Source: Promethearchaeota archaeon
GTDB lineage: Archaea; Asgardarchaeota; Hermodarchaeia; Hermodarchaeales; Hermodarchaeaceae
Assembly: GCA_048938385.1 (NCBI GenBank)
Contig: JBHLMG010000010.1
Coordinates: 1-64,000 of the forward strand
Length of the DNA: 64,000 bases
Direction of reading: 5' to 3'
Positions 1 through 64,000 of this stretch are shown piece by piece; the stretch's first letter is position 1, and every line of letters begins with the position of its first letter. The position numbers and the translations under genes were made by a program. The notes beneath the pieces were generated by a model. The model did not search any database. It was given only the letters and a program-made list of their open reading frames with translations, and was not told the origin of the DNA.

Positions 1-31
1 CTGGAGAGAAGCTTTTAAGGATGAGCATCGT

Positions 32-793
32 TTGGCTCACTGTATGCCTCCGAACTACGCGGTGATTCCTGCAGCTGGTAAAGGGAAACGCATCCGCCCT
101 TATTCGGAAAAAGTTCCAAAGCCAATGATTCAGGTCCTTGGTCGACCTATCCTGGCTCATGTCATTGATCGGTGTAAGGCGGCGGGAATTAGGAATATCA
201 TCATCGTAGTGAATCCCGACTCGCAAGTAGTTGAGGACTTCTTTGGCGATGGCAATAACTTCGATGTCTCCATCGAATACATCAAGCAACCAAAACCAGA
301 AGGGATTGGTCAGGCTGTTGGACTCACAGAAGGTGTTGTTGATACGCCCTTCGTAGTTTATTTAGGGGATGAACTCTATCTTGATTCCGATCATACCGGA
401 TTCATTCAATCCTTCGACGATACCAGTTGCGCCGCAGCTATCGGACTTCTTCGCGTTGATGATGAGGAACTCATTCGAAAGAATTATTCTGTTGAACTTG
501 ACCCCGACTCACATATCATCAAGCATTTAGTAGAAAAACCTTCAATCATCACTAATAACATTCTAGGATGTGGATCCTACATCTTCGACGACACCGTATT
601 TGAAGCAATTCGAAAAACTCCAAGATCCAAGAAAAACGAAATAGAAATCACCGATACTCTAAACACCATTCGTGAACTAGGCTACGATGTGTATGGGTAT
701 TTTCTTGGTGGCACTTACCTTAACATAACCTATCCCGAAGATATTCATGAAGCTGAAAAGTTGCTTCAAATGGACAAAGATTCAATTCTATAG
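32..793 (+). CDS. Sugar-phosphate nucleotidyltransferase (glucose-1-phosphate thymidylyltransferase-like)
   Basis: N-terminal VIPAAGKGKRIRP..KVPKPM motif, plus YLGD and LVEKP. TTG start; ATG at 44 is an alternative. Confidence 0.88.
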   Translation: MAHCMPPNYAVIPAAGKGKRIRPYSEKVPKPMIQVLGRPILAHVIDRCKAAGIRNIIIVVNPDSQVVEDFFGDGNNFDVSIEYIKQPKPEGIGQAVGLTEGVVDTPFVVYLGDELYLDSDHTGFIQSFDDTSCAAAIGLLRVDDEELIRKNYSVELDPDSHIIKHLVEKPSIITNNILGCGSYIFDDTVFEAIRKTPRSKKNEIEITDTLNTIRELGYDVYGYFLGGTYLNITYPEDIHEAEKLLQMDKDSIL

Positions 794-1498
794 TCCAAGA
801 ATAACTTTAATCATTTTCAATCCTGTTCGAAACGCCTTGCCCTTTGAAGTAGTTATTTTTGCTTTACCCACTCGCGTTAAATAGTGGACAGGAATCTCTT
901 TCATTTTACCACCATACCGAAGCACTTTGACAATCATCTGAGGAGAGAACGCGGCACCTTCAGCATCTAATTCTGGTAAAATTGCTTCAAGCATTTGATG
1001 ACGAATCGCCCGAAGCGTACAACCCACATCAGTGAGAGGGAGGTATCCATGGAGCAATCCTAAGAGCTTTGCTACTGCCATATTACCGACGACGAGAAAA
1101 AGGCCCATGTTTGCACCCTCTTCGAGATAGGGCGTTGCTGTGCGAGTACCAATCACGAAGTGCCTGTGCTGAAGATGATGTAACAACAGCTTCACATCTC
1201 GACCTAAAAAAGTCTGATCGGCTTCCGTGATCACAATGATATCAAAACCTCGTTCTAAGGCCTCTCGAAGACCTCGTCGAATCGCCGCTCCGTATCCTTG
1301 AATGGGTTCAGGAATAACCGTTGCTCCCGCGGCTTTAGCTACTTTCGCTGTGTTATCGATGGAGTTGTTATCTATGACGATAACTTCATCAACTTCAGGA
1401 GTTAGAAAATCCTTCACCGTGTGACCAATCGCTTCTTCTTCATTCCAAGCAGGAATCACCACGCAAACACGCTGGCCCTTGTACATCGTGGTACACAC
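788..1498 (-). CDS. GT2 glycosyltransferase (polyprenol-phosphate mannosyltransferase-like)
   Basis: VVIPAWNEEEAI, VIDNNSIDNT, QGYGAAI, EAD and LTDVGC motifs. Confidence 0.88.
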   Translation of the reverse strand: MCTTMYKGQRVCVVIPAWNEEEAIGHTVKDFLTPEVDEVIVIDNNSIDNTAKVAKAAGATVIPEPIQGYGAAIRRGLREALERGFDIIVITEADQTFLGRDVKLLLHHLQHRHFVIGTRTATPYLEEGANMGLFLVVGNMAVAKLLGLLHGYLPLTDVGCTLRAIRHQMLEAILPELDAEGAAFSPQMIVKVLRYGGKMKEIPVHYLTRVGKAKITTSKGKAFRTGLKMIKVILGL

Positions 1499-1629
1499 TC
1501 AAAAGGACACTAGTGAGGTTCCTTGCCGCATTTACCCTATAAAAGTACAGGAGCTGGACACTGGTTGTGAGAAAAGCATTTACCTGCTAACAACGCTGAA
1601 AACATTGTTCCCAATTAAAAAAATCACTT

Positions 1630-2259
1630 GTGGATGAGATTAGAATGGACGCAGCTCAGTGGATGGAAAAAGGGCTCAAACTTGCAGAAAAAGGAAATTG
1701 GGATCAAGCCCTCAGCGCTTTGGATAAAGCACTTTCTCTAGATGCTAACCTCCTTGCGGCCTGGTTCAACAAAGGCACTATCCTCGCTTTGCAAGGCCGA
1801 TTACAAGAAGCACTCACTTCCTTTGATGAAGCTTTGCTACGAAACCCCAATGACGCTGTTGTCTGGTATAACAAGGCTATAACCTTACAACGACTTGAGC
1901 GTTACGACGAAGCCATCACAGCTTATGAACGCGCTCTCGAACAAGATCCCACCGATGTCGAAGTTTGGAATAACCTAGGTGCGATCCTCACTCAACTTGA
2001 ACGCTTTGAAGAGGCCATCACCGCCTATGATGGAGCCCTCCAACAAGATGCCAACCACGCTGGAGCCTTGAATAACAAAGGCGATGCCCTCGCTAAGTTA
2101 AACCGCCACGAAGAAGCCATCATCTGCTTTGATCAAGCCCTCCAATACACACCAGATAACTCACGCATTTGGGAAAACAAGTTAATTGCTTTAGAAAAAC
2201 TTGGCCGAACTGATGAAGTCGCACACTGCCAAAACAAACTCAAAGAATTGAAAAAATAG
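1630..2259 (+). CDS. Tetratricopeptide repeat protein
   Basis: Five to six tandem 34-aa units, W.NKG..L..L.R..EA...(Y/F)D.AL...P. Confidence 0.93.
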   Translation: MDEIRMDAAQWMEKGLKLAEKGNWDQALSALDKALSLDANLLAAWFNKGTILALQGRLQEALTSFDEALLRNPNDAVVWYNKAITLQRLERYDEAITAYERALEQDPTDVEVWNNLGAILTQLERFEEAITAYDGALQQDANHAGALNNKGDALAKLNRHEEAIICFDQALQYTPDNSRIWENKLIALEKLGRTDEVAHCQNKLKELKK

Positions 2260-2284
2260 GAATGAGGTAGTCTAACCCACCCAG

Positions 2285-2935
2285 CTAGCTTTTATCTTCA
2301 CGAATGGAATACGCAGGAGTCAAGCGACCTTCTTCGGTAGATTTCAACATTTTCTCTGCAAGGTATGCAAAGAGGCCATGGACATTCTCACCAGTACGGG
2401 CGCTTACAGGAAAATAAGCTACAATTTCATGGCGTTGACAAAAATCATGAATATCCATTTCAGTGGGACCGACATTTAAATCACATTTTGACCCCACTAA
2501 AACAATAGGTACATTACCAGCGCTATCTCGAATCACTTCAACCCAGAAGGCTAATTGTAGAAAGGTGGAAAACCTGTACAAGTCAAAAACCAGAAAAGCA
2601 CCATGAGCACCCAGACAAAAGATAGGCATAAGTTCACGGAACCGGTCTTCACCACCAAAATCCCAAATCGATAAACCTACTTTTTGAGAGTTGATTTCAA
2701 GCTCTTGGTAGGAGAATTCAGATCCCACGGTCATGATTGGTGTAGTGCTGAATCCATGGATGTAGCGTTCGATTATGCTGGTCTTCCCCACTCCTCCTTC
2801 GCCAGCAATGATGACTTTGTAGATGGGTGTTTGCGGAGTCACGGCTGGTGTTGCAATACTAGCTGCTGCTTTACCATTAGCTTCTTGGTTAGTTGCCAGG
2901 ATATACACCACACCGGAAATCCTAGGCGCACTCAC
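2285..2935 (-). CDS. Small Ras-superfamily GTPase (Rab-like)
   Basis: G1 GEGGVGKT, G3 WDFGGE, G4 SKCD, G5 SAR. No C-terminal prenylation motif. Start uncertain, possibly CTG at 2899. Confidence 0.9.
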   Translation of the reverse strand: MSAPRISGVVYILATNQEANGKAAASIATPAVTPQTPIYKVIIAGEGGVGKTSIIERYIHGFSTTPIMTVGSEFSYQELEINSQKVGLSIWDFGGEDRFRELMPIFCLGAHGAFLVFDLYRFSTFLQLAFWVEVIRDSAGNVPIVLVGSKCDLNVGPTEMDIHDFCQRHEIVAYFPVSARTGENVHGLFAYLAEKMLKSTEEGRLTPAYSIREDKS

Positions 2936-3202
2936 TAGTGAGTTAGCGCCACACCTTCAAGCATTCTTCACCCTCTTCGGATTTTTATAGTATTCGAGTT
3001 TTTCGAAGCAGCGATGTAGTTTCTTGTTGTTTCCGCAATTAGGATTGTATTATTTTAAGCAAAACTCAAGATAAAATCAGTTAATCAATAATATGCGACC
3101 ACATGCCATTACAGAAGGATGTTCCACAAGAAGGATAGACTTTTCCCTGAGAATCCGACCAATAGCACAACATATTGGAATTTTGTCATTGAGTGAAGAA
3201 CC

Positions 3203-4357
3203 GTGACCGACACCGTAGCCATCTTTTATGACAAAGGGTTCATGAAATACGATTTGGGACCAGGGCATCCGCTTCACCAAGACCGGATTCTGTTACACCA
3301 CGAACTGAGCAAAACCATTGGATTGCTTGATACACACGGTGTGAGTATGCCAGAGTTCTCTTCAGCCACTGAGGAATATTTGCGGTTAGTTCATAGCACC
3401 GCGTACATTGACCAAGTCCGAATCCTCAGTACGCAAGAAGGATACACCCCATTGGACCGGGAAGACACACCAGCCTTCCCTGGAGCCTTTGATGCCGCAC
3501 GACTATTAGTGGGAGCATCCCTTGCAGCCGCGGACACTGTAATGCAAGGGAAGGCAGATCATTCTTGGAATCCGGGTGGTGGCCTGCATCATGCGCATGC
3601 AGATCGGGCAGCGGGCTTTTGTATCTTCAATGATGTGGCTATCACCTGTCACCATTTAAAGCGAGCCTATAAAACAAAACGAATTTTATACCTAGATATT
3701 GATGTCCATCATGGAGATGGGGTACAAGAGCAGTTTTACTCAGACCCTAGTGTCCTCACCCTGTCTATTCACCAAACAGGTCGGACAATATTTCCGGAAT
3801 CAGGATTCTCCAATGAAATTGGCGAAGGAGAAGGTCTAGGGTATTCGGTAAATGTTCCCTTACCCCCCTACACCAATGACCAACAATACCTAGAAGCCTT
3901 TGAAGCCATTGTACCCCCCATCATTGAAGCGTTTAAACCAGAAGTCATTGTGATGCAAAACGGTGTTGATACACACTATCAAGATCAGCTAGGCAACCTC
4001 ATTCTCACCACCCATGCCTTTGAAGCCATCAGCTCCCGCATCCATGACCTCGTTCATCGTCATTCTCATGGGCGATTGATTGCAGTAGGTGGTGGAGGGT
4101 ATTCCTACTACTCAGTACCCCGATGTTGGACCCTGATTCTCGCGAACCTAATTGGTGTGGATGTAAGCGATACTATTCCACTAGAATGGCAGAACTTGTT
4201 TGGGCAGGTAACTGGGTTGAAACCACCCATTCATCTGCGCGATCACGAAGGGCCCAGTTTATCTCAGATTTATCAAGATCGGATTGGTCGCCTAGTCCGT
4301 GAAAGTGTGAACCGAACCAAGGATATGGTCTTTCCACTCTTAGGTATTGAAAAATAA
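3203..4357 (+). CDS. Histone deacetylase-family Zn-dependent deacetylase (AcuC-like)
   Basis: GGGLHHA, GFCIFND, DIDVHHGDG, GVDTH.QDQLG and GGGGY motifs. Confidence 0.92.
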   Translation: MTDTVAIFYDKGFMKYDLGPGHPLHQDRILLHHELSKTIGLLDTHGVSMPEFSSATEEYLRLVHSTAYIDQVRILSTQEGYTPLDREDTPAFPGAFDAARLLVGASLAAADTVMQGKADHSWNPGGGLHHAHADRAAGFCIFNDVAITCHHLKRAYKTKRILYLDIDVHHGDGVQEQFYSDPSVLTLSIHQTGRTIFPESGFSNEIGEGEGLGYSVNVPLPPYTNDQQYLEAFEAIVPPIIEAFKPEVIVMQNGVDTHYQDQLGNLILTTHAFEAISSRIHDLVHRHSHGRLIAVGGGGYSYYSVPRCWTLILANLIGVDVSDTIPLEWQNLFGQVTGLKPPIHLRDHEGPSLSQIYQDRIGRLVRESVNRTKDMVFPLLGIEK

Positions 4358-4409
4358 GAGGCCTCTGTAGAGCATCGCTTCAAAATCACGCCAAAAGGGT
4401 TTTGCGATT

Positions 4410-4946
4410 CTATAAGTAGTCCTTTTGTAGGGCGGAAAGCAAAGAGGATAGAAAAGAACTGACCTCTCGCGTCTCTTTAGCCTTCGCTTCAAGTTGTTGC
4501 ATTACTTCAATTGCTGCGCGTTTTCTGCTCAGCAGCCCTGGGATGCGTGCTAGTTGGTCAGTCTGGGTGAGGAGGTGATAAATCTCCGGGTAGTTGCGTT
4601 GTATGGTTTCTTGAATAGTCCTTGGTGAACGGCGACCTGGTACAACCCGAACCACACGGACTCCATCAGGCGTGATGTGGACAGATACACGAACGGATTT
4701 GGTTAAGCGGTAGTATTTACGCGGAGGACCCCTAATGCTTTCATCTTCGTATGTTTCGAGAAAACCCCGATCGACAAGTTCATCGAGGTGGCGAAGCAGC
4801 GCTTGTTGGTGAGCATGTAATTCTCGACTGAGCTGGCCAAGAAACATCGGTTCCTGGGCTAGGTGACGTAGAATAGCAAACCGCGTTGGGTTACCTAAGA
4901 GCCAGAAAAGGCGAATAGACTCATCATGAGAGTTGGGGTTCGACAT
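4410..4946 (-). CDS. ArsR-type wHTH heat-shock regulator (HSR1/Phr-like)
   Basis: LGNPTRFAILRHL..EP..LSREL..QQALLRHL..L..G..RGPPRKYY. Divergent from hsp20. Start placed at ATG 4946. Confidence 0.82.
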   Translation of the reverse strand: MSNPNSHDESIRLFWLLGNPTRFAILRHLAQEPMFLGQLSRELHAHQQALLRHLDELVDRGFLETYEDESIRGPPRKYYRLTKSVRVSVHITPDGVRVVRVVPGRRSPRTIQETIQRNYPEIYHLLTQTDQLARIPGLLSRKRAAIEVMQQLEAKAKETREVSSFLSSLLSALQKDYL

Positions 4947-4968
4947 GGCAGCTTCCTCTGTAAGTCTC

Positions 4969-4985
4969 ACTCACTTGTTGTTAGT
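4969..4985. promoter_or_regulatory. HSR1-like operator 1 (ACTCAC-N5-GTTAGT)
   Basis: actcacttgttgttagt. One mismatch to the Archaeoglobus HSR1 box CTAAC-N5-GTTAG. Repeated at 5041. Confidence 0.68.
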
Positions 4986-5040
4986 GATTTGCTGCATCTT
5001 TAGCTTTGTGGTATTTAAGAAATGTTTAAAAGGATGTTTC

Positions 5041-5057
5041 ACTCACAATGTGTTAGT
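5041..5057. promoter_or_regulatory. HSR1-like operator 2 (ACTCAC-N5-GTTAGT)
   Basis: actcacaatgtgttagt, just downstream of a TTTAAA box and upstream of hsp20. Confidence 0.7.
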
Positions 5058-5109
5058 ATATAGTCACACTTAGTAAACCAATGTGAGTAATAACCGGAGG
5101 TAATAACTA

Positions 5110-5754
5110 ATGAACTTCTTTGATGAAATTGACGAACTCTTCAAACGCGAAATGAAAAATTTCCATCGCTTCTTCGAACACCTACCAACCCCTGAGACCG
5201 AAGGTGACACTCCTGTAGAAGACCGTGACGGTGTTCGGGTGCAACGCTTTGGTCCTTTTGTGTACGGTCGCATTACCACGATGGGCCCTGACGGACGAGT
5301 ACAAACCCAAGAATGGGGTAACATGCCCCCTGAAGCCCGACAGGGAATTACTGACCAATTGGAGCGTACACCCTTCACATTTACTTTTCCCCCACGCCCA
5401 CAAGAACGACGCCCCTCACCCATTCCTGACCCACTTACCCCTGATCGCCCCTTCCCCATTCCAGACCGGGACCTTCAACCTCAGGATGGAGACTACTTGA
5501 TTGACATTATGGAAAGCCCTGAGGGGTTTACAGTTCTTTTTGACACTCCAGCCACTCAGGCTGATGATGTGCGAGCCCATGTAGAAGGACGACAACTCCA
5601 ACTATGGATTCAGGAGCGACTCTTTCGTAAGCTCGAACTGCCCAACCCAATCGAACTAACTTCGCTCCATGTCAAGAATGGAACAGTAGAAATCCAACTG
5701 CGATCCAAGAAGCCAAAGGAAAACCTCAAAGCCACCGGGGAAGCGACCGATTAG
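5110..5754 (+). CDS. hsp20: Archaeal small heat shock protein (Hsp20 family, divergent)
   Basis: FFDEIDELF start, GPFVYG..TMGPDG..QEWGN motif, C-terminal KNGTVEIQL. GGAGG RBS. Confidence 0.85.
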   Translation: MNFFDEIDELFKREMKNFHRFFEHLPTPETEGDTPVEDRDGVRVQRFGPFVYGRITTMGPDGRVQTQEWGNMPPEARQGITDQLERTPFTFTFPPRPQERRPSPIPDPLTPDRPFPIPDRDLQPQDGDYLIDIMESPEGFTVLFDTPATQADDVRAHVEGRQLQLWIQERLFRKLELPNPIELTSLHVKNGTVEIQLRSKKPKENLKATGEATD

Positions 5755-5768
5755 ACGGCGTAGGTCGA

Positions 5769-5813
5769 TGGACGGGTTAAGCCAGGCCCGTCCACTTCCC
5801 CACAATTTTTTTT
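5769..5813 (+). terminator. Hairpin plus U-tract terminator after hsp20
   Basis: Stem tggacggg/cccgtcca followed by a T8 run. Confidence 0.6.
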
Positions 5814-5899
5814 CTAAGCTTTTTGAGATATAGCCTAGCGATAGCTGTTCCACTAGGCTTTTAGGGTCATTACTCAATTGCCAGTTGAGGTTCATCTGA

Positions 5900-6484
5900 G
5901 TGGCCCACGAAGACTTCACACTCGAACTCGTTAGTTTACACAAAAAGTTTGGAGTGCCACATCATGTAGATTTTTCTGTCGAATTACTCCCCGACGAGTT
6001 CGCTTTAGTTCAACGATCAGTAAGTCAAGGGCGCCATCACGATGTCACTGTCTTTATTCGACACCAAGGGAAATTTGTAGTCATTGAAAAGCATGCATAC
6101 GCACGCACTGGAATCGTTCGAGCCCCATCAGGCGGTGCTATGCACAATGAAAGTCTAATAGCCGCAGCAAAACGAGAAGCTCGTGAGGAAACTGGATTCG
6201 ATATTGAAGTAGAACGCTTCGTCTTAGAATCCCATGTCCGATTGCATCACGATAAAGATTCAGTGGATTGGGTCTCCTATGTGTTTCTGGCTCGTGTTAC
6301 AGGTGGTAAAATGGTACCTGAAGATATCAAGGAAATAGCTGGTGTTCATCTCCGGTCCCGGGAGGAACTCCTCGATGAAGTTGGACCTTTAATGAAAGCC
6401 TCAGGGCTTGGAGGATTTAGATACCGAGCTAAAATGACTGAAGCCTTCTTTGCGGAACTTGATACCCAAGGGATTTCAATCTAG
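5900..6484 (+). CDS. NUDIX hydrolase
   Basis: Nudix box GGAMHNESLIAAAKREAREETG. Confidence 0.9.
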   Translation: MAHEDFTLELVSLHKKFGVPHHVDFSVELLPDEFALVQRSVSQGRHHDVTVFIRHQGKFVVIEKHAYARTGIVRAPSGGAMHNESLIAAAKREAREETGFDIEVERFVLESHVRLHHDKDSVDWVSYVFLARVTGGKMVPEDIKEIAGVHLRSREELLDEVGPLMKASGLGGFRYRAKMTEAFFAELDTQGISI

Positions 6485-6497
6485 CCAAGTACAGATC

Positions 6498-7805
6498 TTA
6501 GAGAGGAGATCCACAATGGACGCAAAATTTCGCATCTGACGCTGTAATTCGTCCACAGATGTTGCAGATTTTCCCAGCTTCAGCATCTGGTTGTGGAGAA
6601 GACGCTGTGTCAGTTTCTTCAGGCTTGGAGGTTTCCTTGCCTTTAGGTTCGGATGGCTTCTCTAATTTAGATGGTGTGGTTTTGATTTTAGCATCGGAAA
6701 GCGTTGTTTCGGTAACTTCGAATCGGCTGATTGGGCCATTCCGCATGGTGGATTCTTTTTTGAGAATGTGCCGAGCGGCAGTGATTGCATAATTGTACCG
6801 ATTCGCCTTGTCCTCCATCTTAGATTTCTGGTTTTCCAAAGGTGACTCATCGTCACCAATGAGTTCTCGAGCCTTGGTAGTTTCGAGTTCGTCTTGGATT
6901 TGTGCGTAATCCTGAAGGATTTGGGCTAGGTATCCTTGGAGCTGCTGAACCCCGGTTTGAATCTTCTCATCGAAGCCGTTGAGTTTTTCGTTGTACTCTT
7001 CGCGGAGACGATCGTAGACGCGTTCGGTGACTTCACCTTTCTCATGCAGAGATTCAAGACGCTCGAGTTCTGCGCGTTCGTTAATGTAGGTATCAATGAG
7101 CTCTTCTAGTTCAAACTCGCTATCCGCTGCAGCTTGGCTTAGCTCATCTAATAGCGCATCAGATTCAGCACCATTTGCAGCGTATTCCTCTTCGATTGCA
7201 AGTTGTCGTCCACGAGCCATGAGGCTTGCTAGCACATCAGAAGGCACAGGAATTGGTTCTACAACGTCCACCGGCGTTGGCTTCGGCTCAGGAGTTGATA
7301 TCGATGCCTTTTCAGTGGATATTGATGGTGCTACTAACGACCCACCACAGAAGATACAAAACTTTGAATTAGCTTTTGCTTCACGTCCACACGCGCTACA
7401 GGAAAGGGTTGTTACAGTGTCGGGAAGAGGAGTTTCATCGATAGAAACTTCATCAGGGGGTGCACTAGTCGTCGAACTCACCATTGATTGTCCACAGTTA
7501 ATACAGTAACGAGAATCAGGTGGATTGCGAGAAAATCCACAATGCGGACAAGCATCCATTGGACTAGGTGCCACAGTAACAGGGGCAGGAGTCGCTTGTG
7601 TCACTGGAGCTCCGCAACTAGTACAAAATTGCTGTCCAGGTTTGAGGATTTTATTACAGTTGCTACATTTGATTGAACTTGGGGTGGCGGGAAGCCTCGA
7701 TTGGGTTACGGGTCGAGCTCCTGAGACAGGGGTTCCACAAACTGTGCAGAAGGTAGCTTTATTGGAGAGGGTTGCACCACAACGTTTACACTTGACCATA
7801 AGCAA
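6498..7805 (-). CDS. Multi-zinc-ribbon protein with CdvA-like coiled coil
   Basis: Five CxxC..CxxC ribbons (four N-terminal, one C-terminal) and a central coiled coil with LHEKGEVTERVYDRL. Likely start ATG 7799. Confidence 0.8.
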   Translation of the reverse strand: MLMVKCKRCGATLSNKATFCTVCGTPVSGARPVTQSRLPATPSSIKCSNCNKILKPGQQFCTSCGAPVTQATPAPVTVAPSPMDACPHCGFSRNPPDSRYCINCGQSMVSSTTSAPPDEVSIDETPLPDTVTTLSCSACGREAKANSKFCIFCGGSLVAPSISTEKASISTPEPKPTPVDVVEPIPVPSDVLASLMARGRQLAIEEEYAANGAESDALLDELSQAAADSEFELEELIDTYINERAELERLESLHEKGEVTERVYDRLREEYNEKLNGFDEKIQTGVQQLQGYLAQILQDYAQIQDELETTKARELIGDDESPLENQKSKMEDKANRYNYAITAARHILKKESTMRNGPISRFEVTETTLSDAKIKTTPSKLEKPSEPKGKETSKPEETDTASSPQPDAEAGKICNICGRITASDAKFCVHCGSPL

Positions 7806-7927
7806 TCACTACATATTGTTTGTTGGTGAGTGATTCTAAACGCAGCCTTTATAACTTTTACAAAAGGCAAACACACAATAGGGGAGGCTAGAAATTCAAG
7901 AATGCAAAAAGAAGAGGTCATCGGTGA

Positions 7928-8860
7928 TTATTTCTTCGATTTACGACTCTTTTTTTTCGATTCCGTAACTTCATTGGCATCCGTAGTGATTCTGAAGATA
8001 TCGATCAGTTCACTCACATCAGCATCGGCGGTTGAATCTCGTAAACCATGTGAGGCATCTTCAATTTTTTTGAGGAATTCGGTAGCAAGCACACGACCAT
8101 CCTCAACGAGAATGCGAGGTGTGTAATCACCACCAAAGAAAGGACCGTCAGGAAGGGTTCGCGTCCGTTCCAAGAAGGTATTGGTTCGAGTTTCCCCCAA
8201 AATGGAAACGGTTCGATCTACGCTGGTGAAAACTTCCTGCCCAATGACAACGAGCTCTCGGCTATAACCTGGTGGAGGTGTTGAATTCTGAACTCGCCCA
8301 ACAATTTCATCATGTGCAGGACTAGGTGTCATGGTTGTGGCGACCGCGCGTTTGGGCCATTGTTGCTCTGCACCATCATATTCGGTACCAAGATTATTCG
8401 TAGCCACAGGCATCGACTTTGGTATCGGTTTAGGGGCAGGAGCTTCGACCTTCGGAACAGGTTTGGGATGAGGGAGAGGTTCATCTGCAGAGATTTCAAT
8501 TGTCTTATCAGGAAGATCAACTTGAACAGCAACTTCAGGCTTGGGAGCTGGAGGTTTTGGTTTCTGACCCAGAAGGACGAGAAAATCGTCAGGTTCATCA
8601 CCGCCATCAATTGACATGACTTTGTAAACGAGACCGCGTTGACTACGTACAGCTTGACCTTGTCTTGCTGCGATGAATTTTTTGCGAACACCAGCTTCGG
8701 CGCCCTTCCATAACCAGATTTTACGGTCGTCGTCATCCACGATGATGAGCACTCGTTCGGAATCAAGTTCGCTTTGCAATTTGTCAGCTACTGTGAGCTC
8801 CATGAGTTCCCCGGTTTCAACGACATCAAAGACTTGGAGGTGACTAGACAGCACCCTCAC
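7928..8860 (-). CDS. Gelsolin/villin-like domain protein with Pro-rich linker and unknown C-terminal domain
   Basis: IIVDD..KIWLWKG.EA..RKKFIAA..IDGGDEPDDFLVLLG fits a gelsolin core. Start possibly 8854 or 8851. Confidence 0.75.
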   Translation of the reverse strand: MRVLSSHLQVFDVVETGELMELTVADKLQSELDSERVLIIVDDDDRKIWLWKGAEAGVRKKFIAARQGQAVRSQRGLVYKVMSIDGGDEPDDFLVLLGQKPKPPAPKPEVAVQVDLPDKTIEISADEPLPHPKPVPKVEAPAPKPIPKSMPVATNNLGTEYDGAEQQWPKRAVATTMTPSPAHDEIVGRVQNSTPPPGYSRELVVIGQEVFTSVDRTVSILGETRTNTFLERTRTLPDGPFFGGDYTPRILVEDGRVLATEFLKKIEDASHGLRDSTADADVSELIDIFRITTDANEVTESKKKSRKSKK

Positions 8861-9085
8861 CTTCTTAACTGTCGTATTACCGATAATATCTTTTAAAGAT
8901 GGCGTCAGTTCAACGCCTAATTTTAGTGCAATTGCGGATTATTAATTCCTTTTTTTGATTTTCGAAACACTTGTTCTCGACTGTCTGACCATCTTAGAAG
9001 CCTTCGAGAAGTATTGGTGGGAAAAAAGGCTAGGTTTTTGTAGTTACAGCGAACAGAGCGTCAGCAAGAGGATGGTGAATCATTC

Positions 9086-11119
9086 GTGTTCCATACTAAA
9101 TTCCGGGATGCCATAATTAACGAGCTCTCAGGGTCCATTATGAAAGACTACATTGCAGAAATTACTCGGTTCCATCGCATCCAAGCTTCACCCGGATTCC
9201 ATGAAGCCATCTATTATGTGAAGCAGGTCCTGGACCAGTTCCCAGGGATTACTACTCAAATCGAAGCATACCCTGCAGATGGCAAAACCAAAACTTGGTT
9301 ATGGACTGCCCCCCTGGCTTGGCGAGTTGCCGATGGAGAACTTCGTCTGGTCCGACCCAAAGAAGAGCTCCTAGCTCGGTTCTCCGAAACCCCCGTTAGC
9401 ATCGTTGCCCATAGCCAATCCACTGATGTTATTGCGCCCCTCGTCTATGTTGAAGAGGGAGTTCGTCCCAAAGATTATCGGCGAGTTGATGTCAAAGGTA
9501 AGATCGTTCTGACAACAGGCCCAGCCCGTGATGTGCATCGTGAAGCCGTCTTTAATCAAGGCGCCTTGGGCTGTGTACATTTTCCTCCGTTGGAGCGGCG
9601 TTCTCGTCACCCGCGACTCGTCTCATACCAAGGAATCTGGCCTAAGGCCGAAGAAAAAGACAAAGCCGGATTCGCCTTTTCGGTTTCAGGCCATGTCGGC
9701 ACTCGCTTACGCCGGATGATAGAAACCGAATCAGAAGTCTTGATCCATGCCAAAGTTGATGCAGAGTTGTATGAAGGTGAGCAACGGATACTCACAGCCG
9801 TTATAGAGGGACAGGAATTTCCTACACAGGAAGTCGCCCTCATTGCCCATCTCTGTCATCCACGACCCAGTGCAAACGACAACGCTAGCGGTTCAGCACT
9901 GCTCATGGAAATCGCTCGAACCGTTGCAACCCTCATTGAAACTGGCAAGCTTCCCCTACCATTACGCACCATCCGATTTCTCTGGGTTCCCGAATTCTTC
10001 GGCACTATTGCCTACTTACACACTCATCCACAATTCGCCCACCGAGCATTGAGTGCAATTAATTGTGATATGGTCGGTGAAAATCCCCAACTGTGTGGAG
10101 GTACCCTGAACTTACATCGAACACCAGACTCGTTACCCAGTTACATCAACGATCTCCTTGAACACCACTTAGCTGCTGCAGCAAAGGACTCCCGATTAGT
10201 TTCACCGATGGGAGGAACTCAACCCTTTCATTATCAGCTGAAAGACTTTGACTGGCGAAGTGATCACTTCATATTTGTTGACCCAAGCATTGGCATCCCC
10301 TGCCCGATGCTTAACCACTGGCCCGATGCCTTCTATCATAGTAACCTAGACACCGTGGATAAATGCGACGCGACGCATCTTCAACGGGTGGGTTATGCAG
10401 TGTGTATGACCCTTCTTACCCAAGCCTATGCAGAATCCGACGATGCCATGTTCCTCGCCACGCAGGTCCATGCTCTCGCTCATACACGTATTACCCAAAC
10501 CACACAACGGTACATATATGATGCCATCGAATCAATCGGAGAAACAAGTAAAGGTTCCTTGCTTGCTCGAACGCTCCGGAAAGCCATGGAGAGCATTCGT
10601 CAAATAAGCCGCCGAGAAAGCATGGCCCTGCAGAGTGTAAAAATTCTCAGTCCGCACGATTCTGAATTATACGAATTCATCGATGCCATGGTGGCAGACC
10701 TAGATCAGGAACGCCACGAAGAACTCCGAAAACTCCGCCAGGCCGAGCAACTCCTTTCACGATCTATTGGCTATGCGCCGCTTCAGCGGTTAGTGCTCCT
10801 GAAAAAAGAGCGAGAAGCCAAATCCATCCGCCCTCGGCGAAAGTTTCAAGGTCCACTTAACTTTACAGATCTCCGACAACTAGCTAGCCCTGAAGATGCA
10901 GAGTGGCTACGCATTTCTCAAAAAGACCAAACAGGATTCGTCGAAACCCTCATTGAACTCACTAACTTCATGGATGGACACCGCACCCTCTATGAAATCT
11001 TGACAGCCTTAGAGGCGGAATTTGGCGAGATCGCCAACATTCAGACTATCGACCGATTCGTTAAAATTCTCTCAGCTGCAAACTACATTGAAGTAGAGAA
11101 GATTAAGTCCTCGTATTGA
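9086..11119 (+). CDS. M28-like metallopeptidase with PA domain (DUF4910-like)
   Basis: AHLCHP.PSANDNASG, WVPE..GT, DMVG, SDH and YHSNLDT motifs. C-terminal wHTH-like segment. Confidence 0.85.
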   Translation: MFHTKFRDAIINELSGSIMKDYIAEITRFHRIQASPGFHEAIYYVKQVLDQFPGITTQIEAYPADGKTKTWLWTAPLAWRVADGELRLVRPKEELLARFSETPVSIVAHSQSTDVIAPLVYVEEGVRPKDYRRVDVKGKIVLTTGPARDVHREAVFNQGALGCVHFPPLERRSRHPRLVSYQGIWPKAEEKDKAGFAFSVSGHVGTRLRRMIETESEVLIHAKVDAELYEGEQRILTAVIEGQEFPTQEVALIAHLCHPRPSANDNASGSALLMEIARTVATLIETGKLPLPLRTIRFLWVPEFFGTIAYLHTHPQFAHRALSAINCDMVGENPQLCGGTLNLHRTPDSLPSYINDLLEHHLAAAAKDSRLVSPMGGTQPFHYQLKDFDWRSDHFIFVDPSIGIPCPMLNHWPDAFYHSNLDTVDKCDATHLQRVGYAVCMTLLTQAYAESDDAMFLATQVHALAHTRITQTTQRYIYDAIESIGETSKGSLLARTLRKAMESIRQISRRESMALQSVKILSPHDSELYEFIDAMVADLDQERHEELRKLRQAEQLLSRSIGYAPLQRLVLLKKEREAKSIRPRRKFQGPLNFTDLRQLASPEDAEWLRISQKDQTGFVETLIELTNFMDGHRTLYEILTALEAEFGEIANIQTIDRFVKILSAANYIEVEKIKSSY

Positions 11120-11131
11120 GGAGAATATATT

Positions 11132-11584
11132 ATGAGTCATGATCAAACGCTGCATTTACGAGACCGCCTTGAGACAGTCCTTGAACAGTTCGAAGCCGAT
11201 GTGAATCTGATTAGCGAAAGCACCACTTCCGAACAGGCCGCTCAGGTCCGTGAATCCGCAGATCATCTCGAGGAGGTCCTACTCGAAGTTAAACGCTACT
11301 TCGTTGAGGTTCGGAATAAGCTTGCTGAGGTTTCAGGGATCCCTCCTGCAAAAGAGCTTGCCCAACTTGTTATAGGTGCTTCCACCGAAGCGCTCAGTGC
11401 TATTCGTGAAGTTGAATATAACCTCGAAGAACTTGAAAACAAAGTAAAACGCCAACGCCGGAGCACCATCACTCGAAGAGAAATCTTTTACGCTGAATTA
11501 GGGGCAAAAGAAGCCATCCGCAAATCCCACTACATCCTCAAACGCATCGCCGAAGAAGCCGAACACCTCCCAGACCAAATTTAA
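11132..11584 (+). CDS. Hypothetical alpha-helical/coiled-coil protein
   Basis: GAGGAG RBS, 12 nt after the peptidase, heptad-like helical sequence. Confidence 0.72.
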   Translation: MSHDQTLHLRDRLETVLEQFEADVNLISESTTSEQAAQVRESADHLEEVLLEVKRYFVEVRNKLAEVSGIPPAKELAQLVIGASTEALSAIREVEYNLEELENKVKRQRRSTITRREIFYAELGAKEAIRKSHYILKRIAEEAEHLPDQI

Positions 11585-11614
11585 ACACTCACAAGAACCC
11601 TGGAGGTTTTAAAT

Positions 11615-11887
11615 CTGAAACGATGGTACCTCGTTACCATTATCAGCGTCTGTTTGACCATTCTCATGATTGTGCTAGCCCTGATTATCCCGGGCTTTCC
11701 CCTTTTCCTCTTCATTGCTCTTCCACCTCTCTTTTGCTGGGGCACCCAACAAGAAAGGGAAATGGAAAAACACCATCCTATGTTAGCTAGACCTCGTTTC
11801 TGTAGCCAATGTGGAAAACAGCTTCTCGAACCTTTAGAAAGCTATTGCCCACGCTGTGGAGCACCTACTAGTGAGCCAGAGGACTAA
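11615..11887 (+). CDS. Small membrane protein with C-terminal zinc ribbon
   Basis: Hydrophobic N-terminus and CSQC..CPRC. The frame is open back to CTG 11615, 8 nt after GGAGG; the ORF track starts at TTG 11654. Confidence 0.68.
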   Translation: MKRWYLVTIISVCLTILMIVLALIIPGFPLFLFIALPPLFCWGTQQEREMEKHHPMLARPRFCSQCGKQLLEPLESYCPRCGAPTSEPED

Positions 11888-13335
11888 TTCCCCAACCCGG
11901 TTCCCTCACTTGGTTCTGCTGAGCGATGCCTATGTTTCCGTTGCTTAAATGGTGACCAGATGTATCGGTAGATGCTGAATCCGAGGAGAGGGAGAAATAC
12001 AGAAAATAAAAGCAGGTGTGTGAAATATCGATCAATGAAGAAGACGCCTGTGCTGACTATGATGGCGAAGATAAACCAGACTGTGGACCAATTGTTGATA
12101 GCACCCCAAAGATGGTAGCGCAATCGTCGTTGTGGTGTCGCTATTTGATTCGCAGTTTTATGAGGTATTATTGGGCGATTCAGTGATGTGCCAAATAAAG
12201 CCAAAAAGGGAAGAAGGGCAATAAGGTAGTACTTGTATAATCCTCGAGCAAGGAAAATATGCGACGCCAATGAAAGAAGCAAGGCTATTAGGAGTAGCTG
12301 GTTTGTGTACTCTTTCCCAGATTTTTCAGCAATGAATCCGCCTGTCACCCAAAAAACCGCAAGGAACACAGCCCACGGAATTCCGTAATAGACTGCAGAA
12401 ATAGCGATGAACTTGAAGGGTTCCGGCCAGCCAATCGCTAGTATTGATACGGGAACTGGGTGAGTGACTGGAGGAAGCTCACCAGAGAACCAATAAGCGC
12501 CTATTCCCCCTATGAGGGCTTGAAAATAGGAGAGAGGATACAGCGCAATGTACGGCAACGAGAGGAGGAGAATTATTACACCAATGATAGCAATGGATGT
12601 ATAGAGCCGTTCTAGACTCCGGCGAAATTCCATGAAAACAACTAATGGGAGAAGTAAAGCCGCCGTTTGTTTGGTCATGGTTGCGACCGTGATCCATATA
12701 GCCGCCCACAGCATGTTACCACGGACTAAAAAGTAGAATCCAAGGGTTAAGAAAAATGTATGAATCGGGGTGCTCAGCCACAAGTAGTTCCCCCACCAAA
12801 TCGAGATGGGATTTAGAGCAAATACCAACATCGCAACGACTGGAATGAAACGATTCGCCGTCAAGCGCCGGGCAGTTGCATAAATCACCGCACAGGTCGC
12901 AAGGTCAAAAAAAATGAATGCAAAGCCTACACGGAGAAATTCCAACGACCGACCCAACAGTAGGCTCTCAACAATGAGATTGGGAAACACGACTTCAGAC
13001 GGTACGAAGTAAAAAGCACTTAGAATGTAGACAAACAACGGGGGATAAATGTAAACTTGTCGACCGTAGATCGTGTACAAAGCGTCAGTATATGGTAAAT
13101 GCCCTTGCACAAACTGGCGAACGAAATTCATGTAATAGTAGGTAAAGTCCGAATAGCCTTCTACTACCTGGAAGTCCATACCGAAGAGCGGATGAGAGCC
13201 TAAAATGAGATAATGCCATGCAGCAAAATAGAATACCGCGAGTTTCACGATGATTATGGGTATGAATACTACCCAGAAATACGAATCCGCTATGCGACGA
13301 AGTTTAGTTTTTATCCACAAAACCTCTCCGGACAT
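11884..13335 (-). CDS. GT-C superfamily integral membrane glycosyltransferase (GT87/PIG-M-like)
   Basis: Many TM helices. First loop YSDFTYY..G.LPY..YIYPPLF, then FDLAT, FALNP and TKQ motifs. Confidence 0.75.
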   Translation of the reverse strand: MSGEVLWIKTKLRRIADSYFWVVFIPIIIVKLAVFYFAAWHYLILGSHPLFGMDFQVVEGYSDFTYYYMNFVRQFVQGHLPYTDALYTIYGRQVYIYPPLFVYILSAFYFVPSEVVFPNLIVESLLLGRSLEFLRVGFAFIFFDLATCAVIYATARRLTANRFIPVVAMLVFALNPISIWWGNYLWLSTPIHTFFLTLGFYFLVRGNMLWAAIWITVATMTKQTAALLLPLVVFMEFRRSLERLYTSIAIIGVIILLLSLPYIALYPLSYFQALIGGIGAYWFSGELPPVTHPVPVSILAIGWPEPFKFIAISAVYYGIPWAVFLAVFWVTGGFIAEKSGKEYTNQLLLIALLLSLASHIFLARGLYKYYLIALLPFLALFGTSLNRPIIPHKTANQIATPQRRLRYHLWGAINNWSTVWFIFAIIVSTGVFFIDRYFTHLLLFSVFLPLLGFSIYRYIWSPFKQRKHRHRSAEPSEGTGLGN

Positions 13336-13453
13336 TTCGCCTCACTAAGTCTATGGGTGCTTTCTCCGTAAAAGGCTTTAATGAAGAATGAAGCCATGGA
13401 TTCCTCAAGGTTTTTGAGGTTTCTTCCATCCGTCACCCTTAATAAGCTACGAT

Positions 13454-15565
13454 ATGAAACAATGGGTCGAACCAATGATTCGGGATGTCTACATACTCAA
13501 ACGCAGTGGCGAGGTCATCATTCACAAAGCCTTCAGTAAACGTGGCGTGGATGAAGCCATTTTTAGTGGATTTTACAGCGCTTTAAGCGCCTTTGCTGAG
13601 GAACTCGGACACGGAGGAATTGAAACCATCCAGATGGGTGATGTGAGTTTCTATTACGAACATAGCAAAGACCTCCTTTTCGCCATTGCAGCTGATAAAT
13701 CCCACAACGCCAAAGATGTCCAAATTGTGTTGACCGAAATCAAACGCCAGTTCACCGAAAACTACGCTGATCGCGTTGCAGACTGGGATGGTACTCCTAC
13801 GCCCTTCCAGAAGTTCAACAAAGAAATCGAAGGAATCGTCTCTGTAAAGCATGTTACAGAAGGTGAAACCGGACTCTACATCCTACCCTTCGCCGTAGAT
13901 GGAGCTAAACTGAAAGGGAAGACTCTAGATGACACAGACATCAATGGTGACATCATTTTAGATCCCCGACTTGAACTAGCCGCTGTCCACCTGTTGCTAG
14001 ACGACATTCGACGTAACACCACTGGCTTAAAACCTCTAAACGAAGGGTGCTTCGAATTCCTGACCAAACTCCTCTGGCCTATATGGATTGTATCAAGCCC
14101 AGATAATCGCATTCTCCTCATCGACGGACTCAAACTCCTCCAGCCCCAGGTCGCCCGCGGCTTCGTCCCTCCTGCTAGCCGATACGAAGCCCTACTCAAA
14201 GTCAACGCATCGCCGGAATACCTCGCTGTCATTGAGAAACTCACCGAGGAGGTGCGAACCGCAGCCCGATCCACCCCCTTTGACCTTCATGTCATCCCTG
14301 CCGAACTTACCCAACAACTCCGACACCTTGCTCGAATCACTAACGGCAACGACCAGTTCGGAGTCCAACTACCTAGCCAAATGAATCGTGACCAAGCCAA
14401 CAAGGAAGCCGAACAATTCTTCACCGAGGCTATCGAAACCTACAAAGAATCTAGCAAGCAATGGACCCAGTTTCGTACCTACTTTCAAAAAGATGTACAA
14501 AAATGGAAGGAACGCATCCAAACTGAAATCATCACTCTCAAAGACCACTACGCCACCCGAAAAGCAGACTTAAAACACGAAATTGATCAAGCCTTCGTTC
14601 AAATAGCCAAAGAAGAAGAAGCTGCTATGACAGAAGTTGAAGAGTGGCGACAAGACCAAACTCAACAAATCCTCACTCCGCTGAAAACTAGCCTGTCCCC
14701 TATCGACCAAGAACTCATCGAACAGCAATCGACCTTGAAACGGCACCTCTCCGACAAGAAAAGCAAGATCACAGACCCAGAAACCTTCCTAAACCAGCTT
14801 ACTAAAGCCTTAGACCAATTTGACGACTTTGCTAATGATCTCCGAAATCTAACCAAAGCATCGCGGAAGGAAATTCAACAAACTCGACGCAACCTTCAAG
14901 ATTTGGATCGACAGGTTCAAGAGCGGAAAGCCCAGGTACGACAACGCTTCGCGACCCAAGAAGAACAAGAAGCTCAACAGTTAGACGAATTGGATGAAGA
15001 ACGCCAAGACCGGCTTCAAGAAACCCAAGACCGGCTTAAACAACTCGAAGAATACGCCACAGAAATTGATGACCTCATCCAACAACACATTACCCACAGC
15101 AATACACAACTGACCACCTTCGAACACTACCTCCTCGAAGCAGGAACCCCCCTTCCCACTGATATTAAAACCCCCATTTACATTCCTATTTATCTTGCAG
15201 GACTCAAACAGGAGAACGATACTACCCACCTGTTAGTAATTCCTCCAATCATGGTCCCACCCTCCAAACAGGTCGAAAAAATTCCCATTGGTCAACGCAC
15301 CGTACCAGTTGGTGCCTTATCCTCTGAAATGGTCCAATACCTTAAAACCAGCTTGGAAGCTGCCTTCGCGGACGATCCTAAATTTGCTAAACAGGTGACC
15401 CAACTCTCTCCCCGACACAATCTCCTCTCAGATCCCCATATCGAAAGCCTACTCTACTCTGGATTACACGCCCTTTGGCAAGCCCACCTTATTCCTGAAC
15501 GGGTGCATACTCAAATTAAACTCGCCTGCATCGACATGTACCGCAGCAGCCACACCGCCTGCTAG
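13454..15565 (+). CDS. Longin-domain protein with long coiled coil
   Basis: N-terminal IRDVYILKRSG..DEAIFSGFYSALSAFAEEL..IETIQMG (Asgard longin-like) and a long Q/E/R-rich coiled coil. Alternative start 13475. Confidence 0.8.
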   Translation: MKQWVEPMIRDVYILKRSGEVIIHKAFSKRGVDEAIFSGFYSALSAFAEELGHGGIETIQMGDVSFYYEHSKDLLFAIAADKSHNAKDVQIVLTEIKRQFTENYADRVADWDGTPTPFQKFNKEIEGIVSVKHVTEGETGLYILPFAVDGAKLKGKTLDDTDINGDIILDPRLELAAVHLLLDDIRRNTTGLKPLNEGCFEFLTKLLWPIWIVSSPDNRILLIDGLKLLQPQVARGFVPPASRYEALLKVNASPEYLAVIEKLTEEVRTAARSTPFDLHVIPAELTQQLRHLARITNGNDQFGVQLPSQMNRDQANKEAEQFFTEAIETYKESSKQWTQFRTYFQKDVQKWKERIQTEIITLKDHYATRKADLKHEIDQAFVQIAKEEEAAMTEVEEWRQDQTQQILTPLKTSLSPIDQELIEQQSTLKRHLSDKKSKITDPETFLNQLTKALDQFDDFANDLRNLTKASRKEIQQTRRNLQDLDRQVQERKAQVRQRFATQEEQEAQQLDELDEERQDRLQETQDRLKQLEEYATEIDDLIQQHITHSNTQLTTFEHYLLEAGTPLPTDIKTPIYIPIYLAGLKQENDTTHLLVIPPIMVPPSKQVEKIPIGQRTVPVGALSSEMVQYLKTSLEAAFADDPKFAKQVTQLSPRHNLLSDPHIESLLYSGLHALWQAHLIPERVHTQIKLACIDMYRSSHTAC

Positions 15566-15578
15566 TTTGAATGAAACT

Positions 15579-16478
15579 CTAAAGCTTCGGTAAAATTTCC
15601 TTTTGGATAAGTTCCAAATCCCGTTCAACAGTAGTGGGATTCACTAACCGAAGTGTCAAATGCGTCGCACCCATCTCAGCATAGGCTTTGAGCCGTTCAG
15701 CGCAATCCTCTGAAGAGCCCAGAATAACCCGAGAATCGTCAAGAGATTTACCCCATTTAGGAAGATGCTTCCGAGCATCCACAGCGTTCTTGCCATGCTG
15801 AAACAACATATTCGGAATCACTTCAAAGTCCTCCTGCGATCGATCGTTAAAGGCTAACAAATCCCACAGTTGATTAATCCGTGTTTGCAAGCCCTGTAGG
15901 GTTGGAGCAAAGGGCATCCAACCATTACCGTAGTAGGCCATTAGTTCTAAAATACCCCGTGAACCTCCGCCAAAGAAGAAGGGCGGATGTGGTTGTTGTA
16001 CGGGTTTTGGTTCCAAGGAAACAGCGTTAAGCTGGTAGTAGATTCCTTGAAAGGACACCGTCTTTTCAGTCCATAACCGTTGAATTACATGGACAGCCTC
16101 CTCGATTTGGGCAAGGCGTTCAGGATGCCGATGAAAGGGTACTTCTAGCCACTGAAACTCCTGACGGTACCACCCTGCACCCACGCCCATAAGCAAACGA
16201 CCCGAAGTCAACTGATCCACAGTTGCCGCCATTTTGGCGAGAAGAAAGGGATGCCGTAAGGGTAGAGGGGTTACGCTGGGTCCGATTCGTACCGAGTGTG
16301 TCACCGTTCCTATAGCGGCGATGACCGTCCACGCCTCCTCCACCTTTGATCCTCTTGGAAGACTGAAATGATCATTGACCACCACATGGTCAAATTCGGC
16401 TTTCTCAATGAGTTTCGCAGCGTGGATAGTTTGCGAAGGAGTGAAAAGTTCTAGGGGGAGATGAATACCCAGCTTCAA
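15579..16478 (-). CDS. LLM-class (probably F420-dependent) oxidoreductase
   Basis: NDHF, RHPFLLAKMAATVDQLTSGRLLMGVGAGW and PKPVQQPHPP motifs. Start placed at TTG 16478. Confidence 0.9.
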   Translation of the reverse strand: MKLGIHLPLELFTPSQTIHAAKLIEKAEFDHVVVNDHFSLPRGSKVEEAWTVIAAIGTVTHSVRIGPSVTPLPLRHPFLLAKMAATVDQLTSGRLLMGVGAGWYRQEFQWLEVPFHRHPERLAQIEEAVHVIQRLWTEKTVSFQGIYYQLNAVSLEPKPVQQPHPPFFFGGGSRGILELMAYYGNGWMPFAPTLQGLQTRINQLWDLLAFNDRSQEDFEVIPNMLFQHGKNAVDARKHLPKWGKSLDDSRVILGSSEDCAERLKAYAEMGATHLTLRLVNPTTVERDLELIQKEILPKL

Positions 16479-16516
16479 AGGGATCTCAGCCTGGCAGTGT
16501 ATCAATGGTCCTGGGA

Positions 16517-17203
16517 TTATTCCACGTCTTCTTGCTTTTTAGATTCTTCGAGCCCTGCCGACCGGCGGGCCGCAAGATGTCGCAACAGGCTCACCGTTGT
16601 TCGCAACTTTGAAGCCTCTTTCAAAATCAGCGTCTCCGCGGCTTCCTTGTTAGAAATCATGGTGGCCCGCAACAACACCTTCCGCATCCATGCGAGCTGT
16701 TCGTCATCGAAGGCCGTGTTTGAAATCTCCTTCGTCGCGATGTTCATCGTCATGAACTGCTTTGTGGATTCTGGCAACAACATGTACTCCTCTAAAGTCA
16801 CGGTGTACAACAAAGACCCCACATCCAGGCTATCCGGAAGGACCCGCTCCAAGAACTCCCGAACCCCCATCGTCACGGCTAAGGACCCAATCAGGACTAC
16901 GGTGACTTCACTGATCCCAGCCGTCAACAAAGCCGCGACCAATTCGGCACTTAGGTTTTGGGTTATCGATTGAACGGTGAACCGCACGGGACGCACTTGC
17001 TGGTCTTCCAACTTTGCATCGAACGCGTGATAGCCTAACACCAGCCCGGACCCTGAAAACTCCACCGTAAACCCATGTTCACAAATCTTGCCTGGCACAA
17101 CCCGTCCCGTGATGATGTTGCTTTTCGCCTTTACGAAGGCGTCTTCAGGCACTTCTAATTCACCGGTAGTCCCACACTGAGGACACCGTACCTTTAACTT
17201 CAC
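16517..17203 (-). CDS. Asgard-type zinc-finger protein with possible cDENN-like C-terminal part
   Basis: CPQC..ICEHGF..GY finger, followed by an alpha/beta segment LLTAGISEVTVVLIG..FLERVLP. Confidence 0.65.
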   Translation of the reverse strand: MKLKVRCPQCGTTGELEVPEDAFVKAKSNIITGRVVPGKICEHGFTVEFSGSGLVLGYHAFDAKLEDQQVRPVRFTVQSITQNLSAELVAALLTAGISEVTVVLIGSLAVTMGVREFLERVLPDSLDVGSLLYTVTLEEYMLLPESTKQFMTMNIATKEISNTAFDDEQLAWMRKVLLRATMISNKEAAETLILKEASKLRTTVSLLRHLAARRSAGLEESKKQEDVE

Positions 17204-17412
17204 GGTTAGGTTCCCCGTTATGGCAAGCCAACAAAACTCAAGGGATGAAACTCCCTAAAATACCCTTGCTTTGTTACGACAAATGGGATTTACAGCCAGG
17301 TTCCTGATAGCAACCCCTTTATACGCCTTTACCACAATCAACGCCTATACAATTCATCACTGAGTTCGCCTTTAACTACGGCTACAAGATTTTGTTTAGA
17401 CAAGCGAACAGG

Positions 17413-17428
17413 TAAAGGTATTTAAAGC
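17413..17428 (+). promoter_or_regulatory. BRE/TATA promoter of the giant surface protein
   Basis: taaaggtatttaaagc with TTTAAA at 17421-17426. Implies a start site near 17448. Confidence 0.55.
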
Positions 17429-17448
17429 GTCTTGCATCCAGCACTGTA

Positions 17449-17544
17449 GCGGTTTGACAGAAGAAACGGCGAAAAACACTCCCATTAGAGCGGAAGTGGT
17501 AGTTTCCTCCACTTAGATGGGCTCTGCTGTTCTCAGACCACCGC
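17449..17544 (+). promoter_or_regulatory. Putative structured 5' leader RNA
   Basis: Nested pairings ggtttga/tcagacc, aacggc/gctgtt, cccat/atggg and aagtgg/ccactt. Confidence 0.5.
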
Positions 17545-17562
17545 GGCTCCGGGGTTAACATC

Positions 17563-20500
17563 ATGCAGCGTCGCACACTCACTTGTTTGGTATTACTCAC
17601 GCTTTTTCTCTTCTCGTCGGTGAACCTCTTCACCTCGAATGTTGGTACTCCACTCCTTGGAGAACCCGCCACCGATTCTTCGGGTGGCACCCAGATCGAA
17701 TCTGCGCGCTCACCTACGGCGCCTCCACCGCCAGAAGGCCCGACCTGGGACGGGAGCGAATACCTCTATCAAGGCCTTGGACAGACCCTACCGTCCCAAG
17801 AATTTTCTTATGGACCAACTGCAATTTTAGGCGTTACCGATCTAGATTTTGGAGAAACCGCAACAGGGCAAATCGATATCCCTCAGGGATGGACTGGCTA
17901 CTATCTCACTGCTTCGGTGTACAATCTGTTTGACAAAATTTCCCACATAGCAGGTAATACACGGAACGGTAATTTTGAATCAGGTACGACATCACCGAAT
18001 TACTGGGTTGAAAGCAAACGCGGAATGTCGGGAGGAGGTATTGCTGGGCTGTCTTGGAATTGGGGAACAGATTGGGGAGAAACAGACAAGGGCATCAATA
18101 TTTGGGCTAATACAAGTGGTTATCCATGGCAAGCCAATCTTAACCTCATAGAATATATTGGCTGGACACAAACAATCGATCTCAACCGCATTGATCCCAC
18201 CTATGCTTGGCTGTCCTTCGATGTTCGATTCTACGATGACAATGTCCATGGACGCGATGATGATGACGAGATGGCCGTCTATGCAGAAGTGGGAGGAGCC
18301 GAGCGTATTTTTGTCTGCTGGAGGTATTGCCCTAATGCCTGGAGACAAGGCTGGCAATTTTACAACATCAATTTTTCTCTTACACCCGACGAGCTCCAAT
18401 CGTGGACTTCAGACACGATTAATGTCACCTTAGGCATGACGGTGGACTTTGATTGGACGATTAACAATTATTTTGCCATGGATTTTGATAATGTTGAACT
18501 CATCGTCCGAGGAAAAGCTAGCCCGACTGCGAATGGCTTACAACTCCGACTCAACAGCTCATCCTCCTGGGTGAATCCCACCTATGGTTCTGGAACGATC
18601 TCCTTAGCTGGCACATGGGGTCCCTATCCTTCCGACGACTATGTTGTGGCTAGCTGGACGACTGTAAGTGCCATTAGTAGAAATGTCGACTTCAATTATA
18701 CTTTGACACTTTACATTAAACGAAGCGGAACGACCGAAGCTCAAACTGGCCCCGAGGGCTCTACCTTTTTGGTTAAGCATGGACTTAATGCGTCCTGGAC
18801 GGCTTGGTTTTTCGCCGACTTTTATTCCACTTACTATACCAACTACAACTTCACGATAAAGAAGCCAGCGGGAGGAACCTGGTCCCTGAGTAGCGTTACT
18901 GATCCGAACTTGAATTCAAAGACGGCTGAGGTTCTCGCCCAAAGTAACGCTACATATTGGTGTCTCCCCGCCTCTCTGATTACCGCCTTTGGCTGGTGGA
19001 AATTCACCTTCACCTCCTTCAACCAGATCGAATCGGTATCCGGACTGCAAAGCCTCTATCGTATTAATCCTCGCTCCCCGTCTATCCTCTCCATCACGGT
19101 GACCTTTGAGAGCGTCACTTCCGGTGAGGTTAACCTAACCATCTACAATGCACAGCACCAACATGTGTATAGTGCGCCCACAGGTACCGTTACTGGCGGA
19201 ACGCATCCCTTCACTGTGGACTTCGATGATGGAGACCTGTTTCCAGCTGGGACTTACGATTTGTGTATTTCTTACGATGATAATGTAACCTTATCGCAAG
19301 TAGGTTTCTATCGTGCCACCTTTGATATTGAACATGACTCAAGCCTTACGCCAGAAACGACCCCGCTGACTGTGGGCTATAACGATGGTGGTTTCTTCTA
19401 TCCCCGAGTCGCCTACAACGACATCGAAACTTCTGGGAGTCCATTCATTGGTAACACCTCAGGAAGCGTCACAGTTACTGGGCAAGTGAGTGGTCGACCC
19501 CTAGTTACCTTCCGTCAAGTCGGCAGCTTATATCAAGCCATTGTCCCCGACACCTATGCCCAACCTGGCGATCACAACCTCGCAGTAACTGCCGATGACC
19601 CCTTCTACGATGCAGCGCAAACAACGATTGTTCTTCGAGTGCGTAGTTCTACTACACTCTCATCACCGACTCCTGGTTACACCGCTTACTACCTTGAAAC
19701 CTTCATGCTGCAAGTCTTTTATGAAGACAACAATGGCACGGGTATCTCTGGTGCAGCTAGCTGGTTTACAACTCCGGGTTGGTCGGGCACTTCGATCACT
19801 CCAGGTGGTTCTGCGGGTTGGTACAACATCCAAGCCGACTCTGACGCGGACGGGCGAATCATTGGCACCCACACGCTCACCGTGACGGTGACGGACCCCT
19901 CAGCCTACTATCAATCACGCACTCTCCAATTTACCATCGTCGTCCGAGGTCGTAACACCCTATTGACCTCCACGACCCCCAGTTCTGTGCCCTATGGCGC
20001 CACGGCACGATTTAGCATTACTTTATCTGATTTAGATGGAGGTGCTCCGCCTAATAATAGCACGAACAAGCTTCACCTTTCCCTTTGGCGTGGGGGAGTT
20101 CGTTGGACTTCACCAGAAGCCTCCATTATCTATGGTGGGGCAAATGGGAAATGGAACATCTCTGTTGATACAGGCTTTCTTCCTGGTGTAGGAGACTACA
20201 CTTTTGAGGTGCGGTTCGAGTGGTACCACATATCCAGTGATAACTCGCCCTTCTACGGAAACCGAACCGTGGATGTCACCGTGTCTGCCCGCCTTGTGGG
20301 TACCAGCATCACCTATGATCCCCCCAATCCCATCCCCATCAATGATGACGCAGACATCACCATTTACTATCAGATCGATGATCCGATTTACTTCCCCATC
20401 AGCCGAATCTTTGGGATAGTCAAAGCGGATGTTACTGTGCTCCTAAATGGGACGAACTTGGGCACTGGATTTGATTGGGACCCACAACTTGACGGTTCTT

Positions 20501-23500
20501 ATATCCTCACGATTTACTCTTCGGACCTAAATCAAGTCGCTGTTTGGGAAATTAAAATCACGATTAATAAATCGGGTGACTCTTATCAAGGAGCCAGTCG
20601 CACCTTTCTTTTCAATGTTCGACAACGCTTAACCCAGGTCATCGTTGATCCTCCCACTTCTACACCCTATCAGCAAAATACGCCCATAACCTTTAGTTGG
20701 TTTGATCTGGATGCGGGTTCAACACCGATCGCGCTCTCGAGCGTCTACCAGGTTACGATCTCCGGATATGGGTCTCCACAAACCTTCACTAACCCTGGAA
20801 CCTGGACAGTTACCCTCGTCACCAATACATGGACTCCTGGAATCTACAGTCTAAAGCTACTCATTACTGGAGATGATCCTCCGGGAATTTATAATCAGAC
20901 CAAGTCGGCTGTGACCGTCCGAATTCGCATCCACTATACGGGTGTAACGGTGCAACCCCCGAATCCCACTCCTTGGGGTCGGGACACCCTTATGACCGTA
21001 CTCTGGACCGATTTAGACATCGGAGGAAATGTGCCCATTATTGAATTGGTTCAAGTTGTTGTTTCGGATGGTCCTGGTGGGGATCAGACCTTCTTCAGCC
21101 TCTCCTTCACCTTAGATACAGATACCTGGAGTATCGGTGAATACATTCTCAATGTGACCGTGTATGCGAGAACTTCACCCTCCCGGTCATATAACGATGC
21201 CTGGGGGAGCGTGACCGTTGTTATTCGTATACATCGCGTCGAGGTTGTGGTGCCCACCCCCTCCCCTCGAGCCTGGGGACAAGATACAGCGATGTCGGTA
21301 ACCTGGAAGGACTTGGACACCAAAACCACTATTCCGGGAATTAACCTTGACAGTATCGTTGTCTCCGACGGTCCTGGCGGCGATCAGACCTTCTTCAGCC
21401 TCTCTTTCATATTAGACACGGATGCGTGGGGTGTCGGGGAATACCTACTCAATGTGACGGTTTACCCGGATATGACGCCGCAGCTGTACGAGATTGCGAG
21501 TTATTTAGTCACCATCACGATTCGGGCCCACTATGTCAGTGTGACGGTTGATCCGCCCGCCCAAACACCGTGGGGAGCAGACACCTCTCTCACTATTGCC
21601 TGGCGCGATGTTGACATGGATGCGCTAATTTCCGACACAGGCCTGGACAATGTCACCATCACTGGTGGGCCAGGGGGGAATCAGGTCTTCTTCACCCTCA
21701 CCCCCACTTTGAGCACTAGTAGTTGGAGTGTTAACAGTTACAGCCTCACTGTTTGGGTATATGGCAACGCTTCTTATTATGTCAACAGTGGACCCGTAAC
21801 GGTAGTAATTCGCGGACACCAGACCCAAACCGTCGTTACCCCACCCCAGCAGACTCCCTTTGGCTTTGACACAGCCATCTCTGTTTCTTGGCTAGATCTC
21901 GATCTTGGCAGTATTGATGTGCCTGGAGGAAACCTACTGTCTGTTACTGTTTCGGGAGGTCCTGGTGGGGCCCAAGTGTTTGGCAGCCTGAGTTTCACCC
22001 TAGTTACCAATACTTGGAGCGTGAATACCTACATTCTCACCGTTACCGTTTCACCCTCAAATGCGAACTACCTTGGTAGCAGTTCGCAGACCACGATCAT
22101 CATCCGCATTCACTACACCTCAATCACGGTCCAAACCCCCGAACCGACCCCTTGGGGGCTTAACACCCCCCTCACCGTGACCTGGACTGACCTGGACACT
22201 GGAGGACCAGTTCCCGGAGGCCAGTTACTCCAAGTGGTGGTGTCAAATTGCCCCGTCGGTGGCGATCAACCCTTTGGTAGCCTCAGCTTCACCCTCGTCA
22301 CTGACACCTGGGCTCTGAGCTCTGGCTACTCGCTTATCGTCACCGTTTACGCCACTACTGGACCCCGCTCTTACAGCGACGCCATTGGCAGCGTACTCGT
22401 GGCCATTCGCACCCACCGCGTCAATGTCGTCGTAACTGGTCCTGCACCCGTGCCTGAAGGTGGTCGTATTTTCATCAGCATCGAATGGTCTGACATCGAT
22501 ACCTTAACACCAATTGGCACTGGAGTCTTAGATTATGTGATTGTCACAAAAACATCAGGTCCTCTAAACTCCCCTGGTTTACCATATACTAACTGGACCC
22601 ACCTTGAGTTCTACATCGATGCAACTGGTTGGGATACAGGTACCTTCAAGTTAAATGTCACCGTGTATTCGTCTAACCCTAACTATGCTGATGGTTGGGG
22701 ACCAGTAAACATCGTAATTCGTGTGCACTCTATTACAGCAGATGTCGATCCTATCCCCCGAGTTCCGTTTGGCAATGATATCAACATAACGCTCCGCGTT
22801 GATGACAGTGATGATGCCATCCCACTGCCAGAAAACCATATTTCCTCTGTGGTGATCTCTGGGGGACCGTCAACTATCACCTTGGATAGTAGTAACTGGT
22901 GGATCTGGGTTGAAAACGGCACATTCGGCGTTGGCACTTATCTAATCACCTTAGATGTGTCAGGCTGGGCACTCAGTACCTATAACCTTCAAATCAATGT
23001 GTATACCTCTTCGAGTTACGGAAATGGTGTGGTTTATACTCGACTAATAGTCCGAGCCCTCGCGATTAGCTTTACTTACCAAAGCCCACCCGTTGTTCCT
23101 TGGGGCGAAGATGGACTGCTCATCGTCACCTACATTGTGAGCGATGATGCCACGCAAGATGGTAATCCAATTGAACCGCCTGGGATTACCATCAACATCG
23201 CCACACTAACGCAAGGTGTGCATTTTGATTGGACTTATTGGACGAACGGAAAATACAACATCACCTTTTACAGTTCGTACCTCACATCCGTGCAGACCTA
23301 CCAATTTGACATCACCATCTCTAAATCCGCTGAATATTCCACGGGCGTACTGAATGCTGTACCACTAACGGTCCGTTCGTTGTACACCTGGTTACATCCG
23401 ACAGATGTCCCAATAACCCCCTTCGGCGATCATGTCCTAATCGATGTCGAATACATCGTACTCGATGGTGAAAGCTCCCTTTTTGGACAACCCATCCATA

Positions 23501-26500
23501 CTGGAAGCGAAATACTAACTATCACAGGCCTTGATGGCTTCAACCCCACCTCTGTAACCTGGCAATGGGTTGGCGCATTATCGATCTATCGAATCAACAT
23601 CAGTGCTACCGATATCACCGCCATCCAAGCTTACAAAATCATGATCAGCATTTCCGGCTCAGGCGCTGGGTATGACCCCGACATTATTCCTTCACTCACT
23701 TTCAATGTGCGCACCGTTTTCACCGCACTAGCTGTGACGCCTGTCGACGCCCAGGCCTACCTTGACAACTTCACCATCCAGATTACATATACGGTTAATG
23801 ACCCTGACAGCTCCCGCAATGGGCGAGGCATCGATGGCCAAGCCTCTATCATTGAACTCGTCGAATACCCTGGGCTATTTACTGTGATTCCACTTGGCAA
23901 TGGGATCTACAACATCATTATCAACTCAACTGGTGTAGGTGCGCCTGGTTCGTATCTCGCCACCATCACCACCGCCTGGACCCAATCGCCACCCCCCTAC
24001 GCCATCCAGACCCGACAAGTCACCCTCTTCGTAACCGAACGCCCTACCAGAATCCGAAACACCATCGGCGAGGAATATGGGTATCTCGACGAAATCCTCA
24101 TAAACTTCACCTACTCGGATCTAATACGCCTTGAATGGATCCTGAATACCTCCTATGGGGGAGGACACATCTTCATTTCGGTCTACAACAATACTCCTGC
24201 GACTCCAGTTTTGATTCCAAACGATGCGTGGTATGTTACAGAAATCATTGGAGGAACTCATGCTTTTCAACTTCATATCCAAGCTAACTATTTCCTTAGA
24301 GTCAACACCTTCTTTGATTTCCTAGTCAATGTAACTTGGCAACCCGCAACAGCCCCCTACTTCCAATTCCGAATTTTCGAATTCCGAGCCTATGTGGTAG
24401 GTCAACGAACCAATGTGATCTTCCAACCAAGTACAGGACCTACTCCCTACTACTCGAACATCAACATCGTATTTCGATTTGTCACTGAACAGGGTGCACC
24501 TATTAACCAAGATAGCTGGCCTTTAGTTGCTGTATCCCTTCTCTGCGAACAAGTGCCTAGCTTTGGCATTCAAGGACTAGACTGGGATTACACCTTTACA
24601 GGAAGTGGGTTTTATGAAATCTGGATCGACTCTACCCGACTCATTGGAATTGGCTCTTACACCTTCTATGTGAATGTAACCTACCCTGGAGGGGCTGACC
24701 CCTTCTTTGAATCCCAGTACAACGAACCTGTCACACGATTAGTGCGATACATCGATACCTTGTTAACCTATATCGATCCCGGTCCCTTGTATTATGGCGA
24801 TGACCTGACCCTCACGGTCCGATATTGGGATCGCGATAACGATGTCCCAGTACCAAACATCCCACCAATTAATTTCACTCTTACTGGTGGAACCTACTCA
24901 GGACCAACTCCATTGGGAGGGGGATGGTGGGAATTTATCGTTGCCACCTCGGGAATAGGTGCTGGTGGAGAATTCACGATTTCAGTCTATGCAAATCAAA
25001 GCTATTACTATTGGCAGAGCCTATCTGTTCCAGTCTACATCTATGAAGTCCCATTACAAATCACACTCGATACTCCACCCATCATCGATAGGTATTATGG
25101 GCAATTGGACCCTGCTTGGGTTAATGTAACCATAACAATTGGTGCGGGTTCGTTGAAAGACACTGAAGTCCTCAATGCCTTAGTTCAAGCCATATGGGAT
25201 GAACCCACCCTCACTTTCATTAACAACACCGATGGAACTTATTCGTGTGACATAGGCACACTTTGGAATAAGGGTCGATACACCATAGAAATTCGAGCAT
25301 CATTACCTGGATACTACTCCAACGATTCAATTTTCATCATTTATACCATTACAGCTGGTCCAAGCATCCTCGATGTGTATGGAAGGCCAAGCACATCATT
25401 CTACTTGTATGCGGGTGACCTCTATTTTATCGCCGTCAACTTTACAACTCCAGACGGAACGCCCCTAACAGGTGCAGAAGTCACTTGGAGTAGTGCAGAT
25501 TTAACACCATCCTCCGGAGACCTTTCTGAGACTTTCCCTGGAATCTATAATGCGAGTTTCAGTTCGCTTGGTTACGGATTATTCATCTACACAATTTCTG
25601 TCAAGGCATCCTTAGGCGGAAATGTCCAGTCGCAAACGCTCACATTCCAAATTGATGTCCGCTACACACCGGCAAAGATCCAACCTGCAGACAACAACTA
25701 TTTCATACCTGTAGAGTATTCTGAAAACTTCACCCTCATATTCTACTTCAATGACACACTGAATAACCAACCAATACCTAGCGAACTAATCCTTGCTAGA
25801 TGGGATCCACTTCCTGGGGGAAATGCAACGCTAAATCCAATGGCCGGTGGGTTCTACAACTACACATTTCCAGCTACACTGTTAGCTGGGCTCACATATC
25901 CATTATATCTTACTTACATTGGTTCGACAGCCTTTGATTGTCCTCCAACCACAATAACCATCCAAATAACACCACGCCTAACAAGCCCTGTCGACCAAGC
26001 GAATATCGTGTCCGTTCGTGAAGACTGGAATAAGACGATTAGTATTCTTCAAGTACCTGTTGGTGATTGGCTCTACATCTACCTCAATTATACTGATGCT
26101 GATGGCATACCAATTCTTTACGGAGAAGGGATCGTTACTGTTGGCGATGTCGGAGTGTCCGGAGTGTTCTATTTTGATGCGAGTAAAGGACTGTATGTGG
26201 TAACTCTCAATGCTAGTGACTTCGGTCGTGGAACTTGGTCCTTACGGGTGACAGTTTCGAGAACCAACTTCGAAAGTTCAACCTATGCAACTAACTTCGA
26301 AGTGATTCAGATTCCCACAGCACTGACGGTCACAGAAATTGATGAAGTCCCAGTAGTGGAACCCGGAAGTGCGTACTTCTATATTGGATCACCACTGACC
26401 ATTCACCTCTTTCTAAATGACACTTGGCACAATGAAGGGGTTGAAGGCGCTACGCTTACCCTTCCCAGAACTCTAGTTGATGCAGGTTTTGTAATTGTAC

Positions 26501-27462
26501 CACTAGAAGACGGTTACTATGAAATCCAAGGAACCTGGAATCTCTTTTCGCTCACAACAACTTCAATAGCTCTCACGGTTACAGCTGAGAAGACTGAACC
26601 GCTAAGGCACGAAACCGCCCAATTGTCAGGGTGGGTTCTGACATTTTCGCCCCCAGCCACTTTGCTAATAACAGTGTATGGTGGAATCGGTGCGGCGGTG
26701 ATGCTCATCGTCGTCCTTATGACTTGGCTCTTATGGGTTCGTGTCTTTTCTATTCCTTGGGAAGTTCGTCGGATGCGATCGTTAGCAAAGACCGTCGAGA
26801 AGGACGAAAACTTCAAGCTAAGTAAGAAGGATCTAAAGCGCTTCCATGCCCGTGAACTTACGCTCAAGGATAAGGTCACTACAGCCATGGCTACCGTTGG
26901 GGTGGCGGCAACGCCCGCGATGATGCCGGCTATCGAAACGGTTGAAGAGGTTACAGCCACTGAGGAAGACATCATGGGAGAACTCGACAAGATTCCTGGG
27001 TTAGGCCCTGAAGAGAAAGGTGTACTCGCTGAAGAGATGCGCAAGATTCCACGCAAGGATCGAATCTGGTTCCTAGACGACCTCCGCAAGCAGATGGGCC
27101 AGCGTCGGATGGACTTTCTCACAAAACGTGAATTAGGGGAAGTGACCGAAGTACCCGAAGCAATACCACCGACGGAAGCTCCACCAGAGGTGCCCCTGGA
27201 CAAAGTGAAGGCCGCTGAACCACCACCACCTGAGAAGGCGTTAACGGAGGACCGGACCGCACCAACTGTACTACCACCGGAGTTTCAGCCACCACCGGTT
27301 GACCCCGCGGTGGAAGCGGAGATTAACCGTGAGTTAGCCAAGATTCCTGGCCTCTCGGCGCAGGAGAAAAAGGACTTACTTGACCACCTGAAGTACCTGT
27401 CGAAAGAGGAGCGGAAGGCAACTTACATTTCGTTACGCCAGTCTGCGGACAGGGAAGACTAG
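17563..27462 (+). CDS. Giant (3299 aa) type I membrane surface glycoprotein with tandem Ig-like repeats and a cytoplasmic tail
   Basis: Signal peptide, Thr/Val/Tyr-rich beta repeats with many N-x-S/T sequons, one TM near 26660-26745, and a charged tail with a duplicated ELxKIPGL unit. Confidence 0.88.
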   Translation: MQRRTLTCLVLLTLFLFSSVNLFTSNVGTPLLGEPATDSSGGTQIESARSPTAPPPPEGPTWDGSEYLYQGLGQTLPSQEFSYGPTAILGVTDLDFGETATGQIDIPQGWTGYYLTASVYNLFDKISHIAGNTRNGNFESGTTSPNYWVESKRGMSGGGIAGLSWNWGTDWGETDKGINIWANTSGYPWQANLNLIEYIGWTQTIDLNRIDPTYAWLSFDVRFYDDNVHGRDDDDEMAVYAEVGGAERIFVCWRYCPNAWRQGWQFYNINFSLTPDELQSWTSDTINVTLGMTVDFDWTINNYFAMDFDNVELIVRGKASPTANGLQLRLNSSSSWVNPTYGSGTISLAGTWGPYPSDDYVVASWTTVSAISRNVDFNYTLTLYIKRSGTTEAQTGPEGSTFLVKHGLNASWTAWFFADFYSTYYTNYNFTIKKPAGGTWSLSSVTDPNLNSKTAEVLAQSNATYWCLPASLITAFGWWKFTFTSFNQIESVSGLQSLYRINPRSPSILSITVTFESVTSGEVNLTIYNAQHQHVYSAPTGTVTGGTHPFTVDFDDGDLFPAGTYDLCISYDDNVTLSQVGFYRATFDIEHDSSLTPETTPLTVGYNDGGFFYPRVAYNDIETSGSPFIGNTSGSVTVTGQVSGRPLVTFRQVGSLYQAIVPDTYAQPGDHNLAVTADDPFYDAAQTTIVLRVRSSTTLSSPTPGYTAYYLETFMLQVFYEDNNGTGISGAASWFTTPGWSGTSITPGGSAGWYNIQADSDADGRIIGTHTLTVTVTDPSAYYQSRTLQFTIVVRGRNTLLTSTTPSSVPYGATARFSITLSDLDGGAPPNNSTNKLHLSLWRGGVRWTSPEASIIYGGANGKWNISVDTGFLPGVGDYTFEVRFEWYHISSDNSPFYGNRTVDVTVSARLVGTSITYDPPNPIPINDDADITIYYQIDDPIYFPISRIFGIVKADVTVLLNGTNLGTGFDWDPQLDGSYILTIYSSDLNQVAVWEIKITINKSGDSYQGASRTFLFNVRQRLTQVIVDPPTSTPYQQNTPITFSWFDLDAGSTPIALSSVYQVTISGYGSPQTFTNPGTWTVTLVTNTWTPGIYSLKLLITGDDPPGIYNQTKSAVTVRIRIHYTGVTVQPPNPTPWGRDTLMTVLWTDLDIGGNVPIIELVQVVVSDGPGGDQTFFSLSFTLDTDTWSIGEYILNVTVYARTSPSRSYNDAWGSVTVVIRIHRVEVVVPTPSPRAWGQDTAMSVTWKDLDTKTTIPGINLDSIVVSDGPGGDQTFFSLSFILDTDAWGVGEYLLNVTVYPDMTPQLYEIASYLVTITIRAHYVSVTVDPPAQTPWGADTSLTIAWRDVDMDALISDTGLDNVTITGGPGGNQVFFTLTPTLSTSSWSVNSYSLTVWVYGNASYYVNSGPVTVVIRGHQTQTVVTPPQQTPFGFDTAISVSWLDLDLGSIDVPGGNLLSVTVSGGPGGAQVFGSLSFTLVTNTWSVNTYILTVTVSPSNANYLGSSSQTTIIIRIHYTSITVQTPEPTPWGLNTPLTVTWTDLDTGGPVPGGQLLQVVVSNCPVGGDQPFGSLSFTLVTDTWALSSGYSLIVTVYATTGPRSYSDAIGSVLVAIRTHRVNVVVTGPAPVPEGGRIFISIEWSDIDTLTPIGTGVLDYVIVTKTSGPLNSPGLPYTNWTHLEFYIDATGWDTGTFKLNVTVYSSNPNYADGWGPVNIVIRVHSITADVDPIPRVPFGNDINITLRVDDSDDAIPLPENHISSVVISGGPSTITLDSSNWWIWVENGTFGVGTYLITLDVSGWALSTYNLQINVYTSSSYGNGVVYTRLIVRALAISFTYQSPPVVPWGEDGLLIVTYIVSDDATQDGNPIEPPGITINIATLTQGVHFDWTYWTNGKYNITFYSSYLTSVQTYQFDITISKSAEYSTGVLNAVPLTVRSLYTWLHPTDVPITPFGDHVLIDVEYIVLDGESSLFGQPIHTGSEILTITGLDGFNPTSVTWQWVGALSIYRINISATDITAIQAYKIMISISGSGAGYDPDIIPSLTFNVRTVFTALAVTPVDAQAYLDNFTIQITYTVNDPDSSRNGRGIDGQASIIELVEYPGLFTVIPLGNGIYNIIINSTGVGAPGSYLATITTAWTQSPPPYAIQTRQVTLFVTERPTRIRNTIGEEYGYLDEILINFTYSDLIRLEWILNTSYGGGHIFISVYNNTPATPVLIPNDAWYVTEIIGGTHAFQLHIQANYFLRVNTFFDFLVNVTWQPATAPYFQFRIFEFRAYVVGQRTNVIFQPSTGPTPYYSNINIVFRFVTEQGAPINQDSWPLVAVSLLCEQVPSFGIQGLDWDYTFTGSGFYEIWIDSTRLIGIGSYTFYVNVTYPGGADPFFESQYNEPVTRLVRYIDTLLTYIDPGPLYYGDDLTLTVRYWDRDNDVPVPNIPPINFTLTGGTYSGPTPLGGGWWEFIVATSGIGAGGEFTISVYANQSYYYWQSLSVPVYIYEVPLQITLDTPPIIDRYYGQLDPAWVNVTITIGAGSLKDTEVLNALVQAIWDEPTLTFINNTDGTYSCDIGTLWNKGRYTIEIRASLPGYYSNDSIFIIYTITAGPSILDVYGRPSTSFYLYAGDLYFIAVNFTTPDGTPLTGAEVTWSSADLTPSSGDLSETFPGIYNASFSSLGYGLFIYTISVKASLGGNVQSQTLTFQIDVRYTPAKIQPADNNYFIPVEYSENFTLIFYFNDTLNNQPIPSELILARWDPLPGGNATLNPMAGGFYNYTFPATLLAGLTYPLYLTYIGSTAFDCPPTTITIQITPRLTSPVDQANIVSVREDWNKTISILQVPVGDWLYIYLNYTDADGIPILYGEGIVTVGDVGVSGVFYFDASKGLYVVTLNASDFGRGTWSLRVTVSRTNFESSTYATNFEVIQIPTALTVTEIDEVPVVEPGSAYFYIGSPLTIHLFLNDTWHNEGVEGATLTLPRTLVDAGFVIVPLEDGYYEIQGTWNLFSLTTTSIALTVTAEKTEPLRHETAQLSGWVLTFSPPATLLITVYGGIGAAVMLIVVLMTWLLWVRVFSIPWEVRRMRSLAKTVEKDENFKLSKKDLKRFHARELTLKDKVTTAMATVGVAATPAMMPAIETVEEVTATEEDIMGELDKIPGLGPEEKGVLAEEMRKIPRKDRIWFLDDLRKQMGQRRMDFLTKRELGEVTEVPEAIPPTEAPPEVPLDKVKAAEPPPPEKALTEDRTAPTVLPPEFQPPPVDPAVEAEINRELAKIPGLSAQEKKDLLDHLKYLSKEERKATYISLRQSADRED
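20626..22720 (+). repeat. Intragenic tandem ~300-nt (~100 aa) repeats
   Basis: Recurring P..TPWG.DT...W.DLD..GPGG.Q.F..LSF.L.T..W units. An identical 23-mer lies at 21082-21104 and 21382-21404. Confidence 0.85.
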
Positions 27463-27465
27463 CTT

Positions 27466-28878
27466 TTACGGGCGTTGGCACCACGCCGCGTACCGGGTCA
27501 TGGTGCCCATGGTCCTTGCAGCGCGTTCAGGCATAGGATAGACCGGAATTCCTGCGTTCTGAAGTTGTCGGATGCCTGAGTCGCTGTTATCTTGGGTCGA
27601 AGAGATGAGGACCGGTTTGTCGTACTGTTGCACAGTGTGAATGAGGCGTTGTGTTGCGTCGAGGAATTCTTGGCGCATCGATGTGACGAGGGGTTGGGGG
27701 ACATCGGGGCTGTGTTGGAACTGGTCCATGAGGTCGGGACCAAAGAAGCCGTGAATCAACAGGGAGTCGATGGTGGGTTGCTGTAAAAGGATATCAGCAC
27801 ATTGGGCGAAGAGGTTCATATTGATAGTGAAAGTACTATCCACGGGGTTACCAGTGACTGCTGTGGGTGGCAGAATGGTGCGGAGCTGTGCTTGCACTGC
27901 GTCTTCTAGTAAAGGAACCTCCAGACCTTCTTCTGCACACACATCAGTCAAGGAGACGCCTGGGCCACCTGAGTTGGTGAGGATCGCTACACGGTTCCCC
28001 CTAGGAAGAGGTTGATGCCCCAAGGCCATAGCCCAGTCGAAGAGATCTTCTAGACTTGTTCCTAGGTGTATACCAGCTTGTTTCATGGCTCCCTGAAACA
28101 CTTCATTACCTCCGACTAAGGCACCGGTATGAGATTTAGCCGCGCGTTGTCCAGCTTGAGTGCGTCCGACTTTCATCAACAGGATTGGTTTGTTCCAGGT
28201 GATCTCTTTGGCCGCTTGGAGAAATCGAGGACCGTCCCGAAAGCCTTCGATGTACAAGATGATAACGCGGGTTTCAGGGTCATCGACCAGGAGCTTGATG
28301 TAATCGGTGCAGGTGAGGAGGGCTTCGTTGCCGGTGCTGATGACGGTGCTGAGTCCTAAGCCCCAGCGTTCGATAGCGAGGAAGTTTTGAGCTGCAAAGG
28401 CTCCGCTCTGAGAGACGAAGGCAACAGGTCCTTGGCGCGGAAAATAGGGCATGGAAGTGAGGTTGAGTTTGAGCGCGGGGCGACTGATACCAACGCAGTT
28501 GGGTCCCATGAGGTTGAAGTTATGGCGTTTGGCAATAGCAGTAATCTCTGCTTCAGCGGCTTCTCCGTTAGGTCCGACTTCACGGTAGCCTGCGGTGATC
28601 AGGATGACATTCTTAATGCCGGCTTGGGCGCATTGGTCCAGAATCTCTGGAACCGCAATTTTTGGAACGATAATTGCAGCAAGGTCCGGGGTAGGGCAGT
28701 CTAAGACGCTAGCGTAGGCGGGGTAGCCATGAACGGTTTTGGCTTTAGGATTAATGGGATAGACTTGGCCTTGGTAACCACCCGCACGGACATTGAAGGT
28801 TATGAGGGAGCCCATTTTGGTGATGTTAGTGGAGGCTCCCACGATGGCGATGGATTTAGGATTGAGTAGGCGTTCCAT
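27466..28878 (-). CDS. acdA: Acetate/acyl-CoA ligase (ADP-forming), alpha subunit
   Basis: PKSIAIVGAS, MGPNCVG, SQSGA, AAKSHTGAL (phospho-His), TNSGGPG and GNPVD. Confidence 0.9.
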   Translation of the reverse strand: MERLLNPKSIAIVGASTNITKMGSLITFNVRAGGYQGQVYPINPKAKTVHGYPAYASVLDCPTPDLAAIIVPKIAVPEILDQCAQAGIKNVILITAGYREVGPNGEAAEAEITAIAKRHNFNLMGPNCVGISRPALKLNLTSMPYFPRQGPVAFVSQSGAFAAQNFLAIERWGLGLSTVISTGNEALLTCTDYIKLLVDDPETRVIILYIEGFRDGPRFLQAAKEITWNKPILLMKVGRTQAGQRAAKSHTGALVGGNEVFQGAMKQAGIHLGTSLEDLFDWAMALGHQPLPRGNRVAILTNSGGPGVSLTDVCAEEGLEVPLLEDAVQAQLRTILPPTAVTGNPVDSTFTINMNLFAQCADILLQQPTIDSLLIHGFFGPDLMDQFQHSPDVPQPLVTSMRQEFLDATQRLIHTVQQYDKPVLISSTQDNSDSGIRQLQNAGIPVYPMPERAARTMGTMTRYAAWCQRP

Positions 28879-29041
28879 GTAACGGGTCTCCTGTGACCCT
28901 TTCTGTTTTCACTTTCGATTGTAGTGCATTGAGGGAGGTGGATTCCCATAAGCCTTCTGGCTGGTATGCAAAATGGAAAATAATTAAGGGACCAACCACA
29001 AGTAGCAGTTCCAAGTTTTGGTTCTACAAGGAGGGTTCCAC

Positions 29042-30232
29042 ATGACCTCAGAAAAAGTTGAAATTACCAAAGGCGTCTACTGGGTGGGTGCCATTGATTG
29101 GATGCTCCGTGACTTCCACGGACTCTGGACACCTAAAGGTGGTACCTATAACGCGTACCTGATCTTGGATGAGAAAATCACGCTTATCGACACCGTTGCT
29201 CCGAATTTTACAAATGAACTCTTAGACCGAATTCGCACCATCGTAGATCCCGCGAAAATCGATTACATCATCTGCCAACATGTGGAACCAGACCATTCCA
29301 CGACCTATGCAGACATGATCAAGGTAGCACCAAAAGCGACAATTATCACTTCAAAACGGGGAGCAGAGTTCCTCAAACTAAACTACCCCGGTGTCGAGTT
29401 CCCCTTACAAATCGTCGAAGATGGCGAAACCCTGAGTCTAGGCAAACGGAACCTCAAGTTCGTGCAAATCCCCATGGTCCATTGGCCCGAAACGATGGTA
29501 AGCTACATGCCAGAAGACCAGCTGCTTTTCAGCAATGACGCCTTTGGCATGCAAATTGCGACCCCCTATCGTTTCGCTGATCAAGTTGATGATTGGTATG
29601 AACCACTACGCGCTTACTACAGCTATATCGTGCGGTGGAATGCCCGAGCCGTTCTGAACGCCTTTAAGAAATTCGAAGGAGTCCCAGTTAAGATTATTGC
29701 GCCCTCGCATGGACCGATTTGGCGAAAAGACATTGAGAAGATTATGGAGATCTATTACCGCTGGTCCAGTAGTCCCGAAACGGAGCATGCCATCGTCGTC
29801 TATTCTACCATTTGGCAGAGCACTAAACAAATGGCGTATGCGATTCGAGAAGGAATATCAAGCGTAGGCGTTGCTGCAGATCTCTATAACCTAGAAGACG
29901 AAGTCTTCAGTCGCGTTCAAGGCGCGGCGATGGAAGCAAAAGCCGTGGTTGTGGGAGCCATGACCTACAACATCGATCCCTACTATCCGACGGCAGCGTT
30001 CATGCCGTACCTAAAGCATTTACGCCCCGAGAATAAAATCGGTGCCGCCTTCGGATCCTATGGGTGGGGCGGTGGAGCCACGAAAGTCCTCACCGAGCAG
30101 TTGAAAGAGTACAAGTTTGGTGAAGTCTTAGAGCCATTGAATGTACAGTTCCGCCCGAATCAAGAAGACCTCCAACGGTGTTTCGAGTATGGACAAGAAA
30201 TCGGACGGAAGGTAAAGGCAGCCTTCAAGTAG
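29042..30232 (+). CDS. fprA: FprA-family flavodiiron protein
   Basis: GGTYNAYLI, HVEPDH, VHWPE, SNDAFG, PSHG and flavodoxin FGSYGWGG. Confidence 0.93.
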   Translation: MTSEKVEITKGVYWVGAIDWMLRDFHGLWTPKGGTYNAYLILDEKITLIDTVAPNFTNELLDRIRTIVDPAKIDYIICQHVEPDHSTTYADMIKVAPKATIITSKRGAEFLKLNYPGVEFPLQIVEDGETLSLGKRNLKFVQIPMVHWPETMVSYMPEDQLLFSNDAFGMQIATPYRFADQVDDWYEPLRAYYSYIVRWNARAVLNAFKKFEGVPVKIIAPSHGPIWRKDIEKIMEIYYRWSSSPETEHAIVVYSTIWQSTKQMAYAIREGISSVGVAADLYNLEDEVFSRVQGAAMEAKAVVVGAMTYNIDPYYPTAAFMPYLKHLRPENKIGAAFGSYGWGGGATKVLTEQLKEYKFGEVLEPLNVQFRPNQEDLQRCFEYGQEIGRKVKAAFK

Positions 30233-30311
30233 TGCCCTTAATAGTAGTCGTTTAAAATCAATGACCACCTATGAAACCGTTAAAAAGAAACTGTAAGTAG
30301 TGGGTTCGTTT

Positions 30312-30406
30312 GTTACCCCTGCTGCATGAGAAACTTGGGGCATCGCCAAAGCCTCGGAGTCGAGAAGCAAAAGATTCAAAAGCCCCGACACAGCGGATGC
30401 GGTAAC
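30312..30406 (+). promoter_or_regulatory. Putative structured 5' leader of the mevalonate operon
   Basis: Nested gttacc/ggtaac, ctgctg/cagcgg, ttggggc/gccccga and ctcg/cgag. TTAAAA box at 30280-30285. Confidence 0.5.
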
Positions 30407-30439
30407 ATTGCGACCCCCACCAGGAGGCACTGACACACC

Positions 30440-31489
30440 TTGCCAGAAGTAGGAATCTTAGGATACGGCGGATACATTCCCAAATACCGCATCAAAGTCG
30501 AGGAGATTGCCCGCGTTTGGGGCAAAGATGGCAAAGCCATTGCCAGCGGATTAAGCCTACAAGAAAAGAGCGTCCCTGGACTCGACGAAGACACCACAAC
30601 CATCTCGGTCGAAGCAGCCCGTAACGCTTTAAAGTGTGCACAAATCAACCCAAACCGCATCGGCGCAATTTATGTGGGGTCCGAATCCCATGTCTACGCA
30701 ACCAAGCCAACAGGAACCGTGGTTGCAGAAGCCATTAACGCGCCGCACAGCTTGCAGTGCGCTGATTTTTCGTTTGCGTGTAAAGCAGGAACGGCCGCCA
30801 TCCAGGTCTGTATTGGTCTTGTAAAATCCAAGGAAGTGGACATCGGACTCGCCATCGGATCAGACACCGCCCAATCCAAACCTGGTGACGCCCTTGAATA
30901 CGCTGCAGCCGCTGGCGGAGCCGCTTTTCTGATTGGTGCTGATGACGACATGGTTGCCAGCTTTGAAGGAACCTACTCGTATACCAGCGATACCCCCGAC
31001 TTTTGGCGACGGGAAGGAACCGACTTCCCCGAGCATGGCTCACGATTCACGGGAAAACCTGCCTACTTCAGGCATGTCCATCAGGCCGCGATGGGTCTCT
31101 TTGCGAAAATGGGCACCAAAGCAAATGATTACAACTGGGGGGTCTTCCATTCGCCGAATGGGAAATTCCCACGTCGTGCAGCGAAGGATTTAGGCTTCAA
31201 AGAAGACCAGATCAAACCCTCCCTTATCGTCGATTATGTGGGGAATACCTATGCAGGGAGTTCTCCTCTGGGACTTGCAGCAACCCTTGATATTGCAAAA
31301 CCTGGCCAGAAAATTTTGGTTGTGTCTTACGGATCTGGTGCAGGAAGCGATGCCTTCCATATCGAAGTCCACAAACCTATCGAAGAAAAACGAAAACGGA
31401 AACCCATGGTGGAAGACTACATCACAGACAAAGTCTATGTAGATTATGCACAGTATGCGAAGCACCGACGCACCATCAAAGTGGAGTAG
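30440..31489 (+). CDS. mvaS: Archaeal hydroxymethylglutaryl-CoA synthase
   Basis: DEDTTT, GSESH, FACKAGT (catalytic Cys), [15 protein letters not shown] and SYGSGAGSD. Confidence 0.95.
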
Positions 31490-31495
31490 AAGCAA

Positions 31496-32677
31496 ATGAC
31501 AGAAACAATTCCGATCAAGGATCGCGTCGCCATTATTGGTGTAGGTCAAACAGCATTTGGCGAACAATGGGACCGTAGTATTCGACGCATCACCTTAACC
31601 GCTGCCACCGCCTGTCTGGCAGACGCTGGTGTGGGTGGTGATGACATCGATGGCCTCTATGTTAGCAACACCTCAACAAGCTCGTTCATTCAACAAGAGC
31701 ATCAAGCGGCCATGGCAGCAGACTCTGGGGGTCTCCTTCCAGTGGCGTCCACGGAGGTTGAAGCGGCTTGCGCAAGTGGTGGCGTTGCCGTTCGCCATGC
31801 TTACATGGCCGTGAAATCCAAGGAACATGAAGTTGTAATGGTCATTGGTTGCGAAAAGATGAGCGACATCTCCGAAGCAGCCATCGCTGATACCCTCATG
31901 AGCGCAGCTGACCGTGAATGGGAGGGACAAGTAGGAGCCACATTCCCCGCACTCTTTGCATTGCTAGCTCAACGCCACATGTATAATTTTGGAACTACCG
32001 AAGAGCAGCTAGCTGCTCCAGCAGTTAAAGCTCATGCCAACGCGGTGGATAATCCTTACGCGCAATTCCGCTTCAAAATCACTCCTGAAGCTGTCATGCG
32101 AAGTCCTATTGTAGCTGACCCAATCCGGGTCTTACATTGTGCCCCCATCTCCGATGGCGCAGCAGCCCTTATTTTATGTCGCGGCGACTTGGTCGATAAA
32201 TTTGAAGGCGACCCCATTTGGGTGGATGCCTCCACCCAAGCATCAGACACTCTAGCCGTACACGACCGTCCCCATATCACACGATTCAACGCAGTTATAA
32301 GCGCCGCGAAAAAAGCCTTCACTAAACTTGACATGAAACCTAAAGAAGTCGATATCGCAGAAGTGCATGATTCTTTCAGTATTAGCGAAATCATATCAGT
32401 CGAAGACCTTGGCTTCGTGGAGAAAGGAAAAGGTGGAAAAGCTATTCAAGAGGGATTCTTCAACAAGGATGGTACAATTCCCGTCAATGTGAGTGGAGGA
32501 TTGAAAGCCAAAGGTCATCCCGTAGGTGCCACAGGAATAGCTCAAGTTGGAGAAATTGTTGAACAGTTACGCGGAACTGCTGGTAAACGCCAAGTAAAAG
32601 GCGTCAAGCGCGGTTTAACCCTCAACCTCGGAGGAACCGGCTCCACTGCCGTAGTCCATATTCTCAATCGTGAATAA
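31496..32677 (+). CDS. Archaeal acetyl-CoA acetyltransferase (thiolase)
   Basis: EAACASG, AEVHD and GHPVGATG motifs. Operon with HMG-CoA synthase. Confidence 0.95.
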   Translation: MTETIPIKDRVAIIGVGQTAFGEQWDRSIRRITLTAATACLADAGVGGDDIDGLYVSNTSTSSFIQQEHQAAMAADSGGLLPVASTEVEAACASGGVAVRHAYMAVKSKEHEVVMVIGCEKMSDISEAAIADTLMSAADREWEGQVGATFPALFALLAQRHMYNFGTTEEQLAAPAVKAHANAVDNPYAQFRFKITPEAVMRSPIVADPIRVLHCAPISDGAAALILCRGDLVDKFEGDPIWVDASTQASDTLAVHDRPHITRFNAVISAAKKAFTKLDMKPKEVDIAEVHDSFSISEIISVEDLGFVEKGKGGKAIQEGFFNKDGTIPVNVSGGLKAKGHPVGATGIAQVGEIVEQLRGTAGKRQVKGVKRGLTLNLGGTGSTAVVHILNRE

Positions 32678-32694
32678 AATGAAAGGTGAACTTG

Positions 32695-33291
32695 ATGTCT
32701 GATCAAAGCGTACCCATGCTATGGCGACGAATCAAACAGGTCTATAACCTTGTAGGTCGACGATGCCGTACTTGCGATACCAAATACTTTCCCCCTATCC
32801 CCTTGTGCCCGAAGTGTCGACGTAGAAGCGACCTCGTGGACCATCAATTTTCTGGGTTAGGCAAGGTTTATTCTTACACCATCGTGCACGATCCCCCTGC
32901 GGGCTTCAAGGATTTAGCACCTTATGTCTTAGCCCTTGTTCGTCTCGATGAAGGCCCTCTCGTCCTCTCACAGATAGTGGATATTGATCCCGATAACCTC
33001 AAAATTGGAATGAGCGTCCAAGTGGTGTTTCGTCGGCTAGGTGATGCAGGGCGTACTGGTGTTTTGCGTTATGCCTACAAGTTTCGACCACTCCCTGAAT
33101 ACGCTACTGGTTATGTTATTGCCACTATTGAAGGTGAAGAAGGCGTCGCGCATTTAGAGGTTCCCATGGAAGAACGCAAGCGCAGTTCAGTTCGGCGAGT
33201 GCTTCGAGAAGCAGCTGATAGGGCAAAAAAACGATTTCGTCGACAAAAGAATGAGACCGAAGCACCAGCTGATGAAGAAAGTAAAGAATGA
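32695..33291 (+). CDS. DUF35 Zn-ribbon/OB-fold scaffold of the thiolase-HMG-CoA synthase complex, with C-terminal extension
   Basis: CRTC..FPP..CPKC, GKVYSYT and YAYKFRP. AGGTGA RBS before ATG 32695. Confidence 0.9.
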   Translation: MSDQSVPMLWRRIKQVYNLVGRRCRTCDTKYFPPIPLCPKCRRRSDLVDHQFSGLGKVYSYTIVHDPPAGFKDLAPYVLALVRLDEGPLVLSQIVDIDPDNLKIGMSVQVVFRRLGDAGRTGVLRYAYKFRPLPEYATGYVIATIEGEEGVAHLEVPMEERKRSSVRRVLREAADRAKKRFRRQKNETEAPADEESKE

Positions 33292-33415
33292 TCCTTCGCC
33301 TTGGCTCATTGTTGGTTGACTCTGCAACCACGCGATTTATAAGAGCAAATGATATGGAAGGTCCCCTCAGCATAAAGCATCCAGCTTCATTTCGTGCCCT
33401 GCTTGGGGTTGTGTT

Positions 33416-35812
33416 ATGTCTCGTCGACAGCAACGCGTTTTCACTTGTAAGAACATGATAATCATCATGATTTCAGCCTTAATCTTAGGCATCATGTTTA
33501 GCGTCATGCCATGGATACAACCGAATGGCGGATTGTGGCAGGATATCCATTGGGCAAACCTTCCACCCTATTCCAGCCATACAATTCCAGGACTAGATGA
33601 TGAAGTTCGAATTATCCGGGATCAGTGGGGCGTTCCCCACATTTTTGGCAACAGCCTTAACGACACCTATTTCGCGTGCGGTTATACTCACGCACAAGAT
33701 CGCCTCTTCCAATTGGATCTCACCCGTCGAATAGCAAAAGGCCGTCTTTCAGAACTCTTTGGTCCTCTCTATGAAGATTTAGATGTGTATCACAAGCAAC
33801 TTAGTTTTAATCAAGCCGCCAGCGCCTCCGAAACTTTGCTGGATTCTACGGTGCTGGGTTTATTGCAGCGGTATGCGGATGGTATTAACACTTACATGAG
33901 TAGTATTGGCACCAAAGTGCCCGTGGAATTCCGGCTCATTGGCTACTTCCCTGCACCATGGACCGTTCTCGATACACTAACCATTGAACGCTACCTCGCT
34001 TGGCAGCTCTCCGAAAATAACGCCTTCAATGATCTCCAAATGGCCAGCCTTATTGACACTTATGGAGCTAACCTGGTGTTTCGTGACCTGTTTCCAGAAA
34101 CACATTACAATGATCAACCAACCGTTCCGTCACCCACGCCTGAAATTCTCGCAGCTGCGCGTACCCTTGCTGAAGAAGTACAACAGCTCCAGCGAACCAA
34201 TCCCTTTACCACGACATTGGCTCCGGGAAGTAACTGCTGGGTTGTAAATGGATCCCATACCACTACTGGATACCCCATCCTTGCAAGCGACCCCCACTTT
34301 GCTTTGAAACTTCCTTCTGTTTGGTATGAAATCCACCTGATTGCCCCGGGGCACAATGTGCAAGGCGTCACCTACCCTGGTATCCCCTTCATCTATCAAG
34401 GACATAACCCTGACATCGGGTGGGCATGGACCAGCATGCAATCGGATGTAACCGATTTTTACTACTACGCTTGGAATCCAAGTCAACCCGATCAATATTG
34501 GTGGCAGGGAGGGTGGCAAACCATCCAAACCCGGAGCACTACCATTGGCACGAAAACGGTTACCTTGAATTACACCGTCCATGGACCTCTGTTCACTGAG
34601 GCCACGGGTCGATTTGCCCTCAAATGGACCGGGTACAACGGGTCACAGACCCTTGTAGCCCTTTACTCATTAGCCCTAGTAACGGATCACACAGAATTCC
34701 TTTCAGCCATAAGCTTGATTGAGTGTCCCAACCTCAACTTCCTCTACGCCGATACTAGCGGAAATATCGCCTACCACGCTACCGGTGCCCATCCCATACG
34801 CGCGCCAGGTCTAGGACCAGCGCTGCACAACGGCTCGGCAGGAACAGACGAGTGGCAAGGCTTCATCCCTTTTACGAGCCTCCCCAACAGCTCAAACCCG
34901 ACCACCGGATATCTGATCAGTGCTAATAACAAGCCAGTCAATGCGAGTTATCCCTATTACCTAGGATACAACTTTGCCCCCGCTCACCGAGCCAACCGGA
35001 TTACTGAACTAGTAAATGTTACTGGTCTTCATTCACTCACGGATATGGGTCAGATTCAACAGGACGCCTTTTCATTGCATGCACTCGCAATTAAAGACAT
35101 CATTGCTACTGTAATCCTCGCACAGGTCTCAGCGTCTTCAAACCCTGTAGCACATGCAGCTGCAACAGCACTCCAAAGTTGGAATGGCGAGATGACTACT
35201 GACAGCGTAGCTGCCACAATTTGGGCGAGTTTTTCATTAAAGTTCCGTAACGAAACCTTCTACGATGAGTATGCACAAGCAGGAATCTCGGAAGGATTTT
35301 TACCTGGAGTGACAGTTTTGGAAAACTTTACACAAATAGATTATGGACTATGGTTTAACAATACCCTCCTTCCTGGAACTCAAACCCGCGATGACATCGT
35401 CCTTTCTAGTTTTTTGGCTACCGTTGATGAACTGACCACCAACCTCGGTGCTGATGTAAACGCCTGGCAATACTATCGCGTCCATGTACTCTGGATGCAG
35501 CATCCCCTCGCTGAAGCTCTTCCCTACATGAGTGCCCCCCTATATCCTATTGATGGGAGCTCGTATACTGTCAACTACGCCCCAGGATTTCTGGTAGATA
35601 ACGGCGCAGCTTACCGGATGCTGCTAGACTTCCAAGATTTTGATCACTCATTAGCCGTGATTGCGGGTGGACACCGGGCAAATGTGTACAGCACCCATTA
35701 CTTGAACCAATTAACCCTATGGGTTACTGGTGACTACCACCCTTTACCCTTCCCCACCATGATCTCCGAGCTGACTGATTATGCGTCAATCGTCCACTTA
35801 TTACCCGCGTGA
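33416..35812 (+). CDS. Penicillin acylase family (S45) Ntn-hydrolase, membrane-anchored or secreted
   Basis: IIRDQWGVPHI, HAQDRLFQL, GSNCWVV nucleophile site, ASDPH and SANNK. N-terminal hydrophobic segment. Confidence 0.92.
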   Translation: MSRRQQRVFTCKNMIIIMISALILGIMFSVMPWIQPNGGLWQDIHWANLPPYSSHTIPGLDDEVRIIRDQWGVPHIFGNSLNDTYFACGYTHAQDRLFQLDLTRRIAKGRLSELFGPLYEDLDVYHKQLSFNQAASASETLLDSTVLGLLQRYADGINTYMSSIGTKVPVEFRLIGYFPAPWTVLDTLTIERYLAWQLSENNAFNDLQMASLIDTYGANLVFRDLFPETHYNDQPTVPSPTPEILAAARTLAEEVQQLQRTNPFTTTLAPGSNCWVVNGSHTTTGYPILASDPHFALKLPSVWYEIHLIAPGHNVQGVTYPGIPFIYQGHNPDIGWAWTSMQSDVTDFYYYAWNPSQPDQYWWQGGWQTIQTRSTTIGTKTVTLNYTVHGPLFTEATGRFALKWTGYNGSQTLVALYSLALVTDHTEFLSAISLIECPNLNFLYADTSGNIAYHATGAHPIRAPGLGPALHNGSAGTDEWQGFIPFTSLPNSSNPTTGYLISANNKPVNASYPYYLGYNFAPAHRANRITELVNVTGLHSLTDMGQIQQDAFSLHALAIKDIIATVILAQVSASSNPVAHAAATALQSWNGEMTTDSVAATIWASFSLKFRNETFYDEYAQAGISEGFLPGVTVLENFTQIDYGLWFNNTLLPGTQTRDDIVLSSFLATVDELTTNLGADVNAWQYYRVHVLWMQHPLAEALPYMSAPLYPIDGSSYTVNYAPGFLVDNGAAYRMLLDFQDFDHSLAVIAGGHRANVYSTHYLNQLTLWVTGDYHPLPFPTMISELTDYASIVHLLPA

Positions 35813-35833
35813 ATACCTTCGAGGTGAAATACC

Positions 35834-36334
35834 ATGTCCATGAAAAATCCAATGGAGAATTTCCGTGCAATTTTGCGTCAAACCCACCATCCTATCATTG
35901 GATTTGTCGTTTGCTTCATCCTCGCCTTTTTCATCCAACTCACCGGATTTGGTATTGGCATCGTAATCGCGGGTATCATTACAGGGATTTTAGTCAAAAA
36001 TACCTATAAGGCAATCCTTGCCGCGTTTCTCGCGGGATTCGGTGTCTGGCTCTCTTTGTTTGGCATCATGCTTGCATTTAACACTCAAGCGTTCATCAAC
36101 GCCTGGATCGTTCTCTCGTTACAAATTCCCGCCCCACAACTTTTTGTAGCTCTTATTGGAGGCGTTGTCACCGGTGTGGGAGCACAACTTGGCACCATGT
36201 TTGCCGAGATTGCGTACCGTCCCCCAGACGATTTGGGACTCCCACCTGCAGCGACAGAACGCGTACCGACTAAAGAACTTCCTCGACGCAAGCGCGTAAA
36301 ACGCAAACGAGTGAAGAAGAAGCGAAAATCCTAA
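35834..36334 (+). CDS. Hypothetical multi-pass membrane protein with polybasic tail
   Basis: About four TM helices, GAGGTGA RBS, tail RRKRVKRKRVKKKRKS. Confidence 0.78.
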   Translation: MSMKNPMENFRAILRQTHHPIIGFVVCFILAFFIQLTGFGIGIVIAGIITGILVKNTYKAILAAFLAGFGVWLSLFGIMLAFNTQAFINAWIVLSLQIPAPQLFVALIGGVVTGVGAQLGTMFAEIAYRPPDDLGLPPAATERVPTKELPRRKRVKRKRVKKKRKS

Positions 36335-36415
36335 GACTTCTACACGCTTTACCCACTGTGCAGTATTAGGAAGATACTAATAGGAAAATCGTGGTGACCT
36401 TCGCAGGTTTCTAAC

Positions 36416-37042
36416 ATGACCCCTGCGAACACCAGCACCCCATCCACCAGGGACTCATATGAGAAGGTCCAGGAACTCACACAACTTCTAACCAGCCCAC
36501 ATCAGGACATTCGGCGCCAAGCCATCAAAAGTTTGGGTCAGTTGGGATCGGAAGCCATGAGTGCCCTTCCACTGTTGCGTGACGCGTTACAGGATTCCAA
36601 CTTCGTAATTCGTTTGGAAGCGGCTATTGCTGTCGGTTTCATTGGCTCCAAAAAGGATACAGAATTTTTGGTTCCCCTGTTAGATGACGAAAATGAAGCG
36701 GTCCGGTTTCAGGCCATTAGCGCTATAGCTTTTCTGTGTGATTCAAAAGTAGCACCTGAACTAATTAAGCGGTATGAGGCGGAAACACCGCACATCCGGG
36801 ACCAAATTCTTCGAGCCTTGGGACATCTCAGGGGAAAGGAAGCCTATGCGTTGTTGAAACGGGAATTAAAGGCAGACGATCCCACAGTGCGCACTGGAGC
36901 TGTTGTAGGATTGAGTTTCTATGGAGATGTGAAGGTTTGTTCTCTGCTGCAGGAAATAGCTGAAAACGACCCAGATGACCTCGTTGCACATGAAGCCCGG
37001 ATAGCCGTGCTTCAACTCCAGTATGGACGTAAACTGGATTAA
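36416..37042 (+). CDS. HEAT-repeat (PBS lyase-like) protein
   Basis: Repeated L.D....VR..A..ALG units. Confidence 0.88.
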   Translation: MTPANTSTPSTRDSYEKVQELTQLLTSPHQDIRRQAIKSLGQLGSEAMSALPLLRDALQDSNFVIRLEAAIAVGFIGSKKDTEFLVPLLDDENEAVRFQAISAIAFLCDSKVAPELIKRYEAETPHIRDQILRALGHLRGKEAYALLKRELKADDPTVRTGAVVGLSFYGDVKVCSLLQEIAENDPDDLVAHEARIAVLQLQYGRKLD

Positions 37043-37058
37043 TTCGTGTTGTTTTGTT

Positions 37059-37096
37059 AAAAAAGAAAAAGATGGGAAGCACCCGAAGGTACTTCC
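37059..37096 (-). terminator. UUCG-loop hairpin plus U-tract terminator
   Basis: Minus strand ggaagtacc-ttcg-ggtgcttcc, then catctttttctttttt. Confidence 0.68.
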
Positions 37097-37111
37097 TTGA
37101 AACGAGCTACA

Positions 37112-37729
37112 TTAGATGGGAAGGAAAGAAAGAATTCCTCCAGGGAAGAAGATAATGAGCGCGGCTTGTACAATTCCTAGAATTGCAAGGACGAGGGTTA
37201 CGGGTTTTGATGCGAGGATGTAAGCAAAGGTTTTGATGAGGTCTTCTATCCATTTCAGGGATAAGAAAATGAAGAGCCCAACAACGAGGAAAAATCCAAT
37301 GACTACCCACCGGAAATCAAAGGGAATTAGAGCCACAATCCAGGGGGGCGTGAAGAAGGCTATCACAGCAGCAATAACTATAGCGATGATAAACGCGACT
37401 AATGCTGCCCAGGGTATTTTCGCCACCGGCGCAATCAATAAGACGAAGCCAATAATGCCTAGAAGTACTAAAGTCAAGGTATCAGTATAAGGGCTTGGCA
37501 CCAAGCCACTTACTGAGGCAATGAGCGTAGCGAAACAGACAATTCCAACAGCCATTCCAAGAAATTGGAGGAATTTAACAATAGCCTGGAAAAAGTCTGT
37601 GATATCAAGTCCCTTTTTTTCCCGCGCCCGTAAAATTGCATCAAGAATCCACGATCCTGTGATGAATGCGGCAAATCCGAGGATGCTTGGAGTCAGAATT
37701 ACGAGGTATTGTACGATTATGTCTATCAC
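37112..37729 (-). CDS. Hypothetical multi-pass membrane protein
   Basis: About six hydrophobic helices, AGGTGG RBS, terminator downstream. Confidence 0.8.
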   Translation of the reverse strand: MIDIIVQYLVILTPSILGFAAFITGSWILDAILRAREKKGLDITDFFQAIVKFLQFLGMAVGIVCFATLIASVSGLVPSPYTDTLTLVLLGIIGFVLLIAPVAKIPWAALVAFIIAIVIAAVIAFFTPPWIVALIPFDFRWVVIGFFLVVGLFIFLSLKWIEDLIKTFAYILASKPVTLVLAILGIVQAALIIFFPGGILSFLPI

Positions 37730-37855
37730 GACGCAACCACCTGTGTTATCCTGTGGTTTTTCGGGAAAAAAGCCTTATGTCAACTTACGCGGTAGGGTTG
37801 TAGGTTAACGGAAAAATAATGGGGGCGGAGGATCTTGCCTCGCCAAATTCCCCTC

Positions 37856-38098
37856 TTATGCGGCTTGACTATCGAGGAGTTGCTTCCCCTTATCGGTTAA
37901 GTCAAACCAGACATGGTAGACACCACGTCGTTCATTAATGAGGCCGACCTGGGTCAGACGCTTTAGATGATAAGCAGCAGTCGATGTAGGAATGTTGAGA
38001 TCTTTGGCAATTTCTCGAAGGAACGCTTTGTCCTTGGAGAGCTTGAACAAGATCCGCCTCCGGGTGCTGTGTTGTAGAGCTTCTGTTTTGGATAGCAT
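37856..38098 (-). CDS. Small ArsR-family wHTH transcription regulator
   Basis: LQHSTRRRIL..EIAKDL..STAAYHLKRL...GLI..LTDKG. Confidence 0.85.
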   Translation of the reverse strand: MLSKTEALQHSTRRRILFKLSKDKAFLREIAKDLNIPTSTAAYHLKRLTQVGLINERRGVYHVWFDLTDKGKQLLDSQAA

Positions 38099-38339
38099 AA
38101 TCTTAACCGTGTTAATTATTTACTTAAACACATATATAAGCATTTTCGTTTGCACTAATAATCACCTAGACAAACGCATTCCCATCTAAACAAGCAAACG
38201 CAAAACGAATGAGATACCGTTCAAAAACCTTGAACAGGGTGTTCTAAGCCGTAGGATAAAGAGCTATCACACACCTTAATCTATGAGCCCGACTTGCACT
38301 CAACAGGCCTAAAGCAATGTACTGCGAGGTAATTAACAC

Positions 38340-39320
38340 ATGACTCTTCGTGAATTTGTTCTCCGACGAGTTATCAACAGTGTCATTCTCGTTCTTGGAG
38401 CCATCGTCTTCAATTTCTTCGTCTTTAGAATGATGCCAGGTGATCCTGTTGCGATTCTTATCAGCCCCACAATGATAGGAGGCCAAGCCGATCTAGCTGA
38501 GGCTCTTCGAAGGATGTGGGGATTAGATCAACCCATGCATGTACAGTTTGCCTTATACATACAGAACATGCTCACTTTCAACTTCGGTAATTCTTTCACT
38601 GAGGGATTTCGCCCCGTCATTGAATCTATTGCAGCCCGTCTTCCAAACACCCTCCTCCTCATGGGCACAGCTGCAGTGCTCACCATCATAATGGGCGTGG
38701 TCACGGGTATTAGTGCTGCAGCCAAGCGTGGAGGGAAAACGGACATGAGCCTAGTAATCAGCGCATTAACCTTCTATTCCATTCCGACCTTCTGGCTGGG
38801 AATGATGTTTATCATGCTTCTTGGCTTCTTCATCCCCATCTTTCCGTTAGGTGGAACTGTCTCGGTTCCAATTCCGGAAGATCCACTGGCTTATGCGGTA
38901 TCAGTTGGCCATCATCTCTTCCTGCCAGCTCTGACGCTGGCCTTAGTGTCTTATGGAGGCTATATGCTCGTAATGCGTAACAGCCTCATCGATGTCCTCA
39001 CCGAAGATTACATCGTGACCGCCCGCGCGAAGGGCGTCGATGAACGAAATGTTCTCTACAAACACGCCTTACGCAACGCCATCCTTCCTCTTGTCACGAT
39101 GATCGCGTTGACTTTTGGATTCCTCATTACGGGTGCGACATTAACTGAGACTGTTTTCAATTGGTACGGGCTCGGGCGACTCATCTTCGATTCCGTCATG
39201 CTACAAAATTACCCTGTCCTCCAGGCCATCTTCTATATCATGGCCTTAACGGTCATCGTAGCCAATTTCATCGCTGACCTCTTGTATGGTTTTCTAGATC
39301 CTCGCGTCCGATACGACTAG
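38340..39320 (+). CDS. dppB: Peptide/nickel ABC transporter permease (DppB/OppB family)
   Basis: MPGDP, RLPNTL, EDYIVTARAKG, HALRNA and DPRVR motifs. Confidence 0.93.
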   Translation: MTLREFVLRRVINSVILVLGAIVFNFFVFRMMPGDPVAILISPTMIGGQADLAEALRRMWGLDQPMHVQFALYIQNMLTFNFGNSFTEGFRPVIESIAARLPNTLLLMGTAAVLTIIMGVVTGISAAAKRGGKTDMSLVISALTFYSIPTFWLGMMFIMLLGFFIPIFPLGGTVSVPIPEDPLAYAVSVGHHLFLPALTLALVSYGGYMLVMRNSLIDVLTEDYIVTARAKGVDERNVLYKHALRNAILPLVTMIALTFGFLITGATLTETVFNWYGLGRLIFDSVMLQNYPVLQAIFYIMALTVIVANFIADLLYGFLDPRVRYD

Positions 39321-39346
39321 AAGAAGGCACCTTCCAAACAAACCTC

Positions 39347-39370
39347 GAAGGGCGGGTTTCCCCGCCCTTC
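39347..39370. terminator. Perfect 10-bp hairpin after dppB
   Basis: gaagggcggg-tttc-cccgcccttc; the loop reads GAAA on the minus strand. Confidence 0.6.
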
Positions 39371-39613
39371 ACTACTAATTTTCACTGTATTTGATTAGGA
39401 GCGCACCACTGGATAACTGGTTCGAACTCTTTGAAGCAGGGGGTGTAACCAGTTCGTCTTGCACTTACCATTAGCGTTTTATGTTCTGTGAAATGAACCA
39501 TCCCCCACCTATGCGATAGTTATTCTCAATCTATGCGGTTATCTCTTGCATAGATTGGATGATTCCTCGCATCTCTCAGCACTCAATTTAACGAATAATC
39601 TGAGGACTGTTAC

Positions 39614-40366
39614 ATGTTCCAGAAGACTCGTATTCCGTCTCAAACCCTTATAGCCTGTACGATAGTCTTGCTGTTATTCGCGCTTTTTTGCACAAATACT
39701 TGCTCAGCAGTAATTGTCTGGCAAGAGGACTTTAACGATGGCACTTACGATGGATGGACAATATACTTGGGTGAATTTCAAATCGCTGATAATGTGCTTA
39801 TTGCCAATGGAAGCTTCGGTGTATGGAATTTCATCCGGTACCCGAGTGATGTCGCGTACGGATTTTGGAGCTTTGATGTTCTCTCAGAAGACGCACCTCA
39901 GAACCACACTTATGTCTACATCATATCGAGTAGCATCACCGATGTTCCGAACTACCGGTTGTGTATCTGGACTGGTTCTTACCTAAACTGGGCACCCAGT
40001 CCGGGTGTTTCGCTCTTGAAACAAAACAACAGTGGAACATTCTCGATCGCTGGTTGGTTCACCGGAACTTTGAGCGGCTGGCATTCTTACAATGTGACTC
40101 GAGACCAAACCGGACTATTCAACATCTTTGTTGATGGAACACTACGAATCACGGTCAGAGACAACGATATCACGACATCGGGCTACTTCCGATTCGGAGC
40201 CCAAGAGAACTCAGGCATTGACAATATTATCGTCGGTGACTTTTCAACAATTACACCAACTAGCACGCCACCGCCTATCCCTGGATTTCCTTTACTAGCC
40301 ATCCTGATCGCAGTACCCTTCGCTCTCGGTTTCGCTATAATCTTACGCCGTCGTAATGTGCTCTAA
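39614..40366 (+). CDS. Secreted beta-sandwich (ConA/LamG-like) protein with PGF-CTERM-like anchor
   Basis: Signal peptide, EDFNDG..GW and GWHSYNVTRD..IFVDG motifs, C-terminal PPIPGFP-TM-RRR. Confidence 0.78.
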   Translation: MFQKTRIPSQTLIACTIVLLLFALFCTNTCSAVIVWQEDFNDGTYDGWTIYLGEFQIADNVLIANGSFGVWNFIRYPSDVAYGFWSFDVLSEDAPQNHTYVYIISSSITDVPNYRLCIWTGSYLNWAPSPGVSLLKQNNSGTFSIAGWFTGTLSGWHSYNVTRDQTGLFNIFVDGTLRITVRDNDITTSGYFRFGAQENSGIDNIIVGDFSTITPTSTPPPIPGFPLLAILIAVPFALGFAIILRRRNVL

Positions 40367-40481
40367 ACGCGCCACTCAGACTAAAGCTCTTCGTAAAAGG
40401 TTATTTCTTTGGCTCAATTGTCAGATTGTTAGATTATTGTTAGTATTAAGAATAATCGTCAATGAGTACCAGAGTCCATTG

Positions 40482-41003
40482 CTAGTTTGGTTTATCTACG
40501 GGACGAAAATATAGTTGAACCCACATACCAGGGGCTTGTTCATAAGGCGACCCTTTAGGTCGAAAGCCAAAGCTTTCGACGAGAGCACGCATGGTGAGGT
40601 GGTCCTCGAGAATGTTGCAAAGGTTTCCAGGGGCATTACCTTCTCGGGCATAGTTGATGAATTGGCGATACATGGCACGGACTAGCCCGCGATGACGGTA
40701 ATTGGGGTGCACGGTTTGGTGTTCACCCAACACCCCTTCAGGGGTTAAGACGGTTTTATAGAATCCAACGAGGCGGTTATTCAGACGAGCTCCAAAATAC
40801 CGGATGCCTTTTTGCATCTCTGTAATAATTTCATTAGCAGTGAGGACCCGCTTATTTCGCCACTCTAAAGGGATGTGATCGGCGTATGGCCAAACCAAGG
40901 CGAGAAGTTCAGCGATTTCAGTCGCATCTGCCTCTGTGAGTTCTTCAATGTGGATCTCTTCATCTTCCGGTGGAAAGTCCTTAGTGCTGGGTGGTATGGA
41001 CAT
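40482..41003 (-). CDS. GNAT family N-acetyltransferase
   Basis: TVHPNYRHRGLVRAM motif A and ESFGF. Start at 41003 or 41030 to avoid overlap with the radical SAM gene. Confidence 0.85.
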   Translation of the reverse strand: MSIPPSTKDFPPEDEEIHIEELTEADATEIAELLALVWPYADHIPLEWRNKRVLTANEIITEMQKGIRYFGARLNNRLVGFYKTVLTPEGVLGEHQTVHPNYRHRGLVRAMYRQFINYAREGNAPGNLCNILEDHLTMRALVESFGFRPKGSPYEQAPGMWVQLYFRPVDKPN

Positions 41004-41031
41004 GGCGGGTACCCTTTGTGAAGTGCGCATA

Positions 41032-42180
41032 TCAATGCTTGCTTTGAGACTGGGCTCGGATAACCTGGTAAGCCTCAGTGATCGCCGTACAACCGGTGCA
41101 CCTAATACATCCAGCTCGGTGAGAGTGAGGATCGAGGTTATGGTCCCAGAGGAGTTGGGCACAATCTAAGTAAACAGTAACGATCTGATCTAAGTGACTA
41201 ATATAGCTTGGAATATGGTTTTCAAGCCGCGAACCAGGATTGGGTCGATAGGGTACAGGCACGGGAATGGTTCCGGTTTCTATCGTTTCCTTAAACCCAG
41301 TATGCAGTTGTTTAGGGGTTTCTCCTAGTCCTAGTAAAACAAAGGTGCTGACTTGTCCACGACCAAACAATTCTGTGGCTATCCGCCAAGATTGGAGATA
41401 TTCTTGGTAGCTCGCATGGTGGAATTTTCCGGGACAGTACCGTTTTCGGAGTGAATCATTGTAGATTTCTAGGTGAATACCCACGGTGTCCACGCCGGCT
41501 TTTTTTAGGCCTTGGAGGAGGGTGGGAGGTTTCGGGGGTTCGAGTTGTACATGGATGGGAATGTCAGAGTGTTTACGGATCTGCGATACGAAATCTATGT
41601 ATTCCTCGATGCCTCGATCTGACCGATCAGGACTCCCAATGGTTAAGGTGAGATGGCTAGCTCGCCCTTCTTTTTTGGCGGCTTTTAGGACAGCGAGGAA
41701 TTGGTCTGGGGATTTATAGAGGACTGTTTGGCGGTTTTCTAAGCTGACTGGGATGCTACAGAAGTGGCATTCTTGACCTTTGTTGAAGTATGCGCAATGT
41801 TGGATGATGGTAGTGGCAAGGCAATCTTGCCCGTGAACTAAGGCGATATGGGTCATAGGAGTACCATCGCGAAGTATGTCGTCATAATACACCGGTTGAG
41901 GGATGAGCTCTACCTCAGGTTGTGTGCCCTCGAACTGGTCGACACGGAATCGATTCGCTGATAGATGTAGCAGTTTAAGAGAATGAAACTGTTTAGCGCT
42001 TTTTCCTCCTCGGACCGGGGCATTAACAAGAACATCTCTGTTGATGAGAAAATAACGACCGAGAGTTGGTCCTGCTCCTCCTAAGCGCCCAAGATGTTCA
42101 GTTGGTGGGAGTTGAACACCACGAGTGAGCATTGCAACTTTTAGTTGCAGGATGGAAAGCTCAGGAAGAATCGTAGACAC
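41032..42180 (-). CDS. Radical SAM protein (MSMEG_0568/NitD-like)
   Basis: HGQDCLATTIIQHC-x8-CHFC, PIHVQLEPP, VGIHLE and C-terminal AGCIRCTGC. Confidence 0.8.
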   Translation of the reverse strand: MSTILPELSILQLKVAMLTRGVQLPPTEHLGRLGGAGPTLGRYFLINRDVLVNAPVRGGKSAKQFHSLKLLHLSANRFRVDQFEGTQPEVELIPQPVYYDDILRDGTPMTHIALVHGQDCLATTIIQHCAYFNKGQECHFCSIPVSLENRQTVLYKSPDQFLAVLKAAKKEGRASHLTLTIGSPDRSDRGIEEYIDFVSQIRKHSDIPIHVQLEPPKPPTLLQGLKKAGVDTVGIHLEIYNDSLRKRYCPGKFHHASYQEYLQSWRIATELFGRGQVSTFVLLGLGETPKQLHTGFKETIETGTIPVPVPYRPNPGSRLENHIPSYISHLDQIVTVYLDCAQLLWDHNLDPHSHRAGCIRCTGCTAITEAYQVIRAQSQSKH

Positions 42181-42280
42181 TGTTCTCGCCGTTAGAATAT
42201 ACTTTGTTAAGGGTCCACCTAAAACTTTCTGTCTTACATATTCTGGGCTAGGGAAACTCTCTGAAATCTAATATTATGTG

Positions 42281-43231
42281 TTAGGAACGGAGCTTGTTGA
42301 AGAGAGGGGATAGATCGACATTTCCCCCGCTGAGAATTACACCGATGCGTTGGTTATCCAATTGCTTTTCTAAATGAAAGACTCCCGCAAGCGCGGTAGC
42401 ACCGGATGGTTCGATGACGAGTTTCATGCGTTCGAAGATGAATCTCATTGCTTCGAGGATTTCCTCCTCTGAGACGGTGATGATGTCGTTGACATGCGAT
42501 TGGATTATCGAAAAGGTTAACTTACTTAGACCGGTTCGAAGACCGTCGGCGATGGTGTTGGGATTTTCACTAGGCAGAAGCTTCTTCGCTTTAAAGGATC
42601 GATAGGCATCGTCAGCGTTTGCAGGTTCGACGCCAATAACTTTTCCTCTCGGATTTAGTCCCTTTGATGCGATGGCAGTTCCACTGATGAGTCCACCTCC
42701 CCCCACAGGCACAAAAAGATAGTCGAGGGCACCGACTTCCTGAATGAGTTCTAAGGCAGCAGTACCGGCACCTGCAATCACATGGGGGTTATCGTAGGCG
42801 TGGATGAGAACATAGTTGTGTTTTTTGATTAACTCCTTGGTGACTTCTTCGCGTGATGCAAGTGTGGGTTCGCAGAACACCACTTCTGCACCGTATCCTT
42901 TGGTAGCTTCAATTTTAACTTGCGCGGAATCTTTGGGCATCACAATGGTGACAGGGATCTCAAGCATTTTAGCCGCTAATGCAACGGCTTGGGCGTGGTT
43001 GCCTGAGGAATGGGTGATAACACCACGCTTTTTCTCAGTGGAGGAAAGCTGAGAGATAGCGTTGTAGGCACCTCGGAATTTGAAAGCGCCGATGCGTTGG
43101 AAGTTTTCACATTTGAAGAAAAGGCTACAATTCGTTCGACGATTTGCCGTTAAGGAAGTCATCAAAGGAGTTTGGATGCATGCGCGTCGAATTCGTTCAT
43201 AGGCTTCTTGGACTTCCTTAAGAGTAATCAT
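42281..43231 (-). CDS. PLP-dependent threonine/serine dehydratase-racemase family enzyme
   Basis: KCENFQRIGAFKFRGA, SSGNHAQA, PVGGGGL and ILSGGNVD. Confidence 0.93.
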   Translation of the reverse strand: MITLKEVQEAYERIRRACIQTPLMTSLTANRRTNCSLFFKCENFQRIGAFKFRGAYNAISQLSSTEKKRGVITHSSGNHAQAVALAAKMLEIPVTIVMPKDSAQVKIEATKGYGAEVVFCEPTLASREEVTKELIKKHNYVLIHAYDNPHVIAGAGTAALELIQEVGALDYLFVPVGGGGLISGTAIASKGLNPRGKVIGVEPANADDAYRSFKAKKLLPSENPNTIADGLRTGLSKLTFSIIQSHVNDIITVSEEEILEAMRFIFERMKLVIEPSGATALAGVFHLEKQLDNQRIGVILSGGNVDLSPLFNKLRS

Positions 43232-43372
43232 ACTTCATACTAGGATGTCAGGGACCATAAGTGTTCAGATTCTAACTGTGTTGTTGAAAAATCGAGGTGG
43301 AGAAAGATTTTATTACATTGCTTGTGGGGTTGTATCCCTTCATTCACAACCGATTCGAGGATGACATGAAAC

Positions 43373-44314
43373 ATGGCGAAACGAATGGTTATTGCAATCG
43401 GAGGTAACTCCCTCATCAAGGATAAAACTCACATGACTGTTCCTGATCAGTATGTGGCAGCCATGGAAACCATGCCCCACATCGTGGATTTGGTCGAACA
43501 GGGTTGGGATATTGCAATTACTCACGGGAACGGACCGCAAGTTGGTTTTATCCTACGCCGCTCGGAACTCGCATCCCACGAATTGCATGAAGTCCCCCTT
43601 GATTTTTGTGGTGCTGACACCCAAGGTGCCATAGGGTATATGCTGCAACAAATTTTACACAACGAGTTCCGTCGCCGCCACCTCTCAAAACAATCTGTTA
43701 CAGTAGTCACACAGGTACTTGTGGATCGCAATGACCCTGCATTTACTAACCCTAACAAACCTATAGGGTCATTCATGGAACAATCAATGGCTGACCGCCG
43801 GAAAGCTGAAGGATGGCATGTCGTAGAAGATGCTGGTAGAGGATGGCGACGAGTGGTTCCTTCACCGATTCCTCAGCGTGTAATTGAAGCTCGTGCGGTC
43901 GTGAATCTGTTAGAGGATGGTTATATAGTCATTACTGCAGGAGGGGGTGGGATACCCGTAATTGAAAATGACCAGGGGAATTTAGAGGGCGTCGCTGCTG
44001 TCATTGATAAGGATCGGGCTTCAGCGCTGTTGTGTCAGGCAATTGATGCGAAGCGATTCATCATCTCTACTTCTATTGACAGAGTATACCTCAATTTCGG
44101 GAAGCCAAACCAAACCGCGATTGATCGAATGACCTTAAGTGAGGCAAAACAATACCTCAAGGAAGGACACTTTGCACCTGGATCTATGGCACCTAAAATT
44201 GAGTCCGTGATTGCTTTTATTGAAAATGGTGGAGAGCTTGCGATAATCACCAGTCCAGAAAATCTAGCCGCGGCCTTGGATGGTAAGGCAGGTACTCGTA
44301 TCGTCCCTGATTAG
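43373..44314 (+). CDS. arcC: Carbamate kinase
   Basis: AIGGNS, THGNGPQVG, KPIG, WRRVVPSP, GGGGIPV and GSMAPK. Confidence 0.95.
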   Translation: MAKRMVIAIGGNSLIKDKTHMTVPDQYVAAMETMPHIVDLVEQGWDIAITHGNGPQVGFILRRSELASHELHEVPLDFCGADTQGAIGYMLQQILHNEFRRRHLSKQSVTVVTQVLVDRNDPAFTNPNKPIGSFMEQSMADRRKAEGWHVVEDAGRGWRRVVPSPIPQRVIEARAVVNLLEDGYIVITAGGGGIPVIENDQGNLEGVAAVIDKDRASALLCQAIDAKRFIISTSIDRVYLNFGKPNQTAIDRMTLSEAKQYLKEGHFAPGSMAPKIESVIAFIENGGELAIITSPENLAAALDGKAGTRIVPD

Positions 44315-44386
44315 TAAAATTTTCAAAAGCTCTTGGCTTCATGCCTAACCAACAAGCCTTTTGAGTGATATGAGAGAGGAATCATT

Positions 44387-45217
44387 GTGATTTCTCAGAT
44401 TGTTGAAAAAGTAGCACAGTATCAAACGGAGGATGTTTTGCGCCTTCTTGAAAAGGTTCGGTTGATTCTCCGCCAAGAACCTCTCCTAGTACGACTTCCT
44501 AAAGCTCCTTTGGTCTTTATTGGTGACATTCATGGCGATTGGGAAGCAACACAAGCTCTTCTGCACCGTTATTGGGAAACGCCAACAGTACTTGTATTCT
44601 TAGGTGACTATGTGGACCGCGGACCTCATCAACTCGAAAACATCAATCTTTTGTACACTTTAAAGGTTCAACAGCCTCTACGTGTTATTCTATTACGGGG
44701 AAATCACGAACTTCCTAGTATTAACCGAAGCTATGGATTCTACAACGAAATTCAACGCGTTTATGGGAATATCAGCGAGAAATATTGGGAAGTCTTTGCG
44801 GAACACGCCCTAGCTGGGGTTAGTCAAGCACAAAGACTCTTTGCCGTGCATGGAGGCATTCCGCAAGGGCTTGACTCAATTGAAGAAATTGTAACACTTC
44901 CGCGTGAAATCGAACCAGAAAATCCCATTACGATTCAGCTGTTATGGAATGACCCAAAAGAAGGGTTGAAACGCTTTGCACCATCTATGCGTGGATCTCG
45001 AATCTATTATTTTGGCCAAGAGGTTACGGAAAAATTCATGACAATGAACAATCTAGATCTTATCGTCCGTGCCCATGAAGTCTTCCCCCAAGGAATTAAG
45101 GAGTTCTTTCAAGGTCGAATCGTGAGTCTATTTTCCTGTCGTAACTATCGTGGTCCGATTGCAGGAAAAGTCCTCTATGTAGATACCACAGGACAACGAA
45201 CTATTGTAGCAGTCTAA
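44387..45217 (+). CDS. PPP-family Ser/Thr protein phosphatase (PP1-like)
   Basis: GDIHG, GDYVDRG, RGNHE, VHGG, LLWNDP, RAHE and SLFS..NY. Confidence 0.92.
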   Translation: MISQIVEKVAQYQTEDVLRLLEKVRLILRQEPLLVRLPKAPLVFIGDIHGDWEATQALLHRYWETPTVLVFLGDYVDRGPHQLENINLLYTLKVQQPLRVILLRGNHELPSINRSYGFYNEIQRVYGNISEKYWEVFAEHALAGVSQAQRLFAVHGGIPQGLDSIEEIVTLPREIEPENPITIQLLWNDPKEGLKRFAPSMRGSRIYYFGQEVTEKFMTMNNLDLIVRAHEVFPQGIKEFFQGRIVSLFSCRNYRGPIAGKVLYVDTTGQRTIVAV

Positions 45218-45236
45218 CCATCATAGCATCTAATAG

Positions 45237-45575
45237 CTATAGTGCCCTGAGTAGATCAAGGCGAGTAAATGGTTTTTCTAAAAACCGGATACCCTCGTGA
45301 GCAGCAATCTCCCTACCTCGAAACTTCGTACCCATGAGAACGATTGTAAAACCCTCTTGTTTCAAGCTCTTGATGAACCCTGTCGTTTCAGCGTGGCCCA
45401 TCCAAAAATCAAGCAAGATTATTTTAGGAGGCGTCTCACAGGCATTGAGGGCATGGCGAAATGCCTCCAACTTTGCCAATCCTTGACACACAATGTATCC
45501 TCCTTCAATCAACATCTGTTCGAGGGCAAATCGAAAGGAAGCCTGTGGTGACACAACCATTACTGCTGTTGTCAT
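45237..45575 (-). CDS. Stand-alone atypical receiver-domain protein
   Basis: IILLDFWM (Asp) and FLEKPF (Lys) are retained, but the beta1 acidic pair is replaced (VMVVSP). Confidence 0.75.
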   Translation of the reverse strand: MTTAVMVVSPQASFRFALEQMLIEGGYIVCQGLAKLEAFRHALNACETPPKIILLDFWMGHAETTGFIKSLKQEGFTIVLMGTKFRGREIAAHEGIRFLEKPFTRLDLLRAL

Positions 45576-45579
45576 GATC

Positions 45580-47580
45580 TCACCCCGTGGAGTCGCTTTT
45601 TTGCCCTGATTTATGGAGGTATTTTTGCCCTCGTTTAGCTAAAGGGAGTAAAATCCGGAGCACTGTCCCATATTGAGCTTCTTCAGTTACACGGTTTTCA
45701 ATTCGGAATTTACCTCTAAAATAATCAACTAGAACGGGTACTACGAGGAGATTTGGATTTCCGCGTTGTGGTTCTTCTGGAATGAAGCGAAAAAGCAGCG
45801 ATTTTTCAACATCGCTCAGTACCCATTTCGGATGAGATATTTCCGTTTGCCAATACTCGACATCATATTCTGTGACTCGTGAAAGAGTTACAGCAATGGT
45901 GGTTGAAACGCCACTATCCACTTCTAACATATGACGAAGAATAGGAAGAAAGATACGGTTCACATATTGATTCGCAAATATGTAACAAGATTCCTCAGGA
46001 AGGTTTAGAGCAACCTTACTTGATGATTCAGGGATCATCTCTTGGAGTTCGGAGAGAAGCTGGGTCATAATCGAACATAAGTCTAGGCGTTGAAGTTCTG
46101 GTAAGGCTTGAGCATCAATGAGGCGGAGAAGTTGAATACTATCTTGGAGATATTGAGTTTCTGCAACTTCGACTTGAACCCGCTCGAATAGCTGTTTTTG
46201 TTCAAGGGAATCTGTGGTCTGATTTCCTAGCTCTGCGAGACTGAGAATGTTTTGCATTCGATTCGTAAGTTGATTCCCAAGCAAGGCAAAATAGTAGTCT
46301 AATCGTGACAGTTGCGATGTGGAAGGTAGACGAAGCCGGTGTTCAGAAATGGTGAAGCGTCTAAGTTCTGCCCGGACTCGTGCCATTTCAGTCAGGATTT
46401 GAATGAAAGTGTCGGATATCGCTTGGAGTTCAGAAAAGATGAGTCCAGGAGGTTCGGTGTAGGCTGTAATTCCAGGTTCAATGACTGCAGAGGTTTCAAT
46501 TTGTAAATTTTGAAGGGGGTGATTGAGTAGGAAAGAGAGGTAGTAACTGACAGCTCCACCTACCGTGAGGATAACGCCTAAAGTGATGAGGAACATGACA
46601 CCAATATTCTGGAGGGCTACAGTAGCCAGGGGCGCGGTGAGGTACAAAGATAAAATGTGATCGGTCACGGTGATGAATGCGATAGCACTGAGAGTAAGGA
46701 TGACTGCTAGAGTGATGATTAGGACAATGCGGTTGATCTGTGCATATCGGATGGACACAGGACGCCCCATGTGTGTTCCTTGTAAGCCTTCCATGAAGAT
46801 GTTCAACACGGCGATGAGGAAAGAAAAGATGGCAAAGAGGGTAAGAGTATCAGAGATAGAGCCAGAATAGAAAATGGTGTCAATCACGGTAAAACCCATG
46901 GCGTATTGGAAGGCAAATGCGGTATATGCTAAGACGAGGAGGAGACTCGCTGTCACTAATAGAAACCGACTGCGGGTACCTATGACTTCGCGAGGAGGAT
47001 TCCGGTTAAAGTAGAAGCTCCAGGCAAATATTGCAGTAAAAAACCCTACAAGTATTCTTAAGCCTAAGCCAATAGCTGGGATTATCGGAGGATGAAAGGT
47101 AAGGTTCATCTGGTAAGTTGAAAAAATGCACAGCAGAAAGAAGAGTGTGATGAGGAGATAACCAAGCAGTTGTCTAAAGGATCGACGCTGGGGTTCAATC
47201 GATACCATGGCGAATCCTACTAGGAGAACGATGTTGGCGATAGCTGAAAGATATGCGGTGCCATTGGGAAAGGTAATGGAAAACCCGAGAAAGAGGATTT
47301 CAACTAAGAGCCAAAAATTGGCAATTACTCCTATCAAACTTGTGATTGCAACGATAATGGCCAACCGGCGAGCGACTTGGTTGTGATAACCTAACAGTAA
47401 AAGACAGATGCCAAAAAGAGTTAGGAAGACGACGAAGTAGGCACTGATGAGATAGACCAACGCGAGTTCAGGGGTTAGAAATCCCAGAATCAGAGGAATA
47501 ACGGAAAGTGCAAAAGCGATGAGGAACGCAGCTGCCAAAACCCTGTGCGCGTCAGCCTTTAACCATTGACTAAATTTCAT
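45580..47580 (-). CDS. Multi-TM sensor with HAMP and degenerate histidine-kinase domains (pseudokinase)
   Basis: About nine TM helices, HAMP-like HPLQNL..SELQAI..F, and an HK-like scaffold ending GTVLRILLP. H, N and G box residues are absent. Confidence 0.7.
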   Translation of the reverse strand: MKFSQWLKADAHRVLAAAFLIAFALSVIPLILGFLTPELALVYLISAYFVVFLTLFGICLLLLGYHNQVARRLAIIVAITSLIGVIANFWLLVEILFLGFSITFPNGTAYLSAIANIVLLVGFAMVSIEPQRRSFRQLLGYLLITLFFLLCIFSTYQMNLTFHPPIIPAIGLGLRILVGFFTAIFAWSFYFNRNPPREVIGTRSRFLLVTASLLLVLAYTAFAFQYAMGFTVIDTIFYSGSISDTLTLFAIFSFLIAVLNIFMEGLQGTHMGRPVSIRYAQINRIVLIITLAVILTLSAIAFITVTDHILSLYLTAPLATVALQNIGVMFLITLGVILTVGGAVSYYLSFLLNHPLQNLQIETSAVIEPGITAYTEPPGLIFSELQAISDTFIQILTEMARVRAELRRFTISEHRLRLPSTSQLSRLDYYFALLGNQLTNRMQNILSLAELGNQTTDSLEQKQLFERVQVEVAETQYLQDSIQLLRLIDAQALPELQRLDLCSIMTQLLSELQEMIPESSSKVALNLPEESCYIFANQYVNRIFLPILRHMLEVDSGVSTTIAVTLSRVTEYDVEYWQTEISHPKWVLSDVEKSLLFRFIPEEPQRGNPNLLVVPVLVDYFRGKFRIENRVTEEAQYGTVLRILLPLAKRGQKYLHKSGQKSDSTG

Positions 47581-47690
47581 TGGGGATAAACCTCACCCAC
47601 CCAGCCTTTCACTAGGCGATAAACAGGACGACATTCTGAAGGCTAAAAAAGCTTTTCACACTGTCGCCATTCCTTGTAATTATCCTAGAA

Positions 47691-49742
47691 TTATGTCGGT
47701 GTACGTTGAGGACGCCGCCGGTACCGAAGGAAGTAAAAAACACCCAGACTAGCGATGATTAACCCAACTATAGCTCCTCCAGCTATCAGAAGAGTTGGAT
47801 TCAATTCGACAAGAAAGGTATAGTATACTCCGTTGTTATTGTCAACTACCACATTGTCAAAGTTATCTCTTGCAAGAATATAGAATCGTACCCGCGCTCC
47901 TGCCGGAAAGGGATCGAGGATAACACGATAAGTGTCCCCACTAACGACACGCATCAGGCGTGGCGTCCACAAAGAATAGTCCACACTGTAAAATAGAAGT
48001 ACTTGGTTAATTCCAGACCCTTTTACATCCTGAGAGATGGTGGCGGTGACTGTTATAGAATCTGAGTCCAGTGGTCGATAAGGTAAGAACTGAACTCCAG
48101 ATATGATAGGTGGATAACTTGTAACCGTTACTGTGACCATTGAAGAATTTTGCCGTCCATTGCCATCAATCACTCGGGCTTCCATTCGAACGCGTCCAGT
48201 GCCCTGCGCGGTCCAGTTGAAGTAATAGACTTGGTTAGCAATGTACTGATAGCAGTTTTGCCACAAGGAAGCATTTACTCGTACTTGAATAGTCGGGATA
48301 TACCGATTGTCAGGATCTGTGACATTCACCCAAATAGTGTACTCTACACCTTCGTCAAGAATATCGTCATCTTGGGGAGCGTGAATACTACAATAAATTC
48401 CCTTATCAAACACAACCGAAGTTGAAGTTTCAGCAATCCAGCCTTCAACATCATAAGCCCGTGCTCTCATTCGAGTAACCCCATAAAAACTGGTGGCATC
48501 GAACATGTAGGTACAGTGAGTTGAATTTAATCCAGCCGTTACATTAATCCAAGGACCATCATCGATAGAAAGCTCCACATATTCAACATCGCCAAGTGCG
48601 TCATCAATTGATAAGACTACTTCAAAGGGATTCGTGGGAGCCAAATAACTTCCATAGCTGGGAGTGATAAAGTCAATTTCAGGGAATCCGACTTCGGTTG
48701 AAACAATGGTTGCAAAATCTGCAACCGCAGCCGCAGCAGTCTTTGTGGTTAGCGCTCCAAGTTCGGTAGAGTATTCGGGTTGTCCAAGGTAATCTTCACT
48801 GCTATGAATCCATGGATTGTCCCATCCTTCGTATTCGAAGAACCAGACCGCGGGGATATTTCTATCCCAAAAGGGTTTGTGATCGCTAGATAGCCATAAG
48901 GGTTGCAAATTAGCTTGGACTGGAGCATCAATCACAGATTGGCCAATGCCCTCAGCGTGCTGCGCAAACCATGCGCTGTCTCCACCGTTATGGACGATAT
49001 GCACCTTCCAATTCTCTGGAGCAGAGGGGCTATCCCATAATATCATGTCAAAATTGTACATGATTGTCACAGAGACATTTTCCTGGAAAAGCTTGTTAAC
49101 AAAAGCTTCACTGCCCACAAGACCCTGCTCCTCCGCGTTGAACGCCACGAACATTATGGTATAGTTATACCTGTATTGGGAGAGAACTCGTGCCATTTCA
49201 AGGACTGCACTAATCCCAGATCCATCATCATCAGCACCTGGCGATGCGATTGGATAGGTATCCAGGTGAGCACCGACGATAATTGTCGCATTATTGTGAA
49301 TACTCCCACCTTTCAGTGTGCCTATTACATTGGGTTGACCCGTGCTAAAAGAGTGGAGTTCAACCTCCAGTCCATAGCTCTGAAATTTGTTTGCGATATA
49401 TTCCACAGCGCGACTGTTTCCAGGAGTTCCCCAAAAGCGGGATCCAATGGTCCCAGAAATATAACTCAATTTGCTATTATAACTCTCGGTAGTGATTTGG
49501 TCGATGATGTTTTGGATTTCAGCGGGAGCATTTGGTATTGGTGGATTATGAGTATTCCAACTCTGGAGTTGGACATTACTTCCTGTTGAGCGAAGCGATG
49601 TAGGAGAAGTTATTGAGTCGGAAGTTGCCCCCTGTTCAATCCTTAACCCTGCATATGGGTCTTGAGAAGGAGGGATGATAGGAATGGTTCCACCGAGCAT
49701 AATGACCAAGAAGAATGTGAAAAGGAGGGATGACCGGTGCAT
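47691..49742 (-). CDS. Membrane-anchored M28 aminopeptidase with Ig-like domains
   Basis: GAHLD, PGADDDGSG, AEEQGL.GS, DM, SDH and IHS motifs. Signal peptide and C-terminal TM followed by RRR. Confidence 0.9.
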   Translation of the reverse strand: MHRSSLLFTFFLVIMLGGTIPIIPPSQDPYAGLRIEQGATSDSITSPTSLRSTGSNVQLQSWNTHNPPIPNAPAEIQNIIDQITTESYNSKLSYISGTIGSRFWGTPGNSRAVEYIANKFQSYGLEVELHSFSTGQPNVIGTLKGGSIHNNATIIVGAHLDTYPIASPGADDDGSGISAVLEMARVLSQYRYNYTIMFVAFNAEEQGLVGSEAFVNKLFQENVSVTIMYNFDMILWDSPSAPENWKVHIVHNGGDSAWFAQHAEGIGQSVIDAPVQANLQPLWLSSDHKPFWDRNIPAVWFFEYEGWDNPWIHSSEDYLGQPEYSTELGALTTKTAAAAVADFATIVSTEVGFPEIDFITPSYGSYLAPTNPFEVVLSIDDALGDVEYVELSIDDGPWINVTAGLNSTHCTYMFDATSFYGVTRMRARAYDVEGWIAETSTSVVFDKGIYCSIHAPQDDDILDEGVEYTIWVNVTDPDNRYIPTIQVRVNASLWQNCYQYIANQVYYFNWTAQGTGRVRMEARVIDGNGRQNSSMVTVTVTSYPPIISGVQFLPYRPLDSDSITVTATISQDVKGSGINQVLLFYSVDYSLWTPRLMRVVSGDTYRVILDPFPAGARVRFYILARDNFDNVVVDNNNGVYYTFLVELNPTLLIAGGAIVGLIIASLGVFYFLRYRRRPQRTPT

Positions 49743-49868
49743 GTATATCACAATCTAAAAAGTCAGATAATAGTCGAAAAACACCTAATTTTATGTTATA
49801 TTCTTTCCGATTCAAGCAAAGCAGGAAATCTCCTGCCCTTACTAAATCTGAAACACATTAATCCAAGA

Positions 49869-50405
49869 CTACTCCTGTTTTAGTTCAGAAACTAAAATCA
49901 TTTCTGCGAGTTTATCGAAAACTTCGCTTACTTTGAAATCGGTCTTTGCACTGGTTTCAAAATAGGGAATGTTCTTTTCCTTCGAATAATTCTGTGCTTC
50001 CTCAATAGAAATAGTACGAGTGTCATCTAAATCAATCTTGTTCCCCACTAGCACAACTGGCACATCAAGCCCCGAATAGCGACGAATTTGATCATACCAT
50101 TTCTCAGCATTGACAAAGCTTTGCCGCATGGTGATATCGAAGACTAATAATGCCCCCTTGGCTCCACGGAAATAAATCGGACGCACACCTGAGTAGCGCT
50201 CCTGACCTGCTGTATCCCAGGCCTGAATCTTTACAATCTGGTTGTTAATCGGAATAGATTTCACGATAAAATCGACACCAAGAGTGGAAATGTACCCATC
50301 TGTGAAGGTGCCGTAAGCAAATCGTTGGGTAAGGCTAGTTTTACCAACCTCAGCGTCACCAACTAGAACGATCTTAAAAAGATAATCGAACGCATCGTGC
50401 GGCAT
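49869..50405 (-). CDS. Rab-like small GTPase
   Basis: FDYLFKIVLVGDAEVGKT, TLGVDF, WDTAGQERY, YFRGA, LVFDIT, GNKID and ETSAK. Confidence 0.95.
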   Translation of the reverse strand: MPHDAFDYLFKIVLVGDAEVGKTSLTQRFAYGTFTDGYISTLGVDFIVKSIPINNQIVKIQAWDTAGQERYSGVRPIYFRGAKGALLVFDITMRQSFVNAEKWYDQIRRYSGLDVPVVLVGNKIDLDDTRTISIEEAQNYSKEKNIPYFETSAKTDFKVSEVFDKLAEMILVSELKQE

Positions 50406-50524
50406 GCCCAGAACCCATACAACAGTTATTATCTATGCTTAATGCTGCAGAGGTGTCACTTAATCTTTTGGAATCTTGACAGTTTCATCAGGTTCCTTTG
50501 CAGAGTAATAAAAAGGAGAACACC

Positions 50525-51685
50525 TCATCGGGGAAAGTATTCAAAACCGCGGTAACCCTTCCGGCGTTGAAGTTTTTGCATATCGAAGAGTTTTTTGAGT
50601 TCGTTGGATGCAGTCCCCTTCGTAATGCCAACTTCCTCAGCAACGACAGCAGAGGTCACTCCATCCTTTTCCTTTGCTAAGGCGAGGATTTCACGTTGTG
50701 TCGCTGTTAATTCGTCGAATTCTTCAAACCAGTCTTCATCCTCCCCTTGGGGACTAGATTCGATAAATCGTGTCGGATCTTGTATACTTGGAATCAGAGT
50801 AGTAACTGGTGGAGGACTAGGTTGGAGTTTTACGACTTGATGTACAAAGTCTCGAGTGATTCGATCACCGGAGGGAGTATCTTCTTGAAATGCCTGTGTA
50901 ATGATGTTTTCACAAAAACGAAGGACACTCCGAGGATAACCTCGAGTATGGAGATGCATTTCATCTAAAGCCTCTTCTGTAAAGGGTGTAAGCCCCTGTC
51001 CCCCATAGAATTCGATACGTTGTCGAATGAGTTGCTCCATCTCCTTGCGGGATAACACCTCCAACCCATTCTCGCCTTCGGTTTCCAAGAAGAACTGTAA
51101 GGTAACTCGCTCTGCAAGTGGAGGAAAGATGCTCGTTAAGGCCTTGGTAAATCCAGTTAATCCAGCAATATACACCACGACTGCAGGCATGTCGCTAAGT
51201 ACACGGAGCCACCGAACAGTTTTTCGCTTCTCAACCTCGACCGGCTCTGTATCCTCTTTGGTCAAGGCTAGGCTCTGACCATCATCTATCAGTAAAATAA
51301 TTCGTCGTTTACTCTGTTTATGGAACTGCCGCACCCTTTTTGCAAGATCATCGATGAGGGTAGGGACAGTATTAACCTTAAGCATCAGCTCTTCCCGCAT
51401 GAGATTCATGAGCGTGTTGCTTAAGATTGTGGAATCTAGGGGTTCAGAAACTAAACAGGGAACTAGGGCTGGAGATTCTGCAAGGTAGTCATGGAACCAC
51501 CGCAAGATGTGGGTTTTCCCTGTTCCGCGACCCCCTTCAATGAGAATTATGTTACCTGTGCGGAGTTGCACCACTAAAGGATTTAGTAATCGTTTTTCAG
51601 CAGCAAAGACTTCTGGCATGACATCGATCCGAAAGGGGAAATCGGACCAACCAAGGCTTTTGAGACGTTCATCGAAAGCAAACAT
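50525..51685 (-). CDS. ExeA-like AAA+ ATPase with C-terminal winged-helix domain
   Basis: LGW..FPF N-terminus, Walker A GGRGTGKT, Walker B LLIDD, GYPR sensor-2, C-terminal LTATQREIL..GITKGTASNELKKL. Confidence 0.83.
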   Translation of the reverse strand: MFAFDERLKSLGWSDFPFRIDVMPEVFAAEKRLLNPLVVQLRTGNIILIEGGRGTGKTHILRWFHDYLAESPALVPCLVSEPLDSTILSNTLMNLMREELMLKVNTVPTLIDDLAKRVRQFHKQSKRRIILLIDDGQSLALTKEDTEPVEVEKRKTVRWLRVLSDMPAVVVYIAGLTGFTKALTSIFPPLAERVTLQFFLETEGENGLEVLSRKEMEQLIRQRIEFYGGQGLTPFTEEALDEMHLHTRGYPRSVLRFCENIITQAFQEDTPSGDRITRDFVHQVVKLQPSPPPVTTLIPSIQDPTRFIESSPQGEDEDWFEEFDELTATQREILALAKEKDGVTSAVVAEEVGITKGTASNELKKLFDMQKLQRRKGYRGFEYFPR

Positions 51686-51763
51686 GTTTAGTCACCGGCG
51701 ATGGTGTGATTCTTGGATGCATCTCCAATTGTGTGAAAGCCACTCCTCCCAGTCTACTTCAGT

Positions 51764-52045
51764 CTACGCATCGGTAGTAATTCCGTCACCCATACGACCC
51801 AGGAAATTGTTATAGGCGAATGGACAGACGACCTCGATACCAGCGCTGGGATCGAACTCTACCTGTTCTTTGCCAATTGAGCAGAAGAAGGCACAGTATC
51901 CACCATCTACGAGTCGACCGGTCCGCTGACACACAAAGGTTCGAGCGGTGGGGGTAATTAATTCCAGAACCGCGTTGGCGTCGAGTTGTGCAATTGCTTC
52001 TTCAAGTCGGAATTTTGGTTGAAGCGCTTTGATTTTGTCACTCAC
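51764..52045 (-). CDS. Small Cys-containing hypothetical protein (C-x11-C-x3-C-x18-C)
   Basis: GAGGTGA RBS and GTGA overlap with the upstream gene. Four Cys. Confidence 0.7.
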   Translation of the reverse strand: MSDKIKALQPKFRLEEAIAQLDANAVLELITPTARTFVCQRTGRLVDGGYCAFFCSIGKEQVEFDPSAGIEVVCPFAYNNFLGRMGDGITTDA

Positions 52046-52245
52046 GCATTCTTCACCTCGCGTTGCTGCTTCGCAAGCAGTTCATCTTCCCGTAGTTGTG
52101 CAATTGTTCGAGCAATCCGGACACGCAGCGTAGCCGTCACCAGTGGCATCGCTTCTTGGAGCTGCTCTGCGATGCTAGGCGCTTGGAGACGACTGTTAGC
52201 ATCCGGTCGAGCTCTCCCAGATGCTGTTGCTTCGTCGATTGCCAT
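52042..52245 (-). CDS. Small helical hypothetical protein
   Basis: First gene behind a BRE/TTTATAT box near 52301-52317; translationally coupled to the next gene. Confidence 0.62.
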   Translation of the reverse strand: MAIDEATASGRARPDANSRLQAPSIAEQLQEAMPLVTATLRVRIARTIAQLREDELLAKQQREVKNA

Positions 52246-52574
52246 AGCTCATCGTCCCTCATTGAATCTCATTAACATTCATTCTTTTTCATTTTACTAC
52301 ATATAAAGCTTCGCTTTCCCCTCTTTGCAGGTTTCAAGCGCTAAGAAAAGCCCATCATAGGGGGCACACTGAAAAAAGTTGGACTTGAAATCAGGGCGTG
52401 TGAAATATAATTCCAAAATAAACGGTCGAGAAGGCGTTTTTTCTCAAAAAGAAAATTTAGTCGTTCATTTATGCTATCAAATGAAACGGAAAACCCCCAA
52501 AATTGTTCTAGTCTTTGGCGCGCATTCTCCCTATTCTGGAATCAAGAATAAGATCCAACAGGATAATGGCGCCG

Positions 52575-53657
52575 TTAGCGTTTTCGACGGCTGGACTCGG
52601 TAGTCGGCTGAGCCTTTTCCTCACCCTCCACCTCTGAGCTTTGCTCAGATTCCAATGTATGGGACAGTACGGATTCTTGTGCAAGAAACGCAAGGAGCCG
52701 AAATCTTTCTGAATCGAAATGGAGGAGACTTCGTAATTGCTCTAGAGTGAAGTGTTGGGCACTACGGCGAAAATCGATGAAGCTATTTAGTTGTGCTCGG
52801 AGCGTTTCTAGTTGGAGTTCAAGGAGTTTTGCTTGAAGACGGCCATCATCACTTTGAGTAAGGGCTTGTTTGGCTAGATCCATACTGGGTTGATGAAGGG
52901 GAGCAAGGTACACAGGAGGAGTCTTATTCAGGTTGAGAAATAGATACTGCTCTAGGTTATCTGGAGTAGTTAAGGTGCGGTAGACTTCTTCGGTAACCCC
53001 GAGTAGGGTTGGTCGTTTGTGGGGTTGGTTTTCACGACTTTCTAGAATTCCTTTTGCAGTTTCTAATTCCGAGATTCCTGGCATGTTGGGAACCGTGAAG
53101 GGGAGGACTTGGTCAATAGCTTCACTCAGTTGTTCGAAGGTCTTGTAATCAACACCCGTTATGATAATTGCATTACCTACAAGGATGTTTAGAAGCAAAA
53201 CATCGAGGGCATCATTAAATTTTTCGAGAATATACTCAGTTTGACTGATTCGTTTGCGTGCTACTTGCGAACGTTCGTTGTGAGCTTTCAACGCTGAGAG
53301 AATAATTGGGATGAAGGCCTGAAAGGGTTTAACATCGCCACTCCATTTCTTTAGCTGAATTTCATATTGGTTATAGAAGAGCACATTGAGGCTGTGAAGA
53401 ACGGCTTGAACTTCGAGTTCATCAGCGTTGCCATCAGCAAGCCCAACTGTAATGAGTGGAGCTAGGACATCATAGTGGAACCGATACTCGCCTGCACCGA
53501 TGGTTCGTACCTCTTCGGCGATGGCTTCGTGTCCAAATTCTCGTATCGCAGTAAGAAGTCCGGTTAAGAGGGTTTGTTCGAGTTTGACAACTGGAGAGGT
53601 ATGAGAAACTAGGGTTTCACCCGATGAGAGGAAGATGAAAACAGAATGTAGTGTCAT
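52575..53657 (-). CDS. Longin (uDENN) plus cDENN-like (folliculin-like) protein
   Basis: N-terminal LHSVFIFLSSGE..LLTGLLTAIREFG longin. Central LLLNILVGNAIIITG..IDQVLP resembles folliculin-type cDENN. Confidence 0.7.
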   Translation of the reverse strand: MTLHSVFIFLSSGETLVSHTSPVVKLEQTLLTGLLTAIREFGHEAIAEEVRTIGAGEYRFHYDVLAPLITVGLADGNADELEVQAVLHSLNVLFYNQYEIQLKKWSGDVKPFQAFIPIILSALKAHNERSQVARKRISQTEYILEKFNDALDVLLLNILVGNAIIITGVDYKTFEQLSEAIDQVLPFTVPNMPGISELETAKGILESRENQPHKRPTLLGVTEEVYRTLTTPDNLEQYLFLNLNKTPPVYLAPLHQPSMDLAKQALTQSDDGRLQAKLLELQLETLRAQLNSFIDFRRSAQHFTLEQLRSLLHFDSERFRLLAFLAQESVLSHTLESEQSSEVEGEEKAQPTTESSRRKR

Positions 53658-53844
53658 GATCGAACGCCCTACAGCCGTAATCCTTTCAGGGGGTTTGTGC
53701 TGTTAGCGTTCGTCCTTTGGCAATTAAAGGTTTCCTCAGTAATATGAAAAATCCAGCTCTTTTGATAGAACAGTAAGCATAGTCTTAAATCCATTAAGGG
53801 TGAAAATTCTCCAAAGAGTCTTCAAAACTTTATGGTGTTAATTA

Positions 53845-54912
53845 ATGTCGATCGATAATCTTCGACCTCTCTTGAAAGAATTATCTGAAATAATTGGCAT
53901 CTCAGGGCATGAATCAAATGTTCGTGAGTTCATCCAAGGAGAAATAGAGGACTTCGTGGATGACATTTGGGTAGACCCGTTGGGAAACCTTTTAGCTGTG
54001 CAGAAGGGCTTGAAGGACCATCCACGAATCCTGCTTGACGCTCATGTTGATGAAATCGGATTCATTGTACGATACATACACGAGAACGGATTTCTTCGGA
54101 TAACACCCATTGGGGGGTGGGATCCACGAATTCTGCCCGGTCACCGGGTTATTATAAAGCCTCAAGGATCGAAAGCCTCACACAAAGTGTTTGGCGTACT
54201 TGGCGCATCACCACCACATCTGACCACGGCAAAACAGCGTGAAAAGGTGATCGCGATTGAAGACCTCTATGTAGATATTGGCGCATCCTCTCACCAGGCC
54301 GTGACCGACATGGGGATTCGAATAGGAACACCATTGACAGTATGGCAACCCTTCATCGAAATGCCAGACAAGATCGTCTCAGGAAAAGCCTTCGATGATC
54401 GCGTTGGATGTTTAATAATCATTGAAGTGCTTCGACGCCTTAAGAAAAAAGGAAAAAATACACCCACGGTAGTCGTGAATTTTGCGGTGGGTGAAGAGGT
54501 TGGGGGTCGTGGAGCACGCACTGGCGCGTATACATTAGACCCTGATGTAGCGCTTGCTCTCGAGTGTACTTCAGCAGGAGATATGCCCGGAATTCCAAAG
54601 CATTTGTCTCCTACACAACTTGGTAAAGGCCCTGCTATTACCGTAGCTGACCGAACCCTGATTGTCCACCCCAAGGTACTCGCCACATTAGAAGATGTGG
54701 TGCAGAAAGAGAATATACCCTTTCAGTATAAACAACCCCTGGGTGGTGGAACGGATGGAGGACCGATTTCCCAAAGTCGAAAGGGGGTCCCTACAGGCGT
54801 AGTATCCGTGCCATGCCGGTACATTCATTCTGCCATCTCTCTGCTATGTTTAAGTGATATTGCATCCACTATTGATCTGGTGTATGGGTTCATTCAAACT
54901 TGGCAACCTTGA
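53845..54912 (+). CDS. M42 family (TET) aminopeptidase
   Basis: DAHVDEIG, GKAFDDRVG, EEVG.RGA, GGTDG and RYIHS. Confidence 0.93.
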   Translation: MSIDNLRPLLKELSEIIGISGHESNVREFIQGEIEDFVDDIWVDPLGNLLAVQKGLKDHPRILLDAHVDEIGFIVRYIHENGFLRITPIGGWDPRILPGHRVIIKPQGSKASHKVFGVLGASPPHLTTAKQREKVIAIEDLYVDIGASSHQAVTDMGIRIGTPLTVWQPFIEMPDKIVSGKAFDDRVGCLIIIEVLRRLKKKGKNTPTVVVNFAVGEEVGGRGARTGAYTLDPDVALALECTSAGDMPGIPKHLSPTQLGKGPAITVADRTLIVHPKVLATLEDVVQKENIPFQYKQPLGGGTDGGPISQSRKGVPTGVVSVPCRYIHSAISLLCLSDIASTIDLVYGFIQTWQP

Positions 54913-54925
54913 AGAGGTGATTCTT

Positions 54926-55339
54926 TTGGGAATTCCCACAGTTGATGAAGTCCTAGGCGTTGATAGGAATGTGTTTTTAGCAACGGCAGAAGGCGACCAA
55001 CCTCGTGTCCGCCCCGTTACCATGGTCAAGAACGAGGGATCATTCTATGTTATTACGGGTTCAGAAAACGCAAAAACGCATCAGATCCGTAAGAACGCAA
55101 AGGTCGAAGTAGTCACTTTAGTAAAACATGAAGAACACACAGGATATGTGCGATTTGACGCAATTGCGAAAATAATAACCGACTCGATTATCCGAGAACG
55201 CGTTGCAAAAGCTACATCCTTTTTTTCTGAGTACTTTGACTCCCCCAACGATCCTAAGTATGCCTTGATCCATCTAATTCCTCAAAAAGGAGAATACCTC
55301 AAACCTGGACAGATGTACCCAGAGCCCTTTACTCTCTGA
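54926..55339 (+). CDS. Pyridoxamine 5'-phosphate oxidase-like (FMN split-barrel) protein
   Basis: FLATAEGDQPRVRP..K..QI..N.KVE. TTG start 5 nt after GAGGTGA. Confidence 0.85.
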   Translation: MGIPTVDEVLGVDRNVFLATAEGDQPRVRPVTMVKNEGSFYVITGSENAKTHQIRKNAKVEVVTLVKHEEHTGYVRFDAIAKIITDSIIRERVAKATSFFSEYFDSPNDPKYALIHLIPQKGEYLKPGQMYPEPFTL

Positions 55340-55511
55340 TATCGTTTATGAGTTTGACATTCATTGGCGAGGATTAAAGAGAGATATTTTCGTTAATTTA
55401 GGGCGTATAGGGAAGCTATTTCTAGGTGAGCGTTGTAGATTTGGTTAGTTGGGACTCTAAGAGGTTGACTGCAGAAAGTGTGGATCGGTGTGGATACGGT
55501 GATGTGAAGCG

Positions 55512-57671
55512 ATGGAACAGAATGACATCGACGGCGAGATCGCAGGTAGGACAGGGCAACCTACTCCTAAACTCGAAGGTTACAACATCAAAATCCAAGC
55601 GGAACAACTTCCACTATATAGCGGTTCTGTGGATTATTGGCGGATACCAACCTCTTATTGGACGAGCGTTCTTGACCGGATCAAGGGTATGGGGTTTCGT
55701 TTCATATCCCTGACAATACCATGGAACATCCATGAAGTAGCCAGCGATCTTTTTGATTTTGGCACTACAAACAAGCAACGAGACTTAGAAGGCTTCCTTG
55801 GATTATGTCAGGAGAGGAACCTTTTTGCAATAGTTCGTCCCGGACCTTGCGTCAATGCTGAGCTAGTTTATTACGGCTTCCCAAAACGCATCCTTTACGA
55901 TAAGGATATTCAAGCAGTGTCTGCTTTTGGAACCCGAGTGGTTGTTCCAGCAATTCCAACTCCATTTCCCATGCCTAGTTACGCTAGCGAAAAATTCTAT
56001 GATGAAGTTAGCAAATACTTTGACGCCCTCTGCCCTATTCTTGCCCGAAACCTCTCACCAGGCGGACCCATTGTCGGAGTCCAGATCGATAATGATGTTC
56101 CCCTGCTATTTCGAAACGGTCCTTTCAGCGCAGACTATTCTTCCTCTGCCATCAGATGGTACCACGAATTCTTGGCTGGCAAATACCCCTCAATTACTGC
56201 CTTAAACCGAGCATATCGTACCAGGTATAATGCCTTTGAAGATATAGAACCCCCTCGCGCTCTCGCGACCACTGAACGTGAAGCCCTCCCACGGTATTTA
56301 GATTGGATGGAATTCAAAGAGTACTATGTAGGTCTGGCATTAAGCGTTCTTGCGAGCCTTCTTTGGTCTAGAGGCGTTCGAGGAATTTTTACATACCACA
56401 ATAGTCGAAGCAACTTCCCAACACTTCCCTTGAATGTATCACGAACTGAACGAGAACTAGACATCCAAGGCGTGGGTTTATACCTTGACAAATCTCAATA
56501 CGAAGAGATCCGACGCGGTGCCCTATACATGAGCACCGTGAGTCGTTTCCCCTTCCTTTCTGAAGTAGGGATAGGCACTTGGCCAGGAGGTCCAGTGATT
56601 CCCATCCAGGATTCCCAATTTGCTCTACTTGTTGCACTGATGAATGGTGTTCGTGGTTTTAATGCACATATGCTGGTTGAACGGAATAGATGGATTGGCG
56701 GACCCCTCAGTCCATCGGGTTCAACGCGAGATCAACCTTATGCGTTCTTACATCGATTGCTGACAATTCTAGACACAATTGAGTTTCCCACTCTTCAACG
56801 GAACATACCTGTTCTCTTGCTTCGGAATTTTGAGTACGAACGCCTGTACGGATTGTGTCAAAATGGTAATTGGTTCACTGATCTTTTAGACATCCCTGCT
56901 GAATTACTCCTGGATAATCGCACATTCAGTTACACTGAAACAATTCAGAAAGCATACCCTGACCTCTGGAATGCGTTCTATTGGGGATTAACCCGTTCTA
57001 AAATCCCTTTTGCTATTGGCGATACCGAGATGGATCGACCAGCTCTAAGTCACTATCAAGCCATCTTTCTCCCTACATTTGATTTCATGTCAGGAGAACT
57101 GCAAGAGAAAATCGTAGAGTATATACAGCGCGGTGGCACAGCCATTATAGGCCCTGAACTTCCCTATCTAGGTGTGGATATGCGGGGATGCACTATCCTG
57201 TCAGATCAGACAGGCGTACAGGTTCCAAATACACGGCGACCCTTAGTTGGTTTCCATGATCCCTTCCAAATTATCGAAGATCGAGTTCGGGTTGGGAACC
57301 AGACAGCAGGAAGAATCCAACCCCATGGGAATGGCTACATCATTTTCCTCGGTATTACACTGCCACCGACTACAGACCGTGAGGGTGCAGTCGATGCTGA
57401 GTGCGTCATCACCCAATCAGTGAACCATCTAAAAATTCAAGCAGAAGGAGATATTCAAAATCCGTCGGTAGATGAAATCTATTGGGGAACCCGAGCACCA
57501 CGGGTGATTTTTCAAGCGAACACAACTAATCAACCACAATCGGTGAGAGTAAATATCGCTCAACGAGCTCAACTCCGAAATCTCTGGACTGGCGAACAAT
57601 TAACCCAGCGTGGTCCACAAGAGATTGCCCTTGATCCATATGAAACTCTACTCCTAGAGGTGATCCGATGA
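55512..57671 (+). CDS. Beta-galactosidase-like glycoside hydrolase (GH35/GH42)
   Basis: DYWR..W..LDRIKGMG, IPWNIHE, VRPGP.VNAE and GGPIVGVQIDND. Confidence 0.83.
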   Translation: MEQNDIDGEIAGRTGQPTPKLEGYNIKIQAEQLPLYSGSVDYWRIPTSYWTSVLDRIKGMGFRFISLTIPWNIHEVASDLFDFGTTNKQRDLEGFLGLCQERNLFAIVRPGPCVNAELVYYGFPKRILYDKDIQAVSAFGTRVVVPAIPTPFPMPSYASEKFYDEVSKYFDALCPILARNLSPGGPIVGVQIDNDVPLLFRNGPFSADYSSSAIRWYHEFLAGKYPSITALNRAYRTRYNAFEDIEPPRALATTEREALPRYLDWMEFKEYYVGLALSVLASLLWSRGVRGIFTYHNSRSNFPTLPLNVSRTERELDIQGVGLYLDKSQYEEIRRGALYMSTVSRFPFLSEVGIGTWPGGPVIPIQDSQFALLVALMNGVRGFNAHMLVERNRWIGGPLSPSGSTRDQPYAFLHRLLTILDTIEFPTLQRNIPVLLLRNFEYERLYGLCQNGNWFTDLLDIPAELLLDNRTFSYTETIQKAYPDLWNAFYWGLTRSKIPFAIGDTEMDRPALSHYQAIFLPTFDFMSGELQEKIVEYIQRGGTAIIGPELPYLGVDMRGCTILSDQTGVQVPNTRRPLVGFHDPFQIIEDRVRVGNQTAGRIQPHGNGYIIFLGITLPPTTDREGAVDAECVITQSVNHLKIQAEGDIQNPSVDEIYWGTRAPRVIFQANTTNQPQSVRVNIAQRAQLRNLWTGEQLTQRGPQEIALDPYETLLLEVIR

Positions 57672-58465
57672 GACGACTAGCTGAACAGTATGAGTTACTA
57701 GACATTGACCCCATGCAATGGGTGAATCTGCTTTCCTTACTCCCTGAGTTAACTGCGGAAAAAGGGATTCTCTACTTATTATTCCACGGGTCAGAAATTA
57801 TTCAAGCGTTCCATTCTTTGCAGGGTATTCGTCCTGATCTAACAGGTCCCTTTTCCACTCCATCGATTGTGATTCAGCAGCTCCAACAACGAGAAGAGGT
57901 AGATGCCGTCATTCTACTTGAGCAGGGACTTGCTGTTTACCTGCTTGCCAAGATGCAGGGAGCTTTCGCACCAGAAATGGATATCATGCAGTTTTTTGAA
58001 GTCGCTCAGGAAAGTATTGAAGAGGAGAAGGGACGACGATTATTTGTTTGGCCTGATGAATTCTGGGATAAGGGAACTTTCGGATTCTTAGGGCGAATTC
58101 ACAAGCTCATAGAAGCCTTACCACTTGATTTTGTCTTAGCGTTGGCAGTTTTTGAGGAAAACCGGATCTGGGCTAGTCTTATTATCCAGCGGTCTGAGGG
58201 ACAAATCCGAAGAATCACCACCTCACAACACTTAGAATCGTTTAACCTGAACTTTGAAGACTGGCAGACGGAGTATATTATGTTCAATCAAGCAGTTACT
58301 CAACTATTTGGTCGCCCCAACCTGGGTATATTTACTGATGATGAAACGCTTCGATTTCTTATCAAAAGTGAATCTCCGTTGGAGTTTTTACGTCAAGCTT
58401 ATAAAAAAGGGCAAATCATCATTGATCCGATTCCCCCTTCAATTCGTAACAGGCTTCAGCGTTAA
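57668..58465 (+). CDS. Hypothetical protein
   Basis: ATGA overlap with the glycosidase and a GAGGTGA RBS. Confidence 0.75.
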   Translation: MRRLAEQYELLDIDPMQWVNLLSLLPELTAEKGILYLLFHGSEIIQAFHSLQGIRPDLTGPFSTPSIVIQQLQQREEVDAVILLEQGLAVYLLAKMQGAFAPEMDIMQFFEVAQESIEEEKGRRLFVWPDEFWDKGTFGFLGRIHKLIEALPLDFVLALAVFEENRIWASLIIQRSEGQIRRITTSQHLESFNLNFEDWQTEYIMFNQAVTQLFGRPNLGIFTDDETLRFLIKSESPLEFLRQAYKKGQIIIDPIPPSIRNRLQR

Positions 58466-59391
58466 CGGCGTCGACGAATGAACAGTCCGATTAAGATGAT
58501 GATAACACAGTACATCACAACACTGAGAATTAAGAGTAGTTCGGGGGGAAGAACTAGCCAGTATCCTACAGGGGGACCACCTGGTTCAACCTGAAGGGAC
58601 ATGTCCTCGGGATAAGCATCATCGATCACTGGGATAGGAGCTGTGTGATTGCTCATCACGGCATAATATGGGAAAGCAGGAAAGACCACCGAGGAAATGT
58701 ACTCCCGAGTTAAGGGTGTAGCAAATGCAAAGGCTTCCTCCACCACCACTTCCCCATCATCATCGGCATCGGCTGAAGCGTTCTGAAACGCATTGGTTAA
58801 GAAGTGATTGAATACATCACCAATAATTGGAAGCCCTTCTTCGGGTAACCCCGCCCAAGAATACTCGCCCACCTGTGAGGATGCCAAGTGCACATGACCT
58901 GCAGAATCAGTTCGCACTGGATTAATCATCGCCTCTGACCCACAAGCAGATACGACCAAGACTTTTTCCTGGCTAGCTAAATTTAACCAGCCTGATGAAA
59001 ACCAATTCTCCCAGTGCATTTCGTTTAGTATCCAATTTCCATGGGCAAAGATGTAAAAAAGAACAACATCATTAGCGTCCGCGTTTTGTGCGAGGAAGTG
59101 AAGTGCTGCTTCACCCACGGATTGCGTAAGCGAGTCCTGATAGATTTGAATGTGATGGGTTTGCCATCCCAGCACAAGGAGTGTTGAGATCCATTTCTGG
59201 ACATCGCTGAAACCGGTGGGCAAATCGGAATTCGTGCCAGGGTAATCATCCATTTCTAAAAGGACTGCCCAACCTTCTCTGGGATTATTTGGTAATTGAC
59301 TAGTTACGATTCTTGGCAGGAGTAGAACTCCAAGCATCATGAAGAGGACGCTCAGTTGTTTTATCAAAAGTCTTCGGTGATATCTTGCCAC
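58462..59391 (-). CDS. Membrane-anchored caspase-fold (clan CD) cysteine peptidase
   Basis: WAVLL..DDY, VLFYIFAHG and VLVVSACGS dyad motifs. Signal peptide from GTG 59391 and C-terminal TM followed by RRRR. Confidence 0.82.
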   Translation of the reverse strand: MARYHRRLLIKQLSVLFMMLGVLLLPRIVTSQLPNNPREGWAVLLEMDDYPGTNSDLPTGFSDVQKWISTLLVLGWQTHHIQIYQDSLTQSVGEAALHFLAQNADANDVVLFYIFAHGNWILNEMHWENWFSSGWLNLASQEKVLVVSACGSEAMINPVRTDSAGHVHLASSQVGEYSWAGLPEEGLPIIGDVFNHFLTNAFQNASADADDDGEVVVEEAFAFATPLTREYISSVVFPAFPYYAVMSNHTAPIPVIDDAYPEDMSLQVEPGGPPVGYWLVLPPELLLILSVVMYCVIIILIGLFIRRRR

Positions 59392-59500
59392 AGAATCACA
59401 TTCAATAGATACATCTTGAGGCGCTGTTATATTAATAACCCGTAAGAGGTCAGAAGAAAAAAGGGGAAACTGCACAAAAAGCAACTTGAAAAATTATGGT

Positions 59501-60415
59501 TCAGAGCTTTTCAAGACACAGATGAACCAATTTCTTGTCTTTATCCTGAAGGGTTCCAAGGATTTTCCCTTGAGCCTGTGCAGTTCCCTTGCCTTTCTGA
59601 ATTTCTAATTTCGCGCTTAACTTTTGCAGTTCTTGGAGAATCGTATCACGAATAGAGGTGACTTTTTTTGGAGGAGTTGGTTTCGGGGCTGCGATTTCAA
59701 AGGCAAAGCGTTCCACTAAATGGTTATGGAATGCCTGATAGGTTTTAGGATTATCGAAGACTTCCACAGCTTGAACTCTGCCTTCACTTATCACGGCTAA
59801 TCCGACCTGTTGTTGTTGAGGAGTTATCTGTGCGATTTCGTCGCGAATAGCATCCATGGCTTTTCCTTGCACATGGCTAAGTCGAGAGGAAGTTTCAGAA
59901 GCATCGAGTAGTTGTTTCCCTTTGAGTTTACTCGTCTTCAGTTTCTCACGATATCCATGAACTTTACTCCAAACCCGATCTTGTCCAGCAACGCTTTGGG
60001 TGATAGATACCCCTCGTACTCCTGGAGCAGCTACACTATAGTGCTCGACATCGGTCATCAGGCATTGATATTCGCGGATGGGGTGGATATCATGAGTACA
60101 ACGACAGGGTAATTCTATTTGGATTTTAGGAGGGACGAGGTGGCTCCCAATGATAATGCGTGATTGAGTGCCTTCAGCATGCACATCCATTCCAGCAATG
60201 AACAATACGGGAAGCTTCGCCCTGTTGAAGACTAAGACCGCGTTGATGTCACCAGAGTCGCGAAGGTCAAGAAGGCCCTTTTGCAAGGCTTCGTGAGCGG
60301 TGAGGTAGTCCCGTGGAACAGCCTGTGACGGGCACAAGATAGGGATGAAGTGCGCGTTTCCAATTTGGTGAGCACCTCCCAATTCGAGAGCGTCCAAGGC
60401 TTTTATTAGGTCCAT
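59501..60415 (-). CDS. ARPP-1/DUF6569-like protein
   Basis: YLT..EAL..G..V.N..LPVL..G..G.Q.R..L.C.C, Q..VW and QVGLAV..VEVF patterns. Confidence 0.7.
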   Translation of the reverse strand: MDLIKALDALELGGAHQIGNAHFIPILCPSQAVPRDYLTAHEALQKGLLDLRDSGDINAVLVFNRAKLPVLFIAGMDVHAEGTQSRIIIGSHLVPPKIQIELPCRCTHDIHPIREYQCLMTDVEHYSVAAPGVRGVSITQSVAGQDRVWSKVHGYREKLKTSKLKGKQLLDASETSSRLSHVQGKAMDAIRDEIAQITPQQQQVGLAVISEGRVQAVEVFDNPKTYQAFHNHLVERFAFEIAAPKPTPPKKVTSIRDTILQELQKLSAKLEIQKGKGTAQAQGKILGTLQDKDKKLVHLCLEKL

Positions 60416-60597
60416 TAGGGTTTCTTGGGTTTCAGTTATTGTGGTTCACCATTCCATTACACGAAATTTGTAATTTAATTACACCTAACGCGCTAAGTAT
60501 AAAAATTTTAGCACGCCCTGACAATGAAGGATAAAAGCCTAACAAAACCCCCATTTGGGAGCGAATTAAAATGGCTGGTTTTCCCGGGGATTAGGCT

Positions 60598-61521
60598 TTA
60601 GCGGGTTCGATCGAGTTTAGCTAGACGGTCCAGGAGTTGTTTTCGTTTCCGTTTGTAGAAACCCTCCGTGACTCGCCCATCTTTATGTTGGAGTTCTAAT
60701 GCACCTAAAAGATCGAGAACAGCATCTCGTTCGATCAGGGCCTCCGAGAGATATTCTACTCGATAGACTTCGTCGGATAGATCCCCCTTTTCTCTCGATG
60801 AAATCAGCAGCGATTCCACTTCATCAGGAGCGATGGTGATGGTTGTAACTTCAGTTTCTAGATAATCAATAGCAGATTGTATCTTCGTTTCAGTTTCTTC
60901 TGTCGTTGTGGTTGTCGCAGAGATTTCGTCATGCAAGGTCTGTGAAGCTGGTCTATTCTTAAGTAGAGGAAGAAGCCACGCAGGAAGTGCATCGTATTGT
61001 TCAGCCGTCGGATACCGCGAAATATCCACTGATTCTTCTTCTTGGATCCTGTCTTCAGCCCTAGCTCGACGACGGAGATGGGCACCCTCTTGTCGTCGCC
61101 TCTGTCTTCGAGATGCCGTTCCTCGCTCAGCATTTGCTTCGCGCCGTCGACTGTGTGATCGTATTTCAGTGTATAATACTCCGAACGCTGAATTTAACAA
61201 CAATACAAGGAGGAGTGTTACTGCACTAACTAAGGATATTAAACTCCCAAATGTGATGAGCGCGTAGAGAGGGTGACTTGAACCCCATGAAGTCGAAAGA
61301 ATCCCTAACCAGCCTGCGATGACAAGAAGAAGGATTGCAGTGAAGATGAGGAGACGATAACGATGCCAAGACCGACCCAAGTCTTCTGAGGGATGTCGGC
61401 TTGTGTTTGCGCCATTGGGTTCGTCGGGGTAGGACCCAGGCTCAGAGGGGGGGCGAATTGCCGAGACAACTCCGCGTTGAGATGTGAATCGGACCCACTT
61501 AAAAGTTCGGGCAGGAACCAC
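60598..61521 (-). CDS. Two-TM membrane protein with Arg-rich region and SHOCT/CdvA-like C-terminal hairpin
   Basis: Two hydrophobic helices and a C-terminal LELQHKDGRVTEGFYKRKR motif. Starts 6 nt after the mannosidase. Confidence 0.75.
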   Translation of the reverse strand: MVPARTFKWVRFTSQRGVVSAIRPPSEPGSYPDEPNGANTSRHPSEDLGRSWHRYRLLIFTAILLLVIAGWLGILSTSWGSSHPLYALITFGSLISLVSAVTLLLVLLLNSAFGVLYTEIRSHSRRREANAERGTASRRQRRRQEGAHLRRRARAEDRIQEEESVDISRYPTAEQYDALPAWLLPLLKNRPASQTLHDEISATTTTTEETETKIQSAIDYLETEVTTITIAPDEVESLLISSREKGDLSDEVYRVEYLSEALIERDAVLDLLGALELQHKDGRVTEGFYKRKRKQLLDRLAKLDRTR

Positions 61522-61527
61522 CCTTGT

Positions 61528-64000
61528 TTAAGATTCCTTTGGGGTGACTTTAAGCGTTTGAATTTGGTAAGGAGCGGTGGGAATTGTGAAGGTGTTACTT
61601 CCTGCCGATTTTACCAGAGATTGCTTGAAAGGCTTTTCATCCAGAGTTGCCTCCGTTACATTTAGAGTTGGTGAAAAACCGAAGGAAAGGTGTGTGGTTG
61701 TGGGTTCTCCATGGAGTTCGTAGATGCGGAGTATCGCGTTTTCGGAAGCTTCGGCTTTTTTGAGAATACTGAATGCTACATTGCTTGGGGTTAGGTCGAG
61801 GAAGCTGTGTTTTGGCGGGAGAGAGTTCTCTTCTGTGGTAAAGAGTTGCATGGCTTTCAGAGGCACCACGAAGGTTTGAACCTGTGTGCGAACTGTTGGG
61901 TGTTGCCAAGTACCCTGGTGTGGAATTATGGAGTAGTGGAAGGTGTGGTCCCCAAGGCATTGGGCACCGGGTGTGGCGATTTCTGGACCAGCATGTCCTC
62001 GACGGGTAGTGAGATCATTACGAGAGAGCCAGCCTACGCATCGGAGTAGCGTGAGGGCAATGGTGCGTTTCGTATCGGTGAGTACTTCATATTCAGGGAG
62101 ACCACGGGAGGCAATGAGGAGTCCTTTGTCATCATCTGTGACATCGACGAAGGTTTGGAGGGCATGGGTTGTGGTGGAATCTTCAAACCAACCCATGTGC
62201 TTCCCGGGCACATTTGGTTGCTTGAGAATTGAGGTCATGTAGTAGTCTATCATCATCGGATATAACGGCGCCTCCCAGTCTTGTGAAGCCGGTGTGAGGG
62301 GGCGTTCAATGACATAGAAAGGGGTATCACCCCATGCAGTATCGGTAGCAAGGTGAGTAGGAAAGAGTACGCGCAGCCGGTGGTCGAGAACCCTATTCGA
62401 GACATTAGTTTGAACATCAACTCGCGGGCTTTGCGCGTAGATAGTGATGAGGTTTTCAACAGGAAGCTCAACCAATTGAGCCGCCCGTCGCCGGCGTGAA
62501 GCCTCTAATCCTTGAGGTATCTGCAACCGCAATCGCGCCTTCAATGTCACAGCAACTGGTCCTGCCTCAACAACCCGCACCTCACAGTCAGAAACCTCCT
62601 GACTAGAAATCACATCATCTAACTCCGGAGGACAATATGTGTACTCATCCCCCCGATCCCCACCATCCTCAAACACCAACACCGACGAATACCGCTGCCC
62701 TGTACCCTTATCAACCACTCCCACCACTCCATTCTCACACCCCACCTCAACCCGTACACGCTTATTCTCCACCACCATCAACCCAGCCTCTTCTATTACA
62801 GTCACCCCACCAACTACATCCCCCGCCATCATCGACGCCCCTTCAGCCACAAATAGCGTCTCCACCCCCAATCCTACAACCTCCACTAACACCGTCACCA
62901 CCAACCGCCCCTCTAATCCTCCGCCCTCAGGTTCCCCCACAAACCCCCGAGGGAGAGAGTGGAGCTCAAGGAGAGGAAGGAAAGATGGATCCATCTCTAT
63001 CGCAGGAATAATTTGTGCAGGTAGCCGATTGCCCTCTGAATCATAAACACCAATTTTGGTGATGTCGCTGAATGGTTTGATTGGTTGTATGAGTACGCGT
63101 ACGGGACTGGTATGGGTCCATGGGTGTGGATTAAAGATCCGAATTGTCGCTATACAGGGCTGTGGTACCTTTGGAGAGGGAGTAGAGCCGGTTAGTTGGT
63201 TGATGTAGTTTACAGCATCACTGAGGATTTGGTTTCCGAGTTGTTGACTCCAAGCCGAGCGGCGTTCCATATCGGCATGGGTAGCATCAACGCTACAACC
63301 ACAAATCGAATCGTGAGGATGATTTTGGAGTACCTGTTCCCAGGCGCGGCGTAATCCTTCAGCGGGGTAGGGGGCACCGTGCCACCAAGCAATGGTGGCG
63401 AAGGGTTCAGCCCATCGTTCCAAGAGTTGTTGGGTGGCAAAATTAGCCTGTTTGAGATAGATACGGGATGAAAAGACGCCTGAAAGTATAGAGATGTATT
63501 TGCTGCTATGTTGTTCTCCTTCAATTCGGGATAACTGATTTAGGTCAACTTCTTGGCGGATAATGTCAAGGTAGTCTTGGAGAGTGCCCTGCTTGAATTT
63601 TACACCTTGCATTTCTTGCAAGAAATCACTAAAAACTTCATCTAGAAATGGGCTTATTTGGTCGATGCCGGTGACTTCGGTTGTGATCGGGCTTTTACCT
63701 AGATCCCCTAGGAGTTGGGAAACAGATCGTCCTTGAAGTATATCTTGGGTTTGTAGGCGTTGATTTAGCTTTTTAAGCAGATTGGGAAGAAAGGGTTGGG
63801 GAGGAAGGTGGTCGCTGCCATTCATCAACAAGATAGCAGAGCTCATAGCACGCAGAGATAAGACCTTCATGGGCATCAGTAACTGCGCCAACGAAGCATC
63901 GACGGAATTAGGAAGGTTAGCTGCAGTAGAATAACTAGTGCGTAAATGAACGAGAAGCACTTCTGACCCGTCAGGTGCGCGCCAAAGTAATTCAGTCGGC
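61528..64000 (-). CDS. GH38 alpha-mannosidase/mannosylglycerate hydrolase-like (5' end outside window)
   Basis: LLWRAPDGSEVL at the window edge, GSDH, GVFSSRIYLKQAN, NHPHDSICGCSVD, DHRLRVLF and LTLLRCVG. Confidence 0.9.
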   Translation of the reverse strand, partial: PTELLWRAPDGSEVLLVHLRTSYSTAANLPNSVDASLAQLLMPMKVLSLRAMSSAILLMNGSDHLPPQPFLPNLLKKLNQRLQTQDILQGRSVSQLLGDLGKSPITTEVTGIDQISPFLDEVFSDFLQEMQGVKFKQGTLQDYLDIIRQEVDLNQLSRIEGEQHSSKYISILSGVFSSRIYLKQANFATQQLLERWAEPFATIAWWHGAPYPAEGLRRAWEQVLQNHPHDSICGCSVDATHADMERRSAWSQQLGNQILSDAVNYINQLTGSTPSPKVPQPCIATIRIFNPHPWTHTSPVRVLIQPIKPFSDITKIGVYDSEGNRLPAQIIPAIEMDPSFLPLLELHSLPRGFVGEPEGGGLEGRLVVTVLVEVVGLGVETLFVAEGASMMAGDVVGGVTVIEEAGLMVVENKRVRVEVGCENGVVGVVDKGTGQRYSSVLVFEDGGDRGDEYTYCPPELDDVISSQEVSDCEVRVVEAGPVAVTLKARLRLQIPQGLEASRRRRAAQLVELPVENLITIYAQSPRVDVQTNVSNRVLDHRLRVLFPTHLATDTAWGDTPFYVIERPLTPASQDWEAPLYPMMIDYYMTSILKQPNVPGKHMGWFEDSTTTHALQTFVDVTDDDKGLLIASRGLPEYEVLTDTKRTIALTLLRCVGWLSRNDLTTRRGHAGPEIATPGAQCLGDHTFHYSIIPHQGTWQHPTVRTQVQTFVVPLKAMQLFTTEENSLPPKHSFLDLTPSNVAFSILKKAEASENAILRIYELHGEPTTTHLSFGFSPTLNVTEATLDEKPFKQSLVKSAGSNTFTIPTAPYQIQTLKVTPKES

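Follow-up and report, generated by a model that had tools for sequence, protein, structure and literature searches.

The window analysed here, a stretch of 64,000 nucleotides, belongs to the genome of a Hermodarchaeota species, a member of the Asgard archaea. Its ORF list contained five consecutive genes in the same orientation on the minus strand, which we refer to as genes A to E (Table 1). A sequence-only reading had described these as genes for a longin plus folliculin-like DENN protein, a 67-aa protein, a protein with four cysteines, an ExeA-like AAA+ protein with a winged helix-turn-helix, and a Rab; all five ORFs were confirmed and the identities held as first described. The ORF coordinates also bore out the two gaps reported earlier, of 329 nt between A and B and of 119 nt between D and E, and gave a gap of 78 nt between C and D, an overlap with the sequence GTGA between B and C, and a distance of 2.2 kb from A to E.

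Table 1. Genes and sequence elements at the A-E locus; positions are those of the window
Feature	Position	Strand	Description
Gene A	52575..53657	-	360 aa; longin (~1-133) and DENN (~136-339) folds predicted from an AF2 model with Foldseek and VIA matches; Hermodarchaeota-specific
Gene B	52042..52245	-	67 aa; no family match; opens the B-C-D unit
Gene C	51764..52045	-	93 aa; four invariant Cys; start overlaps the B stop by 4 nt
Gene D	50525..51685	-	386 aa; ExeA-like AAA_22 P-loop ATPase; winged helix-turn-helix at the C terminus
Gene E	49869..50405	-	178 aa; Rab-like small GTPase
Box GAAACCTTTAAT	53723..53734	-	BRE/TATA-like, putative promoter; 65-76 nt upstream of the A ATG
A-B intergenic region	52246..52574	-	conserved blocks; insertion site in congeners
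Box GCGAAGCTTTATAT	52301..52314	-	promoter-like, conserved; 57-70 nt upstream of the B ATG
Box TTAAGTGACAC	50453..50463	-	TATA-like TTTAAG followed by a conserved stretch; 48-58 nt upstream of the E ATG

Predicted transcription units and the genes B to E

The gaps had been taken as a possible sign of separate promoters, and this caveat gained weight from conserved BRE/TATA-like boxes identified upstream of A, B, and E, and not upstream of C or D. The box upstream of A, GAAACCTTTAAT, which has only two copies in the genome, was conserved in the window and in genomes G095 and G100, and similar TTTAAT boxes were found in genus g2 and in a relative from Guaymas. The boxes upstream of B and E are each unique in the genome; GCGAAGCTTTATAT was identical throughout genus g1 and had a related sequence in L004, and TTAAGTGACAC was conserved in g1 and, in part, in g2 and L004. 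Beside the TATA-like box of E lay a further conserved element, TGACACYTC, and no motif was common to the boxes of the three genes. Since such boxes precede only A, B, and E, the locus is predicted to consist of three transcription units, A, B-C-D, and E, with putative promoters at A, B, and E. This division also fits the 4-nt overlap between B and C and a GGTGA ribosome-binding-like motif that precedes D without a TATA box. In an alignment of eight genomes, the region between A and B contained a GGCGC...GCGCC inverted repeat just past the A stop codon, T-tracts, and a TGGAAT-N3-ATTCCA palindrome that is degenerate in the window; neither covariation nor an Rfam match was detected for this region.

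Profile searches gave no family match for the B protein, orthologues of which were present in g1 and L004 and were not found in genus g2. The C protein had no family or Atlas match, and contained four cysteines (C39, C51, C55, and C74) that were invariant in nine orthologues, which makes it probably metal-binding. The D protein resembles the ExeA/GspA-like AAA_22 ATPases (TIGR03015; TniB/ORC-like P-loop NTPases) in that it passes the Pfam AAA_22 cut-off (PF13401; 32.9 bits, with the cut-off at 27; residues 43-181) and contains the Walker A and Walker B motifs GGRGTGKT and LLIDDG. It differs from them in that its match to the TIGR03015 model (1e-13, 51.4 bits) is far below the equivalog cut-off of 324.5, in a C-terminal MarR/HTH_24-like winged helix, with several winged-helix matches in profile searches of residues 324-376, and in the two small proteins without a family match that are encoded beside it. 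By these scores, D is a relative of the XrtA/PEP-CTERM ATPase rather than a member of that family. A sequence search found no PDB relative of D, and its orthologues, which were 56% to 100% identical, occurred only in the Hermodarchaeota clade that has the A-E locus.

The E protein matched the Pfam Ras family at 2e-58, and its 60 best sequence matches in the PDB were all to Rab, Ypt, or Sec4 proteins (E 2e-46 to 9e-42), among them Rab35 (2e-44). The G1 to G5 boxes and the switch-II glutamine were intact and conserved (GDAEVGKTS, T41, WDTAGQE, NKID, and SAK). Furthermore, E carries LGVDF, KIQAW, YFRGA, and LVFDIT, close to the motifs RabF1, F2, F4, and F5 reportedly defined by Pereira-Leal and Seabra in 2000, along with RYSGVR as a weaker RabF3. 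By these sequence matches, E resembles Rabs more than it does Ras, Rho, Arf, or Ran. Neither E, which ends in ...VSELKQE, nor any of its orthologues has a C-terminal cysteine for geranylgeranylation, and we therefore refer to E as Rab-like and not as a canonical eukaryotic Rab. In most relatives, a gene for a helical protein of about 400 amino acids, here called X409, starts within 19-40 nt after E; this gene, and not A, is the tightest neighbour of E in the relatives, and it is absent from the window genome.

Predicted fold of the A protein

No Pfam or NCBIfam match was obtained for the A protein (Pfam searched at E<=1), and a profile search with the Pfam DENN model (PF02141) gave zero matches anywhere in the genome. 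The only match in the genome to Folliculin_C (PF16692) was located inside A and was weak (E 0.24, 11.5 bits). The placement of A in the DENN module is therefore structural only, without the support of a curated sequence model, and is drawn from an AlphaFold2 model built from 24 homologues with a mean pLDDT of 73.5. The pLDDT was low in the longin half (41-60 in residues 1-50) and reached 79-95 in residues 136-339.

All 11 of the best Foldseek matches of the model in the PDB were to DENND10, FLCN, DENND1A/B, C9orf72, or SMCR8 (E 2e-5 to 9e-4), and the match to longin-DENN proteins spanned the full length of A, with Z 12.7 to DENND10 (8p0v_M) and Z 12.0 to both FLCN (6nzd_H) and SMCR8 (6lt0_B). 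Residues 1-133 matched the Sec22b longin (Z 14.9, rmsd 2.5, 124 aligned) and many other longins at Z 10-14. Residues 136-339 matched the C-terminal DENN domain of FLCN (3v42; Z 11.4) and DENND1B (3tw8_A; Z 11.3), each with 179 residues aligned and rmsd 4.1, as well as DENND1A (6ekk_B; Z 10.8). In the model, an N-terminal longin (uDENN) fold is followed by a central alpha/beta DENN domain and then by a helical dDENN part. The identity first proposed for A, a longin plus a folliculin-like DENN domain, was thus upheld by the model and its matches to FLCN and DENND1B, and A is predicted to be a protein of longin and DENN folds. The A sequence family, with orthologues that were 51% to 100% identical, was confined to Hermodarchaeota; only the longin half matched other Asgard genomes by sequence.

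FLCN, SMCR8, C9orf72, and NPRL2 are marked by a GP motif where the loop preceding longin strand 2 ends, and this motif together with a conserved arginine finger marks the catalytic GAP longins (PMC12290439). In the A family this site has the consensus FIFLxSG(E/L)xLVS, with G followed by E or L in 13 of the 13 aligned sequences, paralogs included. The alignment contained no invariant arginine in the longin domain across the A family and its paralogs; R39 of A was either R or Q. Without the GP motif typical of GAP-type longins, A seems likelier to act as an exchange factor or as a non-catalytic platform than as a folliculin-type GAP.

Among eukaryotic systems, the exchange factors DENND1A/B that act on Rab35 (3tw8 and 6ekk) are similar to A in their two-lobed arrangement of a longin (uDENN) and a DENN/dDENN part, in a size of about 360 aa, in the DENN half (Z 10.8-11.3), and in the lack of a GP motif, and Rab35 is among the best matches of E. 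They differ in that the sequence identity to A is only 10% to 14%, that A is missed by the Pfam DENN model, and that an exchange-factor role of A is putative. The longin-DENN GAP heterodimers FLCN-FNIP2 and C9orf72-SMCR8, which act on RagC/D and Arf/Rab, and also DENND10, are similar to A in full-length structure, and the heterodimers have a further parallel in a second longin-DENN paralog, A', as a possible partner. They differ from A, which lacks the GP motif and, across its family, an invariant arginine in the longin domain, and the neighbouring GTPase is Rab-like and not Rag-like.

Conservation of gene order and the paralogous loci

The order A-(B)-C-D-E was kept in every Hermodarchaeota locus examined, which represented two genera and the Guaymas relative (A 51% to 55% identical), and was kept only within this one family-level clade. 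The segment at 43373-60415 of the window was colinear with a contig from genus g2 over about 13 genes, including genes for peptidases, a glycosidase, and a kinase-like protein. The syntenic block thus covered at least 17 kb, in which unrelated flanking genes were kept equally well. The synteny across Asgard genomes that had been suggested as a check was consequently found within one Hermodarchaeota family, but neither beyond it nor specifically for the cluster.

Three different insertions of 1.4-2.7 kb were identified at the A|B junction in species of the same genus; they contained a TnpB element in G095, a gene for a 301-aa membrane protein in G093, and a gene for a 292-aa protein on the opposite strand in G104. 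All eight loci examined had B-C-D-E as an unbroken segment, with gaps of 71-208 nt between D and E, and both flanks of this segment varied. Genes A, D, and E had the same narrow phyletic range and were located on the same contigs, and A and E co-occurred, 2-5 kb apart, in every genome that had either of them. The genome of 2.48 Mb contains 32 Ras-family genes, at least eight of which were matches of the longin-GTPase fusion type, and 7% to 9% of random positions were located within 2.7-3.8 kb of a Ras-family gene. Given these numbers, the adjacency of A and E is by itself not beyond chance.

The paralog A' is encoded on another contig of the same genome (C33, ~74.3-75.4 kb), where it is coupled to a gene for a helical protein of 192 aa and has no GTPase gene within 8 kb; both A and A' were present in the f1 genomes, except for a few fragmented assemblies. 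In a sister group, an A homologue with 44% identity was located directly between two genes for longin-GTPase fusions, with a tandem-GTPase gene 1.4 kb away. This neighbourhood was unrelated to that of A-E, with three flanking GTPase genes and without B, C, or D, and the GTPases were Arf/Roc-like longin-GTPase fusions and not orthologues of E. In a second sister-group lineage, P0037, no GTPase gene immediately adjoined the A homologue on the contigs, which were short.

Publications from 2020/21 onward already describe a DENN gene beside a Rab-like gene in Asgard archaea. Liu et al. (bioRxiv 10.1101/2020.10.19.343400; Nature 2021) predicted a conserved Asgard operon in which genes for a Rab-like GTPase and a DENN protein are joined by one for a LAMTOR1-like Roadblock protein, and they reported a folliculin-like longin-DENN fusion for some Heimdall genomes. 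These Asgard systems are like the A-E locus in that a DENN-fold gene is located near the gene for a Rab-like and not a Rag-like GTPase, in the fusion of longin and DENN, and in the proposed role as GTPase regulator. The A-E locus differs in having no separate Roadblock/LAMTOR-like gene, in having B-C-D with the ExeA-like AAA_22-wHTH gene between the DENN and Rab genes, in its separate putative promoters, and in that the A family is confined to Hermodarchaeota.

Candidate client of the A protein

The reading that we favour, with a probability of roughly 0.38, is that the locus comprises three neighbouring transcription units in one orientation, each with a separate putative promoter, and that the E protein encoded nearby is the foremost candidate for a client of A. 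The compact longin-DENN protein encoded by the first unit would, to judge from its fold, most likely bind a small GTPase via its longin/DENN surface, and may act as a nucleotide-exchange factor or non-catalytic platform and not as a folliculin-type GAP. The second unit (B-C-D) would probably constitute a separate ATP-driven DNA-binding or regulatory module. The third encodes a functional, non-prenylated Rab-like GTPase, which may ancestrally have been co-transcribed with the all-helical X409, later lost in the window genome.

The sequence-only reading had proposed that A regulates E. Such a relation of regulator and client is biologically sensible, because A has a predicted longin-DENN fold and E is a Rab-like GTPase, and this part of the proposal stood. 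The tie to E in particular was loosened by the division into three units, the synteny of the whole block, the A|B insertions, and the paralog without a GTPase neighbour. A link between A and E is favoured by the sister-group DENN gene flanked by GTPase genes and by the operon of Liu et al., as well as by the shared phyletic range and the retained gene order. It is disfavoured by the separate putative promoters, the T-tracts after A, the A|B insertions, the non-specific synteny, and the base rate, and also by the surroundings of A' and of the P0037 homologue, by X409 as the tightest neighbour of E, by the lack of a significant Pfam DENN or Folliculin match, and by the low pLDDT in the longin half of the model. 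The genomic evidence leaves the pairing of A and E no higher than background synteny, and we therefore regard the locus as a candidate rather than a discovery. Asgard pairs of cognate regulators and GTPases, very few of which have been assigned, bear on the origin of the eukaryotic Rab/DENN system. A and E are one candidate pair of this kind, small, soluble, and amenable to experiment, for which A' would be a natural control.

A tentative alternative is that A regulates or scaffolds other GTPases, for example the Arf/Rag-like longin-GTPase fusions, and that its proximity to E was passively kept as inherited synteny. The inclusion of the five genes in a block with unrelated genes, the three putative promoters, the three independent insertions, and the base rate all fit this alternative, as do the fusions next to the sister-group homologue and the fusion-type matches in the genome itself. 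It is countered by the co-occurrence of A and E at short distance wherever one of the two is present, and by the fact that DENN proteins classically act on Rabs, with 3tw8 among the matches of A. The operon of a DENN and a Rab-like gene reported in other Asgard lineages also speaks against it.

It seems unlikely that A uses its longin-DENN fold in a role that does not involve small GTPases, for instance as a scaffold or cargo adaptor, with the Rab neighbour being irrelevant. Folds of the DENN type are reported to occur widely outside eukaryotes (PMC13392464), A belongs to no family at the sequence level, and A' has no GTPase neighbour; yet all matched longin and DENN proteins of solved structure are GTPase regulators or belong to GTPase-linked complexes, and small GTPases are abundant in the genome.

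Somewhat more doubtful still is a single extended pathway, a Hermodarchaeota-specific circuit in which the Rab-like switch E and its regulator A would be coupled to the ATP-driven, DNA-binding AAA+-wHTH regulator D, with B, C, and, ancestrally, X409; D could, for example, control the promoter of E, or E-GTP could control D. The tie to a DNA-binding ATPase had been raised in the sequence-only reading, and the single observation that carries it is the uninterrupted B-C-D-E segment in 8 of 8 loci, with short D-E gaps between variable flanks. The shared phyletic range of A, D, and E and the TGACACYTC element beside the box of E are in keeping with such a circuit, but we know of no precedent that links ExeA-like ATPases with Rabs, the restriction of the D family to this clade provides no independent context, the sister-group DENN locus has GTPases without B, C, or D, and no motif is common to the three promoter-like boxes. 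If true, such a circuit would link a small-GTPase switch directly to the control of genes in an archaeon that lacks endomembranes, and X409 would be an accessory effector shed by some species.

Least probable of all is a folliculin-FNIP-like heterodimeric GAP, in which A and A' would pair via their longin/DENN domains and stimulate GTP hydrolysis by a GTPase that is either Rag/Arf-like or Rab-like. In its favour, both paralogs are present in the f1 genomes, FLCN and SMCR8 match A over its full length, and the weak Folliculin_C match is located inside A. Against it, neither protein has the GP motif or an invariant longin arginine, A and A' are encoded on separate contigs, and A' is coupled to a 192-aa protein of its own.

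Gene products and predicted transcription units

The host genome is 2.48 Mb in size and roughly 90% complete, and the window is located on contig C37. The five consecutive minus-strand genes at window 49869-53657, here called A (longin-DENN), B, C, D (AAA_22-wHTH) and E (Rab-like), were positioned exactly as in the sequence-only reading, with the same gaps of 329 nt between A and B and 119 nt between D and E; the C-D gap was 78 nt, and B and C overlapped by 4 nt. That reading had described B to E as a 67-aa protein, a 4-Cys protein, an ExeA-like AAA+-wHTH protein and a Rab, which agreed with the Pfam, NCBIfam and PDB matches and with the invariant cysteines of C.

The B protein (67 aa) belongs to no known family and was not found in g2, which together with the genus of the window (g1) makes up the Hermodarchaeota family f1. 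The C protein (93 aa) contained four invariant cysteines and gave no usable match in an Atlas search. The D protein (386 aa) contained an AAA_22 P-loop ATPase domain (32.9 bits against a cut-off of 27) and a C-terminal winged helix; its best NCBIfam relative was the ExeA-like TIGR03015 (1e-13, far below the equivalog cut-off), and a sequence search identified no relative in the PDB. The E protein (178 aa) was the top Ras-family match of the genome (2.7e-58), and its best 60 PDB matches were all Rabs. The G-boxes and the catalytic Gln were intact, and the C-terminal cysteine was absent.

A second Ras-family gene (window 2285-2935, minus strand; Pfam Ras 1.7e-32) was flanked by genes for a TPR protein and a histone-deacetylase-family protein within window 1630-4357. 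It was also noted that the closest outgroup Rab-like proteins, from Heimdall/Asgard genomes (L074:5145-6576, L075:5173-6606), were 49% to 53% identical to E and shared a conserved C-terminal FSFWQKA. Directly upstream of these was a conserved neighbor of 238 to 247 aa and of no known family, for which hhalign found no relation to A.

When the sequences preceding the genes were aligned for five orthologous loci, conserved promoter-like boxes were identified upstream of A, B and E (see table), each of which was single-copy or nearly so in the genome. Since C overlaps B, D is preceded by a GGTGA motif alone, and A is followed by T-tracts and by an inverted repeat that is GC-rich and conserved, the pattern points to A, B-C-D and E as putative separate units, and three neighboring transcription units are the best reading of the run. 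The caveat attached to the sequence-only reading, that the gaps suggest separate promoters, is in line with these conserved boxes.

The A-B spacer (window 52246-52574) contained blocks that were invariant across eight genomes, a GGCGC...GCGCC inverted repeat directly past the stop codon of A and a TGGAAT-N3-ATTCCA palindrome, which was degenerate in the window. The leader before B was rich in ATGA repeats. When the regions upstream of A, B and E were compared, neither the palindrome nor the promoter boxes recurred from one region to another. No covariation was found in the conserved inverted repeats of the A-B gap, and Rfam gave no matches in window 49000-54500.

Coordinates of gene A, predicted promoter-like boxes and associated genes in the window, the host genome and related genomes
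Feature	Location	Strand	Details
Gene A	window 52575-53657	-	360 aa
BRE/TATA-like box upstream of A	window 53723-53734	-	GAAACCTTTAAT; conserved, 5-locus alignment
BRE/TATA-like box upstream of B	window 52301-52314	-	GCGAAGCTTTATAT; conserved, 5-locus alignment
BRE/TATA-like box upstream of E	window 50453-50463	-	TTAAGTGACAC; conserved, 5-locus alignment
A' (paralog of A)	own genome, C33 ~74.3-75.4 kb (L037:8360-9433)	-	
TnpB/IS605 OrfB-like gene	L046:6963-8402 (G095)		at A|B junction
Gene for 301-aa multi-pass membrane protein	L048:1194-2099 (G093)		at A|B junction
Gene for 292-aa protein	L047:1349-2227 (G104)	opposite	at A|B junction; C-terminal anchor
X409 gene	L046:2686-3894 (G095)		
X409 gene	L049:5323-6531 (G100)		
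X409 gene	L003:11579-12808		
X409 gene	L004:12098-13381		

Fold and family of the longin-DENN protein

No Pfam or NCBIfam matches were found for the A protein. An AlphaFold2 model based on 24 homologues had a mean pLDDT of 73.5 (high for residues 140-330, low for residues 1-50) and consisted of a beta-beta-alpha-beta-beta-beta-alpha domain, followed by an alpha/beta domain and helices. The best 11 Foldseek matches in the PDB, with E-values of 2e-5 to 9e-4, were DENND10, FLCN, DENND1A/B, C9orf72 and SMCR8, all of which are longin-DENN proteins. With VIA-align, residues 2-127 aligned to the longin domain of Sec22b (Z 14.9), and full-length DENND10, FLCN and SMCR8 aligned to A with Z-scores of 12.0 to 12.7. 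Residues 136-339 alone aligned to the C-terminal DENN domain of FLCN (Z 11.4) and the DENN lobe of DENND1B (Z 11.3), with 179 aligned residues each, and these scores do not separate the FLCN type from the DENND1 type. Because the model matched longin-DENN structures, the description of A from raw sequence as a longin plus folliculin-like DENN protein holds for the fold, but it was not recovered by curated sequence models.

When 400 genomes of the phylum were searched with the Pfam DENN model PF02141, one match was obtained, which was sub-threshold; this model is blind to Asgard DENN domains, and the search therefore provides no independent DENN contexts. A profile of the A family matched full-length proteins in the same 400 genomes solely in the two genera of f1, and outside of this family only the longin half was matched. 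The best of these longin-half matches, in the Asgard families f26 and f27, were rejected as DENN proteins and represent longin-GTPase fusions. Pattern scans of metagenomes and genomes recovered close orthologues alone, and a shape search of the ESM Atlas with A recovered longin-domain clusters alone.

The fusion proteins in f26 and f27 (L038, L039, L043, L045) were about 300 aa long and present in two copies in each of these very small genomes (1.3 to 2.0 Mb). A gene in the window at 13454-15565 on the plus strand encodes a protein of 703 aa that starts with a longin domain and matched both Pfam Longin, weakly, and the A profile. This N-terminus was also seen in proteins of about 680 to 735 aa from several Asgard families.

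According to PMC12290439, a GP motif located before longin strand 2, beside the arginine finger, is found specifically in longins of the GAP type (FLCN, SMCR8, C9orf72 and NPRL2). At this position, A and all of its relatives contained S-G-E/L, and none of the longin arginines was invariant among them. Because both the GP motif and an invariant longin arginine are missing, a role as exchange factor or platform (DENND1-like or FNIP-like) would be likelier for A, if it acts on a GTPase, than folliculin-type GAP catalysis.

Conservation of the gene run and other contexts of the DENN family

The genes for A, D and E had the same narrow phyletic range and shared contigs, with orthologue identities down to 51%, 56% and 61%, respectively, followed by a sharp drop. 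The order A-(B)-C-D-E was kept in every locus examined. However, window 43373-60415 was colinear with a contig from g2 over about 13 genes, including those for M42 and M28 peptidases, a GH35/42 glycosidase and a kinase-like protein. Gene order, which had been put forward as a check on the module, is thus conserved within f1, but since the flanking genes are kept as well, it is not specific to the five genes. In every relative, this syntenic block included the kinase-like gene downstream (window 45580-47580), which encodes a 666-aa membrane protein; depending on the species, the gene for the M28 peptidase was present or missing between the kinase-like gene and that for the Rab.

The A|B junction contained different insertions in three species of one genus (see table) and looks like an insertion hot spot, whereas B-C-D-E was uninterrupted in 8 of the 8 loci examined. 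Of the linkages seen, that of D with E was therefore the most stable, ahead of that of A with E.

The gene for a sister-group longin-DENN protein, P0038 (44% identical), was found in an unrelated neighborhood without B, C and D. In this neighborhood (L001:6945-12703), it was directly flanked by genes for two Arf/Roc-like longin-GTPase fusions of 292 and 273 aa, and located upstream of genes for a 781-aa tandem-GTPase-SCP2 protein and a PD-(D/E)XK-like protein. For the second sister lineage, P0037, no GTPase gene immediately adjoined the DENN gene on its short contigs. The longin-DENN paralog A' (22% to 26% identical to A) was identified in almost every f1 genome, with no Ras-family gene within 8 kb. 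The 3' end of its gene overlapped the gene for a conserved helical protein of 183 to 192 aa (L037:7861-8439), which was 54% identical between lineages; DUF354 and DegT genes also adjoin A'. Given that the 2.48-Mb genome contains 32 Ras-family genes, 7% to 9% of random positions are as near to such a gene as A is. Taken together, these contexts and this base rate make the association of the DENN family with GTPase genes suggestive, no more.

Candidate partners of the Rab

The sequence-only reading had proposed that the DENN protein regulates this Rab. This claim is supported in part: the folds are compatible with it, A being a longin-DENN protein and E a Rab, but the predicted separate transcription units, the unspecific synteny, the insertions at the A|B junction and the 7% to 9% base rate weigh against it. 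We tentatively consider E the leading candidate client of A, with a probability of about 0.38. Background synteny is almost as likely an explanation for the position of A near E, and the colinear surroundings speak for it. A single circuit that also includes the DNA-binding ATPase D is conceivable but improbable. A complex prediction of A with E, run without controls, gave a score of 0.00, which weighs neither for nor against binding.

Liu et al. (bioRxiv 10.1101/2020.10.19.343400) report that Asgard archaea encode DENN domains, that some Heimdall genomes contain FLCN-like longin-DENN proteins, that paralogs have expanded, and that a conserved predicted operon combines the gene for a Roadblock protein with those for a Rab-like GTPase and for a DENN protein with a proposed GEF function. 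DENN folds in Asgard and prokaryotic proteins are also listed by later papers (one being PMC13392464). The window locus is of the same kind as this operon and is specific to Hermodarchaeota. Its DENN domain is fused to a longin, a separate Roadblock gene is absent, and an AAA_22-wHTH operon specific to the lineage is located between the DENN and Rab genes.

The tightest conserved neighbor of E in the relatives was an all-helical protein of 400 to 427 aa, here called X409, the gene for which started 19 to 40 nt after E in 14 of the 18 other f1 genomes. It was not found in the host genome, including the region after E at window position 49869 (best tblastn E-value 0.04), and was absent from G106, in which the contig was intact. 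In G105, the genes for A and X409 both seemed broken, but co-decay was rejected and the breaks were put down to assembly noise, because this contig contains Ns and its M28, M42 and GH35 genes are split as well. The AlphaFold2 model of X409 was confident (pLDDT 80.7) and consisted of long helices throughout. Foldseek gave no matches at E<=1e-3, the best VIA-align hits (Z 11.0) were generic helical bundles at the noise level for helical models, the Atlas features reached 0.77 at most with no known family, and PADLOC gave no meaningful defense-system match for A, B, C, D or X409. We regard X409 as a candidate effector of Rab E.
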